Shown: positions 1-64,000 of the stretch, in pieces
Position numbering within the stretch: the first letter of the stretch is position 1
Layout of the letters: every line of letters begins with the position of its first letter
Source of the DNA: Sedimentisphaeraceae bacterium JB056
GTDB taxonomy: Bacteria; Planctomycetota; Phycisphaerae; Sedimentisphaerales; Sedimentisphaeraceae
DNA: 64,000 bases
Direction: 5' to 3'
Assembly (NCBI GenBank): GCA_044440125.1
Contig: JBITAJ010000029.1
Location: 1-64,000 of the forward strand
Translations under genes and position numbers: made by a program
The notes under the pieces: model-generated
What the model was told of the DNA's origin: nothing
Seen by the model: the letters and a program-made list of their open reading frames with translations, nothing else
The model's database searches: none

Positions 1-32
1 TCGTTTGCATTAAATCCTTTAAGACTTGCCAT
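1..32 (-). CDS. 5' end of a gene running off the window (MASLKGFNAN...), probably a DUF669-like ssDNA-binding protein
   Basis: ATG at 32 with upstream AGGAG, overlapping the Sak4-like stop; N-terminus and position are typical of Sak4-SSB pairs. Confidence 0.5.
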   Translation of the reverse strand, partial: MASLKGFNAN

Positions 33-783
33 CTGTTATTTCTCCTGTGGTTGTGTTAATATTGTTTGAAAAATTCTTTTCAAGTCCCTCTGCTATAGCT
101 GATGTAAAACTATCCCAGCTAAATTCAATCTCAGGCGGCATGGAATAGCGGTTCTTTGCCAATGCTCTTGGTGTTTCAGAAGTGATCAGGATACGAGTAT
201 CCTCGTCAATCTTCTTCGCCAGACATACAAAATCGCTCCACTCGATTATCGCATTCAAGTGTTCATCCGGCAGATCCGGTGCTGTTTTCTCGATTACAAT
301 ACCGTCAATATCAGTAATCTCGGTTCGCTTGGCATGAGCCAGCAATATCACCGCTATACCCTTTGAAATAATCCTGTCAAAAAGCGGCAGTAATATCTGG
401 AAAATATAGTTTTTGAGAACTTGCTTACCATTGCCATATCCGCCATGGCTTCGGTTCAGTGTTGAATCTGTTTTACCGCCAGCACAACCTGAGACGTGCT
501 CCTCGATACGACGAACAAGCCAATCGATTGTGTCGACAACTACCACATGGTATGGATGCTCATCTCTCTCGATAGTCTGCAACCAGGCATGAATTTCAGT
601 CCAGGTGCCCAGGTATGGTGTCCTTACACACGCAATAGTTGCGGCACCATTCTCGCAGTCAATAATTAGCGAGCTGCCAGCTCTGGCAGCAAATGTGCTC
701 TTTCCACATCCTGCCTGACCATAGACAATACCTTTCGGCGGTGATGGTTTAGGGTTAGTAATAAGAGTGTTAAGTAACGTCAT
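19..783 (-). CDS. Phage AAA_24/Sak4-like P-loop ATPase (single-strand annealing recombinase family)
   Basis: Walker A GQAGCGKST, IIDCENG, Walker B VVVDTID, LLAH, AKNRY motifs. Confidence 0.85.
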   Translation of the reverse strand: MTLLNTLITNPKPSPPKGIVYGQAGCGKSTFAARAGSSLIIDCENGAATIACVRTPYLGTWTEIHAWLQTIERDEHPYHVVVVDTIDWLVRRIEEHVSGCAGGKTDSTLNRSHGGYGNGKQVLKNYIFQILLPLFDRIISKGIAVILLAHAKRTEITDIDGIVIEKTAPDLPDEHLNAIIEWSDFVCLAKKIDEDTRILITSETPRALAKNRYSMPPEIEFSWDSFTSAIAEGLEKNFSNNINTTTGEITDGKS

Positions 784-798
784 AGAAATACCTTCTGA

Positions 799-1221
799 TT
801 ATGGGTTAGTTATTTTTTTTGCAGCACTGAACACTTCAGAGAGTTCGGTCAGCTCTGAATATTTGCGTTCAAATGCACGTAACTCGTTTTTTGCTGTTCG
901 TAGTAACTCTTTCAGTCTTTCAGGGTCGCTTATCACATCTTCAATAAGTCGATACCCTCCAGTATCACGGTCACGATCCAAGCTCACATACATCCTGACT
1001 TCTTTGGGTTTTGTTTGGGGCAAAATGACTGTAATACGCCTTATCAAGGCTCTGCATTGTTCAATTCGCCATTTATGTGCCGCTGTAGTATCGTTCCAGT
1101 CAAATTCATCATGTAGTGGATTCGATTTTTCTTTTGCCTTTTCGACAACAACTTCAGGAAGCAACAAGCCTCCGTTTTCTTCTGCTATTCGTCGCAGCTC
1201 ATTTGTTTTTTCCGGTTTCAT
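799..1221 (-). CDS. Phage-type hypothetical protein, candidate accessory protein of the RAMP/array locus
   Basis: 140 aa with RBS (AGAAAGGG); SNPLHDEFDWND..AA..WR motif; directly downstream of array 1. Confidence 0.75.
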   Translation of the reverse strand: MKPEKTNELRRIAEENGGLLLPEVVVEKAKEKSNPLHDEFDWNDTTAAHKWRIEQCRALIRRITVILPQTKPKEVRMYVSLDRDRDTGGYRLIEDVISDPERLKELLRTAKNELRAFERKYSELTELSEVFSAAKKITNP

Positions 1222-1252
1222 TAAATCCCTTTCTGTATGTAAAATATTTAAT

Positions 1253-1374
1253 GCCTGCCGTACCTTGTCATGCCTGGCCTATCCACGCCTATCTTTGCCT
1301 TGAAAAGCCACTCCTGCCATGCATTGTCTCACCACGCAGTTCGATACCCCGTCTCGCCATGCCTCGCCTGCCAT
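1253..1374 (-). repeat. Array 1: 5-nt-periodic NN+GGY-like repeat with two full units (10 and 11 pentamers) delimited by GCAGG; putative guide RNAs
   Basis: Minus strand: ATGGC AGGC GAGGC ATGGC GAGAC GGGGT ATCGA ACTGC GTGGT GAGAC AATGC ATGGC AGGA GTGGC TTTTC AAGGC AAAGA TAGGC GTGGA TAGGC CAGGC ATGAC AAGGT ACGGC AGGC. Confidence 0.9.
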
Positions 1375-1377
1375 GTA

Positions 1378-2013
1378 TTAAACAATATCAAATAGTCCCC
1401 AACCCATACCAGCGGATTGCTTACTGTCTGGGCGACCTTCACCAACACCAACCTGTTGCCCAACTCTTAATAGCAGGTTTGCTATGTCCGAATTATCAAA
1501 CTGATCAGCATCCCAGCGAACGGTAACAACTGCTTCCCAACCGGCATCCCACATCGCTCTTGCCCGAAGATCACACACACCTGAAGCGATACGGACATGG
1601 CTCTCGTGATACCTCGGCTCACCCTTTGTAATCTTGACCAGAGGCGTCCCATCGTCCTTATCGAAACCATCTGGCAAAACAAAAACAGATAATTTGGCCT
1701 TTGTCATCGTGAACCCTGCAACCCGGCACGCACTGATCATCGCATTGCGAAATGCCGGAGCGGGGATTCCACACCAACCCTCTGGTGTCTTGTGTTGAGA
1801 CTGTTCAAAGCAGGCATCAAAATCTTTAGATTCTTTCTTGGTTCTATTCTTTGATTTAGAACCGGCTTCTTGCGCTGCGTGCATCTGTTCTTTGGCTTTT
1901 TTACTGAACTTGTTCTGCACATAGGGAGCTGTCCCACGAATTTTGAATTGTGCAACTTTTAAGTTTGGCGGGGCTATTACTGCCGACTCTATAATTTGTT
2001 GTTTGTTTGACAT
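1378..2013 (-). CDS. Stand-alone RAMP/Cas7-like protein (VIPR-like effector candidate)
   Basis: N-terminal strand FKIRGTAPY; GIPAPAFRNAM resembles the RAMP IPGSSLKGA motif; C-terminal Gly-rich loop GVGEGRP...GMGWGLF; flanked by periodic arrays. Confidence 0.75.
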   Translation of the reverse strand: MSNKQQIIESAVIAPPNLKVAQFKIRGTAPYVQNKFSKKAKEQMHAAQEAGSKSKNRTKKESKDFDACFEQSQHKTPEGWCGIPAPAFRNAMISACRVAGFTMTKAKLSVFVLPDGFDKDDGTPLVKITKGEPRYHESHVRIASGVCDLRARAMWDAGWEAVVTVRWDADQFDNSDIANLLLRVGQQVGVGEGRPDSKQSAGMGWGLFDIV

Positions 2014-2042
2014 TCTTTACCTTTCTGAATTAATTATGTGTA

Positions 2043-2064
2043 AAAGTCGGAAACCACCGACTTT
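2043..2064 (-). other. 8-bp hairpin between array 2 and the RAMP-like gene
   Basis: Minus strand AAAGTCGG-TGGTTT-CCGACTTT. Confidence 0.6.
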
Positions 2065-2092
2065 GGTTGAGGGTCGCTCCCCTTTATTTAAC

Positions 2093-2196
2093 ATCTTACT
2101 TTATCAGGTCTCGTCACGCCAAGCCTGCCTCGCCTTGCCGGGCATCGCTTTGTCTTGCCTCGTCACGTCGCGTCATACCATTCCTGCTTTGCTGTG
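2093..2196 (-). repeat. Array 2: 5-nt-periodic NN+GGY/GAC repeat with one full 11-pentamer unit plus partial units
   Basis: Minus strand: ACAGC AAAGC AGGA ATGGT ATGAC GCGAC GTGAC GAGGC AAGAC AAAGC GATGC CCGGC AAGGC GAGGC AGGC TTGGC GTGAC GAGAC CTGAT AAAGT AAGAT. Confidence 0.88.
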
Positions 2197-2994
2197 CTAA
2201 AATAAATCAAGAATCCGGACATCTTCAAATCGTGTCGGCCACAAATCTGACTCGATACAGTTCTTGAGCTCTTCAATATGCTGCTCGTTCTCATGCTGAG
2301 CTTCATCGAGTGCCATCTCCGATATCTTCCATACGCCGCATCGGAACGGCTCTCGTTTCTCGATAGCGACGATGTGAACGTCAGCTTGGATCCCGGATGC
2401 TTCTTTGAGTACTGCTCGATAGAAAGCAAGCTGGCTTATATAGCCGTACCGCCTCGCATCGAACTCAAATTTATCGAGCGAGTCGCAGGTTTTAAGATCA
2501 GCTATTCCTTTTTCGGGATTAAAGTAATCCATCCTGATCTGAGAAGGCAGTCCGCAATAATCAACACGGCAAACGCCTTCGGCGAAGCCTCCGGTTATCA
2601 ATGCGGGAGCAATTGGATGAGTTAAGACCTGATTCTGCATAAATTCAAGGGTAACAAGCTCTTCGCTGCTGATAACCGGCTTGCCAATCTCATCTGCCCA
2701 TGCAGCAAAGGCCTTGGTATTGGAGCCAAAGGGCTTGCCGGTTTTGGGATTTACAGGTCCGCCTACTGCATACTCATCCTCAAAAACTTCTCTTCCCTCA
2801 AGTATCAAGGTATGAGCGGCTCTGCCAAAGCTATAGCATTGCGAATCCCTGTCTTTAATAAGCCCGGTGAGTTTCTTAAAATACATAAGAGGACAATTAA
2901 TGAATTCGATAAGCTGATGGCTCGATAAATTCTCCTTAGCTTGCCAGTGGTAATAATCTGCCGGTTCTTCAATCAAATAATGAAATTTCTGCAT
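2197..2994 (-). CDS. PD-(D/E)xK nuclease, DUF3799/exonuclease VIII (RecE)-like
   Basis: LSSHQL, FGRAAH, RMD...ADLKT, Y..QLAFY, AIEK.EP motifs; start moved to ATG 2994 (RBS AAGGA). Confidence 0.85.
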   Translation of the reverse strand: MQKFHYLIEEPADYYHWQAKENLSSHQLIEFINCPLMYFKKLTGLIKDRDSQCYSFGRAAHTLILEGREVFEDEYAVGGPVNPKTGKPFGSNTKAFAAWADEIGKPVISSEELVTLEFMQNQVLTHPIAPALITGGFAEGVCRVDYCGLPSQIRMDYFNPEKGIADLKTCDSLDKFEFDARRYGYISQLAFYRAVLKEASGIQADVHIVAIEKREPFRCGVWKISEMALDEAQHENEQHIEELKNCIESDLWPTRFEDVRILDLF

Positions 2995-3027
2995 TGTGAT
3001 TCCTTTTAATAATATCGCCTTAGTAAA

Positions 3028-3057
3028 ATACATACCGTGTGAAACTCAAAAGTGTCA
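3028..3057 (-). promoter_or_regulatory. Putative element-specific promoter TGACAC-N15-GGTATGTAT
   Basis: Same motif and spacing recur at 23243-23272; both lie upstream of minus-strand element operons. Confidence 0.55.
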
Positions 3058-3570
3058 GATGTTTTCCATATAGATTTCAAGCCCGTTTTCCTTAAATGCT
3101 TTGCGAAGAGGATTTATGACTCTGTAATAAAAAGTTGATCTTTTAACTCCTGCTTTCTTCGCCGCATGGGTTATTCTTTCACTGCGGGCCAGTAATCTGC
3201 AGCCTTCCTGAAGCTCAGGGGTAAGAGAATTAACTGTTTCCTGAACATCTATCTGAAGTTGCAGGGACCGGCAATCATCGTTTTTATCAATGAAGTCATT
3301 GAAGATTCTCCCTGTTTCAGTAAAAGATCTGCATTTTTGCTCGGTTTTTCTGCGCGAGAGAATGTCAGATATTTTCTTCTGAAGTATGCATTGAACAAAT
3401 GTTGAAGTTTTGCCTTTTTCCGGATCATAGCTCTCTGCCTTTTTGAGAAGTTCCAGATAAAGCTCCTGCTCAATATCCTCTAAATCATTAATCCCTATTC
3501 CGCATCTGCCAAGAAGCAAAGATGCCTTTGTAGAAACAATCTTTCTGATGTAATCATCAATTTCAATCAT
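3055..3570 (-). CDS. Sigma-70/ECF-like sigma factor or regulator
   Basis: Region-2-like DLEDIEQEL...YDPEKG..STF; C-terminal HTH (ITHAAKKAGVKRSTFY). Confidence 0.7.
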   Translation of the reverse strand: MIEIDDYIRKIVSTKASLLLGRCGIGINDLEDIEQELYLELLKKAESYDPEKGKTSTFVQCILQKKISDILSRRKTEQKCRSFTETGRIFNDFIDKNDDCRSLQLQIDVQETVNSLTPELQEGCRLLARSERITHAAKKAGVKRSTFYYRVINPLRKAFKENGLEIYMENI

Positions 3571-3862
3571 AGCGTTCTTTCTTTCAATATGTCTGCACGA
3601 ATTTGCAAAACCTGTTATTTTAATCTAACTAAAACAGCCGTTTTACCTTTATTGAGCTCTCAGTTATTAATGTCGAAATTTCACGCTGATAGCTTTGGAA
3701 TTTTAAGCAGTAACATGGTCGGCAATGCTAAGGCGTTGTTATTTATAGTTTTGCAAAAAATAATAAATTTGAATATTTTTTGTTTTTTGCTGATTCTGAA
3801 AACGAAATTTCACGCAGTGAATTTTCACAGATTAAAATTCATGCAAATTATCTCTTAGACTA

Positions 3863-3890
3863 TTGACCTTTATTATAGAAGGTCTATAAT
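3863..3890 (+). promoter_or_regulatory. Sigma70 promoter of the repressor gene, overlapped by an inverted repeat (candidate operator)
   Basis: TTGACC-N16-TATAAT; GACCTT-N8-AAGGTC at 3865-3884. Confidence 0.6.
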
Positions 3891-3923
3891 AAAGACATGA
3901 TTACTTAGCAAAAGGAAAAGACT

Positions 3924-4544
3924 ATGGCAAAGAAGAAGCTGGCAATCACCAAACCTCAGAAGCAGGCATTGATAGAAATATGCCGCTTTATTGACGAAAA
4001 TGGTTATCCGCCTACTATAAAAGAGCTTGCAGATAACTTTAATATCGCCGCCCCCAGCATGAAAGACAGGCTTACTCATCTCATTAACAAGGGATATATA
4101 TCCATGAAAGCCAATAAAGGGCGAAGTATTAAGGTTCTTAAAAGACCGGCAGATCTGCCCAGGCAGATGATAATGATACCTGTTATAGGTGTTGTTGCCG
4201 CAGGTCATCCGATAATGGCTGAAGAAAATATTATCGGTGAGCTAATGGTAGAAGAGAATATTGTAGCACATGGAGAATATTTTGCGTTGAAAGTCTGCGG
4301 CAAAAGTATGGTGTGTGCGGGGATTAAAGACGGCTCTTTGATCATAGTCAAACGACAGATCTTAGCGGCAAACGGTGAAATTGTGATAGCTCTTCTAAAT
4401 GGCGAGGTTACTGTTAAAAGATTACTGATTAATGATTTAGGAATCAAACTCTTGCCGGAAAACCCTGAAATGGAGCCTATCGCAATAGACTATGATGATG
4501 ATTTAAAGATAATTGGTAAAGTAGTTGCCTGTAGAAACATATAA
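3924..4544 (+). CDS. lexA: LexA-family repressor (element-borne)
   Basis: wHTH GYPPTIKEL, cleavage site VAAG.P, catalytic G.SM and VTVKR. Confidence 0.9.
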   Translation: MAKKKLAITKPQKQALIEICRFIDENGYPPTIKELADNFNIAAPSMKDRLTHLINKGYISMKANKGRSIKVLKRPADLPRQMIMIPVIGVVAAGHPIMAEENIIGELMVEENIVAHGEYFALKVCGKSMVCAGIKDGSLIIVKRQILAANGEIVIALLNGEVTVKRLLINDLGIKLLPENPEMEPIAIDYDDDLKIIGKVVACRNI

Positions 4545-5463
4545 GAACACTGATGGGTTGAACCGACCTCTGGGCTATTGCAGCATGTCAAACCTAAGCC
4601 TTTTCAGGACAGAGGAGTTGCATCAGATGGAAATTAAAGAGCAGGAAGGTTTAGATTGGAAATTAAGAGCACATTCAGCAGCACAAATATACAAAAGGTT
4701 TGAGAGTTTTGAGCCGGGATTGTTGACCGAGTTGATCAAGAATCTTCATCTGTGGGCATCAATCTTACCGCAGGTATATGATGATATCGGGATATACCAT
4801 CCGGTAAACAGTTCCGGGCTCTCACCTGAGGTTACTGAGCTTTCTGCGATAATCGATGAGCTGATATTAAACGGCAGTGATCAATTGGCTAACTGCCTGC
4901 AAAACAAGCTTCAGAGCCTACAGGAATCAGCGTCTATGCTTGATCAGGTATATCCGATTCATACAAATACTCAGCGTTTTGAAGAATTGAGACTCACCGA
5001 TATATGCCAGAGAAAGGCTGAGCTGTTGTGCAGCTATCTCTATAAGCTCAAAGAGAGGTTATTTGAGATAGCTTCCAGTGAAAAGATAGACTTACCAGAC
5101 CAGAAGCAGGAAAAAATGTCACTATCCGAGGTTCCTTGGGAGGACATTGAAATATGCTTTATAGACGGTCATACCGTTTCTATAAAAGCGGATAATAAAT
5201 CCCAGATCTATACGTATGTTCAAATGTCAATGTCCAGTAAACACAACGGACACCCGACCAAACAGTGGCTGCTGCTCGAAGCCTTTGCCCAGACCGGCGG
5301 CAGGATAAGCTGGAAAGACCCGCAGTCTAATACGAATCTGCGAAAACAAAAACAGCTTCTTTCGAGAATCCTGAAAGATTTCTTCTGCAAAGAAACTGAC
5401 CCTATCGATTGGCTCAGAGAGCAGAAATGCTATTGCTGCAGGTTTGGGATATCAATCAGATAA
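4525..5463 (+). CDS. Hypothetical protein, possible C-terminal winged-helix domain; start uncertain
   Basis: 312-aa ORF following lexA. Confidence 0.65.
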   Translation: MPVETYKNTDGLNRPLGYCSMSNLSLFRTEELHQMEIKEQEGLDWKLRAHSAAQIYKRFESFEPGLLTELIKNLHLWASILPQVYDDIGIYHPVNSSGLSPEVTELSAIIDELILNGSDQLANCLQNKLQSLQESASMLDQVYPIHTNTQRFEELRLTDICQRKAELLCSYLYKLKERLFEIASSEKIDLPDQKQEKMSLSEVPWEDIEICFIDGHTVSIKADNKSQIYTYVQMSMSSKHNGHPTKQWLLLEAFAQTGGRISWKDPQSNTNLRKQKQLLSRILKDFFCKETDPIDWLREQKCYCCRFGISIR

Positions 5464-5481
5464 TCATTTATTATAAGCGAA

Positions 5482-7470
5482 TCAGTTTCCAAAAGTACAC
5501 TTTAGTAATTTACCAGAGTCATCACGTCCGTGAAGTCTTAAACGAACAAAAGGTCTTTGATTGATTTCAGTTAGCGGTTGAGATGTCGTTGTAAGGATGT
5601 ATTGAAAACTAATATTATTGTCGTCTTTGTGACACATCTCAATATCTCGCACAAAACGTAAGATTGAATAATATAGCTCATCCTCGCTGTCTGCTTGCCG
5701 AGGACTGTCATGTATAAGCAACCTTGGCATATAACCAACTCCACAAATAGATGCAGCCAGGCATGCTAAATCGTAGCTTAATACATCAGCGTAAGTCCTA
5801 AGTGTTGTTCCAGAATCAGATACTACATTACTGGGTTTGGGGCGTATTCCTTTCCCATCAATTATAATTTCTCCACTGGCATCAGGGGCGACTATTTTCT
5901 GTAATACCAAGGAATAGTATTTTGAAAGGCGTTTTCTTTCTTTATTCATTTTTGATCGATATTTATTTTGTACGACTAATGAATCTGATATTTTTTTCTT
6001 AGTACTCTCGTGATCATTTTTATATTTATCCAGTTGTGACCATGCTGCACGGTATTGCTTGGCTTGTTTAGATCTTGTCTCCCATAGAGAAATCTTCTGA
6101 TTAACATTATCTCTCTTAATTATCAGATTGCTTTCCAGATCCTTTTGGATATGCTTGTTTTTGCCTATCTCTGATTTTATTTCGTTTTGTCTTTCATTGA
6201 GCCAAACTAACCTTATATTCAATGCTGTTAGTTCAGACCTTATCTCTCTTACGATTCTTTTTCTTTCGGGATCAACAATCTCGTGGTTTTGTATGTCTTT
6301 TCCAGGACATCCTGCATTCATTGCCTTTTCTTTTTTATCAAAGAACAAGCAACGCCATCTTGCACTTAATAGGTCTTTTATAAGAGCATCATCATCTTGT
6401 TTTTCTTTTTGTTCAAGCTCGACTTGTTTTAATTTCATGCTATTTTTTTTGTCATTAATTTCCGCTTCAATAGCACCATTTTCTTTAGTCAAATCCTCTA
6501 TTTTTTTTCTGATATCACATATCTCTGCATATTTAGAAAAGTCAGGGTCTCCAAGCAATCTTTTAAGACTCTGTATTTTTTCGTCTGCAATCTCCTTAAG
6601 CATTTCGCCAAATAATTCACCATGAATAGCGTCTTTAACTTCCTCTATTGAATTACGGAGCTGAATTTCCGTCTCATTAATGAAATTTTCATATCGTTTA
6701 GCATCTCGTTCAAAACGGTCTCTATCAATCAATAATTTACGATGAATTCCCATTTGTGATGTTTCTTCAGGATGTAAAAGCCCTAAAGCCATTTTCATTA
6801 CCAAATAAGCATCTTCTCGAGTAAGCACTCTGGAACCTGCTTGAGCATCAGTGATTCGCCAGTCTGCATGATGAGCAAAATGACAATCCTGATCTCTGCT
6901 CAGCCATCCCAATAAATCTTGCCAACAAGCTTTTCTATAATCAGCATGCGGCAAACCAATATCAGCGTAACAGTTTTGGGTTGCTTTATTAATGGCATTT
7001 AGAAATATTTCATATTTGAGACGTGAATCTTTGCGTAACAACTCATTCAATCTATTTGACTTTATGCACCATGAACAAACGTGGCCGGATTCAAGACCAA
7101 GTGGACGAGCAACACTCCAAGTTTGTTTATCCACTCTAATTTGCGCCAATACATAAGCATGTTCCAATTTGTTTGTAATTGCACTTCGTAATGTATCTGT
7201 GCAGTATCTTTTTTCACCAAGACAATACCGAATTATGCGAACCAATAAGGATTTCCCGACACTATGCCCAACCGTATGCACATCGCGAGATGTTCGTTTT
7301 TCAGTACATATAAGATTTAACCCACGTTTAAATCTTATTTTGCGAATGACTCGTATAGGCTTTTCAGTGCTTTCAATTATAACAAGCTTTTTGATCCAAA
7401 TTGCAGGTTCATCAAAATTACAAACCGGCTCTATAAATCCTTCAGGAAAAAGAAAATTCGATCTCTGCAT
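5482..7470 (-). CDS. SMC-like ABC ATPase of ABC-three-component/Lamassu (LmuB-like) type
   Basis: Walker A GHSVGKS, long coiled coil with C-x14-C, C-terminal LIHDSPR and FQYILTT; ATG at 7470. Confidence 0.75.
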   Translation of the reverse strand: MQRSNFLFPEGFIEPVCNFDEPAIWIKKLVIIESTEKPIRVIRKIRFKRGLNLICTEKRTSRDVHTVGHSVGKSLLVRIIRYCLGEKRYCTDTLRSAITNKLEHAYVLAQIRVDKQTWSVARPLGLESGHVCSWCIKSNRLNELLRKDSRLKYEIFLNAINKATQNCYADIGLPHADYRKACWQDLLGWLSRDQDCHFAHHADWRITDAQAGSRVLTREDAYLVMKMALGLLHPEETSQMGIHRKLLIDRDRFERDAKRYENFINETEIQLRNSIEEVKDAIHGELFGEMLKEIADEKIQSLKRLLGDPDFSKYAEICDIRKKIEDLTKENGAIEAEINDKKNSMKLKQVELEQKEKQDDDALIKDLLSARWRCLFFDKKEKAMNAGCPGKDIQNHEIVDPERKRIVREIRSELTALNIRLVWLNERQNEIKSEIGKNKHIQKDLESNLIIKRDNVNQKISLWETRSKQAKQYRAAWSQLDKYKNDHESTKKKISDSLVVQNKYRSKMNKERKRLSKYYSLVLQKIVAPDASGEIIIDGKGIRPKPSNVVSDSGTTLRTYADVLSYDLACLAASICGVGYMPRLLIHDSPRQADSEDELYYSILRFVRDIEMCHKDDNNISFQYILTTTSQPLTEINQRPFVRLRLHGRDDSGKLLKCTFGN

Positions 7471-10400
7471 AATCTTCCACCTCACAATAATCATCTAAAA
7501 TCAAATTCGTATCGTTTAATTTTCTAATTGCTTTTAAGCACTCTTCAGCTTTATGGAAAGCTTTATTCACTCTTTCGTCGTTTAATTTATTGCCCAGTTC
7601 TAAGGCATTTTTGCCTAAGCTAATAAGTTGTCTTTTGTCACGCGTCTCAATTATAACGGTATCCGTTCCCGCCAATTCCCCAAGAAATTCATCAAAATTT
7701 ATAAAGCAGGGTTGTTTATTTGATTTAGTAGTGTCTTTTTTTATCTCTAAATTTGCAACTCTTCTCCTTAGCTCATCTCTTTGCATCAACAACATGCCGA
7801 CTTCAAAGGCTCGCCTATCTACCGATTTATTCCAAACATAAAGCAATGCTAAGGCATCAAGAATAGCCATTGCATGCTCAATTTTTTCGGTATCAATAGT
7901 TGAATTCTGATGAAGTATATGCGATGTCTGACTATTAGTATTATTAAGAACAATTATCTTGTCAAACATTCTACGTATATAAGTATGCTTATCTTCTTTC
8001 ATAAACAATACATTACGGTTATCCAAATCGGATTTACTTACCGTAGTGCCAATCCAGTTTATTTCCAGATATCTGGATTCGGATATTATAAATGAATTTA
8101 GAACAACGTCTGGATCGTTTAGTCTTGTTTCAATTTCTTTTATCTTCTTATGGAATTCTATTTTAGCATCCTTTATACCGTTTAAATTACGCAACCCCTT
8201 AGGATCAACAAAACTGATATGCTGTTTATTCTCAGCAACAAGCCATACTATGAAATCAGGATAGAAATTTCCTGCTTCAAAAAAGCCTACACCTTTGCCT
8301 CTGCTTCTGTTTCTTAATATATAAAGTTGTTTGTCTGCGAAGTATTCTTCATTGGAACGGCAAAAAGTTTTAATATCCAACAGGAAATTCTTTTCGCTAT
8401 CGACAAGAGCCACCGGTTTTATTTCAACATCACAATCAGGGGTTTTCCAGAGAAGAGGCTGATACAGGTGATTATTGAAAGCTATCGAATTAAATCCGGG
8501 CAAATCTATATCCAGTTTAGTAAATTCAGCCGGTTCAAGCTGCTTTGATTCTATTAGCTTCTTCACCTTTTCAAGTTTGGCTATAATATCTCGTCTGGAA
8601 GCATTTATCGCGAATTCATATTCTTTTACAAAATTAGGATCATCTGCTCTAAGCTCTCTATATTCAAGATGCTCTTTTTCCCAATTAGCTTTCTGATTTT
8701 CGTAGCACCTATTTGTATACTTTTTCAGAAGTGCAACCGCCAGCTCCTGCCACCGGGGTACTTTTGTAAAACTGTCAAAGGCCAGCTCTTTAGCCGGTAT
8801 ATATACCTTATACCATTCGGTATCATCTAATAATCTTTTAAGAACATTTCTGTCTATATTAAGATTATACCATGACCTTTCATTTTTGTATCGAATAAGC
8901 TCGAAGTATATCTCATCAATATTCAACAAACTAACATGATCGGGTGTAAGGCAGCCAACATCCGGAATACCTTCAGCAACAGCGGCAGTAGCTGAATAGC
9001 TCATGATAGACTGCACCTTTGGATACCAGTTGATCTCGATGGGCCTTCTTTTAAAATCCCTATCGGGCAATCCAAGTGTAGGTTTTGGTGCCTGCTTTTT
9101 ATAGCTTACTCCTTCTTTCAGCTTTATTGTCTTAAGCTTGACTTTACCGAGATTATTCAGTACCGGCAAAATAAATTCGATCTTGTCGCCATCGACAGGC
9201 AGCCCCTGTTCTTTCAGATATTCTTTGAACTGGCTCATATAATCAGCGTGGATACCAAAAATATTCAGTGTCTCCAGCATACTTATATAATCAGGAGCTT
9301 TAGCTCCGACCGTTTTGCTGCTACGTTTTAGGCTGAAATCAAGACCTTTAAGCCTTACGCCTCTGCCGAAAAGCTGTATAATCTGGGAGCCTTCATTTTT
9401 GCCTATATTCATAAGCCCCATTGTACTTACACGCCAGCTGCTCCAGCCCTCGGTAAACTTTCTCGAACCTATCAGAAGATTGATATTAGAAGATTCCGAA
9501 TTTATATTTCTAAAAAGCGATTTTGAAAACGGCTCATCACTAACCACCATTTGCTTGTGTTTTTCACAAAGTTTGCAAAGTTTGTCAGAATCACCAACAT
9601 TTATAACCCCGAAAGGCTCGTTCTCTCCTAAAGATAAGGCGATCTCGCCATCGGAGCCTTTAAGATTTCTGACGTGAAGCAGACCGGCAGAATTGGAATT
9701 AAAAAGTGTTCGCAAGACATCGTTATATAATTGGGCAGGCTCGGTATCATTCATAGAAGCCAGATAAGTGAAATTTGTACTGAGCAGATCACTGCCCCGG
9801 CTATTCAGAAGCCCGCTTTTGCCTTTGAGGAAATCATCAATGAAGCTTACAGATTGCTTACTGTTATTGGCGAATTCAGCTAAAAACAACAGTATATCAA
9901 TGATATCTGACACATCTTTCTTGCTTATAGTCTTCGTAACGCTGCTGCCGACAAAAATCCAAAGAGGCTTCTCAATAAGAAACTTTTTCAATTCACTTCG
10001 CTTATCATTGAACAGTTTTTGCTGCTGATAAAACGCCATCAGGCAAGCTGTGAGATATCTCACTCGTTGCTGTTGGTCGCGGTCATCTTCAAGGTTGAGA
10101 ATACGATAATCCTTGCCGTAACCATCCTCATAAAAAAACTTGTAGGAGTAGTCAAATATAATACTCTTGGCATACGTGTTAATAAGCTTCTTGTCTTTTT
10201 TGACTGCCTGGCCGAATGTGGCAGAATATTCGAATGAAAACCCATTTTCACAAAGGCAGTTTCTTCGCTCCATCCATTTTCCGCTGCTTCCGCCTGATGT
10301 GCCTCTGTGGCCTTCGTCGATGAGCACAAGATTATTGTCTTCAAAGGCTTCCACGGCGATAGTCTTATCTCCGGAGGTATCCGAGAGTTTGGATATTTCT

Positions 10401-11116
10401 ATGATCTCTACAGGTTTATCATTTAAATGCGTTAGAGGCATACTGCCTGCTTTATCAAATATATCGCCAGTTAAACCAGAAAGTGTCAGTTCTTCATTAT
10501 GCTGATTGCTGAGCCCTTCGTTTGGCGTGAGTAATATTACCTTATTGAGCTCTTTATGCATATTCTCTCTTGCCAGATAATATTTGTATTGCAGGATATT
10601 GATATGCATCAGCAGTGTTTTGCCCGAACCGGTAGCATTCCAGAGCGATATCTTGTTGAGATTTTCAATGTTGAAAGCTTCAATCCTCTCCTTCTCCGGC
10701 AGCTTCTCGTTAAAAGAATCGAGATATCGGTTGAGATCATCAAGGAGCTTTTCTTTGCTTGTGAAATATCTGTCAAGATAAATTTCGGTAAACAGCAAGC
10801 TGAGATACTGGAAATATTTAGGATAAAGCTTTTTGCCGTTGGCTTCCCTCTTTTCGGTTATCTGTTTCCAATAACGCACAATCCTCTGGTCATATTTAGC
10901 AAGCATATCAGAGGTAATCTCCACGCGGTCAAAAAGCCTCGCCGTCAAGACGCCGTAATAACGTGAAAAACCGTCTTCTGTGATACAGTCCTCGTCAAAT
11001 CCTTTAAGCCCGTAAGAGAGCTCCTCGATATTTTTGACTTCGAATAAACTCAAAAGCCAATTGAAAAGAACAAGCTTCTCACTGAAATGCATTGTTTTTT
11101 TAGTTCTTTTTGCCAT
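7442..11116 (-). CDS. Type III restriction endonuclease Res subunit with C-terminal extension
   Basis: ATGSGKT, DEGH, YSATF, FTEGW, QLFGRGVR helicase motifs; FYPDF..FVDPKG nuclease; ~165 extra residues. Confidence 0.9.
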   Translation of the reverse strand: MAKRTKKTMHFSEKLVLFNWLLSLFEVKNIEELSYGLKGFDEDCITEDGFSRYYGVLTARLFDRVEITSDMLAKYDQRIVRYWKQITEKREANGKKLYPKYFQYLSLLFTEIYLDRYFTSKEKLLDDLNRYLDSFNEKLPEKERIEAFNIENLNKISLWNATGSGKTLLMHINILQYKYYLARENMHKELNKVILLTPNEGLSNQHNEELTLSGLTGDIFDKAGSMPLTHLNDKPVEIIEISKLSDTSGDKTIAVEAFEDNNLVLIDEGHRGTSGGSSGKWMERRNCLCENGFSFEYSATFGQAVKKDKKLINTYAKSIIFDYSYKFFYEDGYGKDYRILNLEDDRDQQQRVRYLTACLMAFYQQQKLFNDKRSELKKFLIEKPLWIFVGSSVTKTISKKDVSDIIDILLFLAEFANNSKQSVSFIDDFLKGKSGLLNSRGSDLLSTNFTYLASMNDTEPAQLYNDVLRTLFNSNSAGLLHVRNLKGSDGEIALSLGENEPFGVINVGDSDKLCKLCEKHKQMVVSDEPFSKSLFRNINSESSNINLLIGSRKFTEGWSSWRVSTMGLMNIGKNEGSQIIQLFGRGVRLKGLDFSLKRSSKTVGAKAPDYISMLETLNIFGIHADYMSQFKEYLKEQGLPVDGDKIEFILPVLNNLGKVKLKTIKLKEGVSYKKQAPKPTLGLPDRDFKRRPIEINWYPKVQSIMSYSATAAVAEGIPDVGCLTPDHVSLLNIDEIYFELIRYKNERSWYNLNIDRNVLKRLLDDTEWYKVYIPAKELAFDSFTKVPRWQELAVALLKKYTNRCYENQKANWEKEHLEYRELRADDPNFVKEYEFAINASRRDIIAKLEKVKKLIESKQLEPAEFTKLDIDLPGFNSIAFNNHLYQPLLWKTPDCDVEIKPVALVDSEKNFLLDIKTFCRSNEEYFADKQLYILRNRSRGKGVGFFEAGNFYPDFIVWLVAENKQHISFVDPKGLRNLNGIKDAKIEFHKKIKEIETRLNDPDVVLNSFIISESRYLEINWIGTTVSKSDLDNRNVLFMKEDKHTYIRRMFDKIIVLNNTNSQTSHILHQNSTIDTEKIEHAMAILDALALLYVWNKSVDRRAFEVGMLLMQRDELRRRVANLEIKKDTTKSNKQPCFINFDEFLGELAGTDTVIIETRDKRQLISLGKNALELGNKLNDERVNKAFHKAEECLKAIRKLNDTNLILDDYCEVEDYAEIEFSFS

Positions 11117-11126
11117 TTATATAAAA

Positions 11127-12863
11127 TTACCCGTATATTTCGGATCTCAATTTATCAAAGATAATTTGCCTTCTTGCTTCTAAGAAAGGTTCAAAATTGT
11201 CTGAATTCCACAACGTTTCATCTGAAGGAATATTATGAATTCTTAAATAGTCATTACGTCTTATAATATCAGCACCAAATACGTTTTCTATCCAATCTCC
11301 AAATTCAGTAGCCTGTTTGCTTCTATTATCACTGAAATACAAGTATTGATAATTGCCAAGATTATTAATGATACTCCAGTCATAACCTTTTTCACTCAAA
11401 ACTGATTTTGGATGAATATGATCTATATCATTTTGCCTAAAATTATCAGGTCTGCCATAGATCATATAAATGACTAAGCGTCTGTCATACCAATTAAGCC
11501 TTTCCCAGCTATCCTTAATATCTTCATCAAAAATATGTAAAGAATGATTTCTGTAAACATCAAAAATCTTTTCAATAGGGAAACATTCACCTTTATGGTC
11601 TTTTATTACATTTAAGATTTTGTTTCTTCCAGTCTTCTCAGGCACCCATCCATTGCCTCGTCTGAAGACATTGTTAAGATACGACACAATTAGCCATCTC
11701 TTCAAAGTGTGAAAACTTTCATTCCTTGTTTCACTATTATCAAAATAGTTCGCCAGATTTTCATCAGAGACATTTGAATGAAATAAATGATACGCAACAA
11801 ACGTCAATGGAATAATACTTGGACGACAATTAATACAATATTCATACAATTTTGAATTTTTCAAGAACTCTCTTGTTGCAACCAGACTTTTTCTTAATCT
11901 ATCTCCTTTGTGTTGAATAAAATCTGAGTCTTTTTTATCAATATGGACTATATCTTTTTGGGAATTATCTTGTAACAAAAATACGAATTTTATTATTTCG
12001 TCTTGGTTAAATCCAATATCTATAAATTCATCCCTGACATTATTTAAGAAAGTTTCATTATCCGCGTTATACGCTTTGAACACTGACCTCATTAGCTCCA
12101 ATCCAGTCAATATCGTACCACCTTGATTCAGCTTTTGAAAAAGTCGAACAATCTTAAGTCTACTGGCAGTTTTACTATCTTTTCTATCTATTGGAACTCC
12201 ACACATCCCTACAATTTGAGTTGTAAAACATGCAACCTGAAATTTATATAAAACCTTCTCAATTCTTTTGCAATCTTCATCACTAAGTTCATCATTGTTC
12301 AGTCCGTTAATAAGACTGTCACTGAATGAGCTATGATCATAGCCATAATATTCAAAGTCGCTATAAAGTTTAGCGGCAGAATACCATTGTGGTTTTCTTT
12401 TCTCTTCGCCGCTAAAGGTATCTACAGTTGATGGAAGTGAGTTAAAATCCTTTGCAAAGTAAAAAACAAAATCATTATGCTCATACTCACTTAACAAGTC
12501 AATAAAAAGAGTTTCATGATTGTATGTCCCCTTTAATCCAATATAAAATGCCGATAGTCTCTGCTGCCCATCAATTACATAAGTTGTCTCTTTATCTAAC
12601 CTTTCAAAAGCACTTGAAACAGGAAGTTGTCCTTCAATATAGTCTTTATTGAATTTTCTAAACTCAAATAAAGGAACTTTATTTGCAGGATCTATTACTG
12701 TCATAATACCACCGAAAGAGTCTCCCTTTAATATTGTTTCAAAAAGAGAAACCATCTTATCCTGCTTCCAAACAAGTTCTCTCTGGATCACAGGAAGAAC
12801 TACGTCACCTTGTTCAATTTTAACAATAACATCTTTCAGTGTTTCAGATTTCCATGTTGCCAT
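11127..12863 (-). CDS. GmrSD-family (DUF262 + HNH) modification-dependent endonuclease
   Basis: LPVIQRELVW, IDGQQRL, FQKLNQGG, DIDHIHP..N.LGN..N.SK; AT-rich. Confidence 0.85.
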   Translation of the reverse strand: MATWKSETLKDVIVKIEQGDVVLPVIQRELVWKQDKMVSLFETILKGDSFGGIMTVIDPANKVPLFEFRKFNKDYIEGQLPVSSAFERLDKETTYVIDGQQRLSAFYIGLKGTYNHETLFIDLLSEYEHNDFVFYFAKDFNSLPSTVDTFSGEEKRKPQWYSAAKLYSDFEYYGYDHSSFSDSLINGLNNDELSDEDCKRIEKVLYKFQVACFTTQIVGMCGVPIDRKDSKTASRLKIVRLFQKLNQGGTILTGLELMRSVFKAYNADNETFLNNVRDEFIDIGFNQDEIIKFVFLLQDNSQKDIVHIDKKDSDFIQHKGDRLRKSLVATREFLKNSKLYEYCINCRPSIIPLTFVAYHLFHSNVSDENLANYFDNSETRNESFHTLKRWLIVSYLNNVFRRGNGWVPEKTGRNKILNVIKDHKGECFPIEKIFDVYRNHSLHIFDEDIKDSWERLNWYDRRLVIYMIYGRPDNFRQNDIDHIHPKSVLSEKGYDWSIINNLGNYQYLYFSDNRSKQATEFGDWIENVFGADIIRRNDYLRIHNIPSDETLWNSDNFEPFLEARRQIIFDKLRSEIYG

Positions 12864-12928
12864 AATTACAATTTCCCATTACTTAATAAATCTATTCATC
12901 CCTGTTTATCAACCCCATCTGCTAAGTG

Positions 12929-15853
12929 CTAACTGTCAAACATCCGCTTCGCAAATTCTTCCTCGATCAGCCGCACCTTCCATGTATCCTCGTCGCGTTT
13001 GAGGTTTTCGAGGTTGTTGTCGCCGTTCACGTATATCGTGTCGAATTCCATATCCAGCGGATTGTATCTCATCTTACGGCAGAAGTCATCAAGCGTGTCG
13101 TTGTCCTTTTCCTTAATATTACGCCATATTACCAGAATCTTCTCTCCGTCGAGATTAGTGCCGGTTATCACCTTAAAGCCCTGGATCGTCTCCATGGTCG
13201 CCACTTTCAGCCCTATAAGATAACTGAACGTCTCAATAATATCTATCCTCACCGGCTTTGTCTCGCCGACGCTGCCGGTAGTTATATTAAGCTTATAATC
13301 AAACGGGTTCTCGAAATCCGTTACATTCAACAGGCTCCCCCTGCTCTCAACATCGAGCATATAGCCCAGCATATAACTTTCGCGAAGCTCATCATTTTGA
13401 GCGAAAAGCGAACGCCGCTTCTGGCCTTCTTCGAGAACAAGATTATTGAGCGTATCCTCATAGCTCTCAAGACGGATATACTTGAAGCAGTGGCTGACGC
13501 CCGTATCTCTGGCGGCAGGATTGCCTGCTTTCCAATCTTTTGAATAAATCACTTTCTGAATTCGAGGCTTCAATACAGTATCGAAATAATCTCCCATTTC
13601 AACAAGGATATATTTACGGCTGCCGTCGTCCTGTCTGTTTAAGTTTATCACAGCATGACCGGTTGTGCCTGAACCAGCGAAACAATCAAGAATCAATTTA
13701 GTTGACAAAGAAGATTTAAGTATCCTATCTATTAAGCATAACGGTTTCTGTGTCTCAAATCCGATTCTCTCACTATCGTTTGCAGAAAGTGGCTTAATCT
13801 TATCGTCTATCCAAAAATCTCCAACAGGATTACCTTCTTTTTCATCAAGATATCGCTTAACACGAGGAGTGCCATTTCTTGTAAAGATAATTCGGTTATC
13901 TTTTATTCCTTCGTTAATTTTATCTTGCCCCCATATCCAATGTTTTCCTGGAGGTGGCTCGATAAGATTACCATTGAATAATCGGGCTTCACCTTGCCCT
14001 TTTTGTGTAAAATCAAAAGAGCCATATTTTCTTCCTGTTTCTTCTTCTATATACGGATAGTTAGAATCGTCTTTTTTAGAATCAATAAATATCTTATTAA
14101 GTATCATTTCTGAAGACTTTCTAAATACCATTACTTTTTCATAGATATTTGAAAAATATGTACTTTGTTTTTTTGCCGCTGTCAATTTTTGCCAGACAAT
14201 TTCATTAACATAATTATTATTGCCAAAAATTAACTCAAACAATAATCTTAATTCATGCCACTCATCTTGATCAATACTGCAAAATAAAGGGGCTTTTGAG
14301 TCCATAATTCTCATCAATAATTTTGCTCTATCAAACATCATTGAAAGCCAACTTGAATGTTGGTATGAGTCTTTGTAAGGGAAATTGTCATCATTACCTG
14401 TATTATAAGGTGGATCAATATAGACACACTTCACCTGTTCCCGATATCGCACTTGCAACAGGTTTAATGCCTGGAAGTTTTCAGAATTGATTAGCAGTCC
14501 ATCGCATTGTTCATCTATATTATCGATTGAGGCTAAGAGTTTCTCTTTAAAAGCTTCATGAAAAAACTTTGTATCAACGACGAGTTTGTCGTTTTGTTTG
14601 AGAAAATCGATGGAGAGCGGCTCAGAATAACCGGCGGCTGCTTCTTCGACTAAATCACCCTTGCCCGGCTTGATCTGGTCAATAGCAAACAATTCCACCC
14701 ATTCATTCCGCTGGGCATCGTTTGCGGCTATTTCGGGGTATAGCTCGGTCGGCACTCTGTCGAGCGTTATGCAGTAGTTTGTCTCTGTAACGAATTTCTT
14801 TTTGAGCCAGAGCTTTTTCTGAAAATCCTCAAGCTGTGCGAGGAAAGTAATAATCTTTGAGGCGACCTTTCGCATAGCCTTCACTTTTGAGAGATAGCTT
14901 TCCACCTTCGCCGCGTCTTCGTCTTCGATATCATCGAGATGAACAACTTCGTTTTTGATGTAAAAATCCAGCTCACGGCGGAGGAATCCGCCGAGGTCTT
15001 TATGGATGAAGTAGTCAAAGGTGTTTCTCGAAGTGAAATCGTTTATGTGTTTTTCCAGAAGGGTGCGGTTTTTATTAGCGCCCGTAGGCATTGGAATTTG
15101 CAGAGAATTCTGGATATCGCCGGGCAGACCGGCGGCAAGGATATGCTCGAGAGTCTCTCTGTTAAGCTCTGCTTGATTTACAGAATTACCCAGGGGAAGA
15201 TAATTAAAGCCGATTACCAGCTCGTCGCCTTCAATAGAGAAGAACGGGCTTTCAGAGAGCGAGAATCTTCTTTCTTTGCCGGAAGCTTCTTTTATATTGT
15301 CCTTTTCAACACCTGCCTCTTTCACCTTGAAGTGCACGCTCTTGCCGCAGGAGAGATTGAACCTGTAGTTTTTGAAATACTCGCTTGTCTTGATATAATA
15401 CTGGTCCTGGTTGGCCCAGTAAAGCTTTACTTCCTCACCTTCATAGGGTATGGCATAAACGCCTTCTTTGTATCTGCGAAGAGAAATAAAGTCGCCGTCT
15501 TTGTAGTAACGGCTGAAGAAGCTGTAGAGATGGGAATACACTTCGTTTTCCAATCCCTCAAGGTCGGCTTTCTTTGCCCGTAGTTCCATAACCTTGGCGT
15601 TGGTATCCGGGTCGATCCCAAGCTCTCGTGCATTGGCTATTGCCTTCTGGAGCTGGTCGTTTACGGCGGAAGTGTTATGATCATTGAGTATCTGCCGCAC
15701 TTGGGGCAAAAGATCTTTCTCAAGAAACTGCGTAATCTGAGACCGGCGGGAATTCATAATACGATAAATCCCAAAATCCAGATCCTGCCGATCAAGCATA
15801 AAAAGCTCTTTAAGCTTTGATATCAATTTGTTAAAAGTTCTCGTATCTTCCAT
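12929..15853 (-). CDS. Type III R-M adenine DNA methyltransferase (Mod)
   Basis: YIDPPYN, TQKP, DCFAGSGTT; AT-rich central target-recognition domain. Confidence 0.92.
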   Translation of the reverse strand: MEDTRTFNKLISKLKELFMLDRQDLDFGIYRIMNSRRSQITQFLEKDLLPQVRQILNDHNTSAVNDQLQKAIANARELGIDPDTNAKVMELRAKKADLEGLENEVYSHLYSFFSRYYKDGDFISLRRYKEGVYAIPYEGEEVKLYWANQDQYYIKTSEYFKNYRFNLSCGKSVHFKVKEAGVEKDNIKEASGKERRFSLSESPFFSIEGDELVIGFNYLPLGNSVNQAELNRETLEHILAAGLPGDIQNSLQIPMPTGANKNRTLLEKHINDFTSRNTFDYFIHKDLGGFLRRELDFYIKNEVVHLDDIEDEDAAKVESYLSKVKAMRKVASKIITFLAQLEDFQKKLWLKKKFVTETNYCITLDRVPTELYPEIAANDAQRNEWVELFAIDQIKPGKGDLVEEAAAGYSEPLSIDFLKQNDKLVVDTKFFHEAFKEKLLASIDNIDEQCDGLLINSENFQALNLLQVRYREQVKCVYIDPPYNTGNDDNFPYKDSYQHSSWLSMMFDRAKLLMRIMDSKAPLFCSIDQDEWHELRLLFELIFGNNNYVNEIVWQKLTAAKKQSTYFSNIYEKVMVFRKSSEMILNKIFIDSKKDDSNYPYIEEETGRKYGSFDFTQKGQGEARLFNGNLIEPPPGKHWIWGQDKINEGIKDNRIIFTRNGTPRVKRYLDEKEGNPVGDFWIDDKIKPLSANDSERIGFETQKPLCLIDRILKSSLSTKLILDCFAGSGTTGHAVINLNRQDDGSRKYILVEMGDYFDTVLKPRIQKVIYSKDWKAGNPAARDTGVSHCFKYIRLESYEDTLNNLVLEEGQKRRSLFAQNDELRESYMLGYMLDVESRGSLLNVTDFENPFDYKLNITTGSVGETKPVRIDIIETFSYLIGLKVATMETIQGFKVITGTNLDGEKILVIWRNIKEKDNDTLDDFCRKMRYNPLDMEFDTIYVNGDNNLENLKRDEDTWKVRLIEEEFAKRMFDS

Positions 15854-15893
15854 TATATATCCAATGTTGTTTTTATTCAGTTGATTTGCCTAT

Positions 15894-17576
15894 TCAAACA
15901 CCAAGCATTTCCAGTAAATCGCCACGACGGAAAGTTGCCGATAATTGCTGAAGAGAGACTTTTCTCTCTCCATAACATTCCACTAAAGCGGTTTTTAATT
16001 CTTCAATAGAAATTTTATGGAATTGCTCTTTTGTTTCATTAAAGGCTTGCAGAATGTTTTGAAAATTCCTATGGTTTAATTCTTCTAAACTGATAGAGCA
16101 AGCCTTTAGCACTTCTATTCCAACCAGCATCGCTATATAATGTGAGGCATAAGGCAAAAATTCCGGAGGATTTGGACAACTCGGTCTTTTTCTTTCATTT
16201 TCAACATAACGGAAAATCAAAACAGCCATTATTGCTTGCGGCGCGTTTAAGCCCTCAAAAACATCTTCGTAGAATCTACCAAAATGTTCTTTTCTTCTAA
16301 ACTTTGCCTGTTGAGGCTTTTTCCTCCAAATAGCGAGAACGGATTCCGCTACAATAGAGCTTGTCAGATTCTTTGGGCCATAAGCGTTATCGTCTCTTTG
16401 ACGCTTATATGTATAACCTAAATCTTGGATTCCAATTTCGAGCTGTCGTTGAATTTCATCGTTGGAGCGTAAATCTCTGAGGTCAACAGGATTCTGGCTG
16501 TTAGTTGCATAAGTGATATCCTGAACAAAATCATCTTTAGTTTCAGCCAGCTGGTAGATTCTTATCATTACATATGCGTCAGCGGATATGTTAGGGAGAT
16601 TTCCTTTAAGGGTCTCTTGTATCGTACGACAAGTCTGACCGCCATTAATTACCTGCATATTCTTAATTTGGACACTGAAATTTTCTCCCTGGAACGCATT
16701 ATAATCAAATTTGTCGCAAATGACGGTAATCCCGTTGTTATAAAAATAAAATTTATCGCTTCTGGCAGGATCCAAAAGCGTATTATGAATAGCCGTATTA
16801 ACCCTATTTGCATGTAAACCGAGATATCGCCGAATATTTCTCTCGAGGAGCTTATCACCGTGTTCCGAAAATATATCATGAATTTCTCGAACGGCTATTC
16901 TGCCGACAAGAACTCTCATATAATTCATGTCCTCTACAATCGCTTTTCCTGAAAGCCTTAATGTTGTGTCAATTTTCTTGCTGCTCTGTAGTATCTTGAC
17001 AATGGAGTCATGATTAAAGTGAATGAAGTTTACTTTATCACCATAATTCTCACAAGATTGCTTAATAAAAATCTCTGCTTGTTGATTCCATATGTCTCCG
17101 TTGTTACATAATATAACTCTGACTGTAGGTATGAAAGCATCACGAATTAATGATCGGATTTCTTCAACTTTAGGTTTTATCTTTTCGTTTAACTGTACAT
17201 CTCTTAAGGGATCAAACAAAATCTCAACAGTATTTAAAGCTTTCTGAACCCCGTTTTCCGGGAAATTCGCTTTTCCTTCAAGGTCTATTACTTTGTATTT
17301 TCCTTGAAAAATTGTAACAAGAAATTCTCCGTCTTCAACGTCTCCAATGTGCAGCCCGTCCACCCCGGCATCATTCCCGCCATCAGTAAGTAATTCAGAC
17401 GCTTCTTCAAGAGATATTTCAAGGCAAGTTGACATACATAATAGAACAAATGTGGCGGATTTCTTTTTATTAATGTCTTGCCCAGCCGGCAACCAATCAG
17501 GATGTTTTTCTATTATTCCATTAATTCTCTGGTCAACTATACTAACATTGATATTCATAACATCACCTATAATCAT
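15894..17576 (-). CDS. AIPR family protein (abortive infection/phage resistance)
   Basis: NIRRYLG, FYFYNNGIT, QVINGGQT, TNSQN motifs. Confidence 0.9.
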   Translation of the reverse strand: MIIGDVMNINVSIVDQRINGIIEKHPDWLPAGQDINKKKSATFVLLCMSTCLEISLEEASELLTDGGNDAGVDGLHIGDVEDGEFLVTIFQGKYKVIDLEGKANFPENGVQKALNTVEILFDPLRDVQLNEKIKPKVEEIRSLIRDAFIPTVRVILCNNGDIWNQQAEIFIKQSCENYGDKVNFIHFNHDSIVKILQSSKKIDTTLRLSGKAIVEDMNYMRVLVGRIAVREIHDIFSEHGDKLLERNIRRYLGLHANRVNTAIHNTLLDPARSDKFYFYNNGITVICDKFDYNAFQGENFSVQIKNMQVINGGQTCRTIQETLKGNLPNISADAYVMIRIYQLAETKDDFVQDITYATNSQNPVDLRDLRSNDEIQRQLEIGIQDLGYTYKRQRDDNAYGPKNLTSSIVAESVLAIWRKKPQQAKFRRKEHFGRFYEDVFEGLNAPQAIMAVLIFRYVENERKRPSCPNPPEFLPYASHYIAMLVGIEVLKACSISLEELNHRNFQNILQAFNETKEQFHKISIEELKTALVECYGERKVSLQQLSATFRRGDLLEMLGV

Positions 17577-17582
17577 TAAAGT

Positions 17583-20468
17583 TTATATCACCTTCCACTT
17601 TACCGTGAAAAGCTGCGTTGTTTTTGTTTTCTGCTGCATACGTTTTTCAAGGGCATCTATAAGGTTATCACGTTTTTGGGCTATCTGATCTTCAAGGTCG
17701 AATATATTCTGCCTCAGTCGTCGTTTTTTTCTTTCAAGCTCCGCTATTTTTTCCTGCAGCTCTTTTTGCTCAGCCATTGTCGGTGCCTGACGGCTTTGCC
17801 GCTGGAATGCCCGTATCTGCTTTTTCATATCGTCAAGCTGTTTCTGGAGGGCGAGCTCCTTGTCGTCTGCCCATTTATCGAGTTGGTCTCTTGCCTCGAT
17901 AAAATGAGCGTTGTTTTGCTCAAGGTTGGCCGCGATGGTAGCCTGAATATATCTTTGCGAATCTTCGTCAAGGCGTTTGAGTATGGCATTGTCAGGTAAA
18001 ATCAATTTAGCCTCTTTTGCCGGGTAACTGAAAAATTTTTCTACCGTTTCCTGATCAATATTTTTGCCGCTTTGGTCAAAAGCACTGAACAGCAGGTAAT
18101 CCTGTTTCTCAAACGATTCTATCTCAAGCTTTATCAGCCTGAGCCAACCAGATTTGCCCTTGAGCTTTTCGACTACCGATATTTTAGCTTCATAGGAGCC
18201 GGTGTCAAATATAAGCTCCGCCGTGTTGCAGGGCAATTGTTTGCATTGGTCGATGATGTATTCGCCAAGCGGGTGGCTGAGACGGTAAAGGAAGCTGGAG
18301 CCGACGTTTTCTCTGTTAGCTTCTTTTGATATCAAATGATAACGGCCTCTCGGAAAGCGGCTTTCAGGGGGGATTTGGAGGTCAAAAAACAGGTTTCTGT
18401 CGTCAAAAACACCTTTGTTCTTGAGAAATATCTTTGTCAATCTCCAGAACATTGCCGCGATCTTATCGAGCCTTTGTTTTGTGCCTTTTAGATTGACCTT
18501 GAGCCGGTCATGCACATCTTCATCAAAATTCTCAAGCAGCTTTTTGCGGGTATCCGACATTCTAAGGCTTATTTCATCTTCCAGTTCTTTTTGAAGCAAG
18601 TCAAAAGCCAGCTCGATCTCTTCTTCACTTCTGCACTGCTGATATATCTCAAGTATTCGGCGTTCAAAATCTACTCCTGATTCTATGGCTCCGAGAACTT
18701 CGTCGGAGGCACCGAATACGCCGGTAAAGAGATTGAATTTATACTTGAGAAGCTCATATACCCTCCTGTCAGCTTCATTTCTCTCGTTGAGGAAATTGAT
18801 CACTACAACATCGTGTTTTTGGCCGTATCGGTGGCATCTGCCGATACGCTGTTCGATCCTTTGAGGGTTCCAGGGTAAGTCGTAATTAATCACAAGTGAG
18901 CAAAATTGAAGATTAATTCCTTCCGCCGCGGCCTCTGTAGCAATCAATACACCATCGCTCTGCTTGAATTTATCTGTAATAGCCGTGCGAATATCTATCG
19001 CCCGTGAACCCGATATTCGCCCCGTCTCCTGATTTTCTTCGAGCCAATTCTTATATATTTGCGTTGTAAGTTGATCTCTGTTTGTACCGTTAAAGGTATA
19101 GACTTTGCCCATATAGCCATTGGATTCAAGGTGATTTCGCAGGTATTCCTGGCTTCTGCGGGATTCTGTAAAAACCACAGCCTTTTTTGCCGCACCCATT
19201 TTAGCCATCTCATCAAAACCCACTTCCAGGGCTTTTAACAGTGAACGCGTTTTGGTGTCAACACCAATACTTCTTGTCCACCTGATGTAATCGCCAAGTT
19301 CAGCTATCTCTTTATCAAGTTTTCGAGGATCTATATTTTCAGTTTCCAGTTGATTTTCGGGATATTCAGTATCAGAAATACTGTCTTCCTGATCTTCTAA
19401 AATTTCGTCTAATAGATCTTCGTCGAGTTCCTCATCAAGGATTATTCTGTCAAGAGCCTTGGAGTTTTTGCGGAAGTCTGCTCGCAAGCGTATTAGACGC
19501 TCTTTGATAGTCTCTAATGTGCCTGCCACAGCATATGGCGATGATGCCAAAACTTTTCTTACTATCAGAGTGATCAAATGTCTTTGACCCGAAGGTAAGG
19601 CGTAATTGTCTTTTCGCTGCAAATAATCTGAGACATACTTGTAAAGTTTATATTCCTGTTCGCTTGGCTTGAAGGGCCTCGTTATAAGCTTTCTTTCAGT
19701 ATAACGGGTAAAACTGGCCACATCTTTACGCAAACTCCTCCAGCATATGCTCCTGAAACGGTCTCTTAAGTCGTCCAGATCACTGCTGACCGTAGTATAT
19801 TGGCTTCGAAAAGAAGCCAGATCGCCAAAAAGATTTTCGTCAATCAATGTTGAAAGTCCGTATAATTCCAACAATGAGTTTTGAAGAGGAGTTGCTGTAA
19901 GAAGCATCTTTTTGCGTCCATTTGTTGCCCGGCGTATGCTCTGTCCGATCCTGTTGCTGTTTCTGTAAGCGTTTCTAAGCTTATGAGCTTCATCTATGAC
20001 AACCATATCCCAAGGGATTTGCTGGATAAAATCGGCATTGGAAGCTGCAAAATGCATAGAGCAGATTATGATCTTGTCAGTATCAAAAGGGTTAATTATT
20101 CCAGAATTAATAGCTTTTCTTGCGATTTTAGAATCCAGAATAATTGAAGGTAAGTTGAACTTTTCGTTCAGTTCCAAACCCCATTGTTTACGAAGTGATG
20201 CAGGCGATATCACAAGTATTTTTCTGCGATGCTCCGCCCAATACTGACAAAGCACTAAACCAGCTTCTATTGTCTTACCAAGGCCAACCTCGTCAGCAAG
20301 CATTACTCCCTGTGAAACTGGTGAATGCAACGCAAATAGTGATGCCTCTATCTGATGCGGATTGAGCTCAACACAGGCGTTGAAAAGAGCCTGATCCAAT
20401 CGCCCTCCGCCAGTACCTCCAGTAAGACTAAGCTGATGAGCAAAATATTTAGCATGGTAATCCGTCAT
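17583..20468 (-). CDS. SNF2-family helicase with C-terminal coiled coil
   Basis: ADEVGLGKT, DEAH, LTATP, YDLPWNP..EQRIGR.HRYGQ. Confidence 0.92.
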   Translation of the reverse strand: MTDYHAKYFAHQLSLTGGTGGGRLDQALFNACVELNPHQIEASLFALHSPVSQGVMLADEVGLGKTIEAGLVLCQYWAEHRRKILVISPASLRKQWGLELNEKFNLPSIILDSKIARKAINSGIINPFDTDKIIICSMHFAASNADFIQQIPWDMVVIDEAHKLRNAYRNSNRIGQSIRRATNGRKKMLLTATPLQNSLLELYGLSTLIDENLFGDLASFRSQYTTVSSDLDDLRDRFRSICWRSLRKDVASFTRYTERKLITRPFKPSEQEYKLYKYVSDYLQRKDNYALPSGQRHLITLIVRKVLASSPYAVAGTLETIKERLIRLRADFRKNSKALDRIILDEELDEDLLDEILEDQEDSISDTEYPENQLETENIDPRKLDKEIAELGDYIRWTRSIGVDTKTRSLLKALEVGFDEMAKMGAAKKAVVFTESRRSQEYLRNHLESNGYMGKVYTFNGTNRDQLTTQIYKNWLEENQETGRISGSRAIDIRTAITDKFKQSDGVLIATEAAAEGINLQFCSLVINYDLPWNPQRIEQRIGRCHRYGQKHDVVVINFLNERNEADRRVYELLKYKFNLFTGVFGASDEVLGAIESGVDFERRILEIYQQCRSEEEIELAFDLLQKELEDEISLRMSDTRKKLLENFDEDVHDRLKVNLKGTKQRLDKIAAMFWRLTKIFLKNKGVFDDRNLFFDLQIPPESRFPRGRYHLISKEANRENVGSSFLYRLSHPLGEYIIDQCKQLPCNTAELIFDTGSYEAKISVVEKLKGKSGWLRLIKLEIESFEKQDYLLFSAFDQSGKNIDQETVEKFFSYPAKEAKLILPDNAILKRLDEDSQRYIQATIAANLEQNNAHFIEARDQLDKWADDKELALQKQLDDMKKQIRAFQRQSRQAPTMAEQKELQEKIAELERKKRRLRQNIFDLEDQIAQKRDNLIDALEKRMQQKTKTTQLFTVKWKVI

Positions 20469-20609
20469 AACCTTTAAAACGCCCTAAACAGTGTGAAATT
20501 TCCCAAAAACAGTCTTTCATTATACATGCAACAAACAATAATTCAATATTTGATGAAGATTTTATAAGTATTTAAAGTAGCAATTAGTTATACGTTACTT
20601 TAAAAGATG

Positions 20610-20999
20610 TCAAATAAGGTTCTCTATTAGTTTCCTTTGCTTTTGCCAATCTGGCTCAAGTGCTATTTTCTGTAAGACTCGAACGGTAATTTCATCGCGT
20701 CCTTTGACTGTTTGCGGCAGATAAAGCAACTGTTCCTGAATATCAGGGGCAAGAAGAGTAAGATTCATAATTTGAGTCATTCTTGCCCTTGTAACCCGGC
20801 ATTCTCTGGCAAGCTGGGCAAGGTCAGACGCTTGTCCGTTTCTAATCATATGCTCAAATTCTATAGCCAAAGCCATGAGTTTGCTTACTCTCTGCAGTTT
20901 ACCGGCAGGACGTTTGCGAGATGTGCCTGATTTAATAATCTGCTTGGTTTTAGGATTTCGCTGAATGTGAAACTTACGACTTACAGTGAAAGCTTTCAT
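20610..20999 (-). CDS. Recombinase-associated HTH protein
   Basis: LA...VTRARMTQIMNLTLLAPDIQE motif typical of genes downstream of DUF2924-linked recombinases. Confidence 0.75.
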   Translation of the reverse strand: MKAFTVSRKFHIQRNPKTKQIIKSGTSRKRPAGKLQRVSKLMALAIEFEHMIRNGQASDLAQLARECRVTRARMTQIMNLTLLAPDIQEQLLYLPQTVKGRDEITVRVLQKIALEPDWQKQRKLIENLI

Positions 21000-22486
21000 G
21001 CTTGTCTCCCTGAGATTTGTTTTAATCCTTCAGGATAAAACACTATATCAATATTGTTACCCGGTCCATCAAAATCTATTCGTTTTATTAGCAGTCCAAG
21101 CATCTGCCATTGCTGCTGGATTGATAGCGTTGTCCATACCGGGTCAAATTTACGGCATGCCGTACGAATATCCTCGCTACTGATTTCTGTTTTCTCCAGC
21201 TCTTTAATTTTTGCAAAAGACTCTTCTATTCTTTGCTCGCAGAGCAGTATCATTTCACCAATGGCAGCTAACTGGCTTGGCTCAGATTGTTTTAACAACC
21301 TCTGTTTTAAGCTCTTAAGCTCATTTTTATCCGTTTTAATTCTTTCCTTAGCTGCAGCAATATCAGATTCTATACTCTTTGATATATTGGCAGTAACCAG
21401 TTCAATTAGCTCATCATCAAGTCCAATATCCTTGATTTCATTGATAACAAAGTCCTCAATCTGCTCTGCTGGTAATGATGGATGAGGACAGCTTGCCCAT
21501 CCTTTTGATTGTGCATTGCGGCAGATATAGTATCTGTATCTGCGATTTTCTTTCTTTGTGAAAGAATGGGTCATAGTTGATCTGCAGTGAACGCATCTTA
21601 AAAGTCCTTTTAGAATGCCGCCGTTCTTATTTGGTTCTCGATTTAAGCTGCCAGAACTTTTGCTTAATTTTCTGCCAACTTCTTCAAAGAGTGCGGAATC
21701 TATAATTCCCTGATGCTCACCGTTAAAAAGGCTTTCTTTGTATCGTACTTTGCCAACATAAAGCGGGTTTGTGAGCAGGCAGCGAAGTGTATTCTTGTTA
21801 AATTCCTTGCCCTTTTGCAGAATGCCTTTTTTCGTTACCCAGGTTTTATTGTGGATGCCAAGTTCATCAAGTTTTTTAATTGTAGACACAAGACCTCCTG
21901 TTTGGAGGTAGGTATTAAAAATCTTCCTGACTGTTTCTGCTTCATTACTATTGATTTTCAATTTAGAGTTCTCTATGTCATAGCCGAGTACAGGTCTTCC
22001 CCCTGTATATTTACCTCGTCTTCTGGCCATAGCTATCTTATCACGAGTCCTTTCAGAGATCACTTCCCGCTCAAACTGGGCAAAAGACAGCAGGACGTTC
22101 AGTGTAAGTCTGCCCATACTGGTTGCAGAATTAAACTGCTGGGTTACGCTTACAAACGATACATCTTGCTTTTCAAATCTCTCAAGTATTTTAGTGAAAT
22201 CAAGCAAACTTCGGCTAAGCCTGTCAACCTTATAAACCACAACACAATCGATTCTTTTATTATCTACATCGTCAAGCAGTCGCTTCAAGGCTGGTCTGTC
22301 CATGTTACCGCCAGTAAAACCGCCATCATCATAATATTCAGGCAGGCATTTCCAGCCTTGTGATTTCTGGCTGGTAATATAACTTTCTGCAGCTTCTCTT
22401 TGTGCATCAAGGGAGTTGAATTCCTGATTCAATCCTTCTTCTGTAGATTTGCGAGTATATACTGCACATCTGACTTCTTTTTTCAT
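20996..22486 (-). CDS. Large serine recombinase (integrase)
   Basis: YTRKST catalytic Ser, DRPAL, VYKVDRLSRS, recombinase domain, Zn ribbon CxxC...YYIC. Confidence 0.95.
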   Translation of the reverse strand: MKKEVRCAVYTRKSTEEGLNQEFNSLDAQREAAESYITSQKSQGWKCLPEYYDDGGFTGGNMDRPALKRLLDDVDNKRIDCVVVYKVDRLSRSLLDFTKILERFEKQDVSFVSVTQQFNSATSMGRLTLNVLLSFAQFEREVISERTRDKIAMARRRGKYTGGRPVLGYDIENSKLKINSNEAETVRKIFNTYLQTGGLVSTIKKLDELGIHNKTWVTKKGILQKGKEFNKNTLRCLLTNPLYVGKVRYKESLFNGEHQGIIDSALFEEVGRKLSKSSGSLNREPNKNGGILKGLLRCVHCRSTMTHSFTKKENRRYRYYICRNAQSKGWASCPHPSLPAEQIEDFVINEIKDIGLDDELIELVTANISKSIESDIAAAKERIKTDKNELKSLKQRLLKQSEPSQLAAIGEMILLCEQRIEESFAKIKELEKTEISSEDIRTACRKFDPVWTTLSIQQQWQMLGLLIKRIDFDGPGNNIDIVFYPEGLKQISGRQA

Positions 22487-22971
22487 GCTGATTTGCCTCC
22501 GGTTTTATTAAGACCGAAAAACAACTTGCCACTTGTATGTGAGCCGGTTACCTCTTTAGCAACTGCCGTCAGACTGCGATAAAGCCTTCCTTCATACCTA
22601 ATCCCATTATCAACGATAGTTACGACAATCCTACGACCCTTATAAATTCTTTCAAGCTGGATTCCTAAAGGCAGGCTGGATGGCTTAGAATCGTAAATTT
22701 GAGAAATGTCTTTTTTGACAACCTGCAGGGGTTCTTGAGGTGTTGTTAGTCTTACATCAATAAGATTTGCCATTCGTTTTGCTTTATCTCTTGCTCTGCA
22801 TGAAAGGCCTCCAAACTCTTTTGCCTGCATTCCCCACAATATTCGTTTGATAAGATATTGCTTATGCCTTGAAGTGGAGAGCTCTTCATAGACCTCCTCG
22901 TAAACATCCCTAAGCTCCTCAAGGCTCATCTCCATGAGCCGGTTATGTGTTTGCTGAATAGTTTCTGTCAT
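22483..22971 (-). CDS. DUF2924 family protein
   Basis: GGLS, L.R.YKG, Y.SLTAVAKEVTGSH.SG..FFGL; RBS AGGAG before ATG 22971. Confidence 0.85.
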   Translation of the reverse strand: MTETIQQTHNRLMEMSLEELRDVYEEVYEELSTSRHKQYLIKRILWGMQAKEFGGLSCRARDKAKRMANLIDVRLTTPQEPLQVVKKDISQIYDSKPSSLPLGIQLERIYKGRRIVVTIVDNGIRYEGRLYRSLTAVAKEVTGSHTSGKLFFGLNKTGGKSA

Positions 22972-23051
22972 ACGTAAAAACTCCTGTTTAAACCTGAAAA
23001 AAGTCAATTTTACTACTGTCTATTAATCACTATTTAGGCTTAAACATCCAG

Positions 23052-23189
23052 TTAACTCTTGGAAGATTTAGAGAGTTTTTGACTATTTTTTGAACTGTTA
23101 AAATGGTTCTTAAGAGCCTTAGTAAGTATTGCAGCAAGCAGCTCTTTGCGACTTTTTGAAGACTTAACAACAGAAGCAGACTGAAGCAT
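23052..23189 (-). CDS. 45-aa small protein (MLQSASVVKSSKSRKELLAAILTKALKNHF...) leading the recombinase operon
   Basis: Strong RBS AGAGGAG 4 nt before ATG; lies between the putative promoter and DUF2924; not in the ORF track. Confidence 0.45.
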   Translation of the reverse strand: MLQSASVVKSSKSRKELLAAILTKALKNHFNSSKNSQKLSKSSKS

Positions 23190-23242
23190 TTTACTCCTCT
23201 AATGAAAACTTGAACTTTGAGAAATGTGCGATCCATTGATAC

Positions 23243-23272
23243 ATATATACCTGATTTTTCCGAAAAGTGTCA
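23243..23272 (-). promoter_or_regulatory. Second copy of the putative element-specific promoter, TGACAC-N15-GGTATATAT
   Basis: Matches 3028-3057. Confidence 0.55.
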
Positions 23273-23543
23273 ACTCGGGGTCCGGTCATGCTTTCTGTTA
23301 ACACGGTGAATTGGCTGAGCCTTATATAGAAACAAAGAGAGAAAAATAGAGAGGTTTTTTAATTTTGTCTCAGAGACATTCAGAGAGATTTGAGACAACT
23401 GGACTGATTATTGGGGTAAATTGGGAGACTTTGTCTTACTAAACGGTTAACAAAGGAAGGCAATGAGGAAATGACACATAACACCTTAAGTGTCGGTGAT
23501 ATCGTTGTTTAGAACCATTGATTAGTTCTGTATCTACAGATAC

Positions 23544-23575
23544 AAAAAAAGCCCCGTATCTTTTCGATACGGGGC
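23544..23575 (-). terminator. Rho-independent terminator of tRNA-Asn
   Basis: GCCCCGTATC-GAAAA-GATACGGGGC followed by T7. Confidence 0.85.
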
Positions 23576-23582
23576 TATCAGG

Positions 23583-23655
23583 CTCCTCGAGTAGGACTCG
23601 AACCTACAACCTAGCGGTTAACAGCCGCTCGCTCTACCGATTGAGCTATCGAGGA
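23583..23655 (-). tRNA. tRNA-Asn(GTT), CCA not encoded
   Basis: TCCTCGATAGCTCAATCGGTAGAGCGAGCGGCTGTTAACCGCTAGGTTGTAGGTTCGAGTCCTACTCGAGGAG folds as a cloverleaf. Confidence 0.97.
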
Positions 23656-23771
23656 ATCGGTTGCGGGATTGCTCCCTGCAAGGTGCGTTATAATAGCAAT
23701 TTGAGCTATAATGTCAAGCTTAGAAAAACAAAAAAACAAAAAAAACTGCCACTTTATATGGTATGCCGGTT

Positions 23772-25571
23772 TTAACGCTTGCTTGCGACGTATATCGCTT
23801 GTGTAGCCAGTGCGTTAGGTGCGATAGCTGACACGATCTTGCCGTTTCTTCCCAGCGGTATTTTTTTCTCTATCTTTGCGTCGAGTTTGTGGCAGAATTT
23901 CTCAAAATCCCGCAGTGAAAGAAAATGGATATTCGGGGAATTATACCACCCGAATGGCAACTGTCTTGTTACCGGTGCGACTCCGTTAAACATGATCTGC
24001 AGTCTGCATCTGTAGTATGCAAAGTTAGGGAAGCTTATAATGATCCTCTTTCCTACTCTCAGCATTTCCTTAAATGCCGCCTCAGGATCTTTCAACGTCT
24101 GAAGTGTCTGTGAGAGCAAGACATAGTCGAAGCTGTCGTCAGCATACATGGCCAAACCTCTTTCAACATCACGATGCAATACCGCCAGGCCTGGAGCCAG
24201 GCATTTTGCGGCGTTTTCAATGTCAAATTCGATTCCTCGTGCGATGATATCCTTGTCATTTTTTAGCCGTGCAAGCAGCTCGCCGTCTCCACAGCCTACA
24301 TCAAGCACCTTTGAGCGGCCTTCAATGACCGCTTCTATCAAGTCGTAGTCGCTTCTGGTTTTCTGCGTGCATTGGGTTGGTATCGCCTTATTTTTATTCG
24401 AGGCTTCGTTTCTGCCGCCTTTTTTCTGCGAATAAGTAGCTTCAATAAAGTTGGATACTATCGGTCCCAGCTTGTCTGATTCGATCAGGAAGGCATCGTG
24501 GCCGTAATTTGATTCGATATTAAAGTAGCTCACATCTTTGCCTATCCGCGACAGAGAATCCACGAGTTCTTCTGACTGCTTAGGAGTAAACAGCCAGTCA
24601 CTTGAAAAGCTTACCACCATAAAACGGCAGTTTGAATTCTCGAAAGCTTTTTCCAGTGAACTGTAATCCTTGGCCACATCATAATAGTCCATGGCTCTTG
24701 TGATATACAGGTAGCAGTTTGCGTCAAAACGTTCGACGAATCTGCGGCCTTGATGATCAAGATAGGTTTCCACTGAGAACTCAGGGTTGAAATCGAAGTT
24801 GTAATCGGAGCTTTCGCGTAAAGACCGGCCGAATTTGTTTCTCATTCCCTCTTCTGAAAGGTATGTTATGTGACCAATCATTCGGGCGATGCTCAGGCCT
24901 TTGTCCGGGCCTTGTCCTTCGTTGTACCTTCCCCCGTTGAATTGAGGGTCAGCGAGGATTGCGTTTCGTCCTACTGCATCAAAAGCTATCGACTGCGGGC
25001 TAAGGTGCGTAGTGGTGGCTATCAGTACCGCGGCTTTCACGAAGTCGGGATAGTCAATGGTCCACTGCATTGCATGCATACCGCCCATAGAGCCGCCTAC
25101 TACAGCCAGGAGTTGTTTGATGCCAAGCTTGTCAACCAGCAGCTTTTGAACCTTGACCATGTCGGCAATGGTGAACATTGGGAAATCCAATCCGTAAGGC
25201 TCCCCAGTGTCTGGGTTTATGCTTGATGGGCCTGTTGTACCCGAACAGCCGCCCAGTATATTTGAGCATACTACAAAGTATTTATCGGTATCAATATACT
25301 TGCCGGGGCCTACAAAATCGTTCCACCATCCGGGTTTTCTGTCGTCAAGACTGTTATAACCGGCGACATGTGCGTTTCCGGTGAGCGCATGGCATATATA
25401 GATAGCGTTGTCCCCGGCGGCGTTGAGTGTGCCGTAGGTTTCGTATGCTACCTCTATCGGGCCTAATTTCTTGCCGCATTGTAATAAGAGCGGGTTGTCG
25501 GCCTCGACAACAGTTGTATTTTGTGTTTCTACAAGACCAACTGAATCATTTAATCTGATTTCGTCTACCAT
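23772..25571 (-). CDS. metX: Homoserine O-acetyltransferase fused to a MetW-like methyltransferase domain
   Basis: CHALTG, GGSMGG, GHDAFL; C-terminal LDVGCGDG, LSQTLQ, SFPNFA, WYNSPNIH. Confidence 0.92.
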   Translation of the reverse strand: MVDEIRLNDSVGLVETQNTTVVEADNPLLLQCGKKLGPIEVAYETYGTLNAAGDNAIYICHALTGNAHVAGYNSLDDRKPGWWNDFVGPGKYIDTDKYFVVCSNILGGCSGTTGPSSINPDTGEPYGLDFPMFTIADMVKVQKLLVDKLGIKQLLAVVGGSMGGMHAMQWTIDYPDFVKAAVLIATTTHLSPQSIAFDAVGRNAILADPQFNGGRYNEGQGPDKGLSIARMIGHITYLSEEGMRNKFGRSLRESSDYNFDFNPEFSVETYLDHQGRRFVERFDANCYLYITRAMDYYDVAKDYSSLEKAFENSNCRFMVVSFSSDWLFTPKQSEELVDSLSRIGKDVSYFNIESNYGHDAFLIESDKLGPIVSNFIEATYSQKKGGRNEASNKNKAIPTQCTQKTRSDYDLIEAVIEGRSKVLDVGCGDGELLARLKNDKDIIARGIEFDIENAAKCLAPGLAVLHRDVERGLAMYADDSFDYVLLSQTLQTLKDPEAAFKEMLRVGKRIIISFPNFAYYRCRLQIMFNGVAPVTRQLPFGWYNSPNIHFLSLRDFEKFCHKLDAKIEKKIPLGRNGKIVSAIAPNALATQAIYVASKR

Positions 25572-26171
25572 TCCAATTAATATATTGAAACCGCCATAAA
25601 AGTAAAGAATATTAATATATAAACCGGTTATCGAGTTTAAACCCGACTAAACCAATAAGTATAATACAAATAAATAGTTTTTTAAATCGTAATATTTGTA
25701 TTGACAGGCATCAACTTTACGTTAGAATACTAATATATTAAGTGGCAACTACCGGGCAATCCGGTTTTACACTCTTACCCGTAGCCGCTACCACACACAG
25801 CGGCTACACGAAAATAATACTTACTGAGGAGTTGGTAAGTTTTTGATAGATATTGGTTTGTACAACTTTTGCAGGTTCCGTAATATAATCAACGGACCGT
25901 CAAGGCTCATGTGGAGCAGCTGGCTCGGTTTTGACGGCATTTCGCCTTTTGTCCGAATATTTCTTTATCCAAGAAACTTTTCCAATTTGATATCGCATGC
26001 TTGAAAACAAAGGAGTTTGTTGATATTATATGTCGGCAGTCAACTTCAAACGGGCTTTTTTTATGTTTTAACCATAGGTTATTATTGATGTTGGAGTTTG
26101 ATGTTGCTTTTGCAGGTTTTGTAACTTGCAATGATCAAAAAAGCCTTTCTGACATATAAAAGGAATTGATA

Positions 26172-26846
26172 ATGAGTCAAATTGATGTGCCGATTGAAGA
26201 GACATGGCGTATATTCAGGATTATGGCAGAATTTGTCGAGGGATTTGAAGAGCTTGCCCATATAGGACCGGCTGTTTCTATGTTCGGGTCTGCAAGGACT
26301 AAGCCTGATGATAAGTATTACGAGCTGGCTTACGAAACTTCAAAGCTTCTTTCAAAGGCGGGTTTTGGTATTATAACCGGCGGTGGCGGCGGTATAATGG
26401 AAGCAGCCAATAAAGGCGCTTCTGAAGTAGGCGGCAAAAGTGTAGGATTGAATATTGAGTTGCCAATGGAGCAAAAGCCCAATGATTTCCAGAATCAGTC
26501 GCTTCATTTCCGTTATTTTTTCTGCCGTAAAGTTATGTTCCTTAAATATGCAAGTGGCTTTGTTGCGTTGCCTGGCGGTTTTGGTACGATGGATGAGGTT
26601 TTTGAAGCTCTCGTTCTAATACAGACTTATAAGCAAGCGTATTTCCCTGTTGTTCTAATGGGTAAAGAATTCTGGTCGGAAATGCTTGAATGGATTAGCA
26701 AGCGTATGTGCGAGCAGTTTGGCTATGTCACTGAAGAGGATAGGGATTTTATGGACCTGACAGATGACCCTGAAGAAGCTGTGAAGATAATGGTTGATTT
26801 TCATAGAAAGCATGGTTCAGGCCCGCTCAAGCCTCAGAGGCAATAG
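26172..26846 (+). CDS. LOG family protein (TIGR00730)
   Basis: FGSAR, TGGGGGIMEAAN, PGGFGTMDE. Confidence 0.92.
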   Translation: MSQIDVPIEETWRIFRIMAEFVEGFEELAHIGPAVSMFGSARTKPDDKYYELAYETSKLLSKAGFGIITGGGGGIMEAANKGASEVGGKSVGLNIELPMEQKPNDFQNQSLHFRYFFCRKVMFLKYASGFVALPGGFGTMDEVFEALVLIQTYKQAYFPVVLMGKEFWSEMLEWISKRMCEQFGYVTEEDRDFMDLTDDPEEAVKIMVDFHRKHGSGPLKPQRQ

Positions 26847-27001
26847 AAGTGCTGATTGCTGATTGGTACGTTAAAAGAATAATTAGTGAAATATTTATAT
26901 GAATTTAATGAAAATTCAAAAAATATCGAATATTGACCGAACAAAATCAGCAATTTGGCATATATATATGTGAACAAACAATACAGCTTTCATAACACAA
27001 T

Positions 27002-27347
27002 GAGCTGGGAAGGGTCTAAATAAAACTGAATACGGGAATGATATATTAAAAGCCAGAGGGGCTTTTATACGGCTTTCAGAATAGAGGCCGTGGAAAGTTT
27101 GCCGAATCGCCCTTTCAGACTTGCGACATTCCGCAGATTTCCAAGCTGGCCTCTCAAAGCTGATTAATAAAGCTAAAAACGACACAACACCAACACTAAG
27201 ACAATACAACCAGACAGTAAACTAAAACAACTCCAACCAAAATAACTTACGAAAAGGGCGGTGTTTTCTCCTTACACCGTCCGATCTTTTGAAAAAAACT
27301 ATAATACCTCCTTTCTTATTCCCGTATTCAGTTTTCCTTTCCAGCTC
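27002..27347 (+). ncRNA. Candidate ~350-nt structured non-coding RNA
   Basis: Closing stems of 12 and 18 bp, three internal hairpins with plus-strand G-U pairs, ~80-nt A/C-rich loop. Confidence 0.55.
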
Positions 27348-27621
27348 GCTCCTTTTTAAAACAATCCAGATTTTTTTCTTTTTTGCTATATGACCAAATA
27401 GTTTGCGGGAGCATATAGTGATCCAAAGCTCTTATTTGCCGTGACGAATAGTCCTTCAGGTATTAAAAAAATCTCCAATCCTTTAAATGGGCTTTCAAAA
27501 TCGATGTTTTTTTGTAAAATGTTTGGTTTATTGGAATTTTTACAATTATTATGCCCATGCAGATAGTCTTAATACGACATTTGCGGGTATTTTGAAATTT
27601 TAAGCTGAATTGGAATATCTG

Positions 27622-30183
27622 ATGAACGAACAAAGCGGTAAATACAATTTTAACGAAATCGAGAAGAAGTGGCAGGACTTTTGGGTAGATAATAAGACTT
27701 TTAAGGTCGAAAAGAGTGAAAAGCCCAAATATTACGTACTTGATATGTTCCCGTATCCAAGCGGACAGGGTTTGCATGTAGGCCATCCTGAAGGTTATAC
27801 CGCCAGCGATATTGTTGCCCGTTATAAGCGTATGAACGGTTTTAACGTGCTTCATCCTATCGGCTGGGATGCGTTCGGTCTGCCTGCCGAGCAATACGCT
27901 ATCCAGACAGGTACTCACCCCGCGCAGACTACAAAGAAAAATATCGACAATATGCGTCGTCAGATCAAGAGCCTTGGTTTCAGCTACGACTGGGACAGGG
28001 AAGTAAACACCACCGACCCGAACTACTACAAATGGACGCAGTGGATATTCCTCAAATTCTACAACAGTTTCTTTGATGAAAAGCTCCAGAAGGCACGCCC
28101 GATAGAGGAGCTTGAGATACCTGCCGAGATTGAGGCACAGGGCAAAGAGGCAGTACGCAATTTTATCGATGACAATCGTCTGGCGTATGAGAATGAGGCA
28201 CCGGTTAACTGGTGTCCTGAGCTGGGAACGGTTTTGGCGAACGAGGAAGTTGTTAACGGCGTGAGTGAACGCGGCGGCCATCCGGTTATCCGCAAGCCTA
28301 TGCGTCAGTGGATGCTTCGCATAACCAAGTTCAGCGAGCGTCTGCTTGATGGGCTTGATGAACTCGACTGGTCGTACTCAATCAAGAAGCTCCAGACCGA
28401 CTGGATCGGCAAGAGCGTTGGTGCGGAAGTTGATTTCAAGATTGACGGTTTTGATGAGAGCATCACCGTATTTACAACACGTCCTGATACGCTTTTCGGT
28501 GCTACTTATATGGTAATGGCGCCAGAGCATAAGCTTGTAGAGAAAATCACGACTGCCGAGTATAAAGAGGCGGTTGAGAAATATATTGAGACCGCGGCTA
28601 CAAAGAGCGATCTCGACAGAACAGACCTTGCCAAGGATAAGAGCGGGCAGTTTACAGGTGCTTACGCGGTCAATCCTGTTAACGGCAACAAGATTCCTAT
28701 CTGGATCAGTGATTATGTGCTGATTAGCTATGGTACGGGTGCGATTATGGCTGTACCTGCCCACGATACGAGGGATTTTGAGTTTGCTACCAAGTTTGGG
28801 CTTGAGATAATTCAGGTTGTCAAGCCTGATAACGAAGAGGATGCGGCGAAGGTTGCCGCCGGTGAGCTTTGCTTTGCCGGTAACGGTATCGCAATCAACT
28901 CAGGTGAGTTTGACGGCATGCCGACACAGGAATTCAAGAAGAAGATTACAGCCTGGCTCGAAGAAAATGCAATGGGTAAAGAGGCTGTTAATTATAAGCT
29001 TCGCGACTGGCTCTTCAGCCGTCAGCGTTATTGGGGCGAGCCGTTCCCTATTCTCCATGCTGAAGACGGCGAGCGTCTGGCACTTGATGAAAGCCAGCTT
29101 CCGCTCACACTTCCGGAAGTCGAGAATTATAAGCCGAGCGGCACAGGCGAGCCGCCGCTTTCAAACGCGACTGATTGGGTTGAGGTTGTACTGCCGGACG
29201 GCCGCAAGGCACGCCGTGAGCTTAATACTATGCCGCAATGGGCGGGCAGCTGCTGGTACTATATACGCTATATCGACCCTGATAATTCAGAAGCGGCGTT
29301 CGATCCTGAGAAGGAACAGTATTGGCTGCCTGTAGATTTGTATATCGGCGGTGCGGAGCATGCCGTGCTTCACCTGCTTTATTCAAGGTTCTGGCATAAG
29401 CTGCTGTTCGATCTCGGATACATCAAGGCTCCTGAGCCGTTCCAGAAGCTGGTTAATCAGGGTATGATTCTCGGTGAAGACGGCCAGAAGATGAGTAAGA
29501 GCCGCGGCAATGTTGTCAATCCCGACAATGTTATCAATGATTACGGTGCTGACTCAATGAGGCTTTATGAAATGTTCATGGGGCCGCTTGAGGCGACTAA
29601 GCCTTGGAGCATGACAGGCGTTGAAGGTGTTCACAGGTTCCTGCAGAAAGTTTGGCGTACTATTGTTGATGATAATACCGGCAAGCTTTCTTCTGCCGTA
29701 GTCAACATTGACGCTGATGCCGATACAACCAGAATCCTTCACCAGACTATAAAGAAGGTTACGTTGGATATTGAGAATTTCTCATTCAACACTGCGATAA
29801 GCCAGATGATGATTTTTATCAATCATGTGAGCAAGATGGATAAACGCCCGGTTGATGCGTTGAAGCAGTTTGTGCTTGTGCTTGCTCCGTTTGCCCCGCA
29901 TGTTTGCGAGGAGCTGTGGCAGATTCTCGGCGGCGAAGGTGATACCATCGGGTATAAGCAGTGGCCAAAGTTTGTTGAAGAGCTTACCAAAGAAAGCGAA
30001 GTTGAGATTGCTGTTCAGGTGAAGGGCAAGATCAAGGACAGAATAATGGTAAGCCCTGATGACTCGGAAGAGCAGCTTCAGGAAAAGGCACTGGCAAGCG
30101 AAAAGGTGCAGGCGGCGATAAATGGCGCACCGATCAGAAAAGTGATTGTGGTAAAAGGGCGTTTGGTTAATATCATCGCCTAA
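27622..30183 (+). CDS. leuS: Leucine--tRNA ligase
   Basis: MFPYPSG.GLHVGH, KMSKS, editing domain TTRPDT. Confidence 0.98.
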
Positions 30184-30229
30184 CCAACTGAATCATAACC
30201 GCTGACATAAGCGGAAAAATGAAAATACG

Positions 30230-30265
30230 AAAAGGGATGAATCTTCGGATTTGTCCCTTTTTTTT
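30230..30265 (+). terminator. Rho-independent (probably bidirectional) terminator
   Basis: GGGATGAATC-TTCG-GATTTGTCCC followed by T8. Confidence 0.85.
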
Positions 30266-30288
30266 GGTGGCTATAATGCTTTTATGTC

Positions 30289-30873
30289 TTAAAACTTAAT
30301 TTCGATATCAAGTGTATTCAACAGGCTCAGAGCTTCGGGCATTGAGAATACGGCTTTTTTGATATTGTTTCTTGATGGATGGATTGTGTAGTTTCTCGCA
30401 TTTGAAAAGTCGGCCTTTGTCAGGATTGTGTTTTCAAATACGGTTTCTTTCAGATCTGAATCTGTGAAATTGCTTCCCGTCAGGTCGGTTTCGTAAAAAT
30501 CGCATCCGTGAATTGTGCAGTCCAAAAATGCGGTGTTCTTTAATTTCAGTGCGGCAAAATTACAGTCTTTAAGAATTGAAGATTTGAAACTTATTTTCAA
30601 AAGCAATGTATTCAGCACCGCCAGATTAATTCCTGCCAGTTTGCTGTAATTGAATTCAACCTGATTGAGCTTTGCCTTAGTCAGATTCACCAGACTCAGA
30701 TTGCATGTGTCAAATACGCATTCAAATAACAGCGTTCCGGCGAAGCTGCAGCCTGTAAAATCGCATTGTTTGAATGTGCAGTTCTTGAATGACCTGCCGG
30801 ATAAATCCATGCCGCCGCATTTAAGCTCAGTGAATATTTCTTCCTCAAAGATACTGCCTTCAAGAATTTTCAT
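30289..30873 (-). CDS. Pentapeptide repeat protein
   Basis: Repeating F/L-x-x-C/S-x pentads throughout. Confidence 0.9.
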   Translation of the reverse strand: MKILEGSIFEEEIFTELKCGGMDLSGRSFKNCTFKQCDFTGCSFAGTLLFECVFDTCNLSLVNLTKAKLNQVEFNYSKLAGINLAVLNTLLLKISFKSSILKDCNFAALKLKNTAFLDCTIHGCDFYETDLTGSNFTDSDLKETVFENTILTKADFSNARNYTIHPSRNNIKKAVFSMPEALSLLNTLDIEIKF

Positions 30874-31034
30874 CTTATCGTTCCTGTTATATCAGCCTTA
30901 CTTATTATTGAATCACAGCATTCTACCATTGTTAACAATACTTCTCAACTAAAGATTCGGGAACTTTCTTGTATAATTGGTTATTGGGTATATAATAATT
31001 TCTGGTTTTATTGGTGAAATATTAAGGAAAACCC

Positions 31035-31667
31035 ATGCGCGTAGGTAATAAGAAAATTGCACTTATTTTGGTAGTGCTGGCTTGTGTATTGATTATGTCA
31101 GACCTTTATCTCGGCTTCTCAAGAGGGTTTGGCTTTTATGGAGGAACTAATAATTTTTTCATGTCACCTTCTGAAAGGAATTTTCGAAATTTATATGAAA
31201 TTTCAGATATGATTTTTAAGATTGCCGATGATGAATATTACCCTCAACCTGATAAACTGGTGGAACACGGCAATTTCAAAATATTAAAGCAATATGAAGG
31301 CTCTGATATTTGGAAAATGGAATATTCTGGAGCAAATCACAATATGATTTTTTTATATTCTCCTGTGTTTATTGATTGACAGTCAATAAGCGTTTGTGGT
31401 TATGCCCAATGGGATGATGAAATGAAATGCTATAGCCCTAACGTATATTTACCGCTTAGGATAAGAAAGAATCTCCCTGTAGAATGGTCTTATGTAGCGA
31501 TTGATGGTTCGGTGAAAAAAGAAGTAAATTATCCTCCTCTGCCGGGTTGCATTATCAAAGACGAGCGAATATTCTATCCGAGAGATTTATTGCCTGCTGT
31601 TGAGAAAATATACCCCAAAGCTATTATACCGGAGAGATTGATTATTCATGAAGGAGAAACCAAATGA
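31035..31667 (+). pseudogene. Membrane-anchored hypothetical gene interrupted by an in-frame TGA at 31377
   Basis: ORFs 31035-31379 and 31422-31667 are in the same frame and the intervening codons are open. Confidence 0.6.
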
Positions 31668-32485
31668 AAAAAACTATATATAGATTGTTCTTTGCCATGA
31701 TTTTTATTTTGGTTATTGCGGCTGCTTATATAAGTGGTAGTTATTCAGCTAAGCAGAAGATGAAATTTTTCTACTATAAAAATCTTTTTACCACAGCAAT
31801 TACCAGTGACCAACTGGTCGCCAAAATGAGGGATAAAGGAGGCGTTGCTGAAGAAATTGACATCGCTTTTGTTAAGTCTCTGTTAAAGGAAGTTTACAAT
31901 GGCAATGAAGAAGTTATAGGGCAGTTGGTTCAGAATATATCGCACGAGGTTACGAAAGAAAAGATTCTTCTGCAAGGTGATGAGTATGAAGTTTGCTATA
32001 CGATTAACGGATTGTCTTATTATTTGCTTTATGATGGAGCTACGTGGGGAGCAACAACTCCATTCATGATGAAAATGGCTGTCTTGGCATCTGAGACTCA
32101 GGATGTTTCTTTGTTTGAGAAAATGTGCGAGTTGGATTTAGTATATATATACGAAGATGACTTTCAGCAGCTTGGAGCTGAGCCGCAGAAAGATATATTG
32201 ATGGCTTTTCTCAAATTGTCATCTTACAGTCAGAGTATGAAATCAGATAGTTGGTATCGGAATTTGATATTGTCAACGAGTAGTGAATTTTATTTGACTG
32301 AGTATGCAAACATCGACAAGATGCTAAAACTTGCGAAAGCCGGTAACTTTGATGATGCATATAATATGTATGTTTCAATCACAACATCTAAAAACGATTC
32401 AGAGACAGTGTTTATGACAAACTATAATTATCCAAATCTTAAACGATTGTTCAAAGAAAGCAAGTTAGATAGAATCTTGAAATAG
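31664..32485 (+). CDS. Hypothetical protein with N-terminal TM/signal segment
   Basis: RBS AAGGAG, 273 aa, overlaps the upstream stop. Confidence 0.75.
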   Translation: MKKTIYRLFFAMIFILVIAAAYISGSYSAKQKMKFFYYKNLFTTAITSDQLVAKMRDKGGVAEEIDIAFVKSLLKEVYNGNEEVIGQLVQNISHEVTKEKILLQGDEYEVCYTINGLSYYLLYDGATWGATTPFMMKMAVLASETQDVSLFEKMCELDLVYIYEDDFQQLGAEPQKDILMAFLKLSSYSQSMKSDSWYRNLILSTSSEFYLTEYANIDKMLKLAKAGNFDDAYNMYVSITTSKNDSETVFMTNYNYPNLKRLFKESKLDRILK

Positions 32486-32496
32486 TTGCTGACTGC

Positions 32497-33489
32497 CTAT
32501 CCAAGCTTACCGTGTTTTTTGTGCATTTCGAGGTATAGTCTATAGTCTTCTACCGTTACAGCCGGCGGCGTCTGATGGTCTACTGATGGGATGAACCCGC
32601 CGCTTTTCATTGCCGGCAGCAGACGCTGGAATTCCGCTTCGAGTGCTTGCTGTCCTTTATGCATTATTGTCTTGTCGAATGCTCCGAGCATCAGGAAGTC
32701 GGGATGTTTTTTTCTGATATTGTTGACATCTACGCCCGCCATCCTTTCAAGCGGCAGAAGCCCCTCAACGCCAACTTCCTTTAGCCACGGAATCAGCGGT
32801 TCGATATCGCCGTCAGAATCCACAAACACCTTGATCCCCTTATCCTTCAATGCCGGTACTATTCGCTTATAATAAGGAGCGAAAAATTCATCGAATTGCG
32901 TTTTCGAGAGCATCGGCCCGTGATTATACGACATATCCTCGGCTATCGTTGCGAATACCGGCGTGGAAATTTCTGTGAATTTATCGATTTGCCTGAGCCA
33001 GTGTTCCGTGAGGTCGTGATTCATTTTGTGCATCAGCTCAGGGTAGTCATAGAATGCATACATATGATTTTCTATGCCGAAAAGTGTCCTCGGAAACCAG
33101 AAGAAGCCTTCAAGTGTTATCCATAATACGGTATCGCCGGAGTTGATTCTTTCAAGCCAGTTTGAAAGATCAGTTTTTTCGAAGGCATAGTCGCCGAAGA
33201 GCTTACCTTTTTCAACAAGCTTGTTATAATCTTCAGGTGAGTTTATTATCGGGGCGCCGTGATATTCGGGCTTGGGGCAATCATCGCTTCTTACCTTGAA
33301 CCAGAACTGTTTTAAACTGTCGAGACCGAAATAGTCACTTATCTTATTAATAGTATCCAATTCTCTTGGCAGACCCTGCTCATACCAACGGTCGATAGTC
33401 TCATTCCACCAGCTTGCCCATTCAACCATAGGCAACCTGTCAATCGTTTCAAAATTCAATACTTTTCTGAATCTTTCGACATTATTCAT
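32497..33489 (-). CDS. Uroporphyrinogen decarboxylase (URO-D) family protein
   Basis: ERF....F...DRLP, EDMSYN.GPM.S, DSDG, GGFIP..DH. Confidence 0.88.
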   Translation of the reverse strand: MNNVERFRKVLNFETIDRLPMVEWASWWNETIDRWYEQGLPRELDTINKISDYFGLDSLKQFWFKVRSDDCPKPEYHGAPIINSPEDYNKLVEKGKLFGDYAFEKTDLSNWLERINSGDTVLWITLEGFFWFPRTLFGIENHMYAFYDYPELMHKMNHDLTEHWLRQIDKFTEISTPVFATIAEDMSYNHGPMLSKTQFDEFFAPYYKRIVPALKDKGIKVFVDSDGDIEPLIPWLKEVGVEGLLPLERMAGVDVNNIRKKHPDFLMLGAFDKTIMHKGQQALEAEFQRLLPAMKSGGFIPSVDHQTPPAVTVEDYRLYLEMHKKHGKLG

Positions 33490-33632
33490 GTTTTCCCCTT
33501 TAAACTGTAATATATGCCCATTATAGTATATTGAAATAGGTTAATCTTTGCGCATATTGATTAAGTTGTTTGTGGTGATTGATAATGTATTATTAAAAGG
33601 TAGTTTCTACACTTTCCATAATACCAGCATAT

Positions 33633-33887
33633 TGTAACCGTTCACAAAGGCTAATGTTTTATGCCTCGAAGAGGCTATATACCATAGCCGTGGGCATCGC
33701 CCTCGGTTGATTGGTTATTTGCGAAAGTTCCCCCATCGGAATTTCCAGCCGGTAAGCTGGAAATTCCGATGGGAGCGGTGCGTGTTATTATCCATTCCCA
33801 CGGCGTTGCCGCGGGCTATAATGTAAAGCCCTTCGGGCAAATAATACATGAAAATGTAAATTTTGCAATATACCGTGAACGGTTACA
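33633..33887. mobile_element. MITE (255 bp) with 13-bp TIRs and 6-bp target duplication
   Basis: TGTAACCGTTCAC...GTGAACGGTTACA flanked by GCATAT on both sides; internal 18-bp perfect palindrome at 33732-33773. Confidence 0.85.
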
Positions 33888-33984
33888 GCATATTTTTATG
33901 AATAAAAGCGGTATAGCAGAAAAAGTTGCTTAATTTGTAAGAAAAATATAGTATTTTTCCTTACAAAATTATAGAATAGTAAGA

Positions 33985-34587
33985 ATGCAAAGTATTGAAA
34001 AAAAGGTAGTTAGTAGGATATATGGCTTTGGCAGGGGGTGGGCGTTTTCTCAGAATGATTTTTCTGAATATGGGAGCCGTTCATCAATAGATATCGCTTT
34101 GCATCGCCTAAATGAAAAAGGGACTATAAGGCGTGTTATTAGAGGTATTTATGATTATCCACGTTTTAGTAAATTATTGAATAAAGACTTGGGTCCTGAT
34201 ATCCATCAGGTTGCAGTTGCTTTATCACGGAAATTTGGCTGGAGGATACAGGCTAACGGACATACGGCATTAAATGTGTTGGGTTTATCGACTCAAGTGC
34301 CAGGCGTATATGTTTATTTATCAGATGGCCCTAATAGGTCTTATGAAATCAGCAGTACTACATTAACTTTCAAAAAAACTGTTTTGAAAGAATCCGGATT
34401 CAAATTGCGAGAAAGCTCTCTGATAGTACAGTCCTTGAAGCAAATCGGACAGGATAGAATTACACCTGAAATAATCGCTCATTTAAAAGAATGGATAGAC
34501 CCAAACTTGAAGGCGAAAGTATTAAAGGATACGCATACAGTTACAGCATGGATTTATGAAATAATAAAGCAAATCTGTCTGGAGTAA
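33985..34587 (+). CDS. DUF6088/AbiEi-like antitoxin
   Basis: ALHRL...G.IRRV.RGIY, LN.LGLSTQVP, YLSDGP. Confidence 0.85.
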   Translation: MQSIEKKVVSRIYGFGRGWAFSQNDFSEYGSRSSIDIALHRLNEKGTIRRVIRGIYDYPRFSKLLNKDLGPDIHQVAVALSRKFGWRIQANGHTALNVLGLSTQVPGVYVYLSDGPNRSYEISSTTLTFKKTVLKESGFKLRESSLIVQSLKQIGQDRITPEIIAHLKEWIDPNLKAKVLKDTHTVTAWIYEIIKQICLE

Positions 34588-34591
34588 GCAA

Positions 34592-35569
34592 ATGGATAAT
34601 GTTGCAAATTTGTCTGCAGAGGATAGAGCAGATGTTTTTAAAGAAACTTCTCTTAAGAAAGGTATTGTTCCGGCTGTAGTAGAGAAAGATTTTTGGGTAT
34701 GTTGGGTTTTAGGTAAACTCTTTGAATCAGAAAGTTTATCTAAAAAGCTATTATTTAAGGGCGGAACATCTTTGTCTAAGGTATTTGGTTTGATAGAGCG
34801 TTTTTCTGAAGATATAGATCTCATTCTTAATTGGGACGAGATTATTCAGCAAGATCCTTATGACGTCCGTTCTAAAACTCAGCAAGACAAGTTCAATAAG
34901 GCTGTTGTTGAAAAAGGATGTTATTACATACAGCAAAATATCTTACCGGAAATCAATAAGCTCATCGGGAATAAGTGTGAGTTGAAAATTGAAGAAAGAA
35001 CTCCTGATACAATAAATATTCGCTATCCGGTCGCTTTTTCTGAAGATTATCTACGTCCTGAAATTCGCTTAGAGATCGGACCTTTGGCTCTTTGGTGTCC
35101 AAACGATCAATTTGAAATACAATCTTATACGGCAGAGGAGTTTCCTTCTCTATTTGAGCAACCTTGTTGTAAGGTAAATGCTGTGATTGCAGAGAGGACT
35201 TTCTGGGAAAAAGCAACAATTCTTCATCACGAAGCCTATAGGGCGCAGGATAAACAGCAGCCCCAAAGATATTCAAGACATTATTATGATATGGCTCGTA
35301 TGGCTTCTTCCAGTATTAAAGACAAAGCTTTGAAGAGGCCGGACCTGCTTAAAAGCGTGGTTGAGTTTAAGAATAAGTTTTATCCTCAAGGTTGGGCGAG
35401 GTATGATTTAGCCGTACCGGGTTCGCTAAAACTGATTCCACCTGATTATCTTGTTGAACTATTAAAAAAGGATTATAAAGATATGCAGGTTATGATATAT
35501 GGTAAAAAACCTTCCTTCGATGACATAATAAAGGAGTTGTTGATATTGCAAAACGAAATTAATCAGTAA
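34592..35569 (+). CDS. AbiEii/AbiGii nucleotidyltransferase toxin
   Basis: VEKDFWV, FKGGTSLSK, RFSEDIDL, ERTFWEK, SRHYYD. Confidence 0.93.
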   Translation: MDNVANLSAEDRADVFKETSLKKGIVPAVVEKDFWVCWVLGKLFESESLSKKLLFKGGTSLSKVFGLIERFSEDIDLILNWDEIIQQDPYDVRSKTQQDKFNKAVVEKGCYYIQQNILPEINKLIGNKCELKIEERTPDTINIRYPVAFSEDYLRPEIRLEIGPLALWCPNDQFEIQSYTAEEFPSLFEQPCCKVNAVIAERTFWEKATILHHEAYRAQDKQQPQRYSRHYYDMARMASSSIKDKALKRPDLLKSVVEFKNKFYPQGWARYDLAVPGSLKLIPPDYLVELLKKDYKDMQVMIYGKKPSFDDIIKELLILQNEINQ

Positions 35570-35795
35570 GGGCTATAAAAATGGGAGCTTGACATGTTCA
35601 CCTTATAATATGTGATATGTTTTTAACTATTTGTGCATATTGGTAGCCTGTTTGTGATGATTGATAATATATAATTAAAGGGGAGTCAATTTTCGCTAAA
35701 TCAGAGAGGGATTTATAGCTTGTATAACTCTACATTGGATAATACAATAGCATACATATTATGATTATGGGAATATGACAGATGAGGTTTGGTAA

Positions 35796-38075
35796 ATGAT
35801 GACATATGACTTAACTAGATTGAATGATAAAGAATTTGAGATGCTTTCGGTAGATTTACTGTCGAAAGTGGAAGGGAAACGTATAGAGCGTTTTAAATCT
35901 GGCAAAGATGCAGGTGTTGATGGCAGATTCTATCAATCAGATGATTCAGAAGTTATTATCCAATGTAAGCATTGGGCAAAATCCGGCATTAAACCGCTAC
36001 TAAAACACTTGAAAGATAAGGAGTCGATTAAGGTTAAGAAGCTTAATCCTGATAGATATATATTTACAACTTCAGTTGAATTATCCCGTCATAATAAAAA
36101 AAAGATAAAAGACATTTTTGAGCCGTTTATTAAAGATGAATCAGATATTTATGGCAATGAAGATATCAATGATTTTATTTCAAAGCATGAAGATATTGAA
36201 AAGAGACATTATAAACTTTGGTTGTTTAGTAGCAATGTTTTGAGAAGATTACTGAATTCTGGTATTATAGGGAGAAGTGACAGTAAAATCCAAGATATAC
36301 TTGAATTTTCTCGAAAATATGTTGTTACAAATAACCATGAAAGAGCTATCAAAAAACTTAACGCTTTTCGTTCAATAATTATTACCGGTGAACCAGGTAT
36401 TGGTAAGACTGTTCTTGCCAATCAGCTTTGCTTGCATTACCTAAAAGAGGATTACGAATTGTGTTATATCGAGGATTGCCTTTCAGAAGCCGAAAATGTG
36501 TATAGTAAAGACAAAAAACAACTCTTTTATTTTGATGATTTTTTAGGAAGGAATTACCTTTTAGCATTGAATCGACATGAAGATTCTCGAGTGCTTAATT
36601 TCATTAAAAGAGTAGGTCGAGATAAGGATAAACTTTTCATATTAACATCAAGAAGCACAGTGCTTAATCAGGGGAAAAGACTTAGTGAATTATATGAAAT
36701 CGAAAATATAGACAAAAATGAATATGAAATAAAAATACAATCATTATCAGGGTTAGATAAAGCGAAAATTCTATACAATCATATTTGGTTTAGTGAATTA
36801 AAGATTTCTTATATTGATGAATTATATAAGGATAACAGGTATCTTAATATCATAAGACATCCAAACTATAACCCTAGGTTAATTTCATTTATTACGGATT
36901 ATTGCAAAATATCAGATATTGCCCCAAATAATTACTGGAAATATATTAAGAAGACCTTGAAGAATCCAGAAGATATTTGGGGACATGTATATGAACATCA
37001 GATTGATGAAGCTTGTAGAATAATTGTAAGTTTAATTGTCTTTAATAGCAGAAGCATTTCAGAAAAAGAACTTCAAGATTCTTTCAGGAATATTTGTCGT
37101 TGTAAACTCTGGGGTGTAAAACATGTTGATCCAATGGATTTCAAAGCAGCCTTAAAATTAGCAACGGGAGCAATAATTAATCGAACTATTGATGGAACAA
37201 CACAGGAAGTATGGTATGATTTATTTAATCCAGCAGTTGGAGATTACGTACTGAATATGTTTTCCAAAGAACCTGATAGATTGGATGGTATATTTCTTTC
37301 TCTGAATACATTAAATTCATTATATAACATAGAGAGTCTTCTTAATAGTGAAATCTATGATAGTGCGAAAATAAATGAAATAATCAAAATTGTTACATTA
37401 CGATGCCTTAATAGTACAGAGTTTAATAAGGGAATGTCGTATAAAATCAGGTTATTGCAGATAGTTGTTAAAAAAAATGAAGTTGATATTGCCTTGAAAG
37501 AACAGATAGCTATGTTTTTGAAAAGCCTTGATTTTTCCTTAATATCTTCTACATGGATAAGTGCAATTATTGAAATATATTTCTGGTGCTTAGATAAAAA
37601 AATAATAGAGGAAAATGATGTAAATTTCCTACCATTCTTAGATAATAATTTGGATTACGATTTAGAGCACGATGACTTTGTCTGGATCAGTAAATTACTT
37701 GAAAGAGGCTCTATTGCTAATTCGCAAAGATATTTATTGGTTTTACAAGACTTAATTGTTTGTTATTGGAAAGATACTATTGAAAATCATATTAATGAGG
37801 AAGCAGTACTTGAGGATTTTTTATTTGAAGAAGATTATGATGATGCTGAAATAAAATTACGTACTTACATAGCTAATAACTTCGAAAAATATTCAATAGA
37901 ATTTGAAGAAGATATTATTGATGAGATACTTGGTGAGTGCGACTTAGATGATATTATTATGGCTAATCAAGATAAAGAAATGAGATTGGAGAAGTATTGC
38001 GAGGAAGACTATTATGAATCTTCTTCGGGAGAAACAGAAAATGATATAATACACGATCTTTTTCAAAGGGATTAG
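35796..38075 (+). CDS. Mrr-like restriction endonuclease fused to an nSTAND3-type NTPase
   Basis: EFE.L..DLL, D.GVDG, IIQCKH nuclease; GEPGIGKT, FDDFLG, ILTSR, NPRLI; very AT-rich. Confidence 0.8.
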   Translation: MMTYDLTRLNDKEFEMLSVDLLSKVEGKRIERFKSGKDAGVDGRFYQSDDSEVIIQCKHWAKSGIKPLLKHLKDKESIKVKKLNPDRYIFTTSVELSRHNKKKIKDIFEPFIKDESDIYGNEDINDFISKHEDIEKRHYKLWLFSSNVLRRLLNSGIIGRSDSKIQDILEFSRKYVVTNNHERAIKKLNAFRSIIITGEPGIGKTVLANQLCLHYLKEDYELCYIEDCLSEAENVYSKDKKQLFYFDDFLGRNYLLALNRHEDSRVLNFIKRVGRDKDKLFILTSRSTVLNQGKRLSELYEIENIDKNEYEIKIQSLSGLDKAKILYNHIWFSELKISYIDELYKDNRYLNIIRHPNYNPRLISFITDYCKISDIAPNNYWKYIKKTLKNPEDIWGHVYEHQIDEACRIIVSLIVFNSRSISEKELQDSFRNICRCKLWGVKHVDPMDFKAALKLATGAIINRTIDGTTQEVWYDLFNPAVGDYVLNMFSKEPDRLDGIFLSLNTLNSLYNIESLLNSEIYDSAKINEIIKIVTLRCLNSTEFNKGMSYKIRLLQIVVKKNEVDIALKEQIAMFLKSLDFSLISSTWISAIIEIYFWCLDKKIIEENDVNFLPFLDNNLDYDLEHDDFVWISKLLERGSIANSQRYLLVLQDLIVCYWKDTIENHINEEAVLEDFLFEEDYDDAEIKLRTYIANNFEKYSIEFEEDIIDEILGECDLDDIIMANQDKEMRLEKYCEEDYYESSSGETENDIIHDLFQRD

Positions 38076-38218
38076 TTTCTATTTTTGTGAGGAATTAAAG
38101 AATTCAGGTCTCTTAAAATAAGATTTGTTGTTTAACTTGATAATATTGAAGGTTTTATAATATGTGAACGTTGATAAGACTTTGCCTATATTGATTATTT
38201 TGTTTGTAGTAATTGTTT

Positions 38219-39118
38219 ATGAGTCAGATAAAGCTTTATGATCGTGAGCCTATAGCGTTGATGCTTGATGAGTTTGGTTTTGCTGTTGAGAAATTCCCTG
38301 ATTGGGAGAGTTCCTGCATAGGATCACATGGTCATGATATCCTTGAGATGAACTATATTCTCAGGGGCAGAGCCGTTCAGACTGTAGCGGGTGTGGAGGT
38401 TGCCGTTGAGGCGGGTTCTTTGAGTGTTGTCAATTACGGCATGGAGCATGAGTTTTCTACCGAGCCGCAATCTACTATCGATATCATAAACATCTATATT
38501 GATATTCAGAAAGTGCGTCTGCCTCAGTTCGACCGGCAACTGAGGGAGCTTTTACGCGGCATAATCCCGCTTCATAAGATTTCCGCCAATAATCTCAATA
38601 AGGTTGTTTCGCTCAGGGTCAGTGATTCTGAAAAGTTTCAATGGCTTCTTGAGCAGATGATTGAAGAGAGTAAAGAGCGTAAAACCGGCTATAAGGTTGC
38701 ATTAGAGCAGTATTTTACTCAGTTTTTGATAATGCTTTGCAGGTTTTCGCAGGAAAACGGGCTAAGCAGGACAGCCGAGGCAGCATCCAGAGATATGGCA
38801 ATGATAGATAAACTGCTTGATTATATAGAAAACAACTGCCATAAACACCTCACTCTTGAGCGGCTTGCCGAATATTGCGGCATTGATAAACATTCTTTAT
38901 GCCGTAAATTCAGACGTGTTACAGGCAAAACTGTGTTTGAATATATAAAATCACGACGGCTTGAAGCGGCGATGTATGAGCTTAGAAGCACAGACAAGAA
39001 GATAATCGATATAGCACTTGATTGCGGATTTGCCAATATATCTAACTTCAACCGGTGCTTCAAAGAAGCAATAAAAGCCACCCCAACCGGGTATAGGTCC
39101 GAGTGGCTTGATAATTAA
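38219..39118 (+). CDS. AraC family transcriptional regulator
   Basis: Cupin H.H...E; C-terminal double HTH IALDCGF...SNFNRCFK. Confidence 0.92.
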   Translation: MSQIKLYDREPIALMLDEFGFAVEKFPDWESSCIGSHGHDILEMNYILRGRAVQTVAGVEVAVEAGSLSVVNYGMEHEFSTEPQSTIDIINIYIDIQKVRLPQFDRQLRELLRGIIPLHKISANNLNKVVSLRVSDSEKFQWLLEQMIEESKERKTGYKVALEQYFTQFLIMLCRFSQENGLSRTAEAASRDMAMIDKLLDYIENNCHKHLTLERLAEYCGIDKHSLCRKFRRVTGKTVFEYIKSRRLEAAMYELRSTDKKIIDIALDCGFANISNFNRCFKEAIKATPTGYRSEWLDN

Positions 39119-39148
39119 AAATTTACTTATCGAAATCTGACAGACTTG

Positions 39149-39373
39149 TTACCATTTAAATGGCTGTGGATTGTCGACATATTTTGCCTGGAAAACATCT
39201 TCCGGCGTTGTCAGGTATATAATGCCTTCGATTAGTCCGAGAATTGAGGGTATCCATGTCCAGCACAATGCGAGATAGATAATTCCCCATCCCCACTTAC
39301 CAAGGTAAAACTTGTGAACGCCAATCCCGCCAAGTAATATCCCGAACAAACCTGCCGCTAACTTATTTTTCAT
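39149..39373 (-). CDS. TM2 domain protein
   Basis: KLAAGLFGILLGGIGVHKFYLG. Confidence 0.9.
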   Translation of the reverse strand: MKNKLAAGLFGILLGGIGVHKFYLGKWGWGIIYLALCWTWIPSILGLIEGIIYLTTPEDVFQAKYVDNPQPFKW

Positions 39374-39653
39374 AATCTCCCTTTCAAAACATGTAAAATC
39401 ACAATAACTTTATTGACTATTTCTGTTCTTACTATACTCCGGAAACCATAATACCATAAAATGATGCGTTTTTTCAAGCTTTTTAATCAGTTTTTATGAG
39501 ATATAAGCCTTGTTTATTGTGTACTTTAAGTGTTTTTAAAAAAAGTCTTGAAAAAGGGGAATAAGTTTGATAAACTATACTGATAAAAAAATATCGATAT
39601 GTATATATCGTATATTCGTGTTTATAGAGTAATATTACAGGATGTGGATAAAA

Positions 39654-40307
39654 ATGGCAAAAGAAATTGGAAAATCGGTTCCCCAACCAACTATTCGTCG
39701 GTTGCCTTCGTATCTTCAGGTACTTCGCAACTGTCAGAAAAAGGGGCGTACTAACATAAGCAGCAGCTATATAGCCCAGCAGCTTCAGCTTGAGGCTATA
39801 CAGGTGAGAAAAGACCTCTCTGCTACCGGGATAACCGGTCAGGCGGGAGTGGGCTTTTCAGTTACAGCACTCATAAGTCATATTGAAGATTTTCTCGGCT
39901 GGGACAATACCCGTGATGCTTTTCTCATAGGATGCGGTAACTTAGGCTCGGCTTTGATAGGCTATGAAGGATTCAAGGCAAGGGGATTGAATATAATTGC
40001 CGGTTTCGATGTTGACAAGGATAAGGTCGGCAAGACTATATCTGGAAAGCTTATTTTTGAACTAGAAAAGCTTCCTGATCTTGTTAACAGAATGCACATC
40101 AAACTTGGTGTTTTGACAGTTCCGCCGGAAGTGTCGCAGGCTGTTGCCGAATATGCAGTTAAAGCAGGGATAAAAGCGATATGGAATTTCACATCTGTAA
40201 AGCTCGATCTTCCTGAGGACATAGTTGTTGAAAGAGTCGGGCTTGAATCAAGTCTGGCGGTTCTTTCAAGTAAGCTTAAGGAAAAACTCGATAACGAGAA
40301 AGAATAA
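39654..40307 (+). CDS. rex: Redox-sensing transcriptional repressor Rex
   Basis: TIRRLPSY, QVRKDLS, GCGNLG.AL, IKAIWNF. Confidence 0.95.
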   Translation: MAKEIGKSVPQPTIRRLPSYLQVLRNCQKKGRTNISSSYIAQQLQLEAIQVRKDLSATGITGQAGVGFSVTALISHIEDFLGWDNTRDAFLIGCGNLGSALIGYEGFKARGLNIIAGFDVDKDKVGKTISGKLIFELEKLPDLVNRMHIKLGVLTVPPEVSQAVAEYAVKAGIKAIWNFTSVKLDLPEDIVVERVGLESSLAVLSSKLKEKLDNEKE

Positions 40308-40570
40308 TGACAGATAAGACCAATGACATTATAGATGTAACAATATGTATGGGCAGCTCTTGTTTCTCACGAGGCAACAAGAAGACACTGAGCTTCATAC
40401 AGGAGTTTATTGTCACTAATGGTCTTGACGGCAAGATAAAGGTAACGGGAAGTTTATGTGAGGGTAAATGCAATTGCGGACCTCATATAACTGTCAATGG
40501 CAATAGGTACGACAATATCACGGCAGAGACAGCGATAGATATAATTCGAGGAGAGATGGAAAATAATTAA
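40307..40570 (+). CDS. Thioredoxin-like [2Fe-2S] protein (HfsA-like)
   Basis: ICMGSSCF.RG, LCEGKC..GP. Confidence 0.88.
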   Translation: MTDKTNDIIDVTICMGSSCFSRGNKKTLSFIQEFIVTNGLDGKIKVTGSLCEGKCNCGPHITVNGNRYDNITAETAIDIIRGEMENN

Positions 40571-40591
40571 GGATAAAGGCCAGGTGAGATA

Positions 40592-42322
40592 ATGGATTTC
40601 ATGAAACCAATATATACTGAAGCGGCAAAATGCCAGGACTGCTATAAATGTCTGAGGCAGTGTCCGGTGAAGGCTATAAAGATACAGGATGGTCACGCAA
40701 AGGTTATAAACGAGCTTTGTGTGATGTGCGGTCATTGTGTGCAGGTATGTCCTGTCGGGGCCAAGAAAATCCGTAACGATCTTGAGAGAGCCCGACTTCT
40801 GCTTAAGAGCGACAAGAAGGTTTATGTTTCTCTTGCTCCAAGTTTTGTTACTGAGTTTGCGGATGTTGAACCGGCCAAACTTGTTGCCGCGATAAATAAG
40901 CTTGGTTTTGACGGAGTCTCTGAAACGGCTCTTGGTGCTCAGGAAGTATCTGCTAATATTGGAAAGATAATCAGTGAAGGCAAGAAGGATGTTTACATAT
41001 CTTCGGCTTGTCCAACAATCGTTGAGTATATAAAAAAATATCGCCCGGAGTTTGCTGAAAAAGTTACAAACATGCTCTCCCCTGTACTTGCTCATTGCAA
41101 GATACTTCGAAAGACCTATGGCGATGACATTGCGATTGTTTTTGTAGGGCCCTGCATTGCAAAGAAGAGTGAATCTGATATGTTCCCGCAACTTATGGAT
41201 ATCTCAATAACATTCAAAGACCTGAGGCTGTGGTTTGAAGTTGAAAACATTGAGCTTGAAAAGGTAGAGGCCAGAGAAGACTTTGTTCCCCGCGGTGCTC
41301 AGGAAGGGGCATTGTATCCGATAGACGGTGGAATGATAGCGGGAATAAAAGCCAATTGCAGTGTCAATGATGCGCAGTTCATGGCTTTTTCAGGTATGGA
41401 TGATATAAGGAAAGTGCTTGATGAACTTGATACATCAAAGCTCAAAGGGCCTTTGTTCCTTGAGCTTCTTGCATGCGACGGCGGATGCGTCAACGGGCCG
41501 GCGGTATCAAAAGATTCCGGTACTGCGATGAAACGTTATGATGTTATAGACTACTCAAAATATCCTGATGTGAATATTCCGCGAAAGCCGGAAGTAGAGA
41601 TTGGTACTGATTGGAAAATTGAGCCGGTAAAGCATGCGGAACATACAGAGCAGGAGATAAGAGATGCTTTGCGTTCTGTTGGCAAATACAAGGCCGAGGA
41701 TGAACTCAATTGCAGTGGCTGCGGATATGATTCATGCCGTGAGTTTGCCAAAGCTTTGCTTGATGGACGCGCTGAACCGAGTATGTGCGTCAGTTATATG
41801 CGGCAGTTGGCACATAAGAAAGCCGATGCTCTTATAAAGACTATGCCAAGTGGTGTTGTCATAGTCGATCAGAAACTTGAGATACTTGAGTGCAACAGGA
41901 AGTTTGCAGAACTTCTTGGCGAAGAAACTCTTAAACTTTACGATGATATGCCCGGTCTTGAGAAGGCTGTTTTGGAAAAAATACTGCCGTTTGCAAATAT
42001 ATTCAAGCAGGTTCTCAACAGCGGAGAGAAAGTTGTTGAGAAGAATATAAAGCTTGAGAATATAATTCTGCATGTAACTGTGTTTACAATAGAACCGCAT
42101 AGACTTGTCGGCGGATTCCTGCAGGATATTACTGTTCCTGCCGTGCAGAAGCAGCAGATTATAAACAAGGCAAAGGAAGTAATAGAGAAGAATCTTTCTA
42201 CGGTGCAGCAGATTGCTTATCTGCTTGGTGAGAATGCTTCTGAATCAGAAGTGATACTTAATTCAATAGTAGGTTCTTTCGGGACTGATACTATAGAAGG
42301 CAAGAAAGATGACAAGGACTGA
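40592..42322 (+). CDS. Putative sensory [FeFe]-hydrogenase (group C, HydS/HfsB-like) with PAS domain
   Basis: 2x[4Fe-4S]; variant H-cluster motifs SSACP, GPCIAKKSE, ELLACDGGCVNGP; CSGCGYDSC; C-terminal PAS. Confidence 0.88.
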   Translation: MDFMKPIYTEAAKCQDCYKCLRQCPVKAIKIQDGHAKVINELCVMCGHCVQVCPVGAKKIRNDLERARLLLKSDKKVYVSLAPSFVTEFADVEPAKLVAAINKLGFDGVSETALGAQEVSANIGKIISEGKKDVYISSACPTIVEYIKKYRPEFAEKVTNMLSPVLAHCKILRKTYGDDIAIVFVGPCIAKKSESDMFPQLMDISITFKDLRLWFEVENIELEKVEAREDFVPRGAQEGALYPIDGGMIAGIKANCSVNDAQFMAFSGMDDIRKVLDELDTSKLKGPLFLELLACDGGCVNGPAVSKDSGTAMKRYDVIDYSKYPDVNIPRKPEVEIGTDWKIEPVKHAEHTEQEIRDALRSVGKYKAEDELNCSGCGYDSCREFAKALLDGRAEPSMCVSYMRQLAHKKADALIKTMPSGVVIVDQKLEILECNRKFAELLGEETLKLYDDMPGLEKAVLEKILPFANIFKQVLNSGEKVVEKNIKLENIILHVTVFTIEPHRLVGGFLQDITVPAVQKQQIINKAKEVIEKNLSTVQQIAYLLGENASESEVILNSIVGSFGTDTIEGKKDDKD

Positions 42323-43499
42323 GGAAGTATTTGTAGAGGTCGATTTTTCGCAAGAGAACAAGGCCGGCCAGACCGCTGCCGGTGATGTGTTTCTCTCGCA
42401 TAGAGATAAGGGCAGTGAACGGACTATCTGTATACTTGCCGATGGTCTTGGCAGCGGCATAAAGGCAAATGTCCTTGCTACGCTTACGGCAACGATGGCG
42501 ATGAAATATGTGACATCGGACATAGATCCGCAGAAAGCCGCTGAAATCATCATGGCTACTTTGCCTGTGTGCAGTACAAGGAAAATTGGATATTCAACAT
42601 TTACAATAATAGATATCCAGCCTCAGAGGAAGGTGAGGGTGATCGAATATGATAATCCTCCATATCTGCTGATAAGAGATGGTAAAGATATAAAAATTGA
42701 AAAAGAGCGTTTTACTATAAAGACAGTTACTACCGGTGAGCGAGAACTTTTTTATAGTGACTTTATTGCAAAAGAAAATGACCGCATAGTGTTTTTCAGT
42801 GATGGTGTCACACAGTCGGGAATGGGCAGCGATGTCATGCCGCTTGGCTGGATGAACGGCGGAGCATCTGCTTGTGTTGTTGATAATTGCAGGCAGGACC
42901 CTGGAATATCAGCAAGATACCTGAGCAGAAAAGTAGTTGAAAGAGCGTTAAAGAACGATCAGTTGAAAGCGAAGGACGACATAAGCTGTGCGGTAGTCAG
43001 TTTCAGGAAGCCGAGAAAGACCCTTGTAGTAACGGGGCCGCCTTTTGACAAGAAGAATGATGCTGTGCTTGCGAGAAAGTTTCAGGAATATAATGGACGC
43101 AAGGTTATATGCGGCGGTACTACTGCCAACATAATCGCAAGAGAGACAGGAAAGCACATCGGGCTTGATCTTTCGAACTTATGGCCTGATATTCCGCCTA
43201 AGTCGAAAATGTCAGGAGCCGATCTTGTTACCGAAGGAACGCTGACGCTTAACAAGACCCTTGAGATATTGAAAAGCGGTAAAGATCCGGATAAACTTCG
43301 ACAGGATCCTGCGTCTGAGCTTGTGAAAATATTCCTGGAAAGCGATGTGATAAATTTTATTGTCGGAACAAAAATTAATGAAGCTCATCAGGACCCGACA
43401 TTACCTGAAGCGCTTGATATAAGACGTAATTTGCTTAAGTCGATGGTGAAGGTTTTGAATGACAAATATCTTAAAGAAGCAAATATTGAATTGATATAA
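42309..43499 (+). CDS. SpoIIE/PP2C-family Ser/Thr phosphatase (HfsC-like)
   Basis: DGLGSGIKA, FSDGVT, KDDIS. Confidence 0.9.
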   Translation: MTRTEEVFVEVDFSQENKAGQTAAGDVFLSHRDKGSERTICILADGLGSGIKANVLATLTATMAMKYVTSDIDPQKAAEIIMATLPVCSTRKIGYSTFTIIDIQPQRKVRVIEYDNPPYLLIRDGKDIKIEKERFTIKTVTTGERELFYSDFIAKENDRIVFFSDGVTQSGMGSDVMPLGWMNGGASACVVDNCRQDPGISARYLSRKVVERALKNDQLKAKDDISCAVVSFRKPRKTLVVTGPPFDKKNDAVLARKFQEYNGRKVICGGTTANIIARETGKHIGLDLSNLWPDIPPKSKMSGADLVTEGTLTLNKTLEILKSGKDPDKLRQDPASELVKIFLESDVINFIVGTKINEAHQDPTLPEALDIRRNLLKSMVKVLNDKYLKEANIELI

Positions 43500-43583
43500 A
43501 GTGAATTTGAAAGTTAAAGTTTTATCTTTAGCTGAATTTGAATCTATATTCTTAAAGTAATATATAAACAGAGGAAAATTAAA

Positions 43584-44078
43584 ATGTCTTGCGAAGGCTG
43601 CAAACAGAAAAAATTTGAAAAAGTGTGTCAGATTATAGCTGAGCATGGTGATGATAAGTCAAAGTTGATACCGATTCTTCATGCTGTTCAGCGTGAGTAC
43701 CGATATCTGCCCGAAGAAATATTGACATATGTTTCTATGAGGCTTAATCTCCCGCCGGCAAAGGTGTATGGAGTTGCAAGTTTTTATGCTCACTATGCCC
43801 TTAAGCCAAAGGGTAAATATGTGATTCATATATGCGATGGTACTGCGTGCCATGTTAAAGGTTCAATCGCGATACTTGATGCTATGTATGAGAAGCTTGG
43901 ATTGAGCAAGGATAAGCCGACAAGCGATGATATGCTTTTCACTGTTGAGACAGTGAGTTGTCTTGGTGCTTGCGGAATGGCTCCGGTTATTACTATAAAT
44001 GAAGATGTGCATGGATTGGTAACACCCGATTCTGCTGTAGCTCTTCTGGATGATATCATAGAGAAAGAAGCTAAATAA
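43584..44078 (+). CDS. hydC: Bifurcating [FeFe]-hydrogenase gamma subunit (NuoE-like)
   Basis: CDGTACHVKG, CLGACG.AP. Confidence 0.9.
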   Translation: MSCEGCKQKKFEKVCQIIAEHGDDKSKLIPILHAVQREYRYLPEEILTYVSMRLNLPPAKVYGVASFYAHYALKPKGKYVIHICDGTACHVKGSIAILDAMYEKLGLSKDKPTSDDMLFTVETVSCLGACGMAPVITINEDVHGLVTPDSAVALLDDIIEKEAK

Positions 44079-44090
44079 ACAGGTGAATAA

Positions 44091-45992
44091 ATGCTAACAG
44101 GAAAAGTTGATCTTGAAAATATAAGAGATGAGTATCTCAAGTCATACGAGAAGCTCGACAAACATATAGTAGTTTGTGCAGGTACTGCCTGCATGGCCAA
44201 CGGGTCGCAGAAAGTGTATGATGCTCTCGTTGAAGAGATAGAGAAAAAAGGACTCAATGTTTCAGTAAAACTTCAGAAGTGTGAAGACAATAAAGCTGAT
44301 GTGTTGATGAGCAAGAGTGGATGCCGCGGCTTCTGTCAGGTAGGTCCGCTTGTTACGATACGTCCTCATGAACTTCATTACGTACATGTTAAACCTGAGG
44401 ATGCTAAAGAGATAGTGGAGAGGTCTGTTGCAGAAGATCAGACTATAGAACGCCTTCTCTATACAGATCCTTCAACAGGAAGCAAATGTGCGACAACAAA
44501 AGATATACCGTTCTACACTCAGCAGACAAGATATGTGATTGAGCAGTGCGGTAAGATAGACGCTGAAGATATCAATGAATACATCGCTAAAGATGGTTAC
44601 TTCTCAGCACGCAAGGCGTACACAGAAATGGAGCCACAGGCGATATGTGATACTGTTCAAGAGTCAGGCCTTCGCGGTCGAGGCGGCGGCGGTTTTCCAA
44701 CCGGTCGTAAATGGGCTTTGACTTTACCTCAGCCGGGTGAAAAGAAATTCGTTATTTGCAATGGTGATGAAGGTGATCCAGGCGCGTTTATGGATCGAAG
44801 CCTTATGGAAGGTAATCCGCACAGGGTTCTTGAGGGCATGATGATTGCAGCAAGAGCTATAGGTGCAGATGAAGGATATATATATGTTCGTGCAGAATAT
44901 CCACTGGCCGTCTCGCGTATTCAGAATGCTGTTGCCGAAGCAGAGAAGATCGGTATTCTCGGTGAAAATATTTTCGGCTGCGGCAAGAATCTTAAACTGC
45001 ATGTAATGGAAGGGGCGGGAGCTTTTGTCTGTGGTGAAGAAACCGCATTGATCGCTTCCATAGAAGGGCTTAGAGGAATGCCCAGACCCAAGCCTCCATT
45101 CCCTGCTCAGAGCGGCTTGTGGGGTAAGCCTACATGTATCAATAACGTTGAAACATTGGCGACAGTTCCTCTTATCATCGCTTCCGGAGCCGATAAGTTC
45201 CGTGAGAATGGAACAGAAGGTTCACCTGGTACAAAGACATTTGCTCTTACCGGTCATGTTGCCAATACCGGCCTGATCGAGGTTCCATTCGGTGGAACTG
45301 TTCGTGATGTTGTATTCGGTATCGGCGGCGGAGTAACAGACTCAAATGGCAAGATAATGGAAGACGGTTTCAAGGCCGTACAGTGCGGCGGTCCTTCCGG
45401 CGGCTGTCTTACTGCAGACCATCTTGATTTGCCTGTTGATTTTGATTCGCTCAGAAGTATCGGTGCTATGGTCGGTTCGGGCGGGCTTGTTGTAATGAAC
45501 AAGAATACCTGTATGGTTCAGATCGCACACTTCTTTATGCAGTTTACGCAAAATGAATCTTGTGGAAAATGCGTGCCTTGTCGTGAAGGTACTAAGCAAA
45601 TGCTGAGACTGCTGGAAGATATTATAAACGGTGAGGGAACCCTTGAGACGATAGCTCTGCTCGAAAGAGTGGCTAATGCTGTAGGTAAGGGTTCGCTTTG
45701 CGGACTTGGCAAAACCGCTCCCAATCCTGTGCTTACAACATTGCGGTTCTTCCGTGATGAATATATTGCACATGTGGTTGACAAGAAATGTCCGGCGGGT
45801 CAGTGCAAGGCTCTTGCTATGCCTGAGATTGATCCGGATAAGTGTATAGGGTGCGGCCTTTGTGCGAGAAAGTGTCCGGTTGATGCAATAGCCGGAGAGA
45901 AAAAGAAAGTGCATGTTATCGATGAAGATAAATGTATTAAGTGCGGCGCTTGTGCTGAAGCTTGTAAATTTAACGCTGTAATCGGGATCTGA
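44091..45992 (+). CDS. hydB: Bifurcating [FeFe]-hydrogenase beta subunit (NuoF-like)
   Basis: GLRGRGGGGFP, NGDEGDPG, CGEETAL, ESCGKCVPCREG, C-terminal 2x[4Fe-4S]. Confidence 0.93.
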   Translation: MLTGKVDLENIRDEYLKSYEKLDKHIVVCAGTACMANGSQKVYDALVEEIEKKGLNVSVKLQKCEDNKADVLMSKSGCRGFCQVGPLVTIRPHELHYVHVKPEDAKEIVERSVAEDQTIERLLYTDPSTGSKCATTKDIPFYTQQTRYVIEQCGKIDAEDINEYIAKDGYFSARKAYTEMEPQAICDTVQESGLRGRGGGGFPTGRKWALTLPQPGEKKFVICNGDEGDPGAFMDRSLMEGNPHRVLEGMMIAARAIGADEGYIYVRAEYPLAVSRIQNAVAEAEKIGILGENIFGCGKNLKLHVMEGAGAFVCGEETALIASIEGLRGMPRPKPPFPAQSGLWGKPTCINNVETLATVPLIIASGADKFRENGTEGSPGTKTFALTGHVANTGLIEVPFGGTVRDVVFGIGGGVTDSNGKIMEDGFKAVQCGGPSGGCLTADHLDLPVDFDSLRSIGAMVGSGGLVVMNKNTCMVQIAHFFMQFTQNESCGKCVPCREGTKQMLRLLEDIINGEGTLETIALLERVANAVGKGSLCGLGKTAPNPVLTTLRFFRDEYIAHVVDKKCPAGQCKALAMPEIDPDKCIGCGLCARKCPVDAIAGEKKKVHVIDEDKCIKCGACAEACKFNAVIGI

Positions 45993-45994
45993 AA

Positions 45995-47998
45995 ATGAAT
46001 AATGAGAAAAAATATTTAACGATAGACGGACGCAAAGTTGAAATCGGTAACGAACGCAACTTGCTTGAAATAATAAGACGAATAGGTATCGATCTTCCGA
46101 CATTCTGTTACCATTCCGAGCTTAGTATCTACGGTGCATGTCGTTTGTGCGTTGTGGATATTGACGGCCTTGGCATCGTTACTTCATGCAGTACTATGCC
46201 GCAGGAAGGAATGGTTGTTCGCACGAATACAAATGAGCTTCGCGAGATGAGAAAGGTTTACATTAAGCTTCTTCTTGCAAATCATCACCAGAGCTGTACT
46301 ACTTGTTCCAAGAGCAGTGCATGTCGTCTGCAGGATCTCGCTAACAGGCTCAGCATACGTGATATTCCTTTCGCTAAGGATTATGTACCGAAGCCGATTG
46401 ACGATACCAGCCCTTCACTGATTCGCGACCCTAACAAGTGTGTGCTTTGCGGCGACTGTGTTAGAGCCTGTGAAGAGATACAGGGAGTTGGCGCGATAGA
46501 TTTTGCTAATCGAGGAGCCAATACGGTTGTCTCTCCTGCGTTTCTGAAAAATCTTGACGCAGTTGAATGCGTATATTGCGGTCTTTGCGCGAGTGTTTGT
46601 CCGACAGGTGCAATTACTCCCAAGCCTGAAATCGAAAAGGTATGGACTGCGCTCAACGATGAAAAGAAAACCGTTGTAGTTCAGATAGCACCTGCCGTAC
46701 GTGTTGCTCTCGGTGAGATGTTCGGACAGGAAGCTGGTACGATAACTACAGGCAAGATGGTGGCTGCGTTGAAGCTTCTTGGTTTTGATCAGGTTTACGA
46801 TACATCTTTTGCAGCGGACCTCACTGTACTGGAAGAAGCCAATGAGTTTATTGCCCGCAAGACTAAGGGCCAAAAGCTCCCATTGTTTACATCATGCTGT
46901 CCGGCTTGGGTTAAGTATGCAGAACAGTTCTACCCGGATCTTCTGCCAAACCTTTCTTCTTGCAAGTCTCCTCAGCAGATGTTTGGTTCAGTAGCGAGGG
47001 AAAGCTTGCCGAAGGCTCTCGGTGTTGAGAATAAAGATCTCTACATTGTATCTATTATGCCTTGTACTGCCAAGAAATTTGAAGCACAGCGTGATGAGTT
47101 TAAGACCGATGAAAATAGAGATGTCGATGCAGTGATCACAACTCAGGAACTTGGCAGAATGATAAAGGAAACCGGTATTCAGTTCAATACCCTTACTCCT
47201 GAATCACTCGATATGCCGCTTGGCTTCAAGACTGGAGCAGGTGTTATATTCGGTACTACCGGCGGTGTCAGCGAAGCGGTACTCAGATATGCTACCGAGA
47301 AACTCACTGGTGAGAAACTTCATAACTCAGACTTCAATGAAGTTCGCGGCATGGATGGTATGCGTGTGCTTGAGACAAGCATTGGCGGTATCAATCTTAA
47401 GCTTGCTATCGTTCACAGCCTTAAGAACGCATGCAAAGTTGCAGAGATGATACGCAAGGGCGAGTGTGATTTTGATTTTGTAGAAGTTATGGCTTGTCCG
47501 GGTGGATGTATTGCCGGTGCCGGTCAACCGGTTAGCTGGGATGCAGACGTCAAGAATAAACGCCGTAAGGGTCTTTACAATACAGACAAGCAGCTTCAAC
47601 TGCATAAATCACAGGATAACCCGTTCATCAACAAGTGCTATGAAGAAAATCTTGGCGGTGAAGTTGGCGGTCATAAGGCACACGAGCTTCTGCATACTGA
47701 ATATAAGACACGTCGCAGGATAACCGATCAGAATATTGAGATGGGTGATAAAGCTGACGGCAAACTTAACGTCAGTGTTTGTGTGGGAACAAGCTGTCAT
47801 ATCAAAGGCTCGCAGACGATCCTGCAAGGGTTGATGGCTTATGTTCGTGACAATCAGCTTGATGACAAGGTTAATATCCAGGCTACTTTCTGCTTCGAGA
47901 ATTGCGGTCAGGCTCCAAACGTAAAGATTGGAGATTCGCTGCTGAGCAAGTGTACGCTTGAAAGCGTCATTGAAGAAGTAGACAAGAATATAAAATAA
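45995..47998 (+). CDS. hydA: [FeFe]-hydrogenase catalytic subunit (group A) with C-terminal [2Fe-2S] domain
   Basis: TSCCPAW, MPCTAKKFE, EVMACPGGCIAGAGQP. Confidence 0.95.
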   Translation: MNNEKKYLTIDGRKVEIGNERNLLEIIRRIGIDLPTFCYHSELSIYGACRLCVVDIDGLGIVTSCSTMPQEGMVVRTNTNELREMRKVYIKLLLANHHQSCTTCSKSSACRLQDLANRLSIRDIPFAKDYVPKPIDDTSPSLIRDPNKCVLCGDCVRACEEIQGVGAIDFANRGANTVVSPAFLKNLDAVECVYCGLCASVCPTGAITPKPEIEKVWTALNDEKKTVVVQIAPAVRVALGEMFGQEAGTITTGKMVAALKLLGFDQVYDTSFAADLTVLEEANEFIARKTKGQKLPLFTSCCPAWVKYAEQFYPDLLPNLSSCKSPQQMFGSVARESLPKALGVENKDLYIVSIMPCTAKKFEAQRDEFKTDENRDVDAVITTQELGRMIKETGIQFNTLTPESLDMPLGFKTGAGVIFGTTGGVSEAVLRYATEKLTGEKLHNSDFNEVRGMDGMRVLETSIGGINLKLAIVHSLKNACKVAEMIRKGECDFDFVEVMACPGGCIAGAGQPVSWDADVKNKRRKGLYNTDKQLQLHKSQDNPFINKCYEENLGGEVGGHKAHELLHTEYKTRRRITDQNIEMGDKADGKLNVSVCVGTSCHIKGSQTILQGLMAYVRDNQLDDKVNIQATFCFENCGQAPNVKIGDSLLSKCTLESVIEEVDKNIK

Positions 47999-48022
47999 GA
48001 GAAGTCCAAAAATAATCTCACG

Positions 48023-48053
48023 AAAGCCGCTGTGAAACCCATGGCGGCTTTTT
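48023..48053 (+). terminator. Terminator between convergent genes
   Basis: AAAGCCGCTGTG...CATGGCGGCTTTTT. Confidence 0.75.
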
Positions 48054-48819
48054 ATTTTTTATGGGCCGATATCATTAGTGGGTAATACATTCCAAGTGAG
48101 CTTAATGCAGAAAGCATGATCTTTCTTAAGGGTTCAACACGGCATATTGCAGTGACTGCCTTTCGGAGAAAACGATTCTTGATTTTAGATGCTTCTGCGA
48201 TGGTGAATTTTCCGGCGAATTCTTTTTTGCCGTCACTTATCAATTCCATCTTATCGCTGTTGTTACGGCAGATACGTCTTATGTCGGCGGGTTTGATTAT
48301 ATTGAGTGATTCATAATAATCGGTGTATCTACCCAGCATCTTCAGGTATATACGGCCGGATGATTTGGTCAAAAACGGCAGCCAGATTATCTTGTAATGA
48401 CCTTCATAGAATGATTTATAGTTTGGGAATTTATGACACATCCTGCCATCGTGCTTTAGAACTCGAAGACTCTCTGAGATAAATCTTTCAATCGATTCCA
48501 CATGTTCGAGTACCTGGAATGAAACTATATAGTCAAAGCTTTCGTCATCGAATGGTATGTTGAGGCCATCATAAAGCTTGAGGTCCATTTCAGGGAAGAG
48601 GGTACTTGTTTTCTCGTAGACCGGCGGGCGTACTTCCAGACCGGCAACTATCATGCCGGCTTTCTGACATTGTTTTAGAAACAGGCCGTTGCCGAATCCA
48701 AGTTCGAGTATTTTCTTGCCGGACAGGTCGCTTGCATCAACCCCGCAATCGGCTGCGAATCTGTTGAATTGTTCGTTGGCTCTGCGGTCTATATCCATAC
48801 ACTTACCATTGGATGCCAA
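48052..48819 (-). CDS. Class I SAM-dependent methyltransferase (start may be 48798)
   Basis: ILELGFGNG, PFDDESFD, QVLEHV. Confidence 0.88.
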   Translation of the reverse strand: MASNGKCMDIDRRANEQFNRFAADCGVDASDLSGKKILELGFGNGLFLKQCQKAGMIVAGLEVRPPVYEKTSTLFPEMDLKLYDGLNIPFDDESFDYIVSFQVLEHVESIERFISESLRVLKHDGRMCHKFPNYKSFYEGHYKIIWLPFLTKSSGRIYLKMLGRYTDYYESLNIIKPADIRRICRNNSDKMELISDGKKEFAGKFTIAEASKIKNRFLRKAVTAICRVEPLRKIMLSALSSLGMYYPLMISAHKK

Positions 48820-49968
48820 TCAGGTTTTCATTGCGTCTATTTCAAGTATTGCTATCGGCAGGAATATTATTACCGGCAGAAATACCCATATGTCAGGGCG
48901 TATATAGCCGAATATCTGTTCTGTGGCAAACATCTTGCATACAAATGTTGCGATGAAACAACCGCCTGTCGTCAGAAAACTCGCCATTATTGCCGGCTTC
49001 ATTGCCTTGTTGTCTCTGCATACAAGTATAGGCAGGGCTACCATGAGCATTATGAAGTTTATCAGCGGGTCGGTGAATCTTGAATGCTTCTGCATATAGA
49101 GTTTGGCGCGGTCTTGTACATATCCGCCTTTTGCCAATTCGGCAAGCTGCTTTGAGCTCAGCAGCGATGTGAAACGTTCCTGTCGCCTTATTGGTATAAG
49201 CTGCGGGGTCAGACTGCTTTTATAGGAGATTGCGGTTTTCTTCTTTGTCAGCAGGGAGGAGTCTTTCTCACGGGTAAACTGCTGGATTGCTCCGCCTGTC
49301 GTTTCTGTTTGCCCTTCGGCGTTCTGTGTTTCTGAGAAGAATTGCCATGTCTGTTTCGTGTCATTGTAAACAGCCTTGTCAGCACGTATCCAGCCGATAG
49401 TTTTCCAGATTCCGCTTTCAACCGGCTCACGTAGTATTATCGCCGGGTTGGTCATCGTCTTGGTTGCTTCATCATAGCTGTTGGCATATATTACAGAACC
49501 TTTGTCGTCGGTAAGACATTCTATCGGATAGCTTTTGCTCTGCTGCACTTCGTCCTGGTCGCGAACGATCAGTGATGCCAGACGAGGTATGAGGATTTCC
49601 TGATCAATCACAAGCAGTCCGCTGAGCAGCAATGCCATCACGATAATCGGCATTATTACCCGTTTAAGGCTTACTCCAGAGGCCATTACTGCGGTAAGCT
49701 CGTTGAATCTTGTCATCTTGCTGAGCGAGAACACTGCGGCTACTACCGTTATGATGCCGGCGAAATCACGGAAATAGATCGTGCTTTGTACGCCGTAAAA
49801 CAAGGCTATATTGCGGAGAATGTCGAATATTGAGGCATCGGGAGCCTCGGTGAATTCGTCAATATTCACGAAAAGATCGATCATTATCCGCAGGCCGATC
49901 AAGACTGCGAATGAAATCAGATAACCGATCAGAAAGTTCTTTGCTATATATCTATCAAGTATTTTCAC
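48820..49968 (-). CDS. LptF/LptG family permease
   Basis: MKILDRYI, NELTAVMASGVS, 3+3 TM layout. Confidence 0.9.
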   Translation of the reverse strand: MKILDRYIAKNFLIGYLISFAVLIGLRIMIDLFVNIDEFTEAPDASIFDILRNIALFYGVQSTIYFRDFAGIITVVAAVFSLSKMTRFNELTAVMASGVSLKRVIMPIIVMALLLSGLLVIDQEILIPRLASLIVRDQDEVQQSKSYPIECLTDDKGSVIYANSYDEATKTMTNPAIILREPVESGIWKTIGWIRADKAVYNDTKQTWQFFSETQNAEGQTETTGGAIQQFTREKDSSLLTKKKTAISYKSSLTPQLIPIRRQERFTSLLSSKQLAELAKGGYVQDRAKLYMQKHSRFTDPLINFIMLMVALPILVCRDNKAMKPAIMASFLTTGGCFIATFVCKMFATEQIFGYIRPDIWVFLPVIIFLPIAILEIDAMKT

Positions 49969-50347
49969 TTATCAATACCTATAATCAATTAAAATCAGGA
50001 AGCTGTTTTATGCATTATAAGTAAAGCCGGGTTTAGGTAAAGAATATTTTATGTGTGTGTATTTCTTAAGAGATTTTTCCTGCTTGACAATTAATTTCTG
50101 CTATATATGATTGGTTTTAGTGATTATGCGATTGTGATATTTTGTAAATATGGACTGCAAATATGGGAAAGTTAGTAGTTAATTTGTTTAATGCCAAATC
50201 TCGTATCTATTGTTATTCCTGTTATTAAATATTAATCCACAGAACTCAAGAACTCGTGATGGATGTATAGACAATATTGTTGCTTATTTAGCATTAGAAA
50301 TGGATTTTAAGGGCATATTTGGTGATTTATAGTCGAGGAATAGTTCA

Positions 50348-50779
50348 GTGATTTTTAAAAGTTATAAATTAAATATTGCGATTTTTTTGGTTTTCTCGAT
50401 TCTGTCTTCAGTGTTGTATATGAATCTACTAAGGGAGAAAGAAAATGTAAGGTCTACTAAATCAAGTGCTTTGGTTATTGCGGATAAAGCAGGTGTGGTC
50501 TTAGCAAACCTGAATTTTGAGAAAAAACAGTACATTTACTATATTACTGATATTGAGATATCTGATAAACAGAAAAATACACGGTCATTTGTATTGGCAA
50601 AGAAATTAGGTTTCAAAATAGAAAAATTAAAATTTGGCTCAGATACTTTTCCAATTTGTAGAAGTACTGATAGTTATGATTTCTATCAAACTTTGGAAGA
50701 CTTTACGGTACGAGTTCATAATGCAACATTGATTAGATTGGTTGAAAACTCAAATACGAAATTAGCAGAGGATAATTAA
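50348..50779 (+). CDS. AT-rich hypothetical protein with N-terminal TM segment
   Basis: 143-aa ORF, GAGG RBS before GTG. Confidence 0.55.
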   Translation: MIFKSYKLNIAIFLVFSILSSVLYMNLLREKENVRSTKSSALVIADKAGVVLANLNFEKKQYIYYITDIEISDKQKNTRSFVLAKKLGFKIEKLKFGSDTFPICRSTDSYDFYQTLEDFTVRVHNATLIRLVENSNTKLAEDN

Positions 50780-50851
50780 GGAATATCATTAGCTGCCCCC
50801 TGTATTTGTCAAATTTTGTTTTCATCTGTAGTGTTTTAGGAGTTAATTCTA

Positions 50852-51298
50852 ATGAGTAAGAGTGCTAAAAATACAATTTTGTATCTCTTTATTGCTTTGA
50901 ACATATTATCAGTGTTAGTAATGTTTTTTTTTATAGGCACGTATAAAACGAACATCCAAAACAGAAGCCTGGTTAAGCAACGATATTTTTATGAAAAATA
51001 TAATGAGTTAGAAGAGCATGAAATGCTTTCTTCTGGAAAAGGGCTGCCGTTTAAAGTTATTGAAGGTGCATTTGAAGGTGGGAATAAAATTTTCTTAATT
51101 GAAAAATCCTTAGGCAGTTATGTTTTGACTTTTGGAAATGGAGAACAGCTTATATGCTCCTATTTTCCAGAAAAGAGATTAGCTCAATATCATTTTAAGA
51201 CAAAATTCGTTGACAGACTTACTGTGTTTTGTGGATTGCTTAATTTTTTTATACCAGTTATAATATTTTTTCTTGTAAGAAAAACTCTTAAAGATTAA
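50852..51298 (+). CDS. AT-rich hypothetical membrane protein (2 TM)
   Basis: RBS AGGAG, hydrophobic termini. Confidence 0.7.
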   Translation: MSKSAKNTILYLFIALNILSVLVMFFFIGTYKTNIQNRSLVKQRYFYEKYNELEEHEMLSSGKGLPFKVIEGAFEGGNKIFLIEKSLGSYVLTFGNGEQLICSYFPEKRLAQYHFKTKFVDRLTVFCGLLNFFIPVIIFFLVRKTLKD

Positions 51299-51583
51299 TA
51301 GGGAACGGGGTTGAGTATCTTTTATATCTTTTAATAACAGGTTTTTATGTTTGTGGGAACAGGTGATTACGCCCTGTTTCTCAATTGTAGACCAATGGTG
51401 TTGCCCTTGTCTATACTATAATGCCTTTTCAGAGTGAAATAATGTAAGAATAACTATAATCAGATGCGTTTGCCTCTATTTCTTAAGAGGTTTTTCCTGC
51501 TTGACAATTAATTTTTGCTATATATGATTGGTTTTAGTGGTTCTTTGTGGTTATACAATTTTGATATTTTGAGAGGTTTTATC

Positions 51584-53053
51584 ATGGGCAGTAGTTTTTT
51601 GCCGAATCGAAGAGATTTTTTGAGGTTTTCAGGTGCGGCAGTCGCAGGTTTTTATCTTGGCGGATGCGGCAGTGATCGGATTAATGCCGCTTCATCAACC
51701 AAGAGGCCCAATGTTGTACTAATAACGGGCGATGATCTTGGCATACAGGTTGGTTGTTACGGCGATAAGACCGTCAAGACCCCCAATATCGACAAGCTTG
51801 CCGCAAGTGGAGTGATGTTCAAGACCGCCTGGGTATCTCAGGCAAGCTGCAGTCCTTCAAGAAGCAGTATATATACGGGGCTTTATCCTCATCAAAACGG
51901 CCAGATCGGACTGTGTCACAGAGGCTATTCTATGAACAGAACTTATCCGACAATAACTTCGATACTCAAAGATGCCGGCTACAGAACCGCGGTGATAGGC
52001 AAATATCATATCGAGCCTAAAAAAGCGTGTCCATGGGATGAGCAGTATTCCGATTTTACAACCTATTTTGAGCAGCGGGATGTCAAGACTGCCGCGGATG
52101 TAGGCGAAGATTTTATGAATCGAAGCGGGGATGAGCCGTTTTTCCTTATGCTGAACTACATCGACCCGCATACTCCGCTTTACGACCAAAGGAAAGGGCT
52201 TCCGGCCGAGCCGTACACCGCCGATAATGTTGAATCGCTGGAGCTTTTCGGCTTTGATACGCCGGAAATTCGTGAGCAGACCGCGGGCTATTACAACTGT
52301 GTGAATCGTCTTGATACCGGTTTGGGGATGCTGATGGACAAACTCAAGGCAACCGGCAATTATGAGAATACGCTTGTGATATTCGTTGGAGACCACGGCC
52401 CTCCATTCACCAGAAGCAAGACAACCTGTTATGATATAGGGTTGAGAATACCGTTTATCGTAAGCTGTCCCGGTGTGGTAAGCGAAGGTCTTGTAAGCGA
52501 CCAGATGGTTTCAACAACCGATATACTCCCTACAATTCTCGATATTACGGGAATCGATCTGCCCGAACCGGTGACAGGGCGTTCGCTGAAGGCAGAGGTT
52601 CAGGGTAAGGATGTTGAGCTGCGTCAATATATGTTTGGCGAGCACCATACCCATCAGCAGTTTTCATGGTTCCCTCGCCGCAGCGTGAGGGATCAGAGAT
52701 ACCAGCTTATAGTTAATCTGCTGGAGAACAGGGAAAATCCGATAAAAGGCGTGGATGGATGCGTTGCATGGAAGGCTTCACGCAAGGAAGGTGTGCCGCC
52801 GCAGGTAAAAGCTGCCTACGACAGGTATAATAAACCGCCGCATCTGGAGCTTTATGATCTGGAAAAAGATCCGTATTGCTTTGTCAATCTTGCGGATAGT
52901 CCTGAATATGAAGCGACGAAGGAAAGGCTGCTTGCCGCTCTGAACCAGTGGCGTGAAAAGACGGCCGACCCTTATCTTGATGCGGACTATCGCACGAAAA
53001 TGACCGAAAAACATGATCAAATGTACCGTGAATACATGAAGAGCAAGAAATAG
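51584..53053 (+). CDS. Tat-exported sulfatase (sulfamidase-like)
   Basis: NRRDFL Tat motif, RPNV..ITGDDLG, CSPSR formylglycine motif, GKYH, GDHG. Confidence 0.93.
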   Translation: MGSSFLPNRRDFLRFSGAAVAGFYLGGCGSDRINAASSTKRPNVVLITGDDLGIQVGCYGDKTVKTPNIDKLAASGVMFKTAWVSQASCSPSRSSIYTGLYPHQNGQIGLCHRGYSMNRTYPTITSILKDAGYRTAVIGKYHIEPKKACPWDEQYSDFTTYFEQRDVKTAADVGEDFMNRSGDEPFFLMLNYIDPHTPLYDQRKGLPAEPYTADNVESLELFGFDTPEIREQTAGYYNCVNRLDTGLGMLMDKLKATGNYENTLVIFVGDHGPPFTRSKTTCYDIGLRIPFIVSCPGVVSEGLVSDQMVSTTDILPTILDITGIDLPEPVTGRSLKAEVQGKDVELRQYMFGEHHTHQQFSWFPRRSVRDQRYQLIVNLLENRENPIKGVDGCVAWKASRKEGVPPQVKAAYDRYNKPPHLELYDLEKDPYCFVNLADSPEYEATKERLLAALNQWREKTADPYLDADYRTKMTEKHDQMYREYMKSKK

Positions 53054-53098
53054 TTCTTCCGTTGAAGTTTTTTAATATTCAATTTGAAGGAGAATTTT

Positions 53099-53254
53099 AT
53101 GTCAAAAGGAAGTGGTTCAAAAGGTGGCGGCGGCGGAGGTTCTAAAGGCGGCTCTAAAGGTGGTTCTGGTGGTAAAGGTCCCGGCGGGTACCCGAGTACT
53201 ACAGGTAATCCATCCGGCCCTGGAAGAACTAATAATCCGCCAAAGGGTAAATGA
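53099..53254 (+). CDS. 51-aa Gly/Ser/Lys-rich small protein
   Basis: RBS AAGGAG; MSKGSGSKGGGGGGSKGGSKGGSGGKGPGGYPSTTGNPSGPGRTNNPPKGK. Confidence 0.75.
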   Translation: MSKGSGSKGGGGGGSKGGSKGGSGGKGPGGYPSTTGNPSGPGRTNNPPKGK

Positions 53255-53288
53255 TTTTCCTGTTTTGATATTTTTGTGTATCGCTGTG

Positions 53289-53312
53289 AAGGGCACGGCA
53301 TGCCGTGCCCTT
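53289..53312. repeat. Perfect 24-bp REP-like palindrome
   Basis: AAGGGCACGGCATGCCGTGCCCTT. Confidence 0.7.
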
Positions 53313-53448
53313 ACGGTTGTCGTATGACGAATTTGATGATTTTTGTTTGAAGGTTATGGGCGGTTTTGCCGTTATATCGGAGATGTGGGGTAATTTTTAT
53401 CAAAAAGTGCTTGCAATCGGTTTATGTTCTTCGTAAAATGCGGGTTCT

Positions 53449-53538
53449 ATGGAGTATAAAACTGTAACAATTAACAGCATTTCTGTCTCACTGCTATCAA
53501 GCAGCCTACTCCTACTGCGCCCTGCGGCGCTTATTTAA
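53449..53538 (+). promoter_or_regulatory. Leu-rich leader peptide upstream of leuA
   Basis: MEYKTVTINSISVSLLSSSLLLLRPAALI with CTA CTC CTA CTG run; promoter TTGCAA-N17-TAAAAT at 53411-53439. Confidence 0.75.
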
Positions 53539-53695
53539 TTTATACACATATCACTTAATCCATGTTTTTTTCTAAAGGGTATTTTGCGCCTATTTTGCGT
53601 TAAATACTACGAGAAAATAGTAATTAGCGATTAGCAATCAGTGATTAGAGATTAGAAAATACGATACGAGAATGTAATAAGAAAGAGGAATTGTT

Positions 53696-55204
53696 ATGCA
53701 AGATAAAGTAATGATATTTGATACGACCCTGAGAGATGGCGAGCAGGCTCCGGGCGCTTCGATGAGCGTCAAGGAAAAGGTAGAGCTGGCTCATCAGCTT
53801 GAGGCAATGAATGTCGATATAATCGAGGCCGGATTCCCGGTTTCTTCACCTGCTCAGTTTGAGGCAACCAACTGTATTGCCCGTGAGCTTGATAATACAA
53901 TCATCGCGGGACTGGCCCGCGCCAATAATAAAGATATCGAATCGGCAGCACAGGCACTTGCACCTGCCAAGAAGAAGCGTATTCATACATTTATCGCTAC
54001 TTCGCCGATTCATATGGAACACAAGCTGCGCAAGAGCCCTGAGGAAGTACTCAAGATGGCTGTTGAGGCGGTAGAGTATTCAAAGGGGCTTGTTGATGAA
54101 GTTGAATTTTCTCCCGAAGATGCTTGCCGCAGCGAGATGTCGTTCTTGATAGAGATAACTCAGGCAGTTATAGAGGCCGGTGCTACGATTGTAAATATAC
54201 CTGACACAGTTGGTTATATCATGCCCGATGAATACGGCAAGATAATCGCAACGCTGATGGAAAAGGTGCCTAATATTGACAAGGCGATACTGAGTACTCA
54301 TTGTCATAACGACTTGGGAATGGCTGTCGCCAACTCACTGGCCGGTGTACTCAACGGTGCCCGTCAGGTTGAATGTACTATAAACGGTATCGGTGAACGA
54401 GCAGGTAACGCGGCGATGGAAGAGGTCGTAATGGCGATCAATACCCGTCCAGACCTCTATAAGGATATCCAATGCGAAATTAAAACCACCGAAATCGCAA
54501 GAGCAAGCAGGCTTGTCTCTCGTCTAAGCGGATTTGCTATCGCCCCCAACAAGGCGATTGTCGGCCGTAACGCCTTTGCTCATGAGAGTGGTATCCATGT
54601 GCACGGCGTACTGAAGCACAGAGAGACTTATGAAATTATGACTCCGGAAACCGTAGGCTTTGAAGGCTCAAGAATGGTTCTGGGGCGTCATAGCGGCCGG
54701 GCAGGCTTCGCAGATCGCTGCCAGAAGCTGGGCTATAAGCTGAGCGAGGAAGAATTGCAGACAGCATTTGAGAAGTTCCTTGCACTCGCCGATAAGAAAA
54801 AGGAAGTGTTCGACGACGATATTACGGCGATTATTGACGATGAAGTACGTCATACAGAACGCGTCTACACGCTTGAGCACTTGCTGGTTGCCTGCGGCAC
54901 GGGTACTCTGCCGACTGCGAGCATCAAGATCAAGACAGCCGATGATACCCTGATGGCGGCTGCCTGTGGTGATGGTCCGATCGATGCGGCGTATCAGGCG
55001 GTAAGAAACGCTACTGGAATCAGTCCTGAGCTGGAGTCATACTCGATATCAGCCGTTACCAGCGGTAAGGACGCGATGGGTGAGGTTACCGTTAAGGTTA
55101 AGGCCGATGACGGCGGAACCCACATAGGCCGCGGCGTCTCGACAGATATCATAGAGGCATCGGCGAAAGCCTATATTGATGCAATCAATAAGGTTGTAGC
55201 CTGA
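53696..55204 (+). CDS. leuA: 2-isopropylmalate synthase
   Basis: DTTLRDGEQ, HCHNDLG, GIGERAGN, AHESGIH, regulatory domain. Confidence 0.95.
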   Translation: MQDKVMIFDTTLRDGEQAPGASMSVKEKVELAHQLEAMNVDIIEAGFPVSSPAQFEATNCIARELDNTIIAGLARANNKDIESAAQALAPAKKKRIHTFIATSPIHMEHKLRKSPEEVLKMAVEAVEYSKGLVDEVEFSPEDACRSEMSFLIEITQAVIEAGATIVNIPDTVGYIMPDEYGKIIATLMEKVPNIDKAILSTHCHNDLGMAVANSLAGVLNGARQVECTINGIGERAGNAAMEEVVMAINTRPDLYKDIQCEIKTTEIARASRLVSRLSGFAIAPNKAIVGRNAFAHESGIHVHGVLKHRETYEIMTPETVGFEGSRMVLGRHSGRAGFADRCQKLGYKLSEEELQTAFEKFLALADKKKEVFDDDITAIIDDEVRHTERVYTLEHLLVACGTGTLPTASIKIKTADDTLMAAACGDGPIDAAYQAVRNATGISPELESYSISAVTSGKDAMGEVTVKVKADDGGTHIGRGVSTDIIEASAKAYIDAINKVVA

Positions 55205-55218
55205 TAAAAGCAAATAAT

Positions 55219-55257
55219 TACGGCAGTGTAGAAATGATTTACACTGCCGTATTTTTT
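55219..55257 (+). terminator. Rho-independent terminator
   Basis: TACGGCAGTGTA...TACACTGCCGTA followed by T6. Confidence 0.85.
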
Positions 55258-55458
55258 ATATTCCTGAGTGTTTCGCGTCCAGGGATGTAATATTTATGCT
55301 TTCATAATTTGATTTTTTTGTTATAATTGCCGCGTTTTATGCGTGGTTTGCGGCGGCAGTATGCGTGACTGTTCTGAAAAAAGGACAGAATCATGCGTTT
55401 TTGGGAAGACTATTTGCCGCCGATACTTAAGAGATGTATATAAATAAGGATTTTTAAT

Positions 55459-56724
55459 ATGCCAATGACAATAACTGAAAAAATATTCGCTAAGGCTTCC
55501 GGCAAGGAAAGTGTTTCTGCCGGTGATCTTGTAAATGCTAAACTGGACGTGATAATGTGTCATGATGTTACCACTCCTCCTGCGATTTCAATGCTTGAGG
55601 CCAAGGGTATAACAGGTGTTTTTGACAAGGATAAGATCGTTGTTACACCTGACCACTTCCAGCCTGCGAAGGATATTAAGAGTGCTCAGTTGCTTAAGAG
55701 GCTCGATTCATGGGCAAAACGCAATAATATTACCCACTATTACCCTGTAGGTAAGGCGGGTGTTTGTCATGCTATACTGCCGGAAAAGGGTCATATTCGT
55801 CCGGGTGAGGTTATTATCGGCGGCGATTCACATACATGTACTTACGGTGCGTTCGGTGCGTTCAGCTCAGGTGTGGGTTCAACAGACCTTGCAGCGGGTA
55901 TCGCAACAGGCGAGTTGTGGTTTAAGGTTCCTGAGAGCATCAAGTTTGTTCTCAACGGTTCTTTGCAGCATGGTGTTTACAGTAAGGATATTATCACCGC
56001 TGTTATCACACGTATCGGTACTGATGGTGCCAACTACAAGGCTATGGAGTTTGTAGGCGATACTCTCAAAGAGCTTACGATGGAAGCCCGTATGACTATT
56101 ACGAACATGGCTATCGAAGCCGGTGGAAAAAGCGGTATCATTGCTGTTGACGATATCACACGTGAGTATCTTAACGAACATCTTACAGAACGTAAAGACG
56201 ATTATGATGTATTTACATCTGATCCTGATGCGACTTATCTTGCTGTTGAGGAATTTGACTGCTCGAAGCTTGAGCCTATGGTCGCTCTGCCTCACCTGCC
56301 GAGTAACGGTGTTACAATCGGTGAATGTGAAGGTATGGAGATGGATCAGGCGTATATCGGAAGTTGCACTAACGGACGTATCGAAGATTTACGTATTGCG
56401 GCAGGTATCATCAAGGGCAAGAAGGTTGCTATCCGTACTATTGTGGTACCGGCGACACCTGCTATCTGGCGTCAGGCTAATGATGAAGGACTGCTCAATA
56501 TCTTCCAGGAAGCCGAATGTGTTGTAGCGGCTCCGACATGCGGCGCGTGTCTTGGCGGATTTATGGGTATTCTGGCTGATGAAGAGAAATGCGTAAGTAC
56601 CACAAACCGTAACTTCGTTGGACGTATGGGACACCCGACAAGCGGTGTTTATCTGGCAAGCCCGGCGACTGCGGCGGCAAGTGCGATTGAAGGGAAACTT
56701 ACCGACCCGAGAAATTATCTGTGA
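55459..56724 (+). CDS. leuC: 3-isopropylmalate dehydratase large subunit
   Basis: [27 protein letters not shown]. Confidence 0.92.
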
Positions 56725-56814
56725 TAAAATAAGCTTTAAGCTTTTTAGGATATTCCAGTATAACACAAAGGGGCAAAGTCTCCTTTGTGTTATTTTATTT
56801 TGAATAGGGAAAAG

Positions 56815-58245
56815 ATGAAAACGAAATTAGCTGGTTTATGGAAATGTGAGGGCGGCATCAGGGAAGTGTTGGTTGTGGCGGTTCCGCTGATACTCAGTTG
56901 CGGTGCGCATACAGTACAGACATTCATCGATCGTCTTTTTCTTGCCAGGCTCGACAATGACGCGATGAGTGGGGCGATGCTTGCAGGTTTGTGCAACTTC
57001 TGTTTTGTGTCGTTTCTTATGGGACTTGTTGCTTATACCAGTACGTTTGTGGCTCAGTACGGAGGAGCCGGACGTCCGGAGCGAATAGGCCCATCAGTAT
57101 GGCAAGGCGGATATATTGCGATAATCAGCGGTTTATTGGGTATGCTTTTGCTTTTCGTAGCCGAGCCGTTATTTGGATTGATTGGCCACAGTGAAAGTGT
57201 TCAGGCATTTGAGATAACTTATTTCAAGGTAATGACATTTTGTGTTGTGCCGATACTGCTCTCGACTGCTTTTTCCTGTTTTTATTCGGGCAGGGGACGC
57301 ACGGATGTCGTGATGTGGATAAATATTTCGGTAAGCTTTATAAACATAGTTCTTGATTATCTGCTTATATTCGGCCATTTCGGTTTTCCGAAACTTGGGG
57401 TTATGGGAGCGGCACTGGCGACGGTTATTGCGATGTATTTTGCTGTGTTTACATACATAATCCTGTTTTTCCGTAAGAAGTATGATGTCATGTTCCATAC
57501 GAGGCGGGGCTGGCGGATAGATAAAGATCTTATGCGAAGGCTTCTACGGTATGGTTTGCCGAATGGATTTAATTTCATGCTTGATATGATCAATTTTACT
57601 GCCTTTCTCGCAATAATAGGACGATATAACGATCTTGTGCAGGCGGCGGTGTCTATGGTGTTCAGCGTCAATATGATAGCTTTTATGCCGGTTGTCGGGA
57701 TCGGCATGGCGGTGAGTATTGTTGTCGGCAAATATCTTGGAATGGACAGGCCTGAAAATGCCGTACGAAGTGCATGGATAGGGCTTACAATTGGCGTATC
57801 GTTCATGACGTTTATCAGTCTGGTGTATGTGTTTTTCGGGCATATTCTGCTACAGCCGTTTATTGAGTCGGCTTCGCCTGAGAATATTGAAACACTTCGT
57901 GATATTTCTATGAAGATGCTCTATTTCGTTGCCCTGTATTCGATTGCAGATGCGGTTGTTATCGTATTCTCAAGCGTGCTCAAGGGAGCCGGTGATACGA
58001 GATTTGTCATGAAAGTCTCGTTTATCTGCGGCATATGTTTGATGGTTCTGCCAACATGGATTTCTGTTAAGCTTCAATTGAGCTATTATGCTCCTTGGAT
58101 TGCGATTACTGTCTTTATATTTGTACTTACAATTTTCTTTGCCCTTCGCTTTAAAGGCGGCAAATGGAAAGATATGCGAGTAATCGAAAGGCACCAGCCG
58201 GAAATCGAAGAGCAAAACACAATAAAAGAGATAGCTCACGTATAG
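56815..58245 (+). CDS. MATE family efflux transporter
   Basis: About 12 TM; FG..GFPKLGV.GAALAT, LKGAGDT. Confidence 0.92.
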   Translation: MKTKLAGLWKCEGGIREVLVVAVPLILSCGAHTVQTFIDRLFLARLDNDAMSGAMLAGLCNFCFVSFLMGLVAYTSTFVAQYGGAGRPERIGPSVWQGGYIAIISGLLGMLLLFVAEPLFGLIGHSESVQAFEITYFKVMTFCVVPILLSTAFSCFYSGRGRTDVVMWINISVSFINIVLDYLLIFGHFGFPKLGVMGAALATVIAMYFAVFTYIILFFRKKYDVMFHTRRGWRIDKDLMRRLLRYGLPNGFNFMLDMINFTAFLAIIGRYNDLVQAAVSMVFSVNMIAFMPVVGIGMAVSIVVGKYLGMDRPENAVRSAWIGLTIGVSFMTFISLVYVFFGHILLQPFIESASPENIETLRDISMKMLYFVALYSIADAVVIVFSSVLKGAGDTRFVMKVSFICGICLMVLPTWISVKLQLSYYAPWIAITVFIFVLTIFFALRFKGGKWKDMRVIERHQPEIEEQNTIKEIAHV

Positions 58246-58349
58246 TTAAGCGGTGTCTTAATTATATAAACCGTGTTGACTTGACTATATGGTTGGGTAT
58301 AATCAGACCAAATGTTAGTACTGTTATGGCGCAGGTTTAGAGGATTTAT

Positions 58350-59285
58350 ATGTGTGATAAACAAAAACTGATGGTAGTTGTTCCTGCTTTTAATGAGGCT
58401 ATGACTATAGATAATACTATTAACAGTCTCAACAGCATAAAAGAAGAGCTTCTCCAAAGTAATTTAGAACTGAATATTATCATAATTGATGACGGCTCTA
58501 CCGATAATACAGCGGATATTGTAGCAAAATACCAGTCTGTACATCTGGTTTCTCATCAAACTAATTTAGGTTTGGGCGCAGCAGTACGAAGTGGATTGAT
58601 TGAAGCAAGACGACATAAGGCAGATATTGCAGTTAAATTTGATGCTGACTGCCAGCATAATCCCAGAGATATAAAGAATTTGGTTTTACCTATTATTGAA
58701 AATAAAGCCGATGTTGTCTACGGCAATCGTTTTGAGCGGATATCCTATAAGATGCCATTAGTACGCCGTGTTGGCAACCTTGTTTTTATCAGACTTATGA
58801 GATGGCTGACGCGTTGGGATATAAAAGATTCTCAACCTGGGATTTTTGCGGTTAATTCAAAATATTTAGAGGTGCTGTATTTGCCAGGCGATTATAATTA
58901 TACGCAGCAAGTACTCATAAACGCCTATAATACAGGCATGAGGTTTGAGCAGGTACCGGTAGATTTTAACGAAAGGACTACGGGGAAGTCTTTTGTTTCA
59001 TTCAAATATCCAATTAAGGTTTTACCTCAGATACTTCGAGTGCTTGTCGGTATTAAACCTCTTACTGTATTTGGGAATATAGGTATTTATTCAATTTTTT
59101 TCGCCTCAGCTGTTTTCGTCTATGGGTTATATTGCTATTTTCTTGGGTACTCTGAAAAACCGGTAGAGCATTCTAATTTGGTACTTGGTATGGGATTGTT
59201 TGGGATACAATCACTTTTTTTAGGGTTGATAGCAGATTTGATTATTCAGCAAAACAAACAATATGAACGTAACACAAAGAGATAA
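58350..59285 (+). CDS. GT2 polyprenyl-phosphate glycosyltransferase (GtrB/DPM1-like)
   Basis: VPAFNEA, DDGSTD, FDAD.QH, two C-terminal TM. Confidence 0.92.
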   Translation: MCDKQKLMVVVPAFNEAMTIDNTINSLNSIKEELLQSNLELNIIIIDDGSTDNTADIVAKYQSVHLVSHQTNLGLGAAVRSGLIEARRHKADIAVKFDADCQHNPRDIKNLVLPIIENKADVVYGNRFERISYKMPLVRRVGNLVFIRLMRWLTRWDIKDSQPGIFAVNSKYLEVLYLPGDYNYTQQVLINAYNTGMRFEQVPVDFNERTTGKSFVSFKYPIKVLPQILRVLVGIKPLTVFGNIGIYSIFFASAVFVYGLYCYFLGYSEKPVEHSNLVLGMGLFGIQSLFLGLIADLIIQQNKQYERNTKR

Positions 59286-60033
59286 AACGCTATTTGATAA
59301 TATTGCAAAGAAATATGGTATCAAAGATATTGTATATTCAAGTAAATATCCGCGTAAGGCTCAAGTTATTTCTGTTTGCAGGAAGGTTTTTCAGGAAAGA
59401 AATAATCTTAATATTCTTGAAATCGGTTGCGGTATAGGTGCGCCCGCTTCTTATCTAAATGGGTATTTTGATCAATATACAGGAATAGATCATTCAGAGA
59501 AGCTTATAGAACAGGCAAGAGAATTTAATTCTGATATTGAAAATACACAATTTGTAGTTAGTGATATTGAAAGTTTTGCGAAAGATAATACACGGGAATT
59601 TGACGTTATTTTAGCTGTAGGTGTACTTCATCATATTGAAGATTTGTCTAAGAACCTACCTTTAATAAGAAATATGCTTACCGAAAGTGGTTTCTTTATA
59701 GCAATTGAACCCCAAGCAGGTAATCCATTTATTGGTTTGATGAGGCAGATTAGGAAAAAGATTGATAAGTCTTATTCCTCTGATCAGCGGTTTTTTGATT
59801 CTGAAGAATTAAGAGCTTTTTTGGTGGAATCGAAATTTGTTGATATAGAGATTAGGCATATTAATTACTTATCGAAACCATTTATGGAAGTTGTTCCTCC
59901 CTTCCATAAGCTCTTTATTCCACTATCGGTGCTATGTACAAAAATTGACAGTCTATTGAATAAAAGTTCTTGTCTGATAGGTAAGTTTTCTTGGGATTTA
60001 GTAGTATATTGCCAGAAGAATAAAGATGCTTAA
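59263..60033 (+). CDS. Class I SAM-dependent methyltransferase
   Basis: ILEIGCGIG, GID.S, VLHHI. Confidence 0.9.
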   Translation: MNVTQRDKTLFDNIAKKYGIKDIVYSSKYPRKAQVISVCRKVFQERNNLNILEIGCGIGAPASYLNGYFDQYTGIDHSEKLIEQAREFNSDIENTQFVVSDIESFAKDNTREFDVILAVGVLHHIEDLSKNLPLIRNMLTESGFFIAIEPQAGNPFIGLMRQIRKKIDKSYSSDQRFFDSEELRAFLVESKFVDIEIRHINYLSKPFMEVVPPFHKLFIPLSVLCTKIDSLLNKSSCLIGKFSWDLVVYCQKNKDA

Positions 60034-60427
60034 GCTATACAATAAAGAAACGATGAATCAAGTTATCCGATTTGTTTTTGTTACTGGATTTAGCTTTGTG
60101 ACAAGCATTGCTCTGATGTTTATTTTGTGCGAAGTATTCGATATTGATAAACAGATAAGTTATGCCATAACGCTGACAATTCTTTTAATTACGAACTTTA
60201 TACTATGCAAGAAAATAGTATACAGATCAGACAAAAGCAATCACCTGTTTCTTTTGTTCTGCTTTATTATTTCAAGCATAGTTTTCCGTTTTACAGAGTT
60301 TTGTATGTTTACATTGTTTAATTATCTGGGACTCTGGTATATTTTATCTGTTATTATCAGCCAATCAATTACGTTTATTATCAAATTTTTTTGGTATGGT
60401 TTTCTTTTCAAGCCTAAACAAAACTGA
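60026..60427 (+). CDS. GtrA family flippase-like protein
   Basis: 133 aa, 4 TM, IRFVFV, NF...K..VY. Confidence 0.8.
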   Translation: MLKLYNKETMNQVIRFVFVTGFSFVTSIALMFILCEVFDIDKQISYAITLTILLITNFILCKKIVYRSDKSNHLFLLFCFIISSIVFRFTEFCMFTLFNYLGLWYILSVIISQSITFIIKFFWYGFLFKPKQN

Positions 60428-60430
60428 AAT

Positions 60431-61981
60431 CTATTTAGTTCTCAAGCCATAAGTTTTGAACTCTTTTTCAGGTTCTACTAAAAGATATGCAGTTTGTGTT
60501 TGCCCATGTTCCAAGAGATAATATTCTTGTGTTTCATTATCTTTTACTATTTTGACAATTTTTGGGCGGCTATAAAAAGATTCGTCTGTTTTCCCATAAA
60601 AAGATCGGTATCTCTTTATCTGCTTGAAATCTTTTGATATGTTTTTCTTGGTCATTAGTATCGGGATATTTTCTTGGCGAGCTTTTTTAACACTGTTATA
60701 GTTCTGACTCATCAGGCGAAGGTTATTTGTTGGTTTTGGTATTTCTGCGAAGATAACCATAAAAATGAAGCATAGTAGGATGTTTGTCGCAACTCTAACA
60801 TTAAATATCTGATTTGATTTAGTTTTGAGCTTAATTATGAAATTGTTGCTAATCTGCATATATAGAACAATTTGCATGATTATTGAAAGGGTATAGAGCA
60901 TGTTGTAGTAACGCTCAAGTATCCGTTCTGGTCTAACAAAAGGATAGACTCCGACAACTAAATAAGTAAACAGTAAATATGCAACAATGTACGGATAAGC
61001 TATCGCATACAAATGTCGTTGCTTAAGGAGTACTATTACAATAGCAGCCAGTATTCCTAAATTTATTAATGCGGCATTGGTATCTCCCGCATACTCATCA
61101 TAACCGCTAAAGTAAAGTAAATAACTTGGCAGATTATCAGCCTTAACTTGCCATCCTGAATAACCAAGTTTGTCTACCATCTTGCTCGAACTGCCATGTC
61201 TGCCATGTATTAAGCATCCTAATCGTCCACCATCGAACGTTGTTATTTTCTCAAATACGGCTGTCTCGACTGTAAGCAGAACTATGAAAACTAATCCAAA
61301 AATAGCCAGACTTTTAATTATTCCCGGCACCGATTTTTTTTGGTATTGAACATATATTAAATAGAGAACTATTCCTGGTACAAAAAAGAGCATTGTAATT
61401 TTTGCTCCATAGCCCCAGAATACGAGAAAAGAGGATATTGCCAACCAGTACCATTTATTTTTTTCTTGCCAATACAGCAAACACAATATGCTGCCAAGTA
61501 AGCACATTGTTACAGTTCCCGTTGGTAATATTTGCGAACCTTGTTCAACAATTGTTGGGTATAGAGTAAATATAACTGAGGCAAATAATCCAGCCGTTTT
61601 AGAGTGCAGCTTTTTCCCGATAAAGAAAATAAGTATCGCAGAGAGTGTTGTTACAAAGATTGGATAAGTAAAATATGCTATTGGGCCGCCGCCAAAAATT
61701 TTTAGCAGTAACATCATTGGTAAATATAGAGCCCATCTAAGCATTCTATGATCCCAATTTCCCGGAGGAGCAAACGCAGTTCCGTTTTCCATGAATTCTC
61801 TGCATACACGCCACATCCAGAAGGCATCTCCACCATTATCGAATACTTCTCCACAATAAACTCTTAAACATACAGATAGAGTTATTATGAATCCGATTAG
61901 CATATATGTATTTGATAGTAATTTTTTAAGTCTTGTATTAAGACTAAAATTATACTCAGCTAAGCTTATTTCTTTTTCCAT
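60431..61981 (-). CDS. GT-C (ArnT/PMT-like) membrane glycosyltransferase
   Basis: Multi-TM; GGDA first loop, IFFIGKKL...AGL.A, AKIT. Confidence 0.75.
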   Translation of the reverse strand: MEKEISLAEYNFSLNTRLKKLLSNTYMLIGFIITLSVCLRVYCGEVFDNGGDAFWMWRVCREFMENGTAFAPPGNWDHRMLRWALYLPMMLLLKIFGGGPIAYFTYPIFVTTLSAILIFFIGKKLHSKTAGLFASVIFTLYPTIVEQGSQILPTGTVTMCLLGSILCLLYWQEKNKWYWLAISSFLVFWGYGAKITMLFFVPGIVLYLIYVQYQKKSVPGIIKSLAIFGLVFIVLLTVETAVFEKITTFDGGRLGCLIHGRHGSSSKMVDKLGYSGWQVKADNLPSYLLYFSGYDEYAGDTNAALINLGILAAIVIVLLKQRHLYAIAYPYIVAYLLFTYLVVGVYPFVRPERILERYYNMLYTLSIIMQIVLYMQISNNFIIKLKTKSNQIFNVRVATNILLCFIFMVIFAEIPKPTNNLRLMSQNYNSVKKARQENIPILMTKKNISKDFKQIKRYRSFYGKTDESFYSRPKIVKIVKDNETQEYYLLEHGQTQTAYLLVEPEKEFKTYGLRTK

Positions 61982-62475
61982 TTGCTCCCCATTGATAGTC
62001 GCTAATAATTATAACGTTTGGAATCTTTAAGCCGATTATACGTTAATGATTATTACATTTGGTTAATAACTGGCACTATCATACCTTTTGGGTAGCTGGT
62101 GTGCAATACAGAAGTATGCAATATTGCGGTGAAAACCAAAAAAATGGTCTTCTGGGCTTTGGAGGGTAGTTTTGAGGGTCTAATTTCGTACAATCGGGCA
62201 GGAGGCTTTGCGCTTCCTGCCCTTTTGTAACGCGTGTTTAAAGAGTGTTGTGTTGTGCAATCTCGTTTTCTGTCCATGTAATTGATAATTACTTATCAAT
62301 ATAAATTTATCAAACTTCTTGCTTTCTGTCAACCATTATTTATAATTTTTCATCAAAATGTCCGACATTCGCTTGAACCTACCGGCTTTTATGCGTAAGA
62401 TTAGGCTGATTTAGGCATTAATTTGGACCTTTATGTATTAAAAAAGATTCGATTTATTATAAAAACGGTAATTTA

Positions 62476-63483
62476 ATGATAAAAGCAGCGATAATTGGAG
62501 CAACCGGCTATACTGGTATTGACGCGATAGAAATAATTTTACGTCACCCAGAGGCAGAGCTTACTTATTTGACGGCATCTTCTGATAAGTCTGTGCCCGT
62601 AGATAAAGTTCACCCCCGTCTTAGCGGGCGATGTGATTTGGATATAGAGCCTCTTGATTTTGATAAGCTTGCCTCTGTTGCGGATGTAGCTCTTTGCTGC
62701 CTGCCGCATAAGGTATCAATGGAGTTTGTGCCGCAGATGCTTAATCGCGGCGTGAAGGTGGTCGATTTCAGTGCTGATTATCGAATCAAGGATGTTTCCG
62801 TTTATGAGAAGCATTATGTTGTTCATACCGATGCGGATAATATCAAGAGGGCGGTTTACGGATTGCCTGAGCTTTATAGGGAGCAGATAAAGAAGGCTGA
62901 TCTTGTGGCTAATCCGGGATGTTTTCCGACTACAAGTTCGCTTGGTCTTGCACCTGTTCTAAAAAAAGGTCTTATCAGCAGTAAAGGAATCGTTATCAAT
63001 TCGGTGAGCGGGGCTACTGGTGCCGGCAAGAAGCTTGCTGATGGACTTCATTTTCCTAATCTAAACGAGAACCTTCGTGCTTACGGCGTGGGTACTCATA
63101 GGCATATGCCGGAGATGGAACAGATAGCGAGTGATGTTGCGGGTAAACCGGTTACCGTTTTGTTTCAGCCGCATATCGGAAGTTTCGACAGAGGAATTCT
63201 TTCCAGTATTTACTGCGATCCGAAAAATCATATAACTTCGGCGGAGCTGCTTGAACTCTACAGGGATTTTTATCGTGACGAGCCTTTTGTTCAGGTTCTT
63301 TCTCAGCCGCCGGCGATAAAAGATGTGGCTAATACCAATTATTGCCACATATATCCGGTAGCTGTTAAGGGTAAGATTGTTGTATTTTCAGCAATTGATA
63401 ATCTTATGAAGGGTGCCAGCAGTCAGGCAATTCAAAATATGAATATTATGTTTGGCGTTGATGAACGCCTTGGCCTGCTCTGA
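62476..63483 (+). CDS. argC: N-acetyl-gamma-glutamyl-phosphate reductase
   Basis: GATGYTG, DFSADYR, ANPGCF, HRHMPE, IDNLMKGA. Confidence 0.97.
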   Translation: MIKAAIIGATGYTGIDAIEIILRHPEAELTYLTASSDKSVPVDKVHPRLSGRCDLDIEPLDFDKLASVADVALCCLPHKVSMEFVPQMLNRGVKVVDFSADYRIKDVSVYEKHYVVHTDADNIKRAVYGLPELYREQIKKADLVANPGCFPTTSSLGLAPVLKKGLISSKGIVINSVSGATGAGKKLADGLHFPNLNENLRAYGVGTHRHMPEMEQIASDVAGKPVTVLFQPHIGSFDRGILSSIYCDPKNHITSAELLELYRDFYRDEPFVQVLSQPPAIKDVANTNYCHIYPVAVKGKIVVFSAIDNLMKGASSQAIQNMNIMFGVDERLGLL

Positions 63484-63576
63484 TTTGAAATTTGGGATTT
63501 CAGATTTCAAATCAATCGGCTAATATCCAAAATATATTTTTACTTCTAACTTCTAATTTGAAATTAGATTTTTCAA

Positions 63577-64000
63577 ATGTGGGCAATTCTCGGACTCATA
63601 TCCGCTGTCTTTCTGGGCATATACGACCTGAATAAAAAGATGGCGTTAAAAAATAATGCGGTTATCCCGGTACTGTTTTTCTCAACAGTGTCGGGCTTTG
63701 CGCTGATGTTGCCGATTCTGTTTTTATCCAGGTTTTCACCTGAGATGATGCAGAATGCCGGTCTTTATGTTGAGCCTATAACCCTTACACAGCATTTGAT
63801 GCTTGCGGCTAAGTCGTTGATAGTAGCTTCGTCATGGGTGTTTGCTTATTTTGCTATCAAACATCTGCCGATATCGATCGTTACACCTATTCGTTCAATG
63901 AGTCCTTTATGGACATTGATTGCAGCTGCAATAATATACAATGAAAGACCGAATTTAATGCAGTTTATCGGTATTATTGTTGTTATTGTATCATTTTACT
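63577..64000 (+). CDS. EamA/DMT family transporter (runs off the window)
   Basis: MWAILGLISAVFLGIYDLNKK...AIKHLPISIVTPIRS...YNERP; frame open to the window end. Confidence 0.85.
   Translation, partial: MWAILGLISAVFLGIYDLNKKMALKNNAVIPVLFFSTVSGFALMLPILFLSRFSPEMMQNAGLYVEPITLTQHLMLAAKSLIVASSWVFAYFAIKHLPISIVTPIRSMSPLWTLIAAAIIYNERPNLMQFIGIIVVIVSFY

Follow-up and report, generated by a model that had tools for sequence, protein, structure and literature searches.

In the window (the whole 64,000-nucleotide stretch of DNA analysed here), a prophage integrated beside a tRNA-Asn gene carries an early recombination operon in which an exonuclease gene and a Sak4-like ATPase gene flank an additional segment (785-2215). 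This segment holds a guide array, a gene for a Cas7-like protein (vipr), a second guide array and a small vap-like gene (Table 1). By its anatomy and family membership it is a VIPR cassette; an account of its probable function is given below. The cassette is placed between the very genes that its guides match, and each array matches the gene on its own side, upstream or downstream.

Table 1. Features of the locus, with positions in the window; self sites are the best matches of each guide within the element.
Feature	Positions	Strand	Evidence and remarks
Sak4-like AAA_24 ATPase gene, 254 aa	19..783	-	Pfam AAA_24 E 5.8e-31; PHROG Sak4-like E 2.6e-35; contains the self sites of A1 and A2
A1 self site, codons 158-166 of the Sak4-like gene	286..312	-	15/18 read bases, 7/9 dinucleotides
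A2 self site, codons 122-130 of the Sak4-like gene	394..420	-	15/18 read bases, 6/9 dinucleotides
Vipr-accessory (vap-like) gene, 140 aa	799..1221	-	Homologue beside vipr in 20/20 vipr-bearing loci
Downstream guide array: vrRNA A1 (1368->1314, 11 units) and A2 (1314->1255, 12 units)	1255..1368	-	Staggered, one G in common
vipr, 211-aa Cas7-like RAMP with C-terminal glycine-rich loop	1378..2013	-	Profile and fold matches
Short GC hairpin, then TTTT, after the upstream array and ahead of the vipr start	2042..2061	-	Read directly from the sequence; no call by terminator scan
Upstream guide array: vrRNA B1 (2184->2125, 12 units) and 5-unit stub B2 (2125->2101)	2101..2184	-	Period-5 scan
PD-(D/E)XK (DUF3799) exonuclease gene, 278 aa	2197..3033	-	Pfam DUF3799 E 5.9e-30; PHROG exonuclease VIII E 3e-37; contains the B1 self site
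B1 self site, codons 221-229 of the exonuclease gene	2347..2373	-	14/18 read bases, 6/9 dinucleotides

A profile built from 12 Vipr homologues matched the PDB chain 36pp_D, annotated as the SUSP1 Vipr protein, with an E-value of 3.2e-6; the similarity is confined to 55 C-terminal residues (query 133-187). The AF2 model of the vipr product (pLDDT 83) gave 41 matches at E<=0.001 in a Foldseek search of the PDB, and the top ranks are all Csm3, Cmr4 or type VII Cas7 chains (E from 6.4e-5, TM 0.37-0.53). By profile and predicted fold, the 211-aa gene product is a Cas7-like Vipr protein, confirming the RAMP locus named in a preliminary description of this DNA. Its Vipr clade comprises about 8000 homologues. 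The 140-aa vap-like protein is modelled with higher confidence (pLDDT 89.6), has no Pfam family and no Foldseek match at E<=0.001, and shows a weak fold similarity to winged-helix domains (best VIA Z 6.5). The locus does not qualify as a CRISPR-Cas system: it has no CRISPR-type repeats, no Rfam match and no Pfam Cas families.

VIPR systems, composed of Vipr, vrRNA guides and vap, have been described in 2026 bioRxiv preprints (10.64898/2026.04.26.720920, 10.64898/2026.04.26.720927, 10.64898/2026.10.15.759431), which list 664-667 systems and include the type II system of Escherichia phage SUSP1. This kind of system and its logic, namely wobble-aligned targeting and a lower match to self, are already known from that work.

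The guides occupy two intergenic spacers on the minus strand and follow a 5-base register, each unit consisting of a fixed triplet resembling GGY and two variable bases. The two arrays rank first and second for period 5 in the 4.5-Mb genome, the upstream one leading with 9 of 12. The triplet is exactly GGY in 18/35 units overall and in 12/27 guide units, and each scaffold position is still 77-86% G, G and Y, respectively. Internal degeneracy is also permitted by the published array caller. The SUSP1 paper reports that silencing is abolished when GGY is perturbed, and with so few exact triplets this counts against the functional account given below. Of 18 loci carrying a Vipr homologue, 17 have pentamer arrays, every time on the strand of the gene; the arrays of relatives are near-perfect, compared with the looser triplets here. 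In the Vipr clade, the spacing from one array boundary to the next equals 5k-1 in 46/54 cases (several of the loci are near-duplicates), which agrees with the published staggered architecture, in which neighbouring vrRNAs are described as overlapping by 1 nt. In each guide, the final two to three units are unmatched in the target. For the present Vipr clade, the locus points to guides that are effectively nine units long. Other identities for the pentamer arrays were dropped after the VIPR family had been identified: a binding site for a TRAP-like ring protein, G-quadruplexes, a Rho site on the opposite strand, primase or Chi sites, and an R-loop origin.

We decoded the first nine units of each guide by the published rule, in which two guide bases are read and one target base is skipped, and sought the best matches anywhere in positions 1-3600 on both strands. 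These self matches (312-287 for A1, 420-395 for A2 and 2373-2348 for B1) all begin at the first base of a codon, which puts the skipped base at codon position 3. This reproduces what the preliminary description had reported for its three matches, as do the span of 286-2373, the two to three mismatched dinucleotides per site and the placement of every match on the sense strand of the gene. Because the guides carry the coding-strand sense, their only possible partner is the template DNA strand, and pairing with the mRNA is excluded; this fits the binding of double-stranded DNA reported for VIPR in the preprints. Among 9,086,450 positions genome-wide, 12, 16 and 87 sites score at least as well as the self sites of A1, A2 and B1, respectively, and guides with shuffled unit order (2000 per test) reach the self score on the sense strand of the operon in 1.25%, 0.4% and 4.05% of cases. 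When 286-2373 was compared blindly with the whole window at period 3, just two matches of at least 8/10 resulted and none was useful, because the guides were undecoded.

Target sites differ between elements with and without the RAMP locus, a comparison to which the preliminary description had pointed. Another contig of the same genome (C27) carries a related prophage in which the exonuclease and Sak4 genes directly adjoin each other; vipr, the partner gene and the arrays are absent. At the homologous codons it matches B1 at 18/18 read bases (C27:313377), A2 at 18/18 (C27:313957) and A1 at 17/18 (C27:314065); the three matches lie within 700 bp, in frame, and each starts from unit 1 of its guide. 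The self matches follow from homology to these targets. In the copies of the element itself, 3-4 of the 18 read bases disagree with the guides, the divergence that had been claimed for them. In all, 53/54 variable guide bases are right for the kin target, and no further site scores 17 in a scan of the whole genome. A score of 18 was attained by 0/70 shuffled guides for either B1 or A2, and a score of 17 by 2/70 for A1. High matches appeared with the 1-base skip only: skips of 0 or 2 stayed at 16 or below, and with a skip of 3 the sole matches were the arrays themselves.

The same targets recur in IMG/VR, where B1 has 83 exact matches. All 83 are codon-phased in the frame of the guide, as the preliminary description had predicted of database hits, and all translate to one exonuclease motif. 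A1 and A2 have about 5-6 matches each, located in homologues of Sak4. All three guide sites occur together on one 43-kb contig, with no vipr within 3 kb. As background, three guides of a relative (L001) gave 0, 0 and 2 exact matches. The present guides scored nothing above 15/18-16/22 against the 18 related VIPR loci, and 166 nine-unit windows from the arrays of relatives had zero perfect matches in the DNA collection. The nearest named homologue of the exonuclease is from a Phycisphaerae planctomycete.

Identity between the two prophages is 60-90% immediately on either side of the cassette and 92-100% at greater distance in both directions. The genome was binned from a metagenome, and the two prophages are likely co-resident in one cell. 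In run X1, which is perhaps the source sample and so not independent, contig depth was 50.8 for the cassette-bearing contig, 50.5 for the cassette-less one and 47.7 for a flanking 20.7-kb piece.

These observations support, at the level of sequence, the earlier proposal that the element excludes close relatives by means of its guides; expression, binding, silencing and self-sparing are the steps that we infer. By analogy with SUSP1 and Pseudomonas fulva, Vipr protomers, once expressed, would line each guide RNA, hiding the fixed triplets and exposing two variable bases per unit, and the resulting filament would bind double-stranded DNA with every third base skipped and block transcription. The nine-unit guides would spell codon positions 1 and 2 of conserved exonuclease and Sak4-like stretches in related phages without the cassette, and the recombination/replication operon of such a rival would be shut down when both elements are active. 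The copies that flank the cassette would be spared through their 3-4 changes per 18 read bases. Silencing the rival's recombination/replication operon is the likely function of the cassette, and we hold this explanation as a whole to be probable.

Other explanations account for parts of these data. The guides might instead work at lower affinity on the exonuclease and Sak4-like genes of the element itself and tune read-through of its operon, the perfect kin matches reflecting shared ancestry; the preliminary description had raised weak autoregulation in this sense. The cassette does sit between the genes it matches, and the self sites are the best matches within the element, two of them at 15/18. 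The A1 and A2 self sites have 83% identity, over the 80% cut-off applied for target calling in the preprints. Self/kin differences are no denser at the sites than elsewhere: extra divergence relative to the rest of the genes is not significant, since the differences at the three sites (4, 3 and 2 read bases) are equalled or exceeded in 18%, 49% and 62% of other nine-codon windows, and the element's own exonuclease motif falls inside the natural variation of the family. Against autoregulation, cassette-less elements match perfectly while self does not. Among 18 other loci of the clade, no homologue of the present exonuclease is detectable within 3 kb, and a Sak4-like match, a weak one (28%), occurs in L010 alone, so the cassette is not tied to these genes. 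The preprints also report guides scoring lower on self than on rivals. We consider autoregulation improbable.

A decaying relic, no longer functional and retaining kin matches as remnants of past targeting, would explain why so few guide units have the exact triplet when the arrays of relatives are near-perfect, and why a 5-unit stub (B2) is present. The reading frames of vipr and vap are intact, however, and vipr retains every invariant column of a 30-sequence alignment. Neutral decay that eroded the scaffold would not have spared the variable bases, nearly all of which are right for the kin target, and the scaffold itself still follows G, G, Y at most positions. Such a relic is unlikely. Chance likeness of G-rich spacers to coding sequence could produce the partial matches of 14-15/18 that occur at 12 to 87 sites per guide elsewhere in the genome, but it is already refuted for practical purposes: the two perfect matches and the near-perfect one are clustered and in frame in homologues of the flanking genes, shuffled guides fall short of the kin scores, and 83 IMG/VR matches fall in one motif.

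If kin silencing operates as proposed, the locus is a natural example of VIPR use in which all three prophage guides are aimed at a sister prophage of the same genome that has no cassette. It would carry the published picture into a distant host group and add recombination genes to the range of targets. With conserved codons targeted in this way, a rival would gain nothing from synonymous change. The perfect sites and those with 3-4 mismatches form a matched natural pair for measuring mismatch tolerance, and we found no such data in the available preprint text. The cassette and its flanks might further constitute one selfish, toxin-antidote-like unit, with guides lying between the genes whose rival alleles they silence and guide-resistant alleles in the diverged segments on either side. 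Recombinants that lost the cassette or the flanks would then be silenced, driving the cassette through the phage population; we offer this tentatively and think it rather unlikely. The colinearity of arrays and genes could instead hint at guides copied from neighbouring homologous DNA.

The locus resembles SUSP1 VIPR in its lone Cas7-like protein, GGY/NN pentamer guides on the strand of the gene, small partner gene and phage location, as well as in the 1-base-skip code, the skipped bases at wobble positions and the targets in a competing mobile element. It differs in that the present Vipr is similar over the C-terminal 55 residues only, its arrays are staggered, sharing a G, and show no long pseudoknot tail, the terminal two to three units are unmatched and the scaffold triplets are looser. 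The targets here are recombination genes of a kin prophage, whereas SUSP1 VIPR targets the recombinase of a satellite. The VIPR clade of Pseudomonas fulva is likewise prophage-borne, with most guides reported to target other resident prophages. Those guides are reported there as concentrated on lysis-lysogeny regulators, in contrast to the exonuclease active-site-region motif and Sak4-like ATPase matched here.

With the Cas7 backbones of class 1 CRISPR (type III Csm3/Cmr4, type VII) and with plasmid-borne type IV CRISPR interference, the present Vipr shares the RAMP fold, thumb and glycine-rich loop. The systems have in common a protein filament along a guide RNA with periodic unpaired positions, and a use in conflicts between mobile elements. 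Unlike class 1 CRISPR, the locus is without CRISPR repeats, Cas1/Cas2, Cas5/Cas6 or a nuclease partner. The periodicity also differs, with five guide bases to three target bases here and six to six in class 1 CRISPR.

The locus in the window is a VIPR system, as indicated by the arrays accompanying its relatives, a match to a known Vipr protein, a Cas7-type fold and a conserved partner gene. Relatives of the 211-aa protein were gathered from 17 IMG/VR loci and one genome contig (n = 18), and long GGY-NN pentamer arrays occur in 17 of these 18 loci, on the strand of the gene every time. No protein of the window matches a RAMP family in Pfam. A profile of the 211-aa protein retrieves the PDB chain 36pp_D, 'SUSP1 Vipr protein' (E = 3.2e-6), the match spanning the C-terminal 55 residues with a glycine-rich loop within. 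With the AlphaFold model (pLDDT 83) as query, 41 PDB chains match at E ≤ 0.001, and the highest ranks belong without exception to Cas7-type subunits from type III and type VII complexes. The 140-aa partner protein, the fold of which weakly resembles winged-helix domains, has a homologue adjoining vipr in 20 of 20 loci. The genome encodes one copy of vipr, and no CRISPR array is present in the window.

Positions 1 to about 23,600 are one end of a prophage-like element that adjoins a tRNA-Asn gene and encodes a large serine recombinase, a block of defence genes and a LexA/CI-like repressor. The cassette lies in the early operon, listed in gene order in the table. Two copies of a 13-base sequence, which are possible operators, lie in the region from which the sigma-like gene and the repressor are divergently transcribed. 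The defence-type block comprises an uncharacterized 670-aa protein, a ResIII helicase (1224 aa), a GmrSD nuclease, an N6/N4 methylase (974 aa), an AIPR protein and an SNF2 helicase. The host chromosome carries an AbiEi/AbiEii toxin-antitoxin pair followed by an Mrr-nSTAND3 NTPase gene.

Features of the window relevant to the VIPR locus
Feature	Coordinates	Strand	Remark
Sigma-like gene	3055-3570	-	early operon, first
PD-(D/E)XK exonuclease	2197-3033	-	early operon, second
211-aa gene (vipr)	1378-2013	-	early operon, third
140-aa gene (vipr partner)	799-1221	-	early operon, fourth
Sak4-like ATPase	19-783	-	early operon, fifth
Upstream array (B1)	2101-2184	-	beside exonuclease gene
Downstream array (A1, A2)	1255-1368	-	Sak4 side
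A1 self site	312..287	sense	15/18 read bases; Sak4-like, codon 158
A2 self site	420..395	sense	15/18 read bases; Sak4-like, codon 122
B1 self site	2373..2348	sense	14/18 read bases; exonuclease, codon 221
13-base repeats	3674-3686, 3803-3815		
LexA/CI-like repressor	3924-4544		
Defence-type block	5482-20468		inside prophage
tRNA-Asn	23581-23655		
AbiEi/AbiEii, Mrr-nSTAND3	33985-38075		host chromosome

Systems of this kind have already been published, together with their targeting logic (10.64898/2026.04.26.720920, 10.64898/2026.10.15.759431). According to the available text of three 2026 preprints (these two and 10.64898/2026.04.26.720927), each unit pairs with DNA through its variable NN and skips one target base, mostly at a wobble position; targets may lie on either DNA strand, a PAM is not required, binding represses transcription, and guides score lower against self than against rivals. 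Mismatch-tolerance data were not found in the available text of 10.64898/2026.10.15.759431 and 10.64898/2026.04.26.720927.

Both spacers around the 211-aa gene are G-rich with a strict 5-base period, and they are the top two period-5 G-R-Y regions of the 4.5-Mb genome (9/12 and 8/12 units). The score of 8/12 is also reached by an unrelated repeat on another contig of the genome, C5 (~6540-6720). There, a 15-base unit rich in GGCAG/GGTT recurs in tandem about ten times, and this is a different kind of repeat. In this clade, a motif with GCAG at its end marks the boundary between guides, the final G being common to the next guide. Boundaries are spaced by 5k-1 in 46 of 54 cases (clade loci, several near-duplicates), in agreement with the 'staggered' arrays described for VIPR in the available text of 10.64898/2026.04.26.720920. 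Parsed in this way, the window yields B1 (12 units), A1 (11 units), A2 (12 units) and a 5-unit stub.

We searched the first nine units of each guide (18 read bases) against both strands of window positions 1-3600 and kept the best match. The preliminary description had reported three codon-phased matches of mRNA sense between 286 and 2373, each with 2-3 mismatched dinucleotides. The observation is confirmed: the three best matches reproduce this span, all start at codon position 1, and contain two (A1), three (A2) and three (B1) mismatched dinucleotides. Each self site alone is only moderately unusual: 12 (A1), 16 (A2) and 87 (B1) genome sites score as well and shuffled guides (2000 trials) reach the self-site score in the operon at rates of 1.25%, 0.4% and 4.05%, respectively.

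Across the whole genome, B1 and A2 each have one 18/18 site and A1 has one 17/18 site, and all three fall inside a 700-bp stretch at one end of contig C27, a kin prophage. Shuffled guides reach 18 in 0/70 trials each and 17 for A1 in 2/70, and these matches are obtained with a 1-base skip only. The C27 genes concerned are an exonuclease directly followed by a Sak4-like gene (84% and 78% amino acid identity to those of the window), with no vipr, partner gene or arrays between them. The self sites are thus diverged homologues of what would be the true targets, and C27 fits the expectation that elements without the RAMP locus carry the perfect sites. The kin matches run from unit 1 through unit 9 of each guide, and agreement over units 10-12 is no better than chance, which suggests an effective guide of nine units.

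The window contig and C27 both terminate 18 bases beyond the Sak4 stop, and both overlap, over the same 132 bases, two small contigs on which the downstream genes occur in two versions; therefore, the assembly contains a pair of related prophages, each at its own host locus. The versions differ at L020 1078-3864 versus L021 1063-2802: the C13 helicase contains an intein with Hint and LAGLIDADG domains, and on C14 there is an extra PIN-domain gene instead. In the sequencing run X1, perhaps the source sample, contig depth (which is not copy number) is 50.8 for the cassette-bearing form, 50.5 for the cassette-less form and 47.7 for an adjoining 20.7-kb piece.

The preliminary description also proposed that the element excludes close relatives while its own copies have diverged from the guides. 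This reading is supported at the sequence level. As to divergence, window and kin do differ at the sites, by 4 (B1), 3 (A2) and 2 (A1) read bases, with one additional A1 mismatch to self and kin alike, but the divergence is no denser there than elsewhere: other windows of nine codons differ as much in 18%, 49% and 62% of cases, respectively, which is not unusual for these genes. All three sites fall within diverged segments beside the cassette (exonuclease 2643-2283, Sak4 783-250; 60-90% identity to kin), and outward of these, on both sides, identity is 92-100%. With site differences ordinary for the genes and two self sites still 83% identical to the guides, self-sparing is only plausible.

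The cassette is located between homologues of its own targets, an arrangement for which we found no published VIPR case in the available preprint texts and a non-exhaustive literature search. The arrays are also colinear with their putative targets: the one beside the exonuclease gene matches exonuclease genes, and the one on the Sak4 side matches Sak4 genes, which may be chance with three guides only. The placement of the cassette, the probably co-resident cassette-less sister prophage as putative target and the apparent nine-unit length of the effective guide are the useful details of this locus.

Searched against IMG/VR, the B1 pattern of nine units is matched exactly at 83 sites, all of which translate in the guide's frame to the motif [IM][IM]AV[ED]K[NK][ED]P, in line with the expectation that database hits would be codon-phased. 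This is the longest local reading frame in 73 of the 83, and an exonuclease homologue is detectable at 75. A vipr homologue, a distant one, was found at a single B1-match locus, L056 (2026-2589, minus strand; 30% identity, partner gene present), the exonuclease of which carries a perfect B1 site; therefore, VIPR-bearing phages of other clades may also be targets. A2 has 14 matches, about six in Sak4-like frames and eight that are chance matches because they contain in-frame stops. For A1, in which one base is ambiguous, there are 11, four or five of them in close Sak4 homologues. All three sites also occur, spaced as in C27, on one viral contig of 43 kb. As background, three guides of a relative give 0, 0 and 2 IMG/VR matches. 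Among 120 unselected exonuclease homologues, 12 are B1-compatible at the protein level and two have the window's own variant.

Follow-up and report, generated by a model that had tools for sequence, protein, structure and literature searches.

The 64,000-nucleotide stretch of DNA analysed here (the window) is the start of contig C29, and the cassette of interest is carried in the early operon of a temperate phage. This operon runs sigma factor, DUF3799 exonuclease, array A, vipr, array B, vap and Sak4, and is continued on the next contig by SSB, RusA and helicase genes; a CI/LexA-like repressor is also found among the neighbours. The vipr gene (1378..2013, minus strand) encodes a protein of 211 aa, a single-RRM RAMP of the Cas7-like kind, and is flanked on both sides by arrays of GRY-NN pentamers running on the same strand as the gene. 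The vap-like accessory gene (799..1221, minus strand) encodes a protein of 140 aa belonging to phrog_15946. An earlier note, made from the letters of this DNA, had placed these elements outside any CRISPR setting, and this holds: the locus has no cas1, cas2, cas3, cas5, cas6 or cas10 partner and no CRISPR array, Cas1 was not found in the 99.8%-complete genome, and CRISPR-like repeats were not found in the window.

The 211-aa protein displays the RAMP hallmarks ascribed to it in that note, namely the motif GIPAPAFRNAM (residues 82-92) and a C-terminal Gly-rich loop, both conserved in the family. The proposed RAMP/Cas7 nature is also recovered at the level of structure prediction, since a Cas7/Csm3 (RAMP) fold is found for the protein, with a predicted thumb hairpin at residues 124-141 and a predicted G-loop at residues 189-206 (GVGEGRP...GMGWG). 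For the 140-aa protein, the model displays a weak winged-helix-like N-terminal part followed by a C-terminal helical hairpin. General resources are poor in information on both proteins: Pfam has no family for either, PHROGs places the 211-aa protein in an unannotated family, PADLOC gave a chance-level match only, and a sequence search of the PDB returned nothing relevant, the VIPR structures discussed below being evidently absent from the copy searched. The family is nevertheless large. A word-indexed search of metagenomes, with proteins clustered at 90% identity, gave 5,241 clusters at E <=1e-3, and at 50% identity there are 2,018 representatives. Searching the genome contigs with the single protein returned one locus, and just 1 of 60 related genomes gave a vipr match, at 24% identity, as expected of a mobile trait.

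Systems of this kind are already in print. The phage VIPR systems named in the earlier note (Viral Interference Programmable Repeat) are the subject of two bioRxiv preprints (10.64898/2026.04.26.720920 and 10.64898/2026.04.26.720927). The accessible text of these preprints describes VIPR as a small ancestral RAMP (Vipr) with an accessory gene (vap) and vrRNAs in which YNNGG is repeated 9-16 times, found mostly in phages and prophages (10.64898/2026.04.26.720920, 10.64898/2026.04.26.720927). According to the part of the second preprint that reports the cryo-EM of the Escherichia phage SUSP1 system, each repeat is bound by one Vipr protomer, GGY being sequestered and NN displayed (10.64898/2026.04.26.720927). 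The NN are reported there to base-pair with double-stranded DNA, each repeat leaving out one base of the target, most often the wobble base of a codon; binding by Vipr and its guide represses transcription, and the natural targets are competing phages and satellites (10.64898/2026.04.26.720920, 10.64898/2026.04.26.720927). Seven VIPR types are distinguished, with array variants including a ‘staggered’ one, in which neighbouring vrRNAs overlap by 1 nt (10.64898/2026.04.26.720920, fig. S18 legend); in the accessible text of the same preprint, staggered arrays are not among the architectures listed as confirmed by small-RNA-seq (10.64898/2026.04.26.720920).

The relationship of the 211-aa protein with Vipr was established through the type II system of SUSP1 (NC_028808.2), whose locus was identified as two ORFs between long non-coding stretches rich in GGT pentamers. 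It comprises Vipr (28474-29061), vap1 (28031-28471) and four vrRNAs; the 195-aa ORF sits between the two vrRNA regions. BLASTP aligns the 211-aa protein with this ORF almost over its full length (residues 18-195, E 9e-6, 20% identity), and an HMM built from 99 family members has a single match among 539 SUSP1 ORFs, which is the same 195-aa ORF (E 2.1e-8). Both proteins retain the G-loop motif GVG(D/E)xRP and the arginine of the thumb. In the alignment, SUSP1 R138 corresponds to R152 and R179 to R194, the family here having these residues in 90% or more of its members or without exception (R194 invariant); D177 corresponds to E192, H17 to N34 and W178 to the invariant G193. W178 is described in the accessible part of the structural preprint as the G-loop Trp stacking on G2 (10.64898/2026.04.26.720927). 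By alignment, the residues reported to contact GGY in SUSP1 are partly kept. The idea that this Trp-to-Gly replacement is tied to the GAC triplets of the present arrays was dropped, because the Gly is invariant in a clade with mostly GGC arrays. Judged by sequence homology, the 211-aa protein is a Vipr-family RAMP.

Read on the minus strand, each array pentamer consists of a variable dinucleotide (NN) and a mostly G-G/A-pyrimidine triplet. The earlier counts prove exact on this reading: in the 32 pentamers of the three full units, the constant triplet is GGY in 17 and GAC in 7, the remaining 8 being AGC, TGC (three times), CGA, TTC, AGA and GGA. Equally exact are the five GCAGG junctions (minus strand; 2187-2183, 2128-2124, 1371-1367, 1317-1313 and 1258-1254), spaced by 59 nt in array A and by 54 and 59 nt in array B. 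At each unit junction, GGC-A-GGC, the step is 4 nt instead of 5; this divides the arrays into units of 59, 54 and 59 nt, which abut directly there, with no tail. Each array begins at the stop of the preceding gene, as had been claimed: array A at the exonuclease stop (TAG, 2199-2197) and array B at the vipr stop (TAA, 1380-1378). In our inference the C of the junction GG-C-A-GG would count twice, closing one GGY as its pyrimidine and opening the NN that follows, so that neighbouring units would overlap by one base, which fits the definition of staggered arrays in the fig. S18 legend as far as that legend goes (10.64898/2026.04.26.720920).

Array A opens with a leader (2183..2196, minus strand) of degenerate pentamers, AGC-AC-AGC-AA-AGC, together with the first GCAGG junction (2187-2183). 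Guide unit A1 follows (2127..2186, minus strand, 60 nt), with NN = CA AT AT GC GT GA AA AA GA CC AA GA and constant triplets GGA GGT GAC GAC GAC GGC GAC AGC TGC GGC GGC GGC. The next unit, A2 (2088..2127, minus strand), is short (CA TT GT GA CT AA AA GT) and fades into AT-rich sequence, possibly as a remnant or as a 3′ tail. Array A is separated from the ribosome-binding site of vipr by a stretch with an 8-bp hairpin followed by UUUU (2042..2064, minus strand), which looks like a terminator or a tail, its fold energy being statistically unremarkable, and which is absent from the list of the terminator scan. In array B, guide unit B1 (1316..1370, minus strand, 55 nt; NN = CA GA AT GA GG AT AC GT GA AA AT) precedes guide unit B2 (1257..1316, minus strand, 60 nt; NN = CA GT TT AA AA TA GT TA CA AT AA AC). 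The last GCAGG junction (1254..1258, minus strand) closes this array and is followed by an AT-rich spacer and the vap ribosome-binding site.

The flanks had been described earlier as strict period-5 repeats. The periodicity is real and stands at the top of the whole 64 kb, but the word strict was too strong. When the 64 kb are scanned in 50-nt windows, minus-strand G has its highest period-5 power at 1253 (3.14, runner-up 1.77) and minus-strand C at 2118 (1.67, runner-up 1.54). Across the 64 kb, runs in which 6 or more of 8 pentamers fit NNNGG or YNNGR in phase are confined to 1253-1317, 1327-1366 and 2128-2177, and 20 shuffles, in which only the patterns YNNGG and YNNGR were scored, gave zero runs of this kind. 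On the other hand, no stretch within the 64 kb reaches 6 of 8 with strict YNNGG, and Tandem Repeats Finder did not report the arrays. Candidate vrRNAs were defined as at least 4 tandem YNNGG (GGY-NN) or related NNNGG, YNNNG or NNNNG pentamers beside vipr, and the present arrays answer this definition in its relaxed form only (NNNGG/YNNGR, not strict YNNGG). In the whole 4.54-Mb genome there are two other period-5 peaks; both were rejected as candidate arrays, being coding Gly-Met-Pro repeats.

Folding of the array RNAs gave no significant structure (z 0.09 and -1.57), which would be plausible for an RNA kept extended within a protein filament. The promoter and terminator scan gave nothing beyond shuffle expectation, and Rfam had no match in window positions 1-4000 at E up to 1, so that no hammerhead-type spacer is present.

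The association between gene and arrays extends to viral relatives. We collected 17 IMG/VR loci with a vipr homologue of 45-64% identity. All 17 have a homologue of the 140-aa vap directly after vipr, and such a homologue is found beside vipr also in cyanophage Cy-LDV1 (E 1e-14); on this conservation of sequence and position, the 140-aa gene is the conserved partner, vap. The expectation that homologues would be flanked by period-5 arrays turned out right, 15 of the 17 loci having strong arrays on the same strand; in the other two the contig breaks off about 600 nt past the gene, before the position of the array in their close relative (L010). The arrays of the relatives are cleaner: GGY makes up 617 of their 831 in-phase triplets (74%) and GAC 26 (3%), against 53% and 22% here. 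Their GCAGG junctions are spaced by 4 mod 5 in 91 of 122 intervals, most commonly 49, 59, 44 and 54 nt. The window units of 54, 59 and 59 nt are thus typical of the clade.

As NN-x queries, with the full guides fixed in advance, the four units were run against all 33 contigs of the assembly (4.54 Mb), allowing 0, 1, 2 or 3 skipped bases. The criterion for a natural target was the 1-nt-skip rule, an NN match of 80% or more and a site in a competing mobile element, in most cases within coding sequence and with the skip falling on the wobble base. With skip 1, the best or joint-best genome matches of A1, B1 and B2 all fall at C27:313377-314093, within 720 bp: A1 at C27:313377-313408, in the exonuclease gene of a sister prophage, B2 at C27:313957-313988 and B1 at C27:314065-314093, both in its Sak4 gene. 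In the same 4.54-Mb scan, skips 0 and 2 gave no comparable convergence and skip 3 found the array itself only. Taken over the full guides, the individual matches (A1 18/22, B1 18/20, B2 18/22) are equal to or at most one above the maxima of shuffled orders; the a priori evidence is therefore the convergence of the three guides. All three sites begin at codon position 1, so that the skipped base is the wobble base. The earlier proposal that NN serve for target pairing is consistent with these results, the NN matching putative natural targets under the published 1-nt-skip rule. The three guides are sense with respect to the coding strand. This leaves the template strand of the DNA, and not the mRNA, as their pairing partner, which supports a DNA target.

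Immediately before the matched stretch, the target sites of A1 and B2 both read CA, as does the junction dinucleotide. When this CA is included, both guides match at 20/20 over their first 10 NN, a span chosen after the alignment had been viewed. Each of these two 10-NN patterns has one perfect 20/20 site in 9.09 million positions, the next best being 17/20; the chance expectation for such a site is about 8e-6 per guide, a figure to be read with the post hoc choice of the 10-NN span. B1 matches sister Sak4 at 18/20, or 18/22 with the junction CA. For A2, neither the genome nor the fetched loci gave a target that rises above background. A1 and B2 are each mismatched to their targets in the final two NN.

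The alleles next to the cassette match less well, because they differ at amino-acid-changing positions. Over the whole guide, A1 scores 20 of 24 against the sister allele and 16 against the own one, B1 18 versus 16 of 22 and B2 20 versus 17 of 24, own alleles reaching 67-73%. The own exonuclease allele at the A1 site (2348..2376, minus strand) encodes HIVAIEKREP where the sister has HIIAVEKKEP, and matches 16/20 over the first 10 NN; the own Sak4 allele at the B2 site (395..423, minus strand; QVLKNYIFQI) matches 17/20. The maintenance of 20/20 in two guides beside degenerate triplets argues for selection on the NN positions.

Searches in IMG/VR extend these targets to a wider phage lineage, with the limit that the matches arose after the two unmatched terminal NN had been removed and the junction CA added; the full 11-NN pattern of A1 has no exact match in IMG/VR. 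The 10-NN pattern of A1 is exact in 40 contigs, 40/40 in frame, in exonuclease homologues of the sigma-exo-Sak4 module, and a vipr homologue between exo and Sak4 was detected in one of these 40 (30% identity). That of B2 is exact in 4 contigs, all 4 in Sak4 homologues, and B1 has 9 contiguous perfect NN in the Sak4 of 3 of these uncultured phage contigs, which were fetched via the other guides. Among 69 guides compared with the fetched loci (about 305 kb), one guide only has 17/18 matches.

Array A adjoins and targets exo, and array B lies towards and targets Sak4. The generalization suggested by this arrangement, that guides of the clade target homologues of their own flanking genes, was rejected: for 68 guides from 13 loci, own-locus skip-1 matches follow the shuffled distribution.

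The target region is the end of contig C27 and encodes the sigma factor, DUF3799 exonuclease and Sak4-like ATPase that flank the cassette in the window, with nucleotide identities to the window of 86.5% for exo and 77% for Sak4. There, exo and Sak4 are separated by 40 nt, without a VIPR cassette. C27 ends in 132 nt that recur identically as the start of C29 and at one end each of C13 and C14, two sibling contigs, 88-91% identical, encoding SSB, RusA, helicase and polymerase/primase, whose other ends both join C24 and C26. This assembly graph fits two sister elements. Read depth, in a run that is possibly the source of the assembly, is about 46-51 for the window, for a variant contig covering part of exo, which is most likely the sister allele, and for the flanking chromosome. 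From the equal depth in that run and from the graph we infer co-residence: both prophages are likely to be in one cell, a point that a metagenome bin cannot prove.

Compared with staggered VIPR as portrayed in the accessible part of the preprints, the locus shares a small single-RRM RAMP in a phage with an adjoining accessory gene and no CRISPR array, GGY-NN pentamers in units sharing one base (GG[C]A-GG, 4-nt step), and targets with a 1-nt skip at the wobble base in a competing prophage. It differs in that GAC is often the constant triplet and that the last two NN of two guides are unpaired. With SUSP1, beyond the homologous though only 20% identical Vipr, it has in common the logic of fixed GGY and variable NN, one upstream array and further downstream units. 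The SUSP1 vrRNAs, as far as described, are about 100 nt long, with GGT repeats and a conserved pseudoknot 3′ tail after each tract, whereas the units here are 54-59 nt and tailless; in place of the type II 3′ tail there is a single hairpin, after array A only. The downstream array lies here between vipr and vap and not after vap as in SUSP1. The 140-aa protein has no detectable homology with SUSP1 vap1. The accessible text predicts a winged-helix or HTH accessory protein for types II, VI and VII (10.64898/2026.04.26.720920). Cyanophage Cy-LDV1 (BK059895.1) has the same order as here, vipr, array, vap, array, its genes at that place being all annotated hypothetical. Class 1 CRISPR-Cas proteins (Csm3, Cmr4, Cas7) use a period of 6 nt with 5 pairing bases, as opposed to 5 nt with 2 here, and the guides of the present locus are hard-wired in the genome, without cas partners or CRISPR array. 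No spacer acquisition is known for these guides.

We consider it very probable that the locus is a VIPR cassette, composed of a Vipr-family RAMP and staggered arrays whose guides match exo and Sak4 of a cassette-less sister prophage. The eroded constant triplets weigh against this reading, as do the Gly and Asn in place of SUSP1 W178 and H17, single full-guide matches hardly above those of shuffled guides, the mismatched ends of A1 and B2, and the missing target of A2. By analogy with SUSP1, the arrays would be transcribed together with the operon, and one Vipr protomer per GRY triplet would build a helical filament displaying the NN pairs; the earlier suggestion of one protomer per pentamer would thus agree with the SUSP1 cryo-EM as given in the accessible part of that preprint (10.64898/2026.04.26.720927). 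The filament would then bind double-stranded DNA at the matching gapped site and block transcription. Its likely role would be to silence, in rival phages that are close relatives, the genes for recombination and replication. The kind of system has already been described and the locus adds no new kind; what is new here is that a single assembly contains a natural pair of target and self alleles, and that the targets indicate where the guides of a staggered array would begin and end.

Alternatively, the cassette could be a decaying, non-functional VIPR with eroding arrays, the target matches being relics of an earlier active state. The depletion of GGY and excess of GAC relative to the relatives would be in line with such erosion, as would the fading of A2 into AT-rich sequence, without a target, and the mismatched last two NN of A1 and B2. 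In SUSP1, perturbation of GGY, with GGY>GAY among the constructs tested, abolished silencing, according to the accessible text (10.64898/2026.04.26.720920), yet GAC accounts for 22% of the triplets here. This explanation is nonetheless improbable in our opinion: the vipr and vap reading frames are intact, vipr retains every family-invariant residue, and two guides keep 20/20 NN to a sister of the same assembly despite degenerate neighbouring triplets.

Considerably less credible is a role of the arrays as DNA, iterons or operators bound by the 140-aa protein or by the RAMP-like one and regulating the early operon. The location of the arrays exactly between genes of one operon and the weak winged-helix-like fold of the partner are compatible with it, but such a model predicts neither that the NN spell in-frame one-base-skip sites in genes of related phages nor that the protein is homologous to the RNA-bound Vipr. 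The Cas7/Csm3 fold by itself would also suit an orphan Cas7 left by a degraded CRISPR-Cas system, the periodic flanks then being unrelated low-complexity sequence. This we regard as the least plausible proposition and close to negligible, given the absence of Cas1 from the genome and of CRISPR-like repeats from the window, the location of the gene within a phage early operon, the match of the family profile to SUSP1 Vipr and the presence of arrays with the gene in 15 of 17 viral relatives.

Within the preferred reading of the locus as a VIPR cassette, a more detailed scheme can be put forward, tentatively and at somewhat less than even confidence. In the staggered clade, a guide would start at the ‘CA’ of GG-CA-GG, about the first 10 NN (20 bases) would give specificity, and the last two repeats would form an unpaired 3′ handle. 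The cassette would serve in rivalry between sister phages: sitting between exo and Sak4 of one prophage, it would silence exactly those genes in the co-resident sister prophage and in the wider phage lineage. Self and sister would be told apart by differences that change amino acids and so are proof against synonymous drift. If true, VIPR would gain a natural, sequence-defined self/non-self pair, and guide boundaries would have been read out for the first time in a kind of array without RNA-seq confirmation in the accessible text of the preprint (10.64898/2026.04.26.720920).

VIPR is a newly reported form of non-CRISPR RNA-guided DNA recognition, for which this locus is unusually informative. 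One assembly holds both the cassette and its putative natural target, in a sister devoid of the cassette, while the own variant alleles adjoin the cassette. It thus offers a ready-made system for mismatch tolerance and for self/non-self discrimination, the matched bases being 16-17 as against 20 of 20. The reading and cutting of staggered arrays are further questions to which it is relevant, as is the tolerance of GAC in this Vipr clade, which is very large (over 5,200 metagenomic clusters at 90% identity).

A sister phage module lies elsewhere in the same genome (assembly G000), on contig C27 at 312052-314376 (locus L023, 16053-18377), and encodes a sigma factor, a DUF3799 exonuclease and a Sak4-like ATPase. 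This module lacks vipr, vap and arrays, and sites matching the array A guide A1 and the array B guides B1 and B2 all lie within it. Contig C27 is also connected to the contig that begins with the window, C29: positions 1-132 of the window are identical to the final 132 nt of C27. Two further contigs of 5 kb each, C13 (L024) and C14 (L025), form a sibling pair, 88-91% identical to each other and carrying genes for SSB, RusA, a helicase and a polymerase/primase. On one side, each is joined to both C27 and C29 via the 132-nt common end and, on the other, to the ends of both C24 and C26 (139 nt). Such joins are the assembly pattern expected of two related prophages.

The sole further period-5 G signal in the genome comes from Gly-Met-Pro repeats (MGMPG...) inside two large ORFs of C29, of 754 and 636 aa, at C29:393365-393434 and 397137-397220 (about 5365-5450 and 9140-9215 of locus L070). 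These coding repeats are unrelated to VIPR.

In the uncultured phage contig IMGVR_UViG_3300036760_000845 (L042), the interval between exo and Sak4, where the window has its cassette, contains a vap homologue together with a divergent vipr of 30% identity, and the exonuclease displays the exact A1 target pattern (the first 10 NN of the guide, one base skipped per pair). A single-protein query among 185,579 species genomes gave a single match, a 56%-identical Vipr homologue on a 6.3-kb contig (PEWA01000003.1, L021) of a Candidatus Shapirobacteria MAG; this contig is possibly of phage origin and was binned together with the MAG. Among named phages, proteins sharing 30-36% identity with the window's Vipr, annotated as "hypothetical" throughout, occur in 27 records of mycobacteriophages and 5 of Gordonia phages; Mycobacterium phage Zizzle (MZ274306.1, 37687-38193) and Gordonia phage ODay are examples.

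Two proteins are encoded on the minus strand at window 5482-11116, adjoining the phage repressor gene: the one of 1224 aa matches the PADLOC model for type III restriction enzymes (E 1.5e-244), the other, of 670 aa, weakly resembles LmuB / PDC-M68B. Together they may constitute a cluster of defence genes located where the prophage borders its surroundings. The repressor itself (3924-4544, plus strand) is, according to PHROG matches, CI/LexA-like with a peptidase S24-type C-terminal part, and its gene is divergent from the sigma-exo-VIPR-Sak4 operon, an arrangement that suggests the immunity region of a temperate phage.

Follow-up and report, generated by a model that had tools for sequence, protein, structure and literature searches.

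VIPR (Viral Interference Programmable Repeat) systems were first described in 2026, and most of what is known of their natural targets comes from two clades. As set out in the text of the founding report (10.64898/2026.04.26.720920), their protein component is Vipr, a small RAMP-fold protein with an RRM core, a glycine-rich loop, and a thumb. It is accompanied by an accessory gene (vap) and by vrRNAs built from GGY/NN pentamers, which form arrays of 9 to 16 beside vipr on its strand. The NN dinucleotides pair with DNA, mostly in coding sequence, leaving one skipped base, usually the wobble base, between pairs, and transcription is silenced. The same text names competing phages, satellites, and prophages as the known targets and distinguishes seven types with vap1 to vap6 (10.64898/2026.04.26.720920). 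Experimentally characterized examples belong to type II and come from Escherichia phage SUSP1 and from a Pseudomonas fulva prophage, whose guides target resident prophages (main text of 10.64898/2026.04.26.720920). In this type, which carries vap1, each vrRNA stands alone and ends in a conserved 3' tail with a hairpin or pseudoknot; those of SUSP1 are about 100 nt long, and their tails are pseudoknots. Residue W178 of the SUSP1 protein stacks on G2, according to the text of the structural report (10.64898/2026.04.26.720927). Within the SUSP1 family, vrRNAs directed at vipr genes and at vrRNA loci fit relatives better than the carrier's own homologue, which the text of the corresponding report takes as avoiding autoimmunity while hitting competitors (10.64898/2026.10.15.759431).

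Here, we describe a locus in a window of 64,000 nt (the whole stretch of DNA analyzed) from Sedimentisphaeraceae bacterium JB056, which forms the start of contig JBITAJ010000029.1, hereafter C29. With high probability, one vrRNA of a VIPR cassette has its guide at positions 1316-1365, and the cassette would target the alleles of rival elements, likely silencing them and sparing its own. The RAMP fold, the GGY/NN arrays, the hypervariable NN pairs, the coding targets matched with a 1-nt skip, and the adjacent vap are all present.

Compared with the staggered-array VIPR outlined in the legend of fig. S18 of the founding report (10.64898/2026.04.26.720920), the locus is alike in its RAMP protein with accessory gene, its 1-nt vrRNA overlap, and its wobble skip. 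It differs in having about half of its constants non-GGY, in carrying three (perhaps four) guides, and in targets that are alleles of its own neighbors. The code, the array-vipr-vap-array order, and an alignable G-loop are shared with type II, whereas the overall sequence similarity to SUSP1 is very low. The locus falls outside that type, with tailless guides instead of separate tailed vrRNAs and a vap showing no similarity to the neighboring 146-aa gene of SUSP1. As to its VIPR type and vap number, the text, legends, and supplementary PDF of 10.64898/2026.04.26.720920 contain no type table; its data S1-S4 and figures may list the clade. The better fit of guides to relatives than to the carrier's own homologue is common to the SUSP1-family case and the present one, but the guides described here target the recombination genes Sak4 and exonuclease. 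The words Sak4, annealing, and exonuclease are absent from 10.64898/2026.10.15.759431, "recombin" is absent from the text of 10.64898/2026.04.26.720920, and Sak4 and exonuclease are absent from the supplementary PDF of the latter. The protein fold seen here is also that of Class 1 CRISPR Cas7/Csm3 filaments, with which VIPR has in common the single protomer per guide repeat and the periodic base flipping, as the text of 10.64898/2026.04.26.720927 describes them. In contrast to CRISPR, the window lacks CRISPR repeats and adaptation genes, its period is 5 nt and not 6 nt, and the target is gapped. An Rfam scan of the window at gathering thresholds returned one tRNA only, and PADLOC returned nothing for vipr or vap, which places the locus outside CRISPR-Cas.

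The cassette, its proteins, and its carrier

The cassette lies on the minus strand in the order array U, vipr, array D, and vap and is placed between the exonuclease and Sak4-like genes (Table 1). Its 5-nt period runs on the minus strand, on which every gene between 19 and 3570 is encoded. Stretches with at least 8 of 10 units in phase occur only at 1309-1373 and 2115-2189 when both strands of the 64 kb are scanned (background maximum, 5), and these two window arrays are the only ones to pass the scan in the whole 4.54-Mb genome. The only other pick of a strict pentamer scan in the genome, at G000:C5:6610-6674, was a short GGTTTCATAAGGCA-like unit of about 15 nt repeated in tandem, which does not resemble a vrRNA array. 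Rfam had no family for the arrays at the gathering threshold nor at an E value of ≤5 (positions 1-4000).

Table 1. Features of the cassette, its carrier element, and the sibling element (window positions unless a contig is named)
Feature	Position	Strand	Remarks
Sak4-like ATPase (own)	19..783	minus	AAA_24, PF13479 E 5.8e-31, phrog_124
vap-like partner, 140 aa	799..1221	minus	phrog_15946
Downstream array region (intergenic, 156 nt)	1222-1377	minus	pentamer period
End of downstream array	1222..1257	minus	CAggc ATTAAAT..., runs into partner gene start
vrRNA B	1257..1316	minus	12 units, NN = CA / GT TT AA AA TA GT TA CA AT / AA AC
vrRNA A, whole	1316..1370	minus	11 units, boundary unit CAggc first
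vrRNA A, variable region	1316..1365	minus	10 NN+constant pentamers, NN = GA AT GA GG AT AC GT GA AA AT
vipr, 211-aa RAMP/Cas7-like	1378..2013	minus	phrog_4652, no Pfam family
Upstream array region	2014-2196	minus	pentamer period
Terminator-like hairpin	2043..2064	minus	AAAGUCGG-loop-CCGACUUU then U; between array U and vipr start
U2, candidate fourth unit	2078..2127	minus	NN TT GT GA CT AA AA GT, constants decaying
vrRNA U1	2127..2186	minus	12 units, NN = CA / AT AT GC GT GA AA AA GA CC / AA GA
PD-(D/E)XK exonuclease (DUF3799, own)	2197..3033	minus	
LexA/S24-type repressor	3924-4544	plus	divergent from leftward sigma-exo-VIPR-Sak4 operon
LmuB-like/PDC-M68B protein	5482-7494		
Type III restriction enzyme	7442-11116		
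GmrSD-N/HEC-05 protein	11127-12863		
Type III methylase	12929-15853		
AbiU/AIPR	15894-17576		
DrmD-like SNF2 helicase	17583-20468		
Large serine recombinase	20996-22486		
DUF2924 gene	22483-23007		
tRNA	23583-23655	minus	
Sibling exonuclease	C27 312687-313553		40 nt from Sak4
Sibling Sak4	C27 313594-314358		no cassette between exonuclease and Sak4

Read on the minus strand from 1365 to 1316, with constants in lower case, guide A is GAggc ATggc GAgac GGggt ATcga ACtgc GTggt GAgac AAtgc ATggc. Base 1316 is both the last base of vrRNA A and the first of vrRNA B, a staggered overlap of 1 nt. In related loci, each vrRNA likewise opens with CAggc, the first C being the last base of the preceding unit. 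Vipr is 82-83% identical in the two closest relatives, L256 and L257, and these two, together with 18 further loci, have the same CAggc-led architecture with unrelated NN pairs. In A, B, and U1, the match to targets is carried by the nine NN pairs that follow the constant CA, while the final one or two units (AA AT, AA AC, and AA GA) have no match or match by AA alone. These final units may act as a 3' handle, because many relatives close their units with AAggc. The candidate unit U2 is perhaps merely the 3' end of the upstream array; scored as a fourth guide, it matched nothing in the genome or in relatives better than the shuffled null did. A terminator consensus scan gave no call for the hairpin at 2043-2064, and folding of the array region revealed nothing significant, the guides abutting with their 1-nt overlap and without tails between them.

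Vipr has 5241 homologues. Its AF2 model (pLDDT 82.5, pTM 0.76) matched 62 PDB chains by Foldseek at an E value of ≤0.001, with Csm3/Cas7 proteins of types III and VII at the top (E 8e-6, TM 0.40-0.46), and a sequence search of PDB gave nothing meaningful (best E 0.42). The invariant C-terminal residues of the family are G189-G191-E192-G193-R194-P195 and G202-G204-W205-G206. An hhalign comparison with the 195-aa protein of SUSP1, which we infer to be its Vipr from the place of the gene between GGT/NN arrays, aligned 57 columns covering the G-loop only (E 7.8e-5, probability 62%), with GVGEGRPD in the window Vipr and GVGDWRPR in SUSP1. The window residue aligned with W178 is Gly. A tblastn search of phages with Vipr did not recover SUSP1, and with this query Vipr was not found in 6 of 6 other genomes of the same taxonomic family, two of them just 86-88% complete. 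A homologue of the partner gene follows vipr directly in 18 of 18 related loci; its AF2 model is helical (pLDDT 85.3), and no PDB match was found for its fold at an E value of ≤0.001.

Members of the Vipr family also occur elsewhere among phages. Cyanophage Cy-LDV1 (L011, BK059895.1; 3980-5547) encodes an unannotated Vipr-clade member, g34, that is 58% identical to the window protein, with CAggc-led arrays at locus positions 4627-4808 and 5434-5547. Additionally, 27 Mycobacterium and 5 Gordonia phage records hold Vipr homologues of 30-36% identity annotated as "hypothetical protein"; arrays were checked in Cy-LDV1 alone. In the closest metagenomic relative (L257, 1-727), the cassette comes after a gene with a RecT-like product, judged by eye. 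The cassette may be placed in recombination modules of differing kinds.

The cassette sits in an integrated temperate element, bounded by a large serine recombinase with DUF2924 beside a tRNA; positions 20996-23655 are likely its integration end. A near-consensus promoter (TTGACC, 16 nt, TATAAT) is present at 3863-3890, and the same element carries defense cargo at 5482-20468.

Guide targets in viral relatives and in a sibling element

The earlier note, made from the letters of the window, had listed the dinucleotides of guide A, and rereading the minus strand gave the same list. Decoded NN-skip-NN, they had been aligned with the carrier's own Sak4-like gene at 312..286 (minus; GAT ATT GAC GGT ATT GTA ATC GAG AAA, DIDGIVIEK), where 7 of 9 dinucleotides and 15 of 18 bases agree in codon phase. 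This alignment holds as it was given, and the decoding is the 1-nt skip rule published for VIPR, as worded in the text of 10.64898/2026.04.26.720920. The accompanying estimate of ~3e-7 per position was about four times too low for the DNA of this window. Scored at a 1-nt skip, as were all guides here, the own-Sak4 site is the top guide A match within the window, a score that is not above chance: 15/18 was reached somewhere in the window by 29 base-shuffled and 77 order-shuffled guides, out of 500 of each kind, and the whole genome contained 10 matches at this level against a null mean of 12. The near-match is informative because the site is orthologous to the true target, that is, through homology and not because of its score.

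The same note had inferred that the true target lies in a related element whose Sak4 orthologue encodes DIDGITVEK, and exact sites were indeed found in such orthologues. A scan of viral_contigs with GAnATnGAnGGnATnACnGTnGAnAA returned seven loci, four of which (L001, L002, L003, and L005) carry the exact site at the orthologous codons of Sak4 homologues that are 67-68% identical to the window Sak4 and read ...TDIDGITVEKT.... The reversed-order control pattern returned eight loci, none of the eight in Sak4 or exonuclease homologues, and the expected enrichment over a control guide was thereby confirmed. The first nine NN pairs of guide A match the Sak4 genes of L001, L003, and L005 at 18/18. 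In genome_contigs, the guide A matches were mostly chance: of the 80 loci fetched from a total of at least 119, a single one was in a Sak4 homologue, and its contig is titled as a Pirellulales MAG.

The other two guides gave comparable pictures. Exact matches of guide B in viral_contigs numbered 14, 4 of them in Sak4 orthologues; the other 10 had no Sak4 homology, and in-frame stops lay beside the site in 8 of these 10. With the leading CA, guide B matches 20/20 in L001, L005, and the sibling element on contig C27 described below, and 19/20 in L003, on codons for QVLKNYVYQI or QVFKNYVYQI. Guide U1 had 83 exact loci in viral_contigs, and 72 of the 80 fetched were in homologues of the DUF3799-type exonuclease (27-62% identical). 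The peptide at its site is (I/M)(I/M)AVEK(N/K)EP and holds an E-x-K, which, from PD-(D/E)XK enzymes in general, we take to be the catalytic motif of the nuclease. With the leading CA, U1 matches 20/20 in L005 and the C27 sibling, 19/20 in L001, and 18/20 in L003, on exonuclease codons for HIIAVEKKEP. All three perfect sites are found on one contig (L005/L036/L110), and the A, B, and U1 matches are all in codon phase, with the wobble as the skipped base.

The gene order in these relatives is sigma-like, exonuclease, Sak4, SSB, RusA, and helicase, with nothing between exonuclease and Sak4. Neither Vipr nor Vap was found in the 3-kb flanks of any of the 22 viral-contig Sak4 orthologues, which were collected by homology, and each of the five closest of these carries at least two perfect targets. 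A megablast search of phages with window positions 1-8000 gave no match.

Furthermore, the same assembly contains a second element of this kind at the end of contig C27, with a sigma-like gene and without Vipr or an array; the genome has one Vipr gene only. Scanning both strands of the genome, with 20 order-shuffles per guide, placed the best guide A match (17/18) at C27:314065, encoding DIDGITIEK, and single 18/18 matches of guides B and U1 at C27:313957 and C27:313377, respectively. The best matches of all three guides thus fall inside C27:313377-314090 (~700 bp), and their NN letters equal the sibling at 53 of 54 positions. The shuffles reached 18/18 in no case and had a mean of 0-0.1 matches at 17/18.

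Both C27 and C29 end 18 nt beyond the Sak4 stop codon. The C29 end shares 132 identical bases with the ends of C13 and C14, and the C27 end aligns with it. Of the latter two contigs (L127, L128), C13 carries SSB, RusA, and a 928-aa primase/helicase, and C14 carries SSB, RusA, two small genes, and a 579-aa helicase; they are two alternative continuations of the siblings, and the assembly assigns neither to the VIPR-bearing element. In Logan contigs from a run that may be the source of the assembly, the unitig depth was 50.8 for the cassette, 46.8 and 45.7 for the two variants of the shared exonuclease segment, and 87-100 for the shared ends. Therefore, the two elements are about equally abundant (~1:1). 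It is likely that both reside in one cell, although the assembly may be a metagenome bin. The two elements are mosaic, with 141 nt at the 3' end of Sak4 identical and exonuclease nt 91-296 nearly identical, and the target sites lie in diverged patches.

Self alleles, rival readings, and eroded constants

In the carrier's own genes, the near-matches are 15/18 for guide A (Sak4, 286-312), 15/18 for guide B or 17/20 with the leading CA (Sak4, 394-423), and 14/18 for U1 or 16/20 with the leading CA (exonuclease, 2347-2376). NN identity at these sites is 78-85%, which is close to or above the 80% that the text of 10.64898/2026.04.26.720920 gives as its target-calling threshold; in the sets described there, no self-targeting was seen at ≥80%. 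No figure for mismatch tolerance was found in the VIPR reports cited here. The own copies differ from the target alleles at three to four NN positions, all conservative (T>V, V>I, Y>F, I>V, and K>R): T163V, V164I, V127I, and Y128F in Sak4, and I222V, V224I, and K227R in the exonuclease. At several of the replaced positions, conservation is otherwise strong, T being present in 20 of 21 orthologues and Y in 21 of 21. For Sak4, the conserved columns at which the window copy has a rare residue numbered 2 of 12 inside the guide sites and 6 of 94 outside (P = 0.22). The corresponding exonuclease counts (2/7 versus 8/105) are invalid as a test, the set having been collected by exact U1 match, and the pooled P value of 0.057 is likewise unusable. 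The target sites show a divergence between own and relative copies that the whole genes show as well. Because of this typical divergence and the P value for Sak4, directed escape is not supported, and the guides may simply exploit existing divergence. From the allele differences at the guide sites, we infer that self alleles are spared.

Flank near-matches as a habit of the clade are not supported. Among 144 distinct guides of 27 related loci compared with their own flanks, there was no excess; one of the 144 scored above all 60 of its shuffles, and the best score was 15/18, in two cases. Since none of these guides shows the pattern, the window locus is unusual within its clade.

The constants of the arrays are eroded. 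Only 18 of 35 triplets are GGY (A, 6/11; B, 7/12; U1, 5/12), and GAC, TGC, GGA, AGC, CGA, TTC, and AGA are among the others; counted over the array units, each constant position (G, G/A, C/T) is about 80% conserved. Such erosion coexists with NN pairs that are nearly identical to the sibling. Either Vipr tolerates triplets such as GAC, TGC, or GGA, or selection differs between the kinds of position. Because GGY is retained in so few units and GGY substitutions abolish silencing in SUSP1 (fig. S12 legend of 10.64898/2026.04.26.720920), the cassette could be weakened or dead. Taken to its end, this would make the cassette a relic, whose arrays once guided Vipr and are now inactive through erosion, the NN matches recording past function. 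The almost wholly GGC constants of L256 and L257 and the decayed look of U2 are in line with such a history, which we nevertheless regard as improbable: neutral decay would strike the NN pairs as well as the constants, and the vipr and vap reading frames are intact, with the invariant G-loop residues of the family present. Moreover, other VIPR clusters have noncanonical constants, namely, GAC/NN and TGH/NN (text of 10.64898/2026.10.21.760802), and internal degeneracy of vrRNAs is frequent according to the methods text of 10.64898/2026.04.26.720920.

A much less probable reading is autoregulation, in which the own Sak4 and exonuclease sites are functional targets and the carrier operon is under weak, tunable repression. 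The best in-window matches of all three guides do fall in the two flanking genes, with scores (15/18, 17/20, and 16/20) at or near the calling threshold. However, these own sites are fully explained by homology to the perfect matches in relatives and sibling, the own score of guide A is ordinary for the genome, and neither the sets described in the text of 10.64898/2026.04.26.720920 nor the guides of related loci point to self-targeting. The idea of a TRAP-like array, in which the pentamers bind an oligomeric RNA- or DNA-binding protein and the Sak4 match, not significant taken alone, is coincidence, is refuted by three independent guides with unique, perfect or near-perfect, in-phase matches in orthologous genes of relatives and sibling, where controls were empty.

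Proposed mechanism and meaning for element conflict

We therefore return to the reading of a VIPR cassette directed at rival elements. Matching by letters assigns guide A to the Sak4 codons DIDGITVEK, guide B to the Sak4 codons (Q)VLKNYVYQI, and guide U1 to the exonuclease codons (H)IIAVEKKEP, and the putative target alleles are demonstrably those of VIPR-less relatives, including the sibling in the same assembly. With the published mechanism as a model, the arrays would be transcribed with the leftward early operon and processed, and each Vipr protomer would take one pentamer, hiding the constant triplet and exposing the NN. The resulting filament would pair its NN with codon positions 1 and 2 of the target gene, skipping the wobble base, and an R-loop on double-stranded DNA would block transcription. 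The block would extend in a polar manner to the rival's SSB, RusA, and helicase genes, so that its exo-sak4-ssb-rusA-helicase operon would be silenced and that of the carrier spared. The VIPR-bearing element would gain when both elements are induced or when a relative superinfects.

It is conceivable, but rather unlikely, that the cassette and its diverged flanking alleles form one linked killer-plus-immunity module. In that view, every guide is aimed at the ancestral allele of a gene flanking the cassette; in the empty sibling, the guide sites lie 177 nt upstream and 360-500 nt downstream of the insertion point. Any recombinant in which cassette and immune flanks became separated would have its own recombination and replication operon silenced, as would siblings without a cassette during mixed infection or co-induction. 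In a more daring version, R-loops formed to either side of the empty site would stimulate gene conversion, copying cassette and flanks into the sibling in a homing-like manner; the mosaic of identical and diverged tracts fits ongoing exchange between the two elements. As a general arrangement, such a module is disfavored by the 144 guides of the 27 related loci and would be a special case.

It is important to consider that, if read as a VIPR cassette directed at rivals, this locus extends the known cases beyond the characterized type II clade, with a target that was predicted from sequence and then found. What is unusual is the combination of guides aimed at alleles of the genes flanking the cassette, a target co-resident in the assembly, and eroded constants. 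The three allele pairs (17-18/18 NN for the target against 14-15/18 for self) bracket the discrimination that VIPR must achieve. U1 sits on the codons of the presumed catalytic ExK motif of an exonuclease family that is widespread in phages. Its exact matches on 72 diverse phage contigs suggest a broad-spectrum guide, at a place where escape would be costly. If the target element truly shares the genome, the pair would be a natural system for prophage-against-prophage silencing. The locus thus offers a natural test case for self/nonself discrimination by VIPR and for conflict between prophages.

Follow-up and report, generated by a model that had tools for sequence, protein, structure and literature searches.

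Near the start of the window (the whole 64,000-nucleotide stretch analysed) a run of genes on the minus strand encodes an exonuclease, a 211-aa protein, a smaller 140-aa protein and a Sak4-like ATPase, and two of the gaps between these genes hold arrays of five-nucleotide repeats (Table 1). The gap at 2014-2196 is 183 nt long and separates the exonuclease gene from the gene for the 211-aa protein. Its minus strand, read from 2181 to 2127, contains eleven 5-nt units, each made of two variable nucleotides and a G-R-C-like triplet. In order the dinucleotides are AT AT GC GT GA AA AA GA CC AA GA, and the minus-strand decoding given earlier from the sequence alone is correct. A second pentamer run, again on the minus strand, occupies the next gap (1222-1377). 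We scanned the whole genome for at least 7 of 12 in-phase GRC triplets at period 5, and these two gaps were the sole places found in its 4.54 Mb. The period-5 array is far beyond chance expectation.

Table 1. Features of the exonuclease to Sak4-like gene region of the window.
Feature	Coordinates	Strand	Description
Own Sak4-like AAA_24 gene	19..783	minus	mismatched counterparts of the B target (420 to 394) and the A target (312 to 286)
Candidate vap (Vipr accessory protein)	799..1221	minus	140 aa, phrog_15946, after unit B
vrRNA unit B	1255..1314	minus	12 units, NN = GT TT AA AA TA GT TA CA AT, then AA AC AG
vrRNA unit A	1314..1368	minus	11 units, NN = GA AT GA GG AT AC GT GA AA, then AT AG
vipr	1378..2013	minus	predicted 211-aa Vipr (RAMP/Cas7-like), G-loop GVGEGRP; phrog_4652, function unknown in PHROG
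Hairpin	2043..2064	minus	AAAGUCGG-UGGUUU-CCGACUUU, 8 bp, between array and vipr start
Trailing partial unit	2101..2125	minus	GGCTT GGCGT GACGA GACCT GATAA, decays into AT-rich sequence
vrRNA unit C	2125..2184	minus	12 pentamers: GGA-AT GGT-AT GAC-GC GAC-GT GAC-GA GGC-AA GAC-AA AGC-GA TGC-CC GGC-AA GGC-GA GGC-AG
Handle-like leading units	2184..2198	minus	AGCAC AGCAA AGCAG, precede unit C, overlap exonuclease stop codon
Exonuclease, DUF3799 PD-(D/E)xK	2197..3033	minus	upstream of array; own site at 2347..2373

The arrays are staggered, with GGCAG closing each unit and its final G forming base 1 of the next, and unit C is flanked on both sides by such a 1-nt-overlapping ..CAG/G stagger. Units A, B and C flank vipr and lie on its strand. 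The handle-like leading units are similar to the xxCAA-xxxxx-GGCAG end of each unit. Across clades there is no conserved three-unit 3' handle, as no dinucleotide exceeds 19% at positions -2 and -3 in 136 unit segments from related loci, and at the 3' end the terminal AG alone is fixed, by construction of the segments. A canonical GGY triplet is found in 18 of the 35 window units, with GAC in six and the others degenerate, compared with about 93% GGC or GGT in the related segments (87% GGC, 5% GGT). We assume, by analogy with the published systems, that the window protein would bind its GAC and degenerate units. The hairpin, possibly a terminator-like element or some 3' structure, is present in both the MFE and centroid folds; the region around it folds no better than shuffles (z=-0.37), and a terminator scan did not flag it. 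A search of Rfam with window positions 1-6000 found no family at E<=1.

To place the 211-aa protein we used a family alignment of 56 sequences, the window protein as first row and 55 homologues. The family profile matches one solved structure alone, PDB 36pp_D, the 'SUSP1 Vipr protein' (E=7.7e-35, chain residues 1-188); a single-sequence phmmer search with the window protein gave no PDB match at E<=0.01. The AF2 model has a pLDDT of 91.7 and its best Foldseek matches are Cas7-family RAMPs, namely Csm3, Cmr4 and the type VII Cas7 (E about 1e-5), in a structure library that is older than the Vipr PDB entry. Within the G-loop the conserved columns read G-x-G-[ED]-x-R, with G189 and R194 invariant. 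On its profile similarity the product of 1378..2013 is predicted to be a Vipr protein, and it is the only vipr in the genome (completeness 99.8%, contamination 2.0%). We considered whether a glycine in place of SUSP1 W178 could account for the degenerate units of the window, and dropped the idea: the whole clade has GEGRP, yet carries GGC arrays.

VIPR (Viral Interference Programmable Repeat) was described in two preprints of 2026 (bioRxiv 10.64898/2026.04.26.720920 and 10.64898/2026.04.26.720927). In the accounts given there a system combines a ~20-kDa Vipr and, usually, a vap gene with vrRNAs built of 9-16 YNNGG repeats. Each repeat is taken up by a single Vipr protomer, which sequesters GGY and presents NN, and binding silences transcription. 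The natural targets named are competing phages, satellites and resident prophages, so far mainly in E. coli and Pseudomonas. The first preprint (10.64898/2026.04.26.720920) sets a match of at least 80% NN as its criterion for a natural target and reports no self-targeting at that level. It also describes, in the legend of its fig. S18, 'staggered arrays' of consecutive vrRNAs with a 1-nt overlap, and reports that internal degeneracy of vrRNAs is frequent and that variant consensus sequences occur in functional systems. The guide unit and the skip lengths of 0-3 with which the sequence-only reading had worked are VIPR logic.

The association between array and vipr holds well beyond the window. 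Homologues of the 211-aa protein were found at 17 IMG/VR loci (45-64% identity), and the (GGCNN)n arrays in these loci, of up to 88 units, always lie on the gene strand in neighbouring gaps. The converse scan, with the bare pattern (GGCNN)8GGC (nine GGC triplets), returned at least 137 stretches, 80 of them with flanks. We examined 81 de-duplicated loci, of which 68 were selected by array and 12 by homology, the last being the window. By profile a Vipr family member lies within the flank in 62 of the 81 loci and in 49 of the 68 array-selected ones. The homologue is on the array strand in 60 of these 62, and it usually starts or ends within about 35 nt of the array or lies one gene away. The remaining 19 array loci (L025, L030, L031, L044, L062, L067, L077, L081, L085, L090, L095 and others) have no Vipr homologue within the flank. 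In several of these the array sits at a contig end, and others may be the 'solo vrRNA' phages mentioned in passages of a third preprint (bioRxiv 10.64898/2026.10.15.759431).

Some of the phage arrays in IMG/VR are very long (L023 3951-4671, L003 4060-4521, L013 4115-4527 and L052, which has eight arrays). The (GGCNN)n chains reach about 120 units and carry a GGCAGGC stagger every 8-15 units; the 136 in-register segments have a modal length of 9-12 units. These long staggered chains would suggest tandem batteries of many guides. When 131 guides of the related loci were compared with the DNA of all the loci examined, none reached 16/16 and neither did the control, the target set being too small.

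The candidate vap, directly downstream of vipr in the window, has a phrog_15946 homologue in the same position in 28 of the 81 loci, the window counted. Its AF2 model has a pLDDT of 94.7, and consists of a winged-helix-like domain and additional helices, residues 1-100 resembling winged-helix domains weakly (Z<=6.5); Foldseek gave no match to the model at E<=0.001. For the exonuclease an internal ATG is the probable start and gives a protein of 265 aa, and the database copy of the window exonuclease and its homologues are likewise 265 aa long, 95% of the open reading frame.

We then asked where the guides match. Each guide was scored at skips of 0-3 bases along both genome strands (9.09 million positions in all), and the unit order was shuffled as a control (60 shuffles per guide). 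The sequence-only reading had claimed that unit C decodes to a conserved motif of the adjacent exonuclease gene. That site, 2373 to 2347, reads ATC GTC GCT ATC GAG AAA CGA GAG CCG (IVAIEKREP) and agrees with guide C at 6/9 dinucleotides and 14/18 bases, exactly as given in that reading. It is also the single best skip-1 site for guide C within the 64-kb window. Across the genome it is one of 78 skip-1 sites at 14/18, with a further 8 at 15 and 1 at 18, or 87 sites at 14 and above. Equally good matches at other skip lengths or in unrelated genes had been named beforehand as counting against the claim, and we found them: 14/18 is reached at skip 0 (3 sites) and at skip 2 (1 site) in unrelated places of the window. 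Taken alone, a score of 14/18 for the own gene is no better than chance.

The first nine dinucleotides of guide C are matched at 18/18 once in the genome at skip 1, the next best site scoring 15. The perfect site lies on another contig, at G000:C27:313377-313403, and reads ATC ATA GCT GTC GAG AAA AAA GAG CCG (IIAVEKKEP). The first nine of guide B are likewise matched at 18/18 once genome-wide, 580 nt downstream in a Sak4-like gene (G000:C27:313957-313983, VFKNYVYQI). Guide A reaches 17/18 once over its first nine (next best 16), a further 108 nt downstream in the same Sak4-like gene (G000:C27:314065-314091, DIDGITIEK). All three targets fall within 715 bp on the coding strand, in frame 0, and the skipped base is the wobble base. 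The earlier proposals that a guide unit is read with one skipped base per codon, and that all three full units lead to recombination genes of the element family, were both borne out, the genes being those for the exonuclease and the Sak4-like ATPase. Shuffled guides reached the observed score in 0/60 cases for C, 0/60 for B and 4/60 for A, and guide A alone is not significant. Genome-wide, skips 0 and 2 gave at most 16/18, and skip 3 matched the arrays themselves alone.

In all three guides the match to the sibling genes is confined to units 1-9, which for unit C are positions 2184 to 2140, followed by AA GA AG. Over whole units the sibling sites score 19/24 (C), 18/24 (B) and 19/22 (A), so that C and B fall just below the 80% criterion and reach it only if a handle, or other sequence outside the guide, makes up the last 2-3 units. 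The own counterparts score 15/24 (C), 15/24 (B) and 16/22 (A) over whole units, which gives no self-targeting at 80% NN or above. If the first nine units alone are counted, B and A both score 15/18, or 83%, at their own counterparts, and the verdict on self-targeting therefore varies with the guide length. The adjacent own gene does not hold up as the target of guide C, its match being below the criterion over both lengths. The match is not accidental, because it lies at the homologous position of the perfect target in a paralogue. It is the homology shadow of the sibling target, and self-targeting is not supported.

The sibling exonuclease has 288 aa, belongs to DUF3799 and shares 83% DNA identity with the window gene, with the target at the homologous position. 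On contig C27 the gene order is a sigma-like gene, the exonuclease and then directly the Sak4-like gene, and this sibling element has no vipr, vap or arrays. The contig ends 18 nt past the Sak4-like gene. Its end and the start of the window contig have an identical 141-nt terminus, from which two contigs of about 5 kb (C13 and C14, 88-94% identical) both continue; these are the next segments of the two siblings. The assembly therefore holds a pair of sibling elements whose left arms have diverged and whose continuations are nearly identical. Both elements, although on separate contigs, are likely to reside in one cell, given the high completeness and low contamination of the assembly.

The divergence between the siblings allowed us to ask how the guides are placed. 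At first and second codon positions the self and sibling alleles are 91.7% identical in the exonuclease and 86.5% in the Sak4-like gene, and windows of nine codons free of any difference make up half of the exonuclease (130/258) and 29% of the Sak4-like gene (71/247). The guide C window has 4 differences, and 4 or more occur in 14% of exonuclease windows. For guide B the number is 3 (3 or more in 49% of windows) and for guide A it is 2 (2 or more in 62%). With guides placed at random, differences at least this large would arise jointly with a chance of about 0.04, a product calculated post hoc. It hints mildly that the guides are placed at points of difference between the carrier and its relative, and we do not claim selection for escape.

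A pattern search in related genomes and prophages, as the sequence-only reading had suggested, found the exact guide C pattern in 83 IMG/VR stretches, and 72 of the 80 examined carry it in frame in homologues of the exonuclease, reading [IM]IAVEK[KN]EP. Guide C does decode to the E-x-K catalytic region of the DUF3799/PD-(D/E)xK exonuclease. In genome contigs at least 119 stretches have the pattern; 45 of the 80 examined have it in a homologue of the exonuclease, and most of these come from Lentisphaeria, Victivallales or Planctomycetota records; the remaining matches are unrelated to the exonuclease. The guide C pattern also occurs, exact and in frame, in a conserved Sphingobacterium gene reading VIIAVENNDPERL (L248, L249, L254, L255 and others), a gene unrelated to the exonuclease, where the match is probably coincidental. 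Of 14 stretches with the guide B pattern, 4 are in Sak4 homologues, as are 4 of the 7 with the guide A pattern; the other A and B stretches include stops or fall in unrelated frames. All three guides have perfect targets on one IMG/VR contig, and A and B have them on two more, at the A-B spacing of 108 nt seen in the sibling. No vipr, vap or arrays are present in the examined stretches of these three contigs. A single-protein search of IMG/VR with the exonuclease returned no loci, and among the VIPR-positive relatives one alone has an exonuclease in its flank (L052, motif LVAVEKREP, 14/18).

How conserved the motif is bears on what the guide could recognise. Among the best 120 homologues of the own exonuclease the E and the K are invariant and positions 1, 2, 4 and 7 vary. 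The motif, described as conserved, is so only in part, and 12 of the best 120 homologues are compatible with the guide C peptide. With a motif that is only partly invariant, guide C would mark about a tenth of close homologues. We also considered IVAIEKREP as an unusual escape variant and rejected this, as its residues are common and the exact variant occurs twice among the same 120.

We consider it very probable that window positions 799-2198 on the minus strand are a prophage VIPR cassette whose guides have as their natural targets the exonuclease and Sak4-like genes of a VIPR-less sibling. The cassette would lie between the carrier's own exonuclease and Sak4-like genes and comprise, in order, the handle-like units, vrRNA C, vipr, vrRNA A, vrRNA B and the candidate vap. 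By analogy with the described systems, expression and processing of the vrRNAs would take place at the locus, and Vipr protomers would each bind one pentamer, concealing its G-G-Y-like triplet and leaving the two variable bases exposed. The exposed bases would pair with a DNA strand, every third target base being skipped, and the bound filament would be expected to silence transcription. Guide C would thereby address the sibling exonuclease codons for IIAVEKKEP in the E-x-K catalytic region, and guides B and A the sibling Sak4-like gene. The own alleles mismatch at 3-4 of the 18 read positions, from which we infer that the carrier's copies are probably spared.

It is possible that the cassette is instead a decaying relic and that the matches reflect past targeting. 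The loss of GGY from almost half of the window units, set against the largely uniform triplets of the relatives, would fit such decay, as would the trailing partial unit, which has no notable target genome-wide (best 15/18, 2 sites). Against this the vipr reading frame is intact and its product gives a confident model, and internal vrRNA degeneracy is frequent in functional systems, as the first preprint reports (10.64898/2026.04.26.720920). The guides have also kept 18/18, 18/18 and 17/18 matches, where quick erosion would be expected without selection, given 8% divergence at read positions. We therefore regard a relic as improbable.

The position of the own site, the best skip-1 match in the window and in frame at the homologous motif, raised the question of whether guide C acts on the adjacent exonuclease in a self-regulation of the recombination module that tolerates the conservative differences. 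The 15/18 own counterparts of B and A are in keeping with this, and this clade may tolerate mismatches. However, the perfect target of guide C lies elsewhere in the genome, the score of the own site is equalled or exceeded at 87 genome sites and reached by other skips within the window, and the agreement declines to 15/24 over the whole unit. The authors of the first preprint also found no self-targeting at 80% NN or above among their systems (10.64898/2026.04.26.720920), and silencing its own recombination genes would bring the carrier no evident benefit. Self-regulation is very improbable on these grounds.

The array also brings to mind a different kind of element. Sites for TRAP (trp RNA-binding attenuation protein) consist of triplets 2 nt apart, about 11 in a row. 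A triplet with a 2-nt spacer, about 11 units and a hairpin upstream of a gene recall such sites, and the array could serve an oligomeric RNA-binding regulator as its row of binding sites, or be a structural element of the DNA, with coincidental guide matches; this is scarcely credible, as the adjoining protein is a Vipr homologue, the three guides lead to one 715-bp region at 18/18, 18/18 and 17/18 at a 1-nt skip alone, and the array has no Rfam family. Unlike at TRAP sites, there is no TRAP-like protein at the locus and the variable dinucleotides carry the target information. The TRAP-like, ring-protein, replication-origin and pentapeptide-coding readings of the array were all dropped because the neighbouring protein is a Vipr homologue.

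The prophage VIPR cassette therefore remains our reading of the locus, which is a further VIPR system and reveals no new kind of system. The closest described examples are the type II systems of Escherichia phage SUSP1 and a Pseudomonas fulva prophage. In the published descriptions of these, as in the window, a small RAMP-like Vipr is flanked by non-coding pentamer arrays with a fixed triplet and variable NN, an accessory gene (a candidate in the window) lies beside vipr, and one guide is upstream of vipr with the others downstream. Shared features also include the 1-nt skip at the codon wobble and targets in a competing or resident mobile element. There are several differences. Protein similarity is detectable at the profile level alone, and the G-loop reads GxGEGRP in the window clade in place of GVGDWRP. 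The window units have 1-nt-overlap staggers without tails, whereas the described vrRNAs of SUSP1 and P. fulva have a long invariant 3' tail (a pseudoknot in the SUSP1 clade). The window triplets are often GAC or degenerate, with the first 9 of 11-12 units matching, which is unlike what is described for the two systems. Their targets are a satellite recombinase or lysogeny regulators, in contrast to the recombination genes of a sibling. The word 'Sak4' does not occur in the text or supplement PDF of the first preprint (10.64898/2026.04.26.720920), and neither 'exonuclease' nor 'annealing' occurs in passages of the third (10.64898/2026.10.15.759431).

Passages of the same third preprint describe a SUSP1 vrRNA against the catalytic core of a satellite recombinase, and guide C resembles it in being a codon-periodic guide on an active-site region, here the E-x-K of a PD-(D/E)xK nuclease. 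With such a guide synonymous changes would give no escape. Unlike in the satellite-recombinase case, the window motif is only partly invariant and the own allele would escape via the conservative substitutions I/V, V/I and K/R. A more distant likeness is to Cas7 and the crRNA of Class 1 CRISPR, with which Vipr shares the RAMP fold and, in the authors' accounts, one protomer per repeat length and a periodic break in the guide-target pairing (10.64898/2026.04.26.720920, 10.64898/2026.04.26.720927). Unlike Class 1 CRISPR the system has no CRISPR repeats, spacers or other cas genes and is carried by a phage, and in each of its units 5 nt of guide correspond to 3 nt of target, where Class 1 CRISPR has 6/6.

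The prophage VIPR cassette provides a clean natural set of guides and targets outside E. coli and Pseudomonas, two perfect and one near-perfect in the same assembly; the labels of homologues point to a Planctomycetota or Lentisphaerota setting. It would suggest that guides in staggered arrays are effectively nine units long, and that 3-4 conservative changes in a catalytic motif can distinguish a carrier from its close relative. The 18/18 and 14/18 sites of guide C are a ready-made pair for measuring mismatch tolerance. The cassette sits between genes whose cassette-less alleles its guides match, and its flanking own alleles would be spared. We can speculate, although we think it rather unlikely, that cassette and targets form a linked poison-antidote block. 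If so, a sibling phage residing in or infecting the same cell would have its empty-site allele silenced, and recombinants inheriting the cassette with its flanks would be immune, giving a drive-like spread through the phage family. The placement of the guides in windows that differ between carrier and sibling is a weak pointer in this direction.

The wider neighbourhood of the cassette differs between the two elements. In the window a sigma-70 region-2 gene (3055..3570, minus strand) stands at the head of an operon with the order exonuclease-VIPR-Sak4, and a LexA/S24-type repressor gene (3924..4544, plus strand) is divergent from it. At the corresponding place the sibling element lacks a repressor, and its sigma-like gene is a different one (54.5% DNA identity). 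Next to the prophage arm of the window are two large minus-strand genes, 5482..7494 (670 aa, no Pfam match) and 7442..11116 (1224 aa), which could be a defence or other accessory module.
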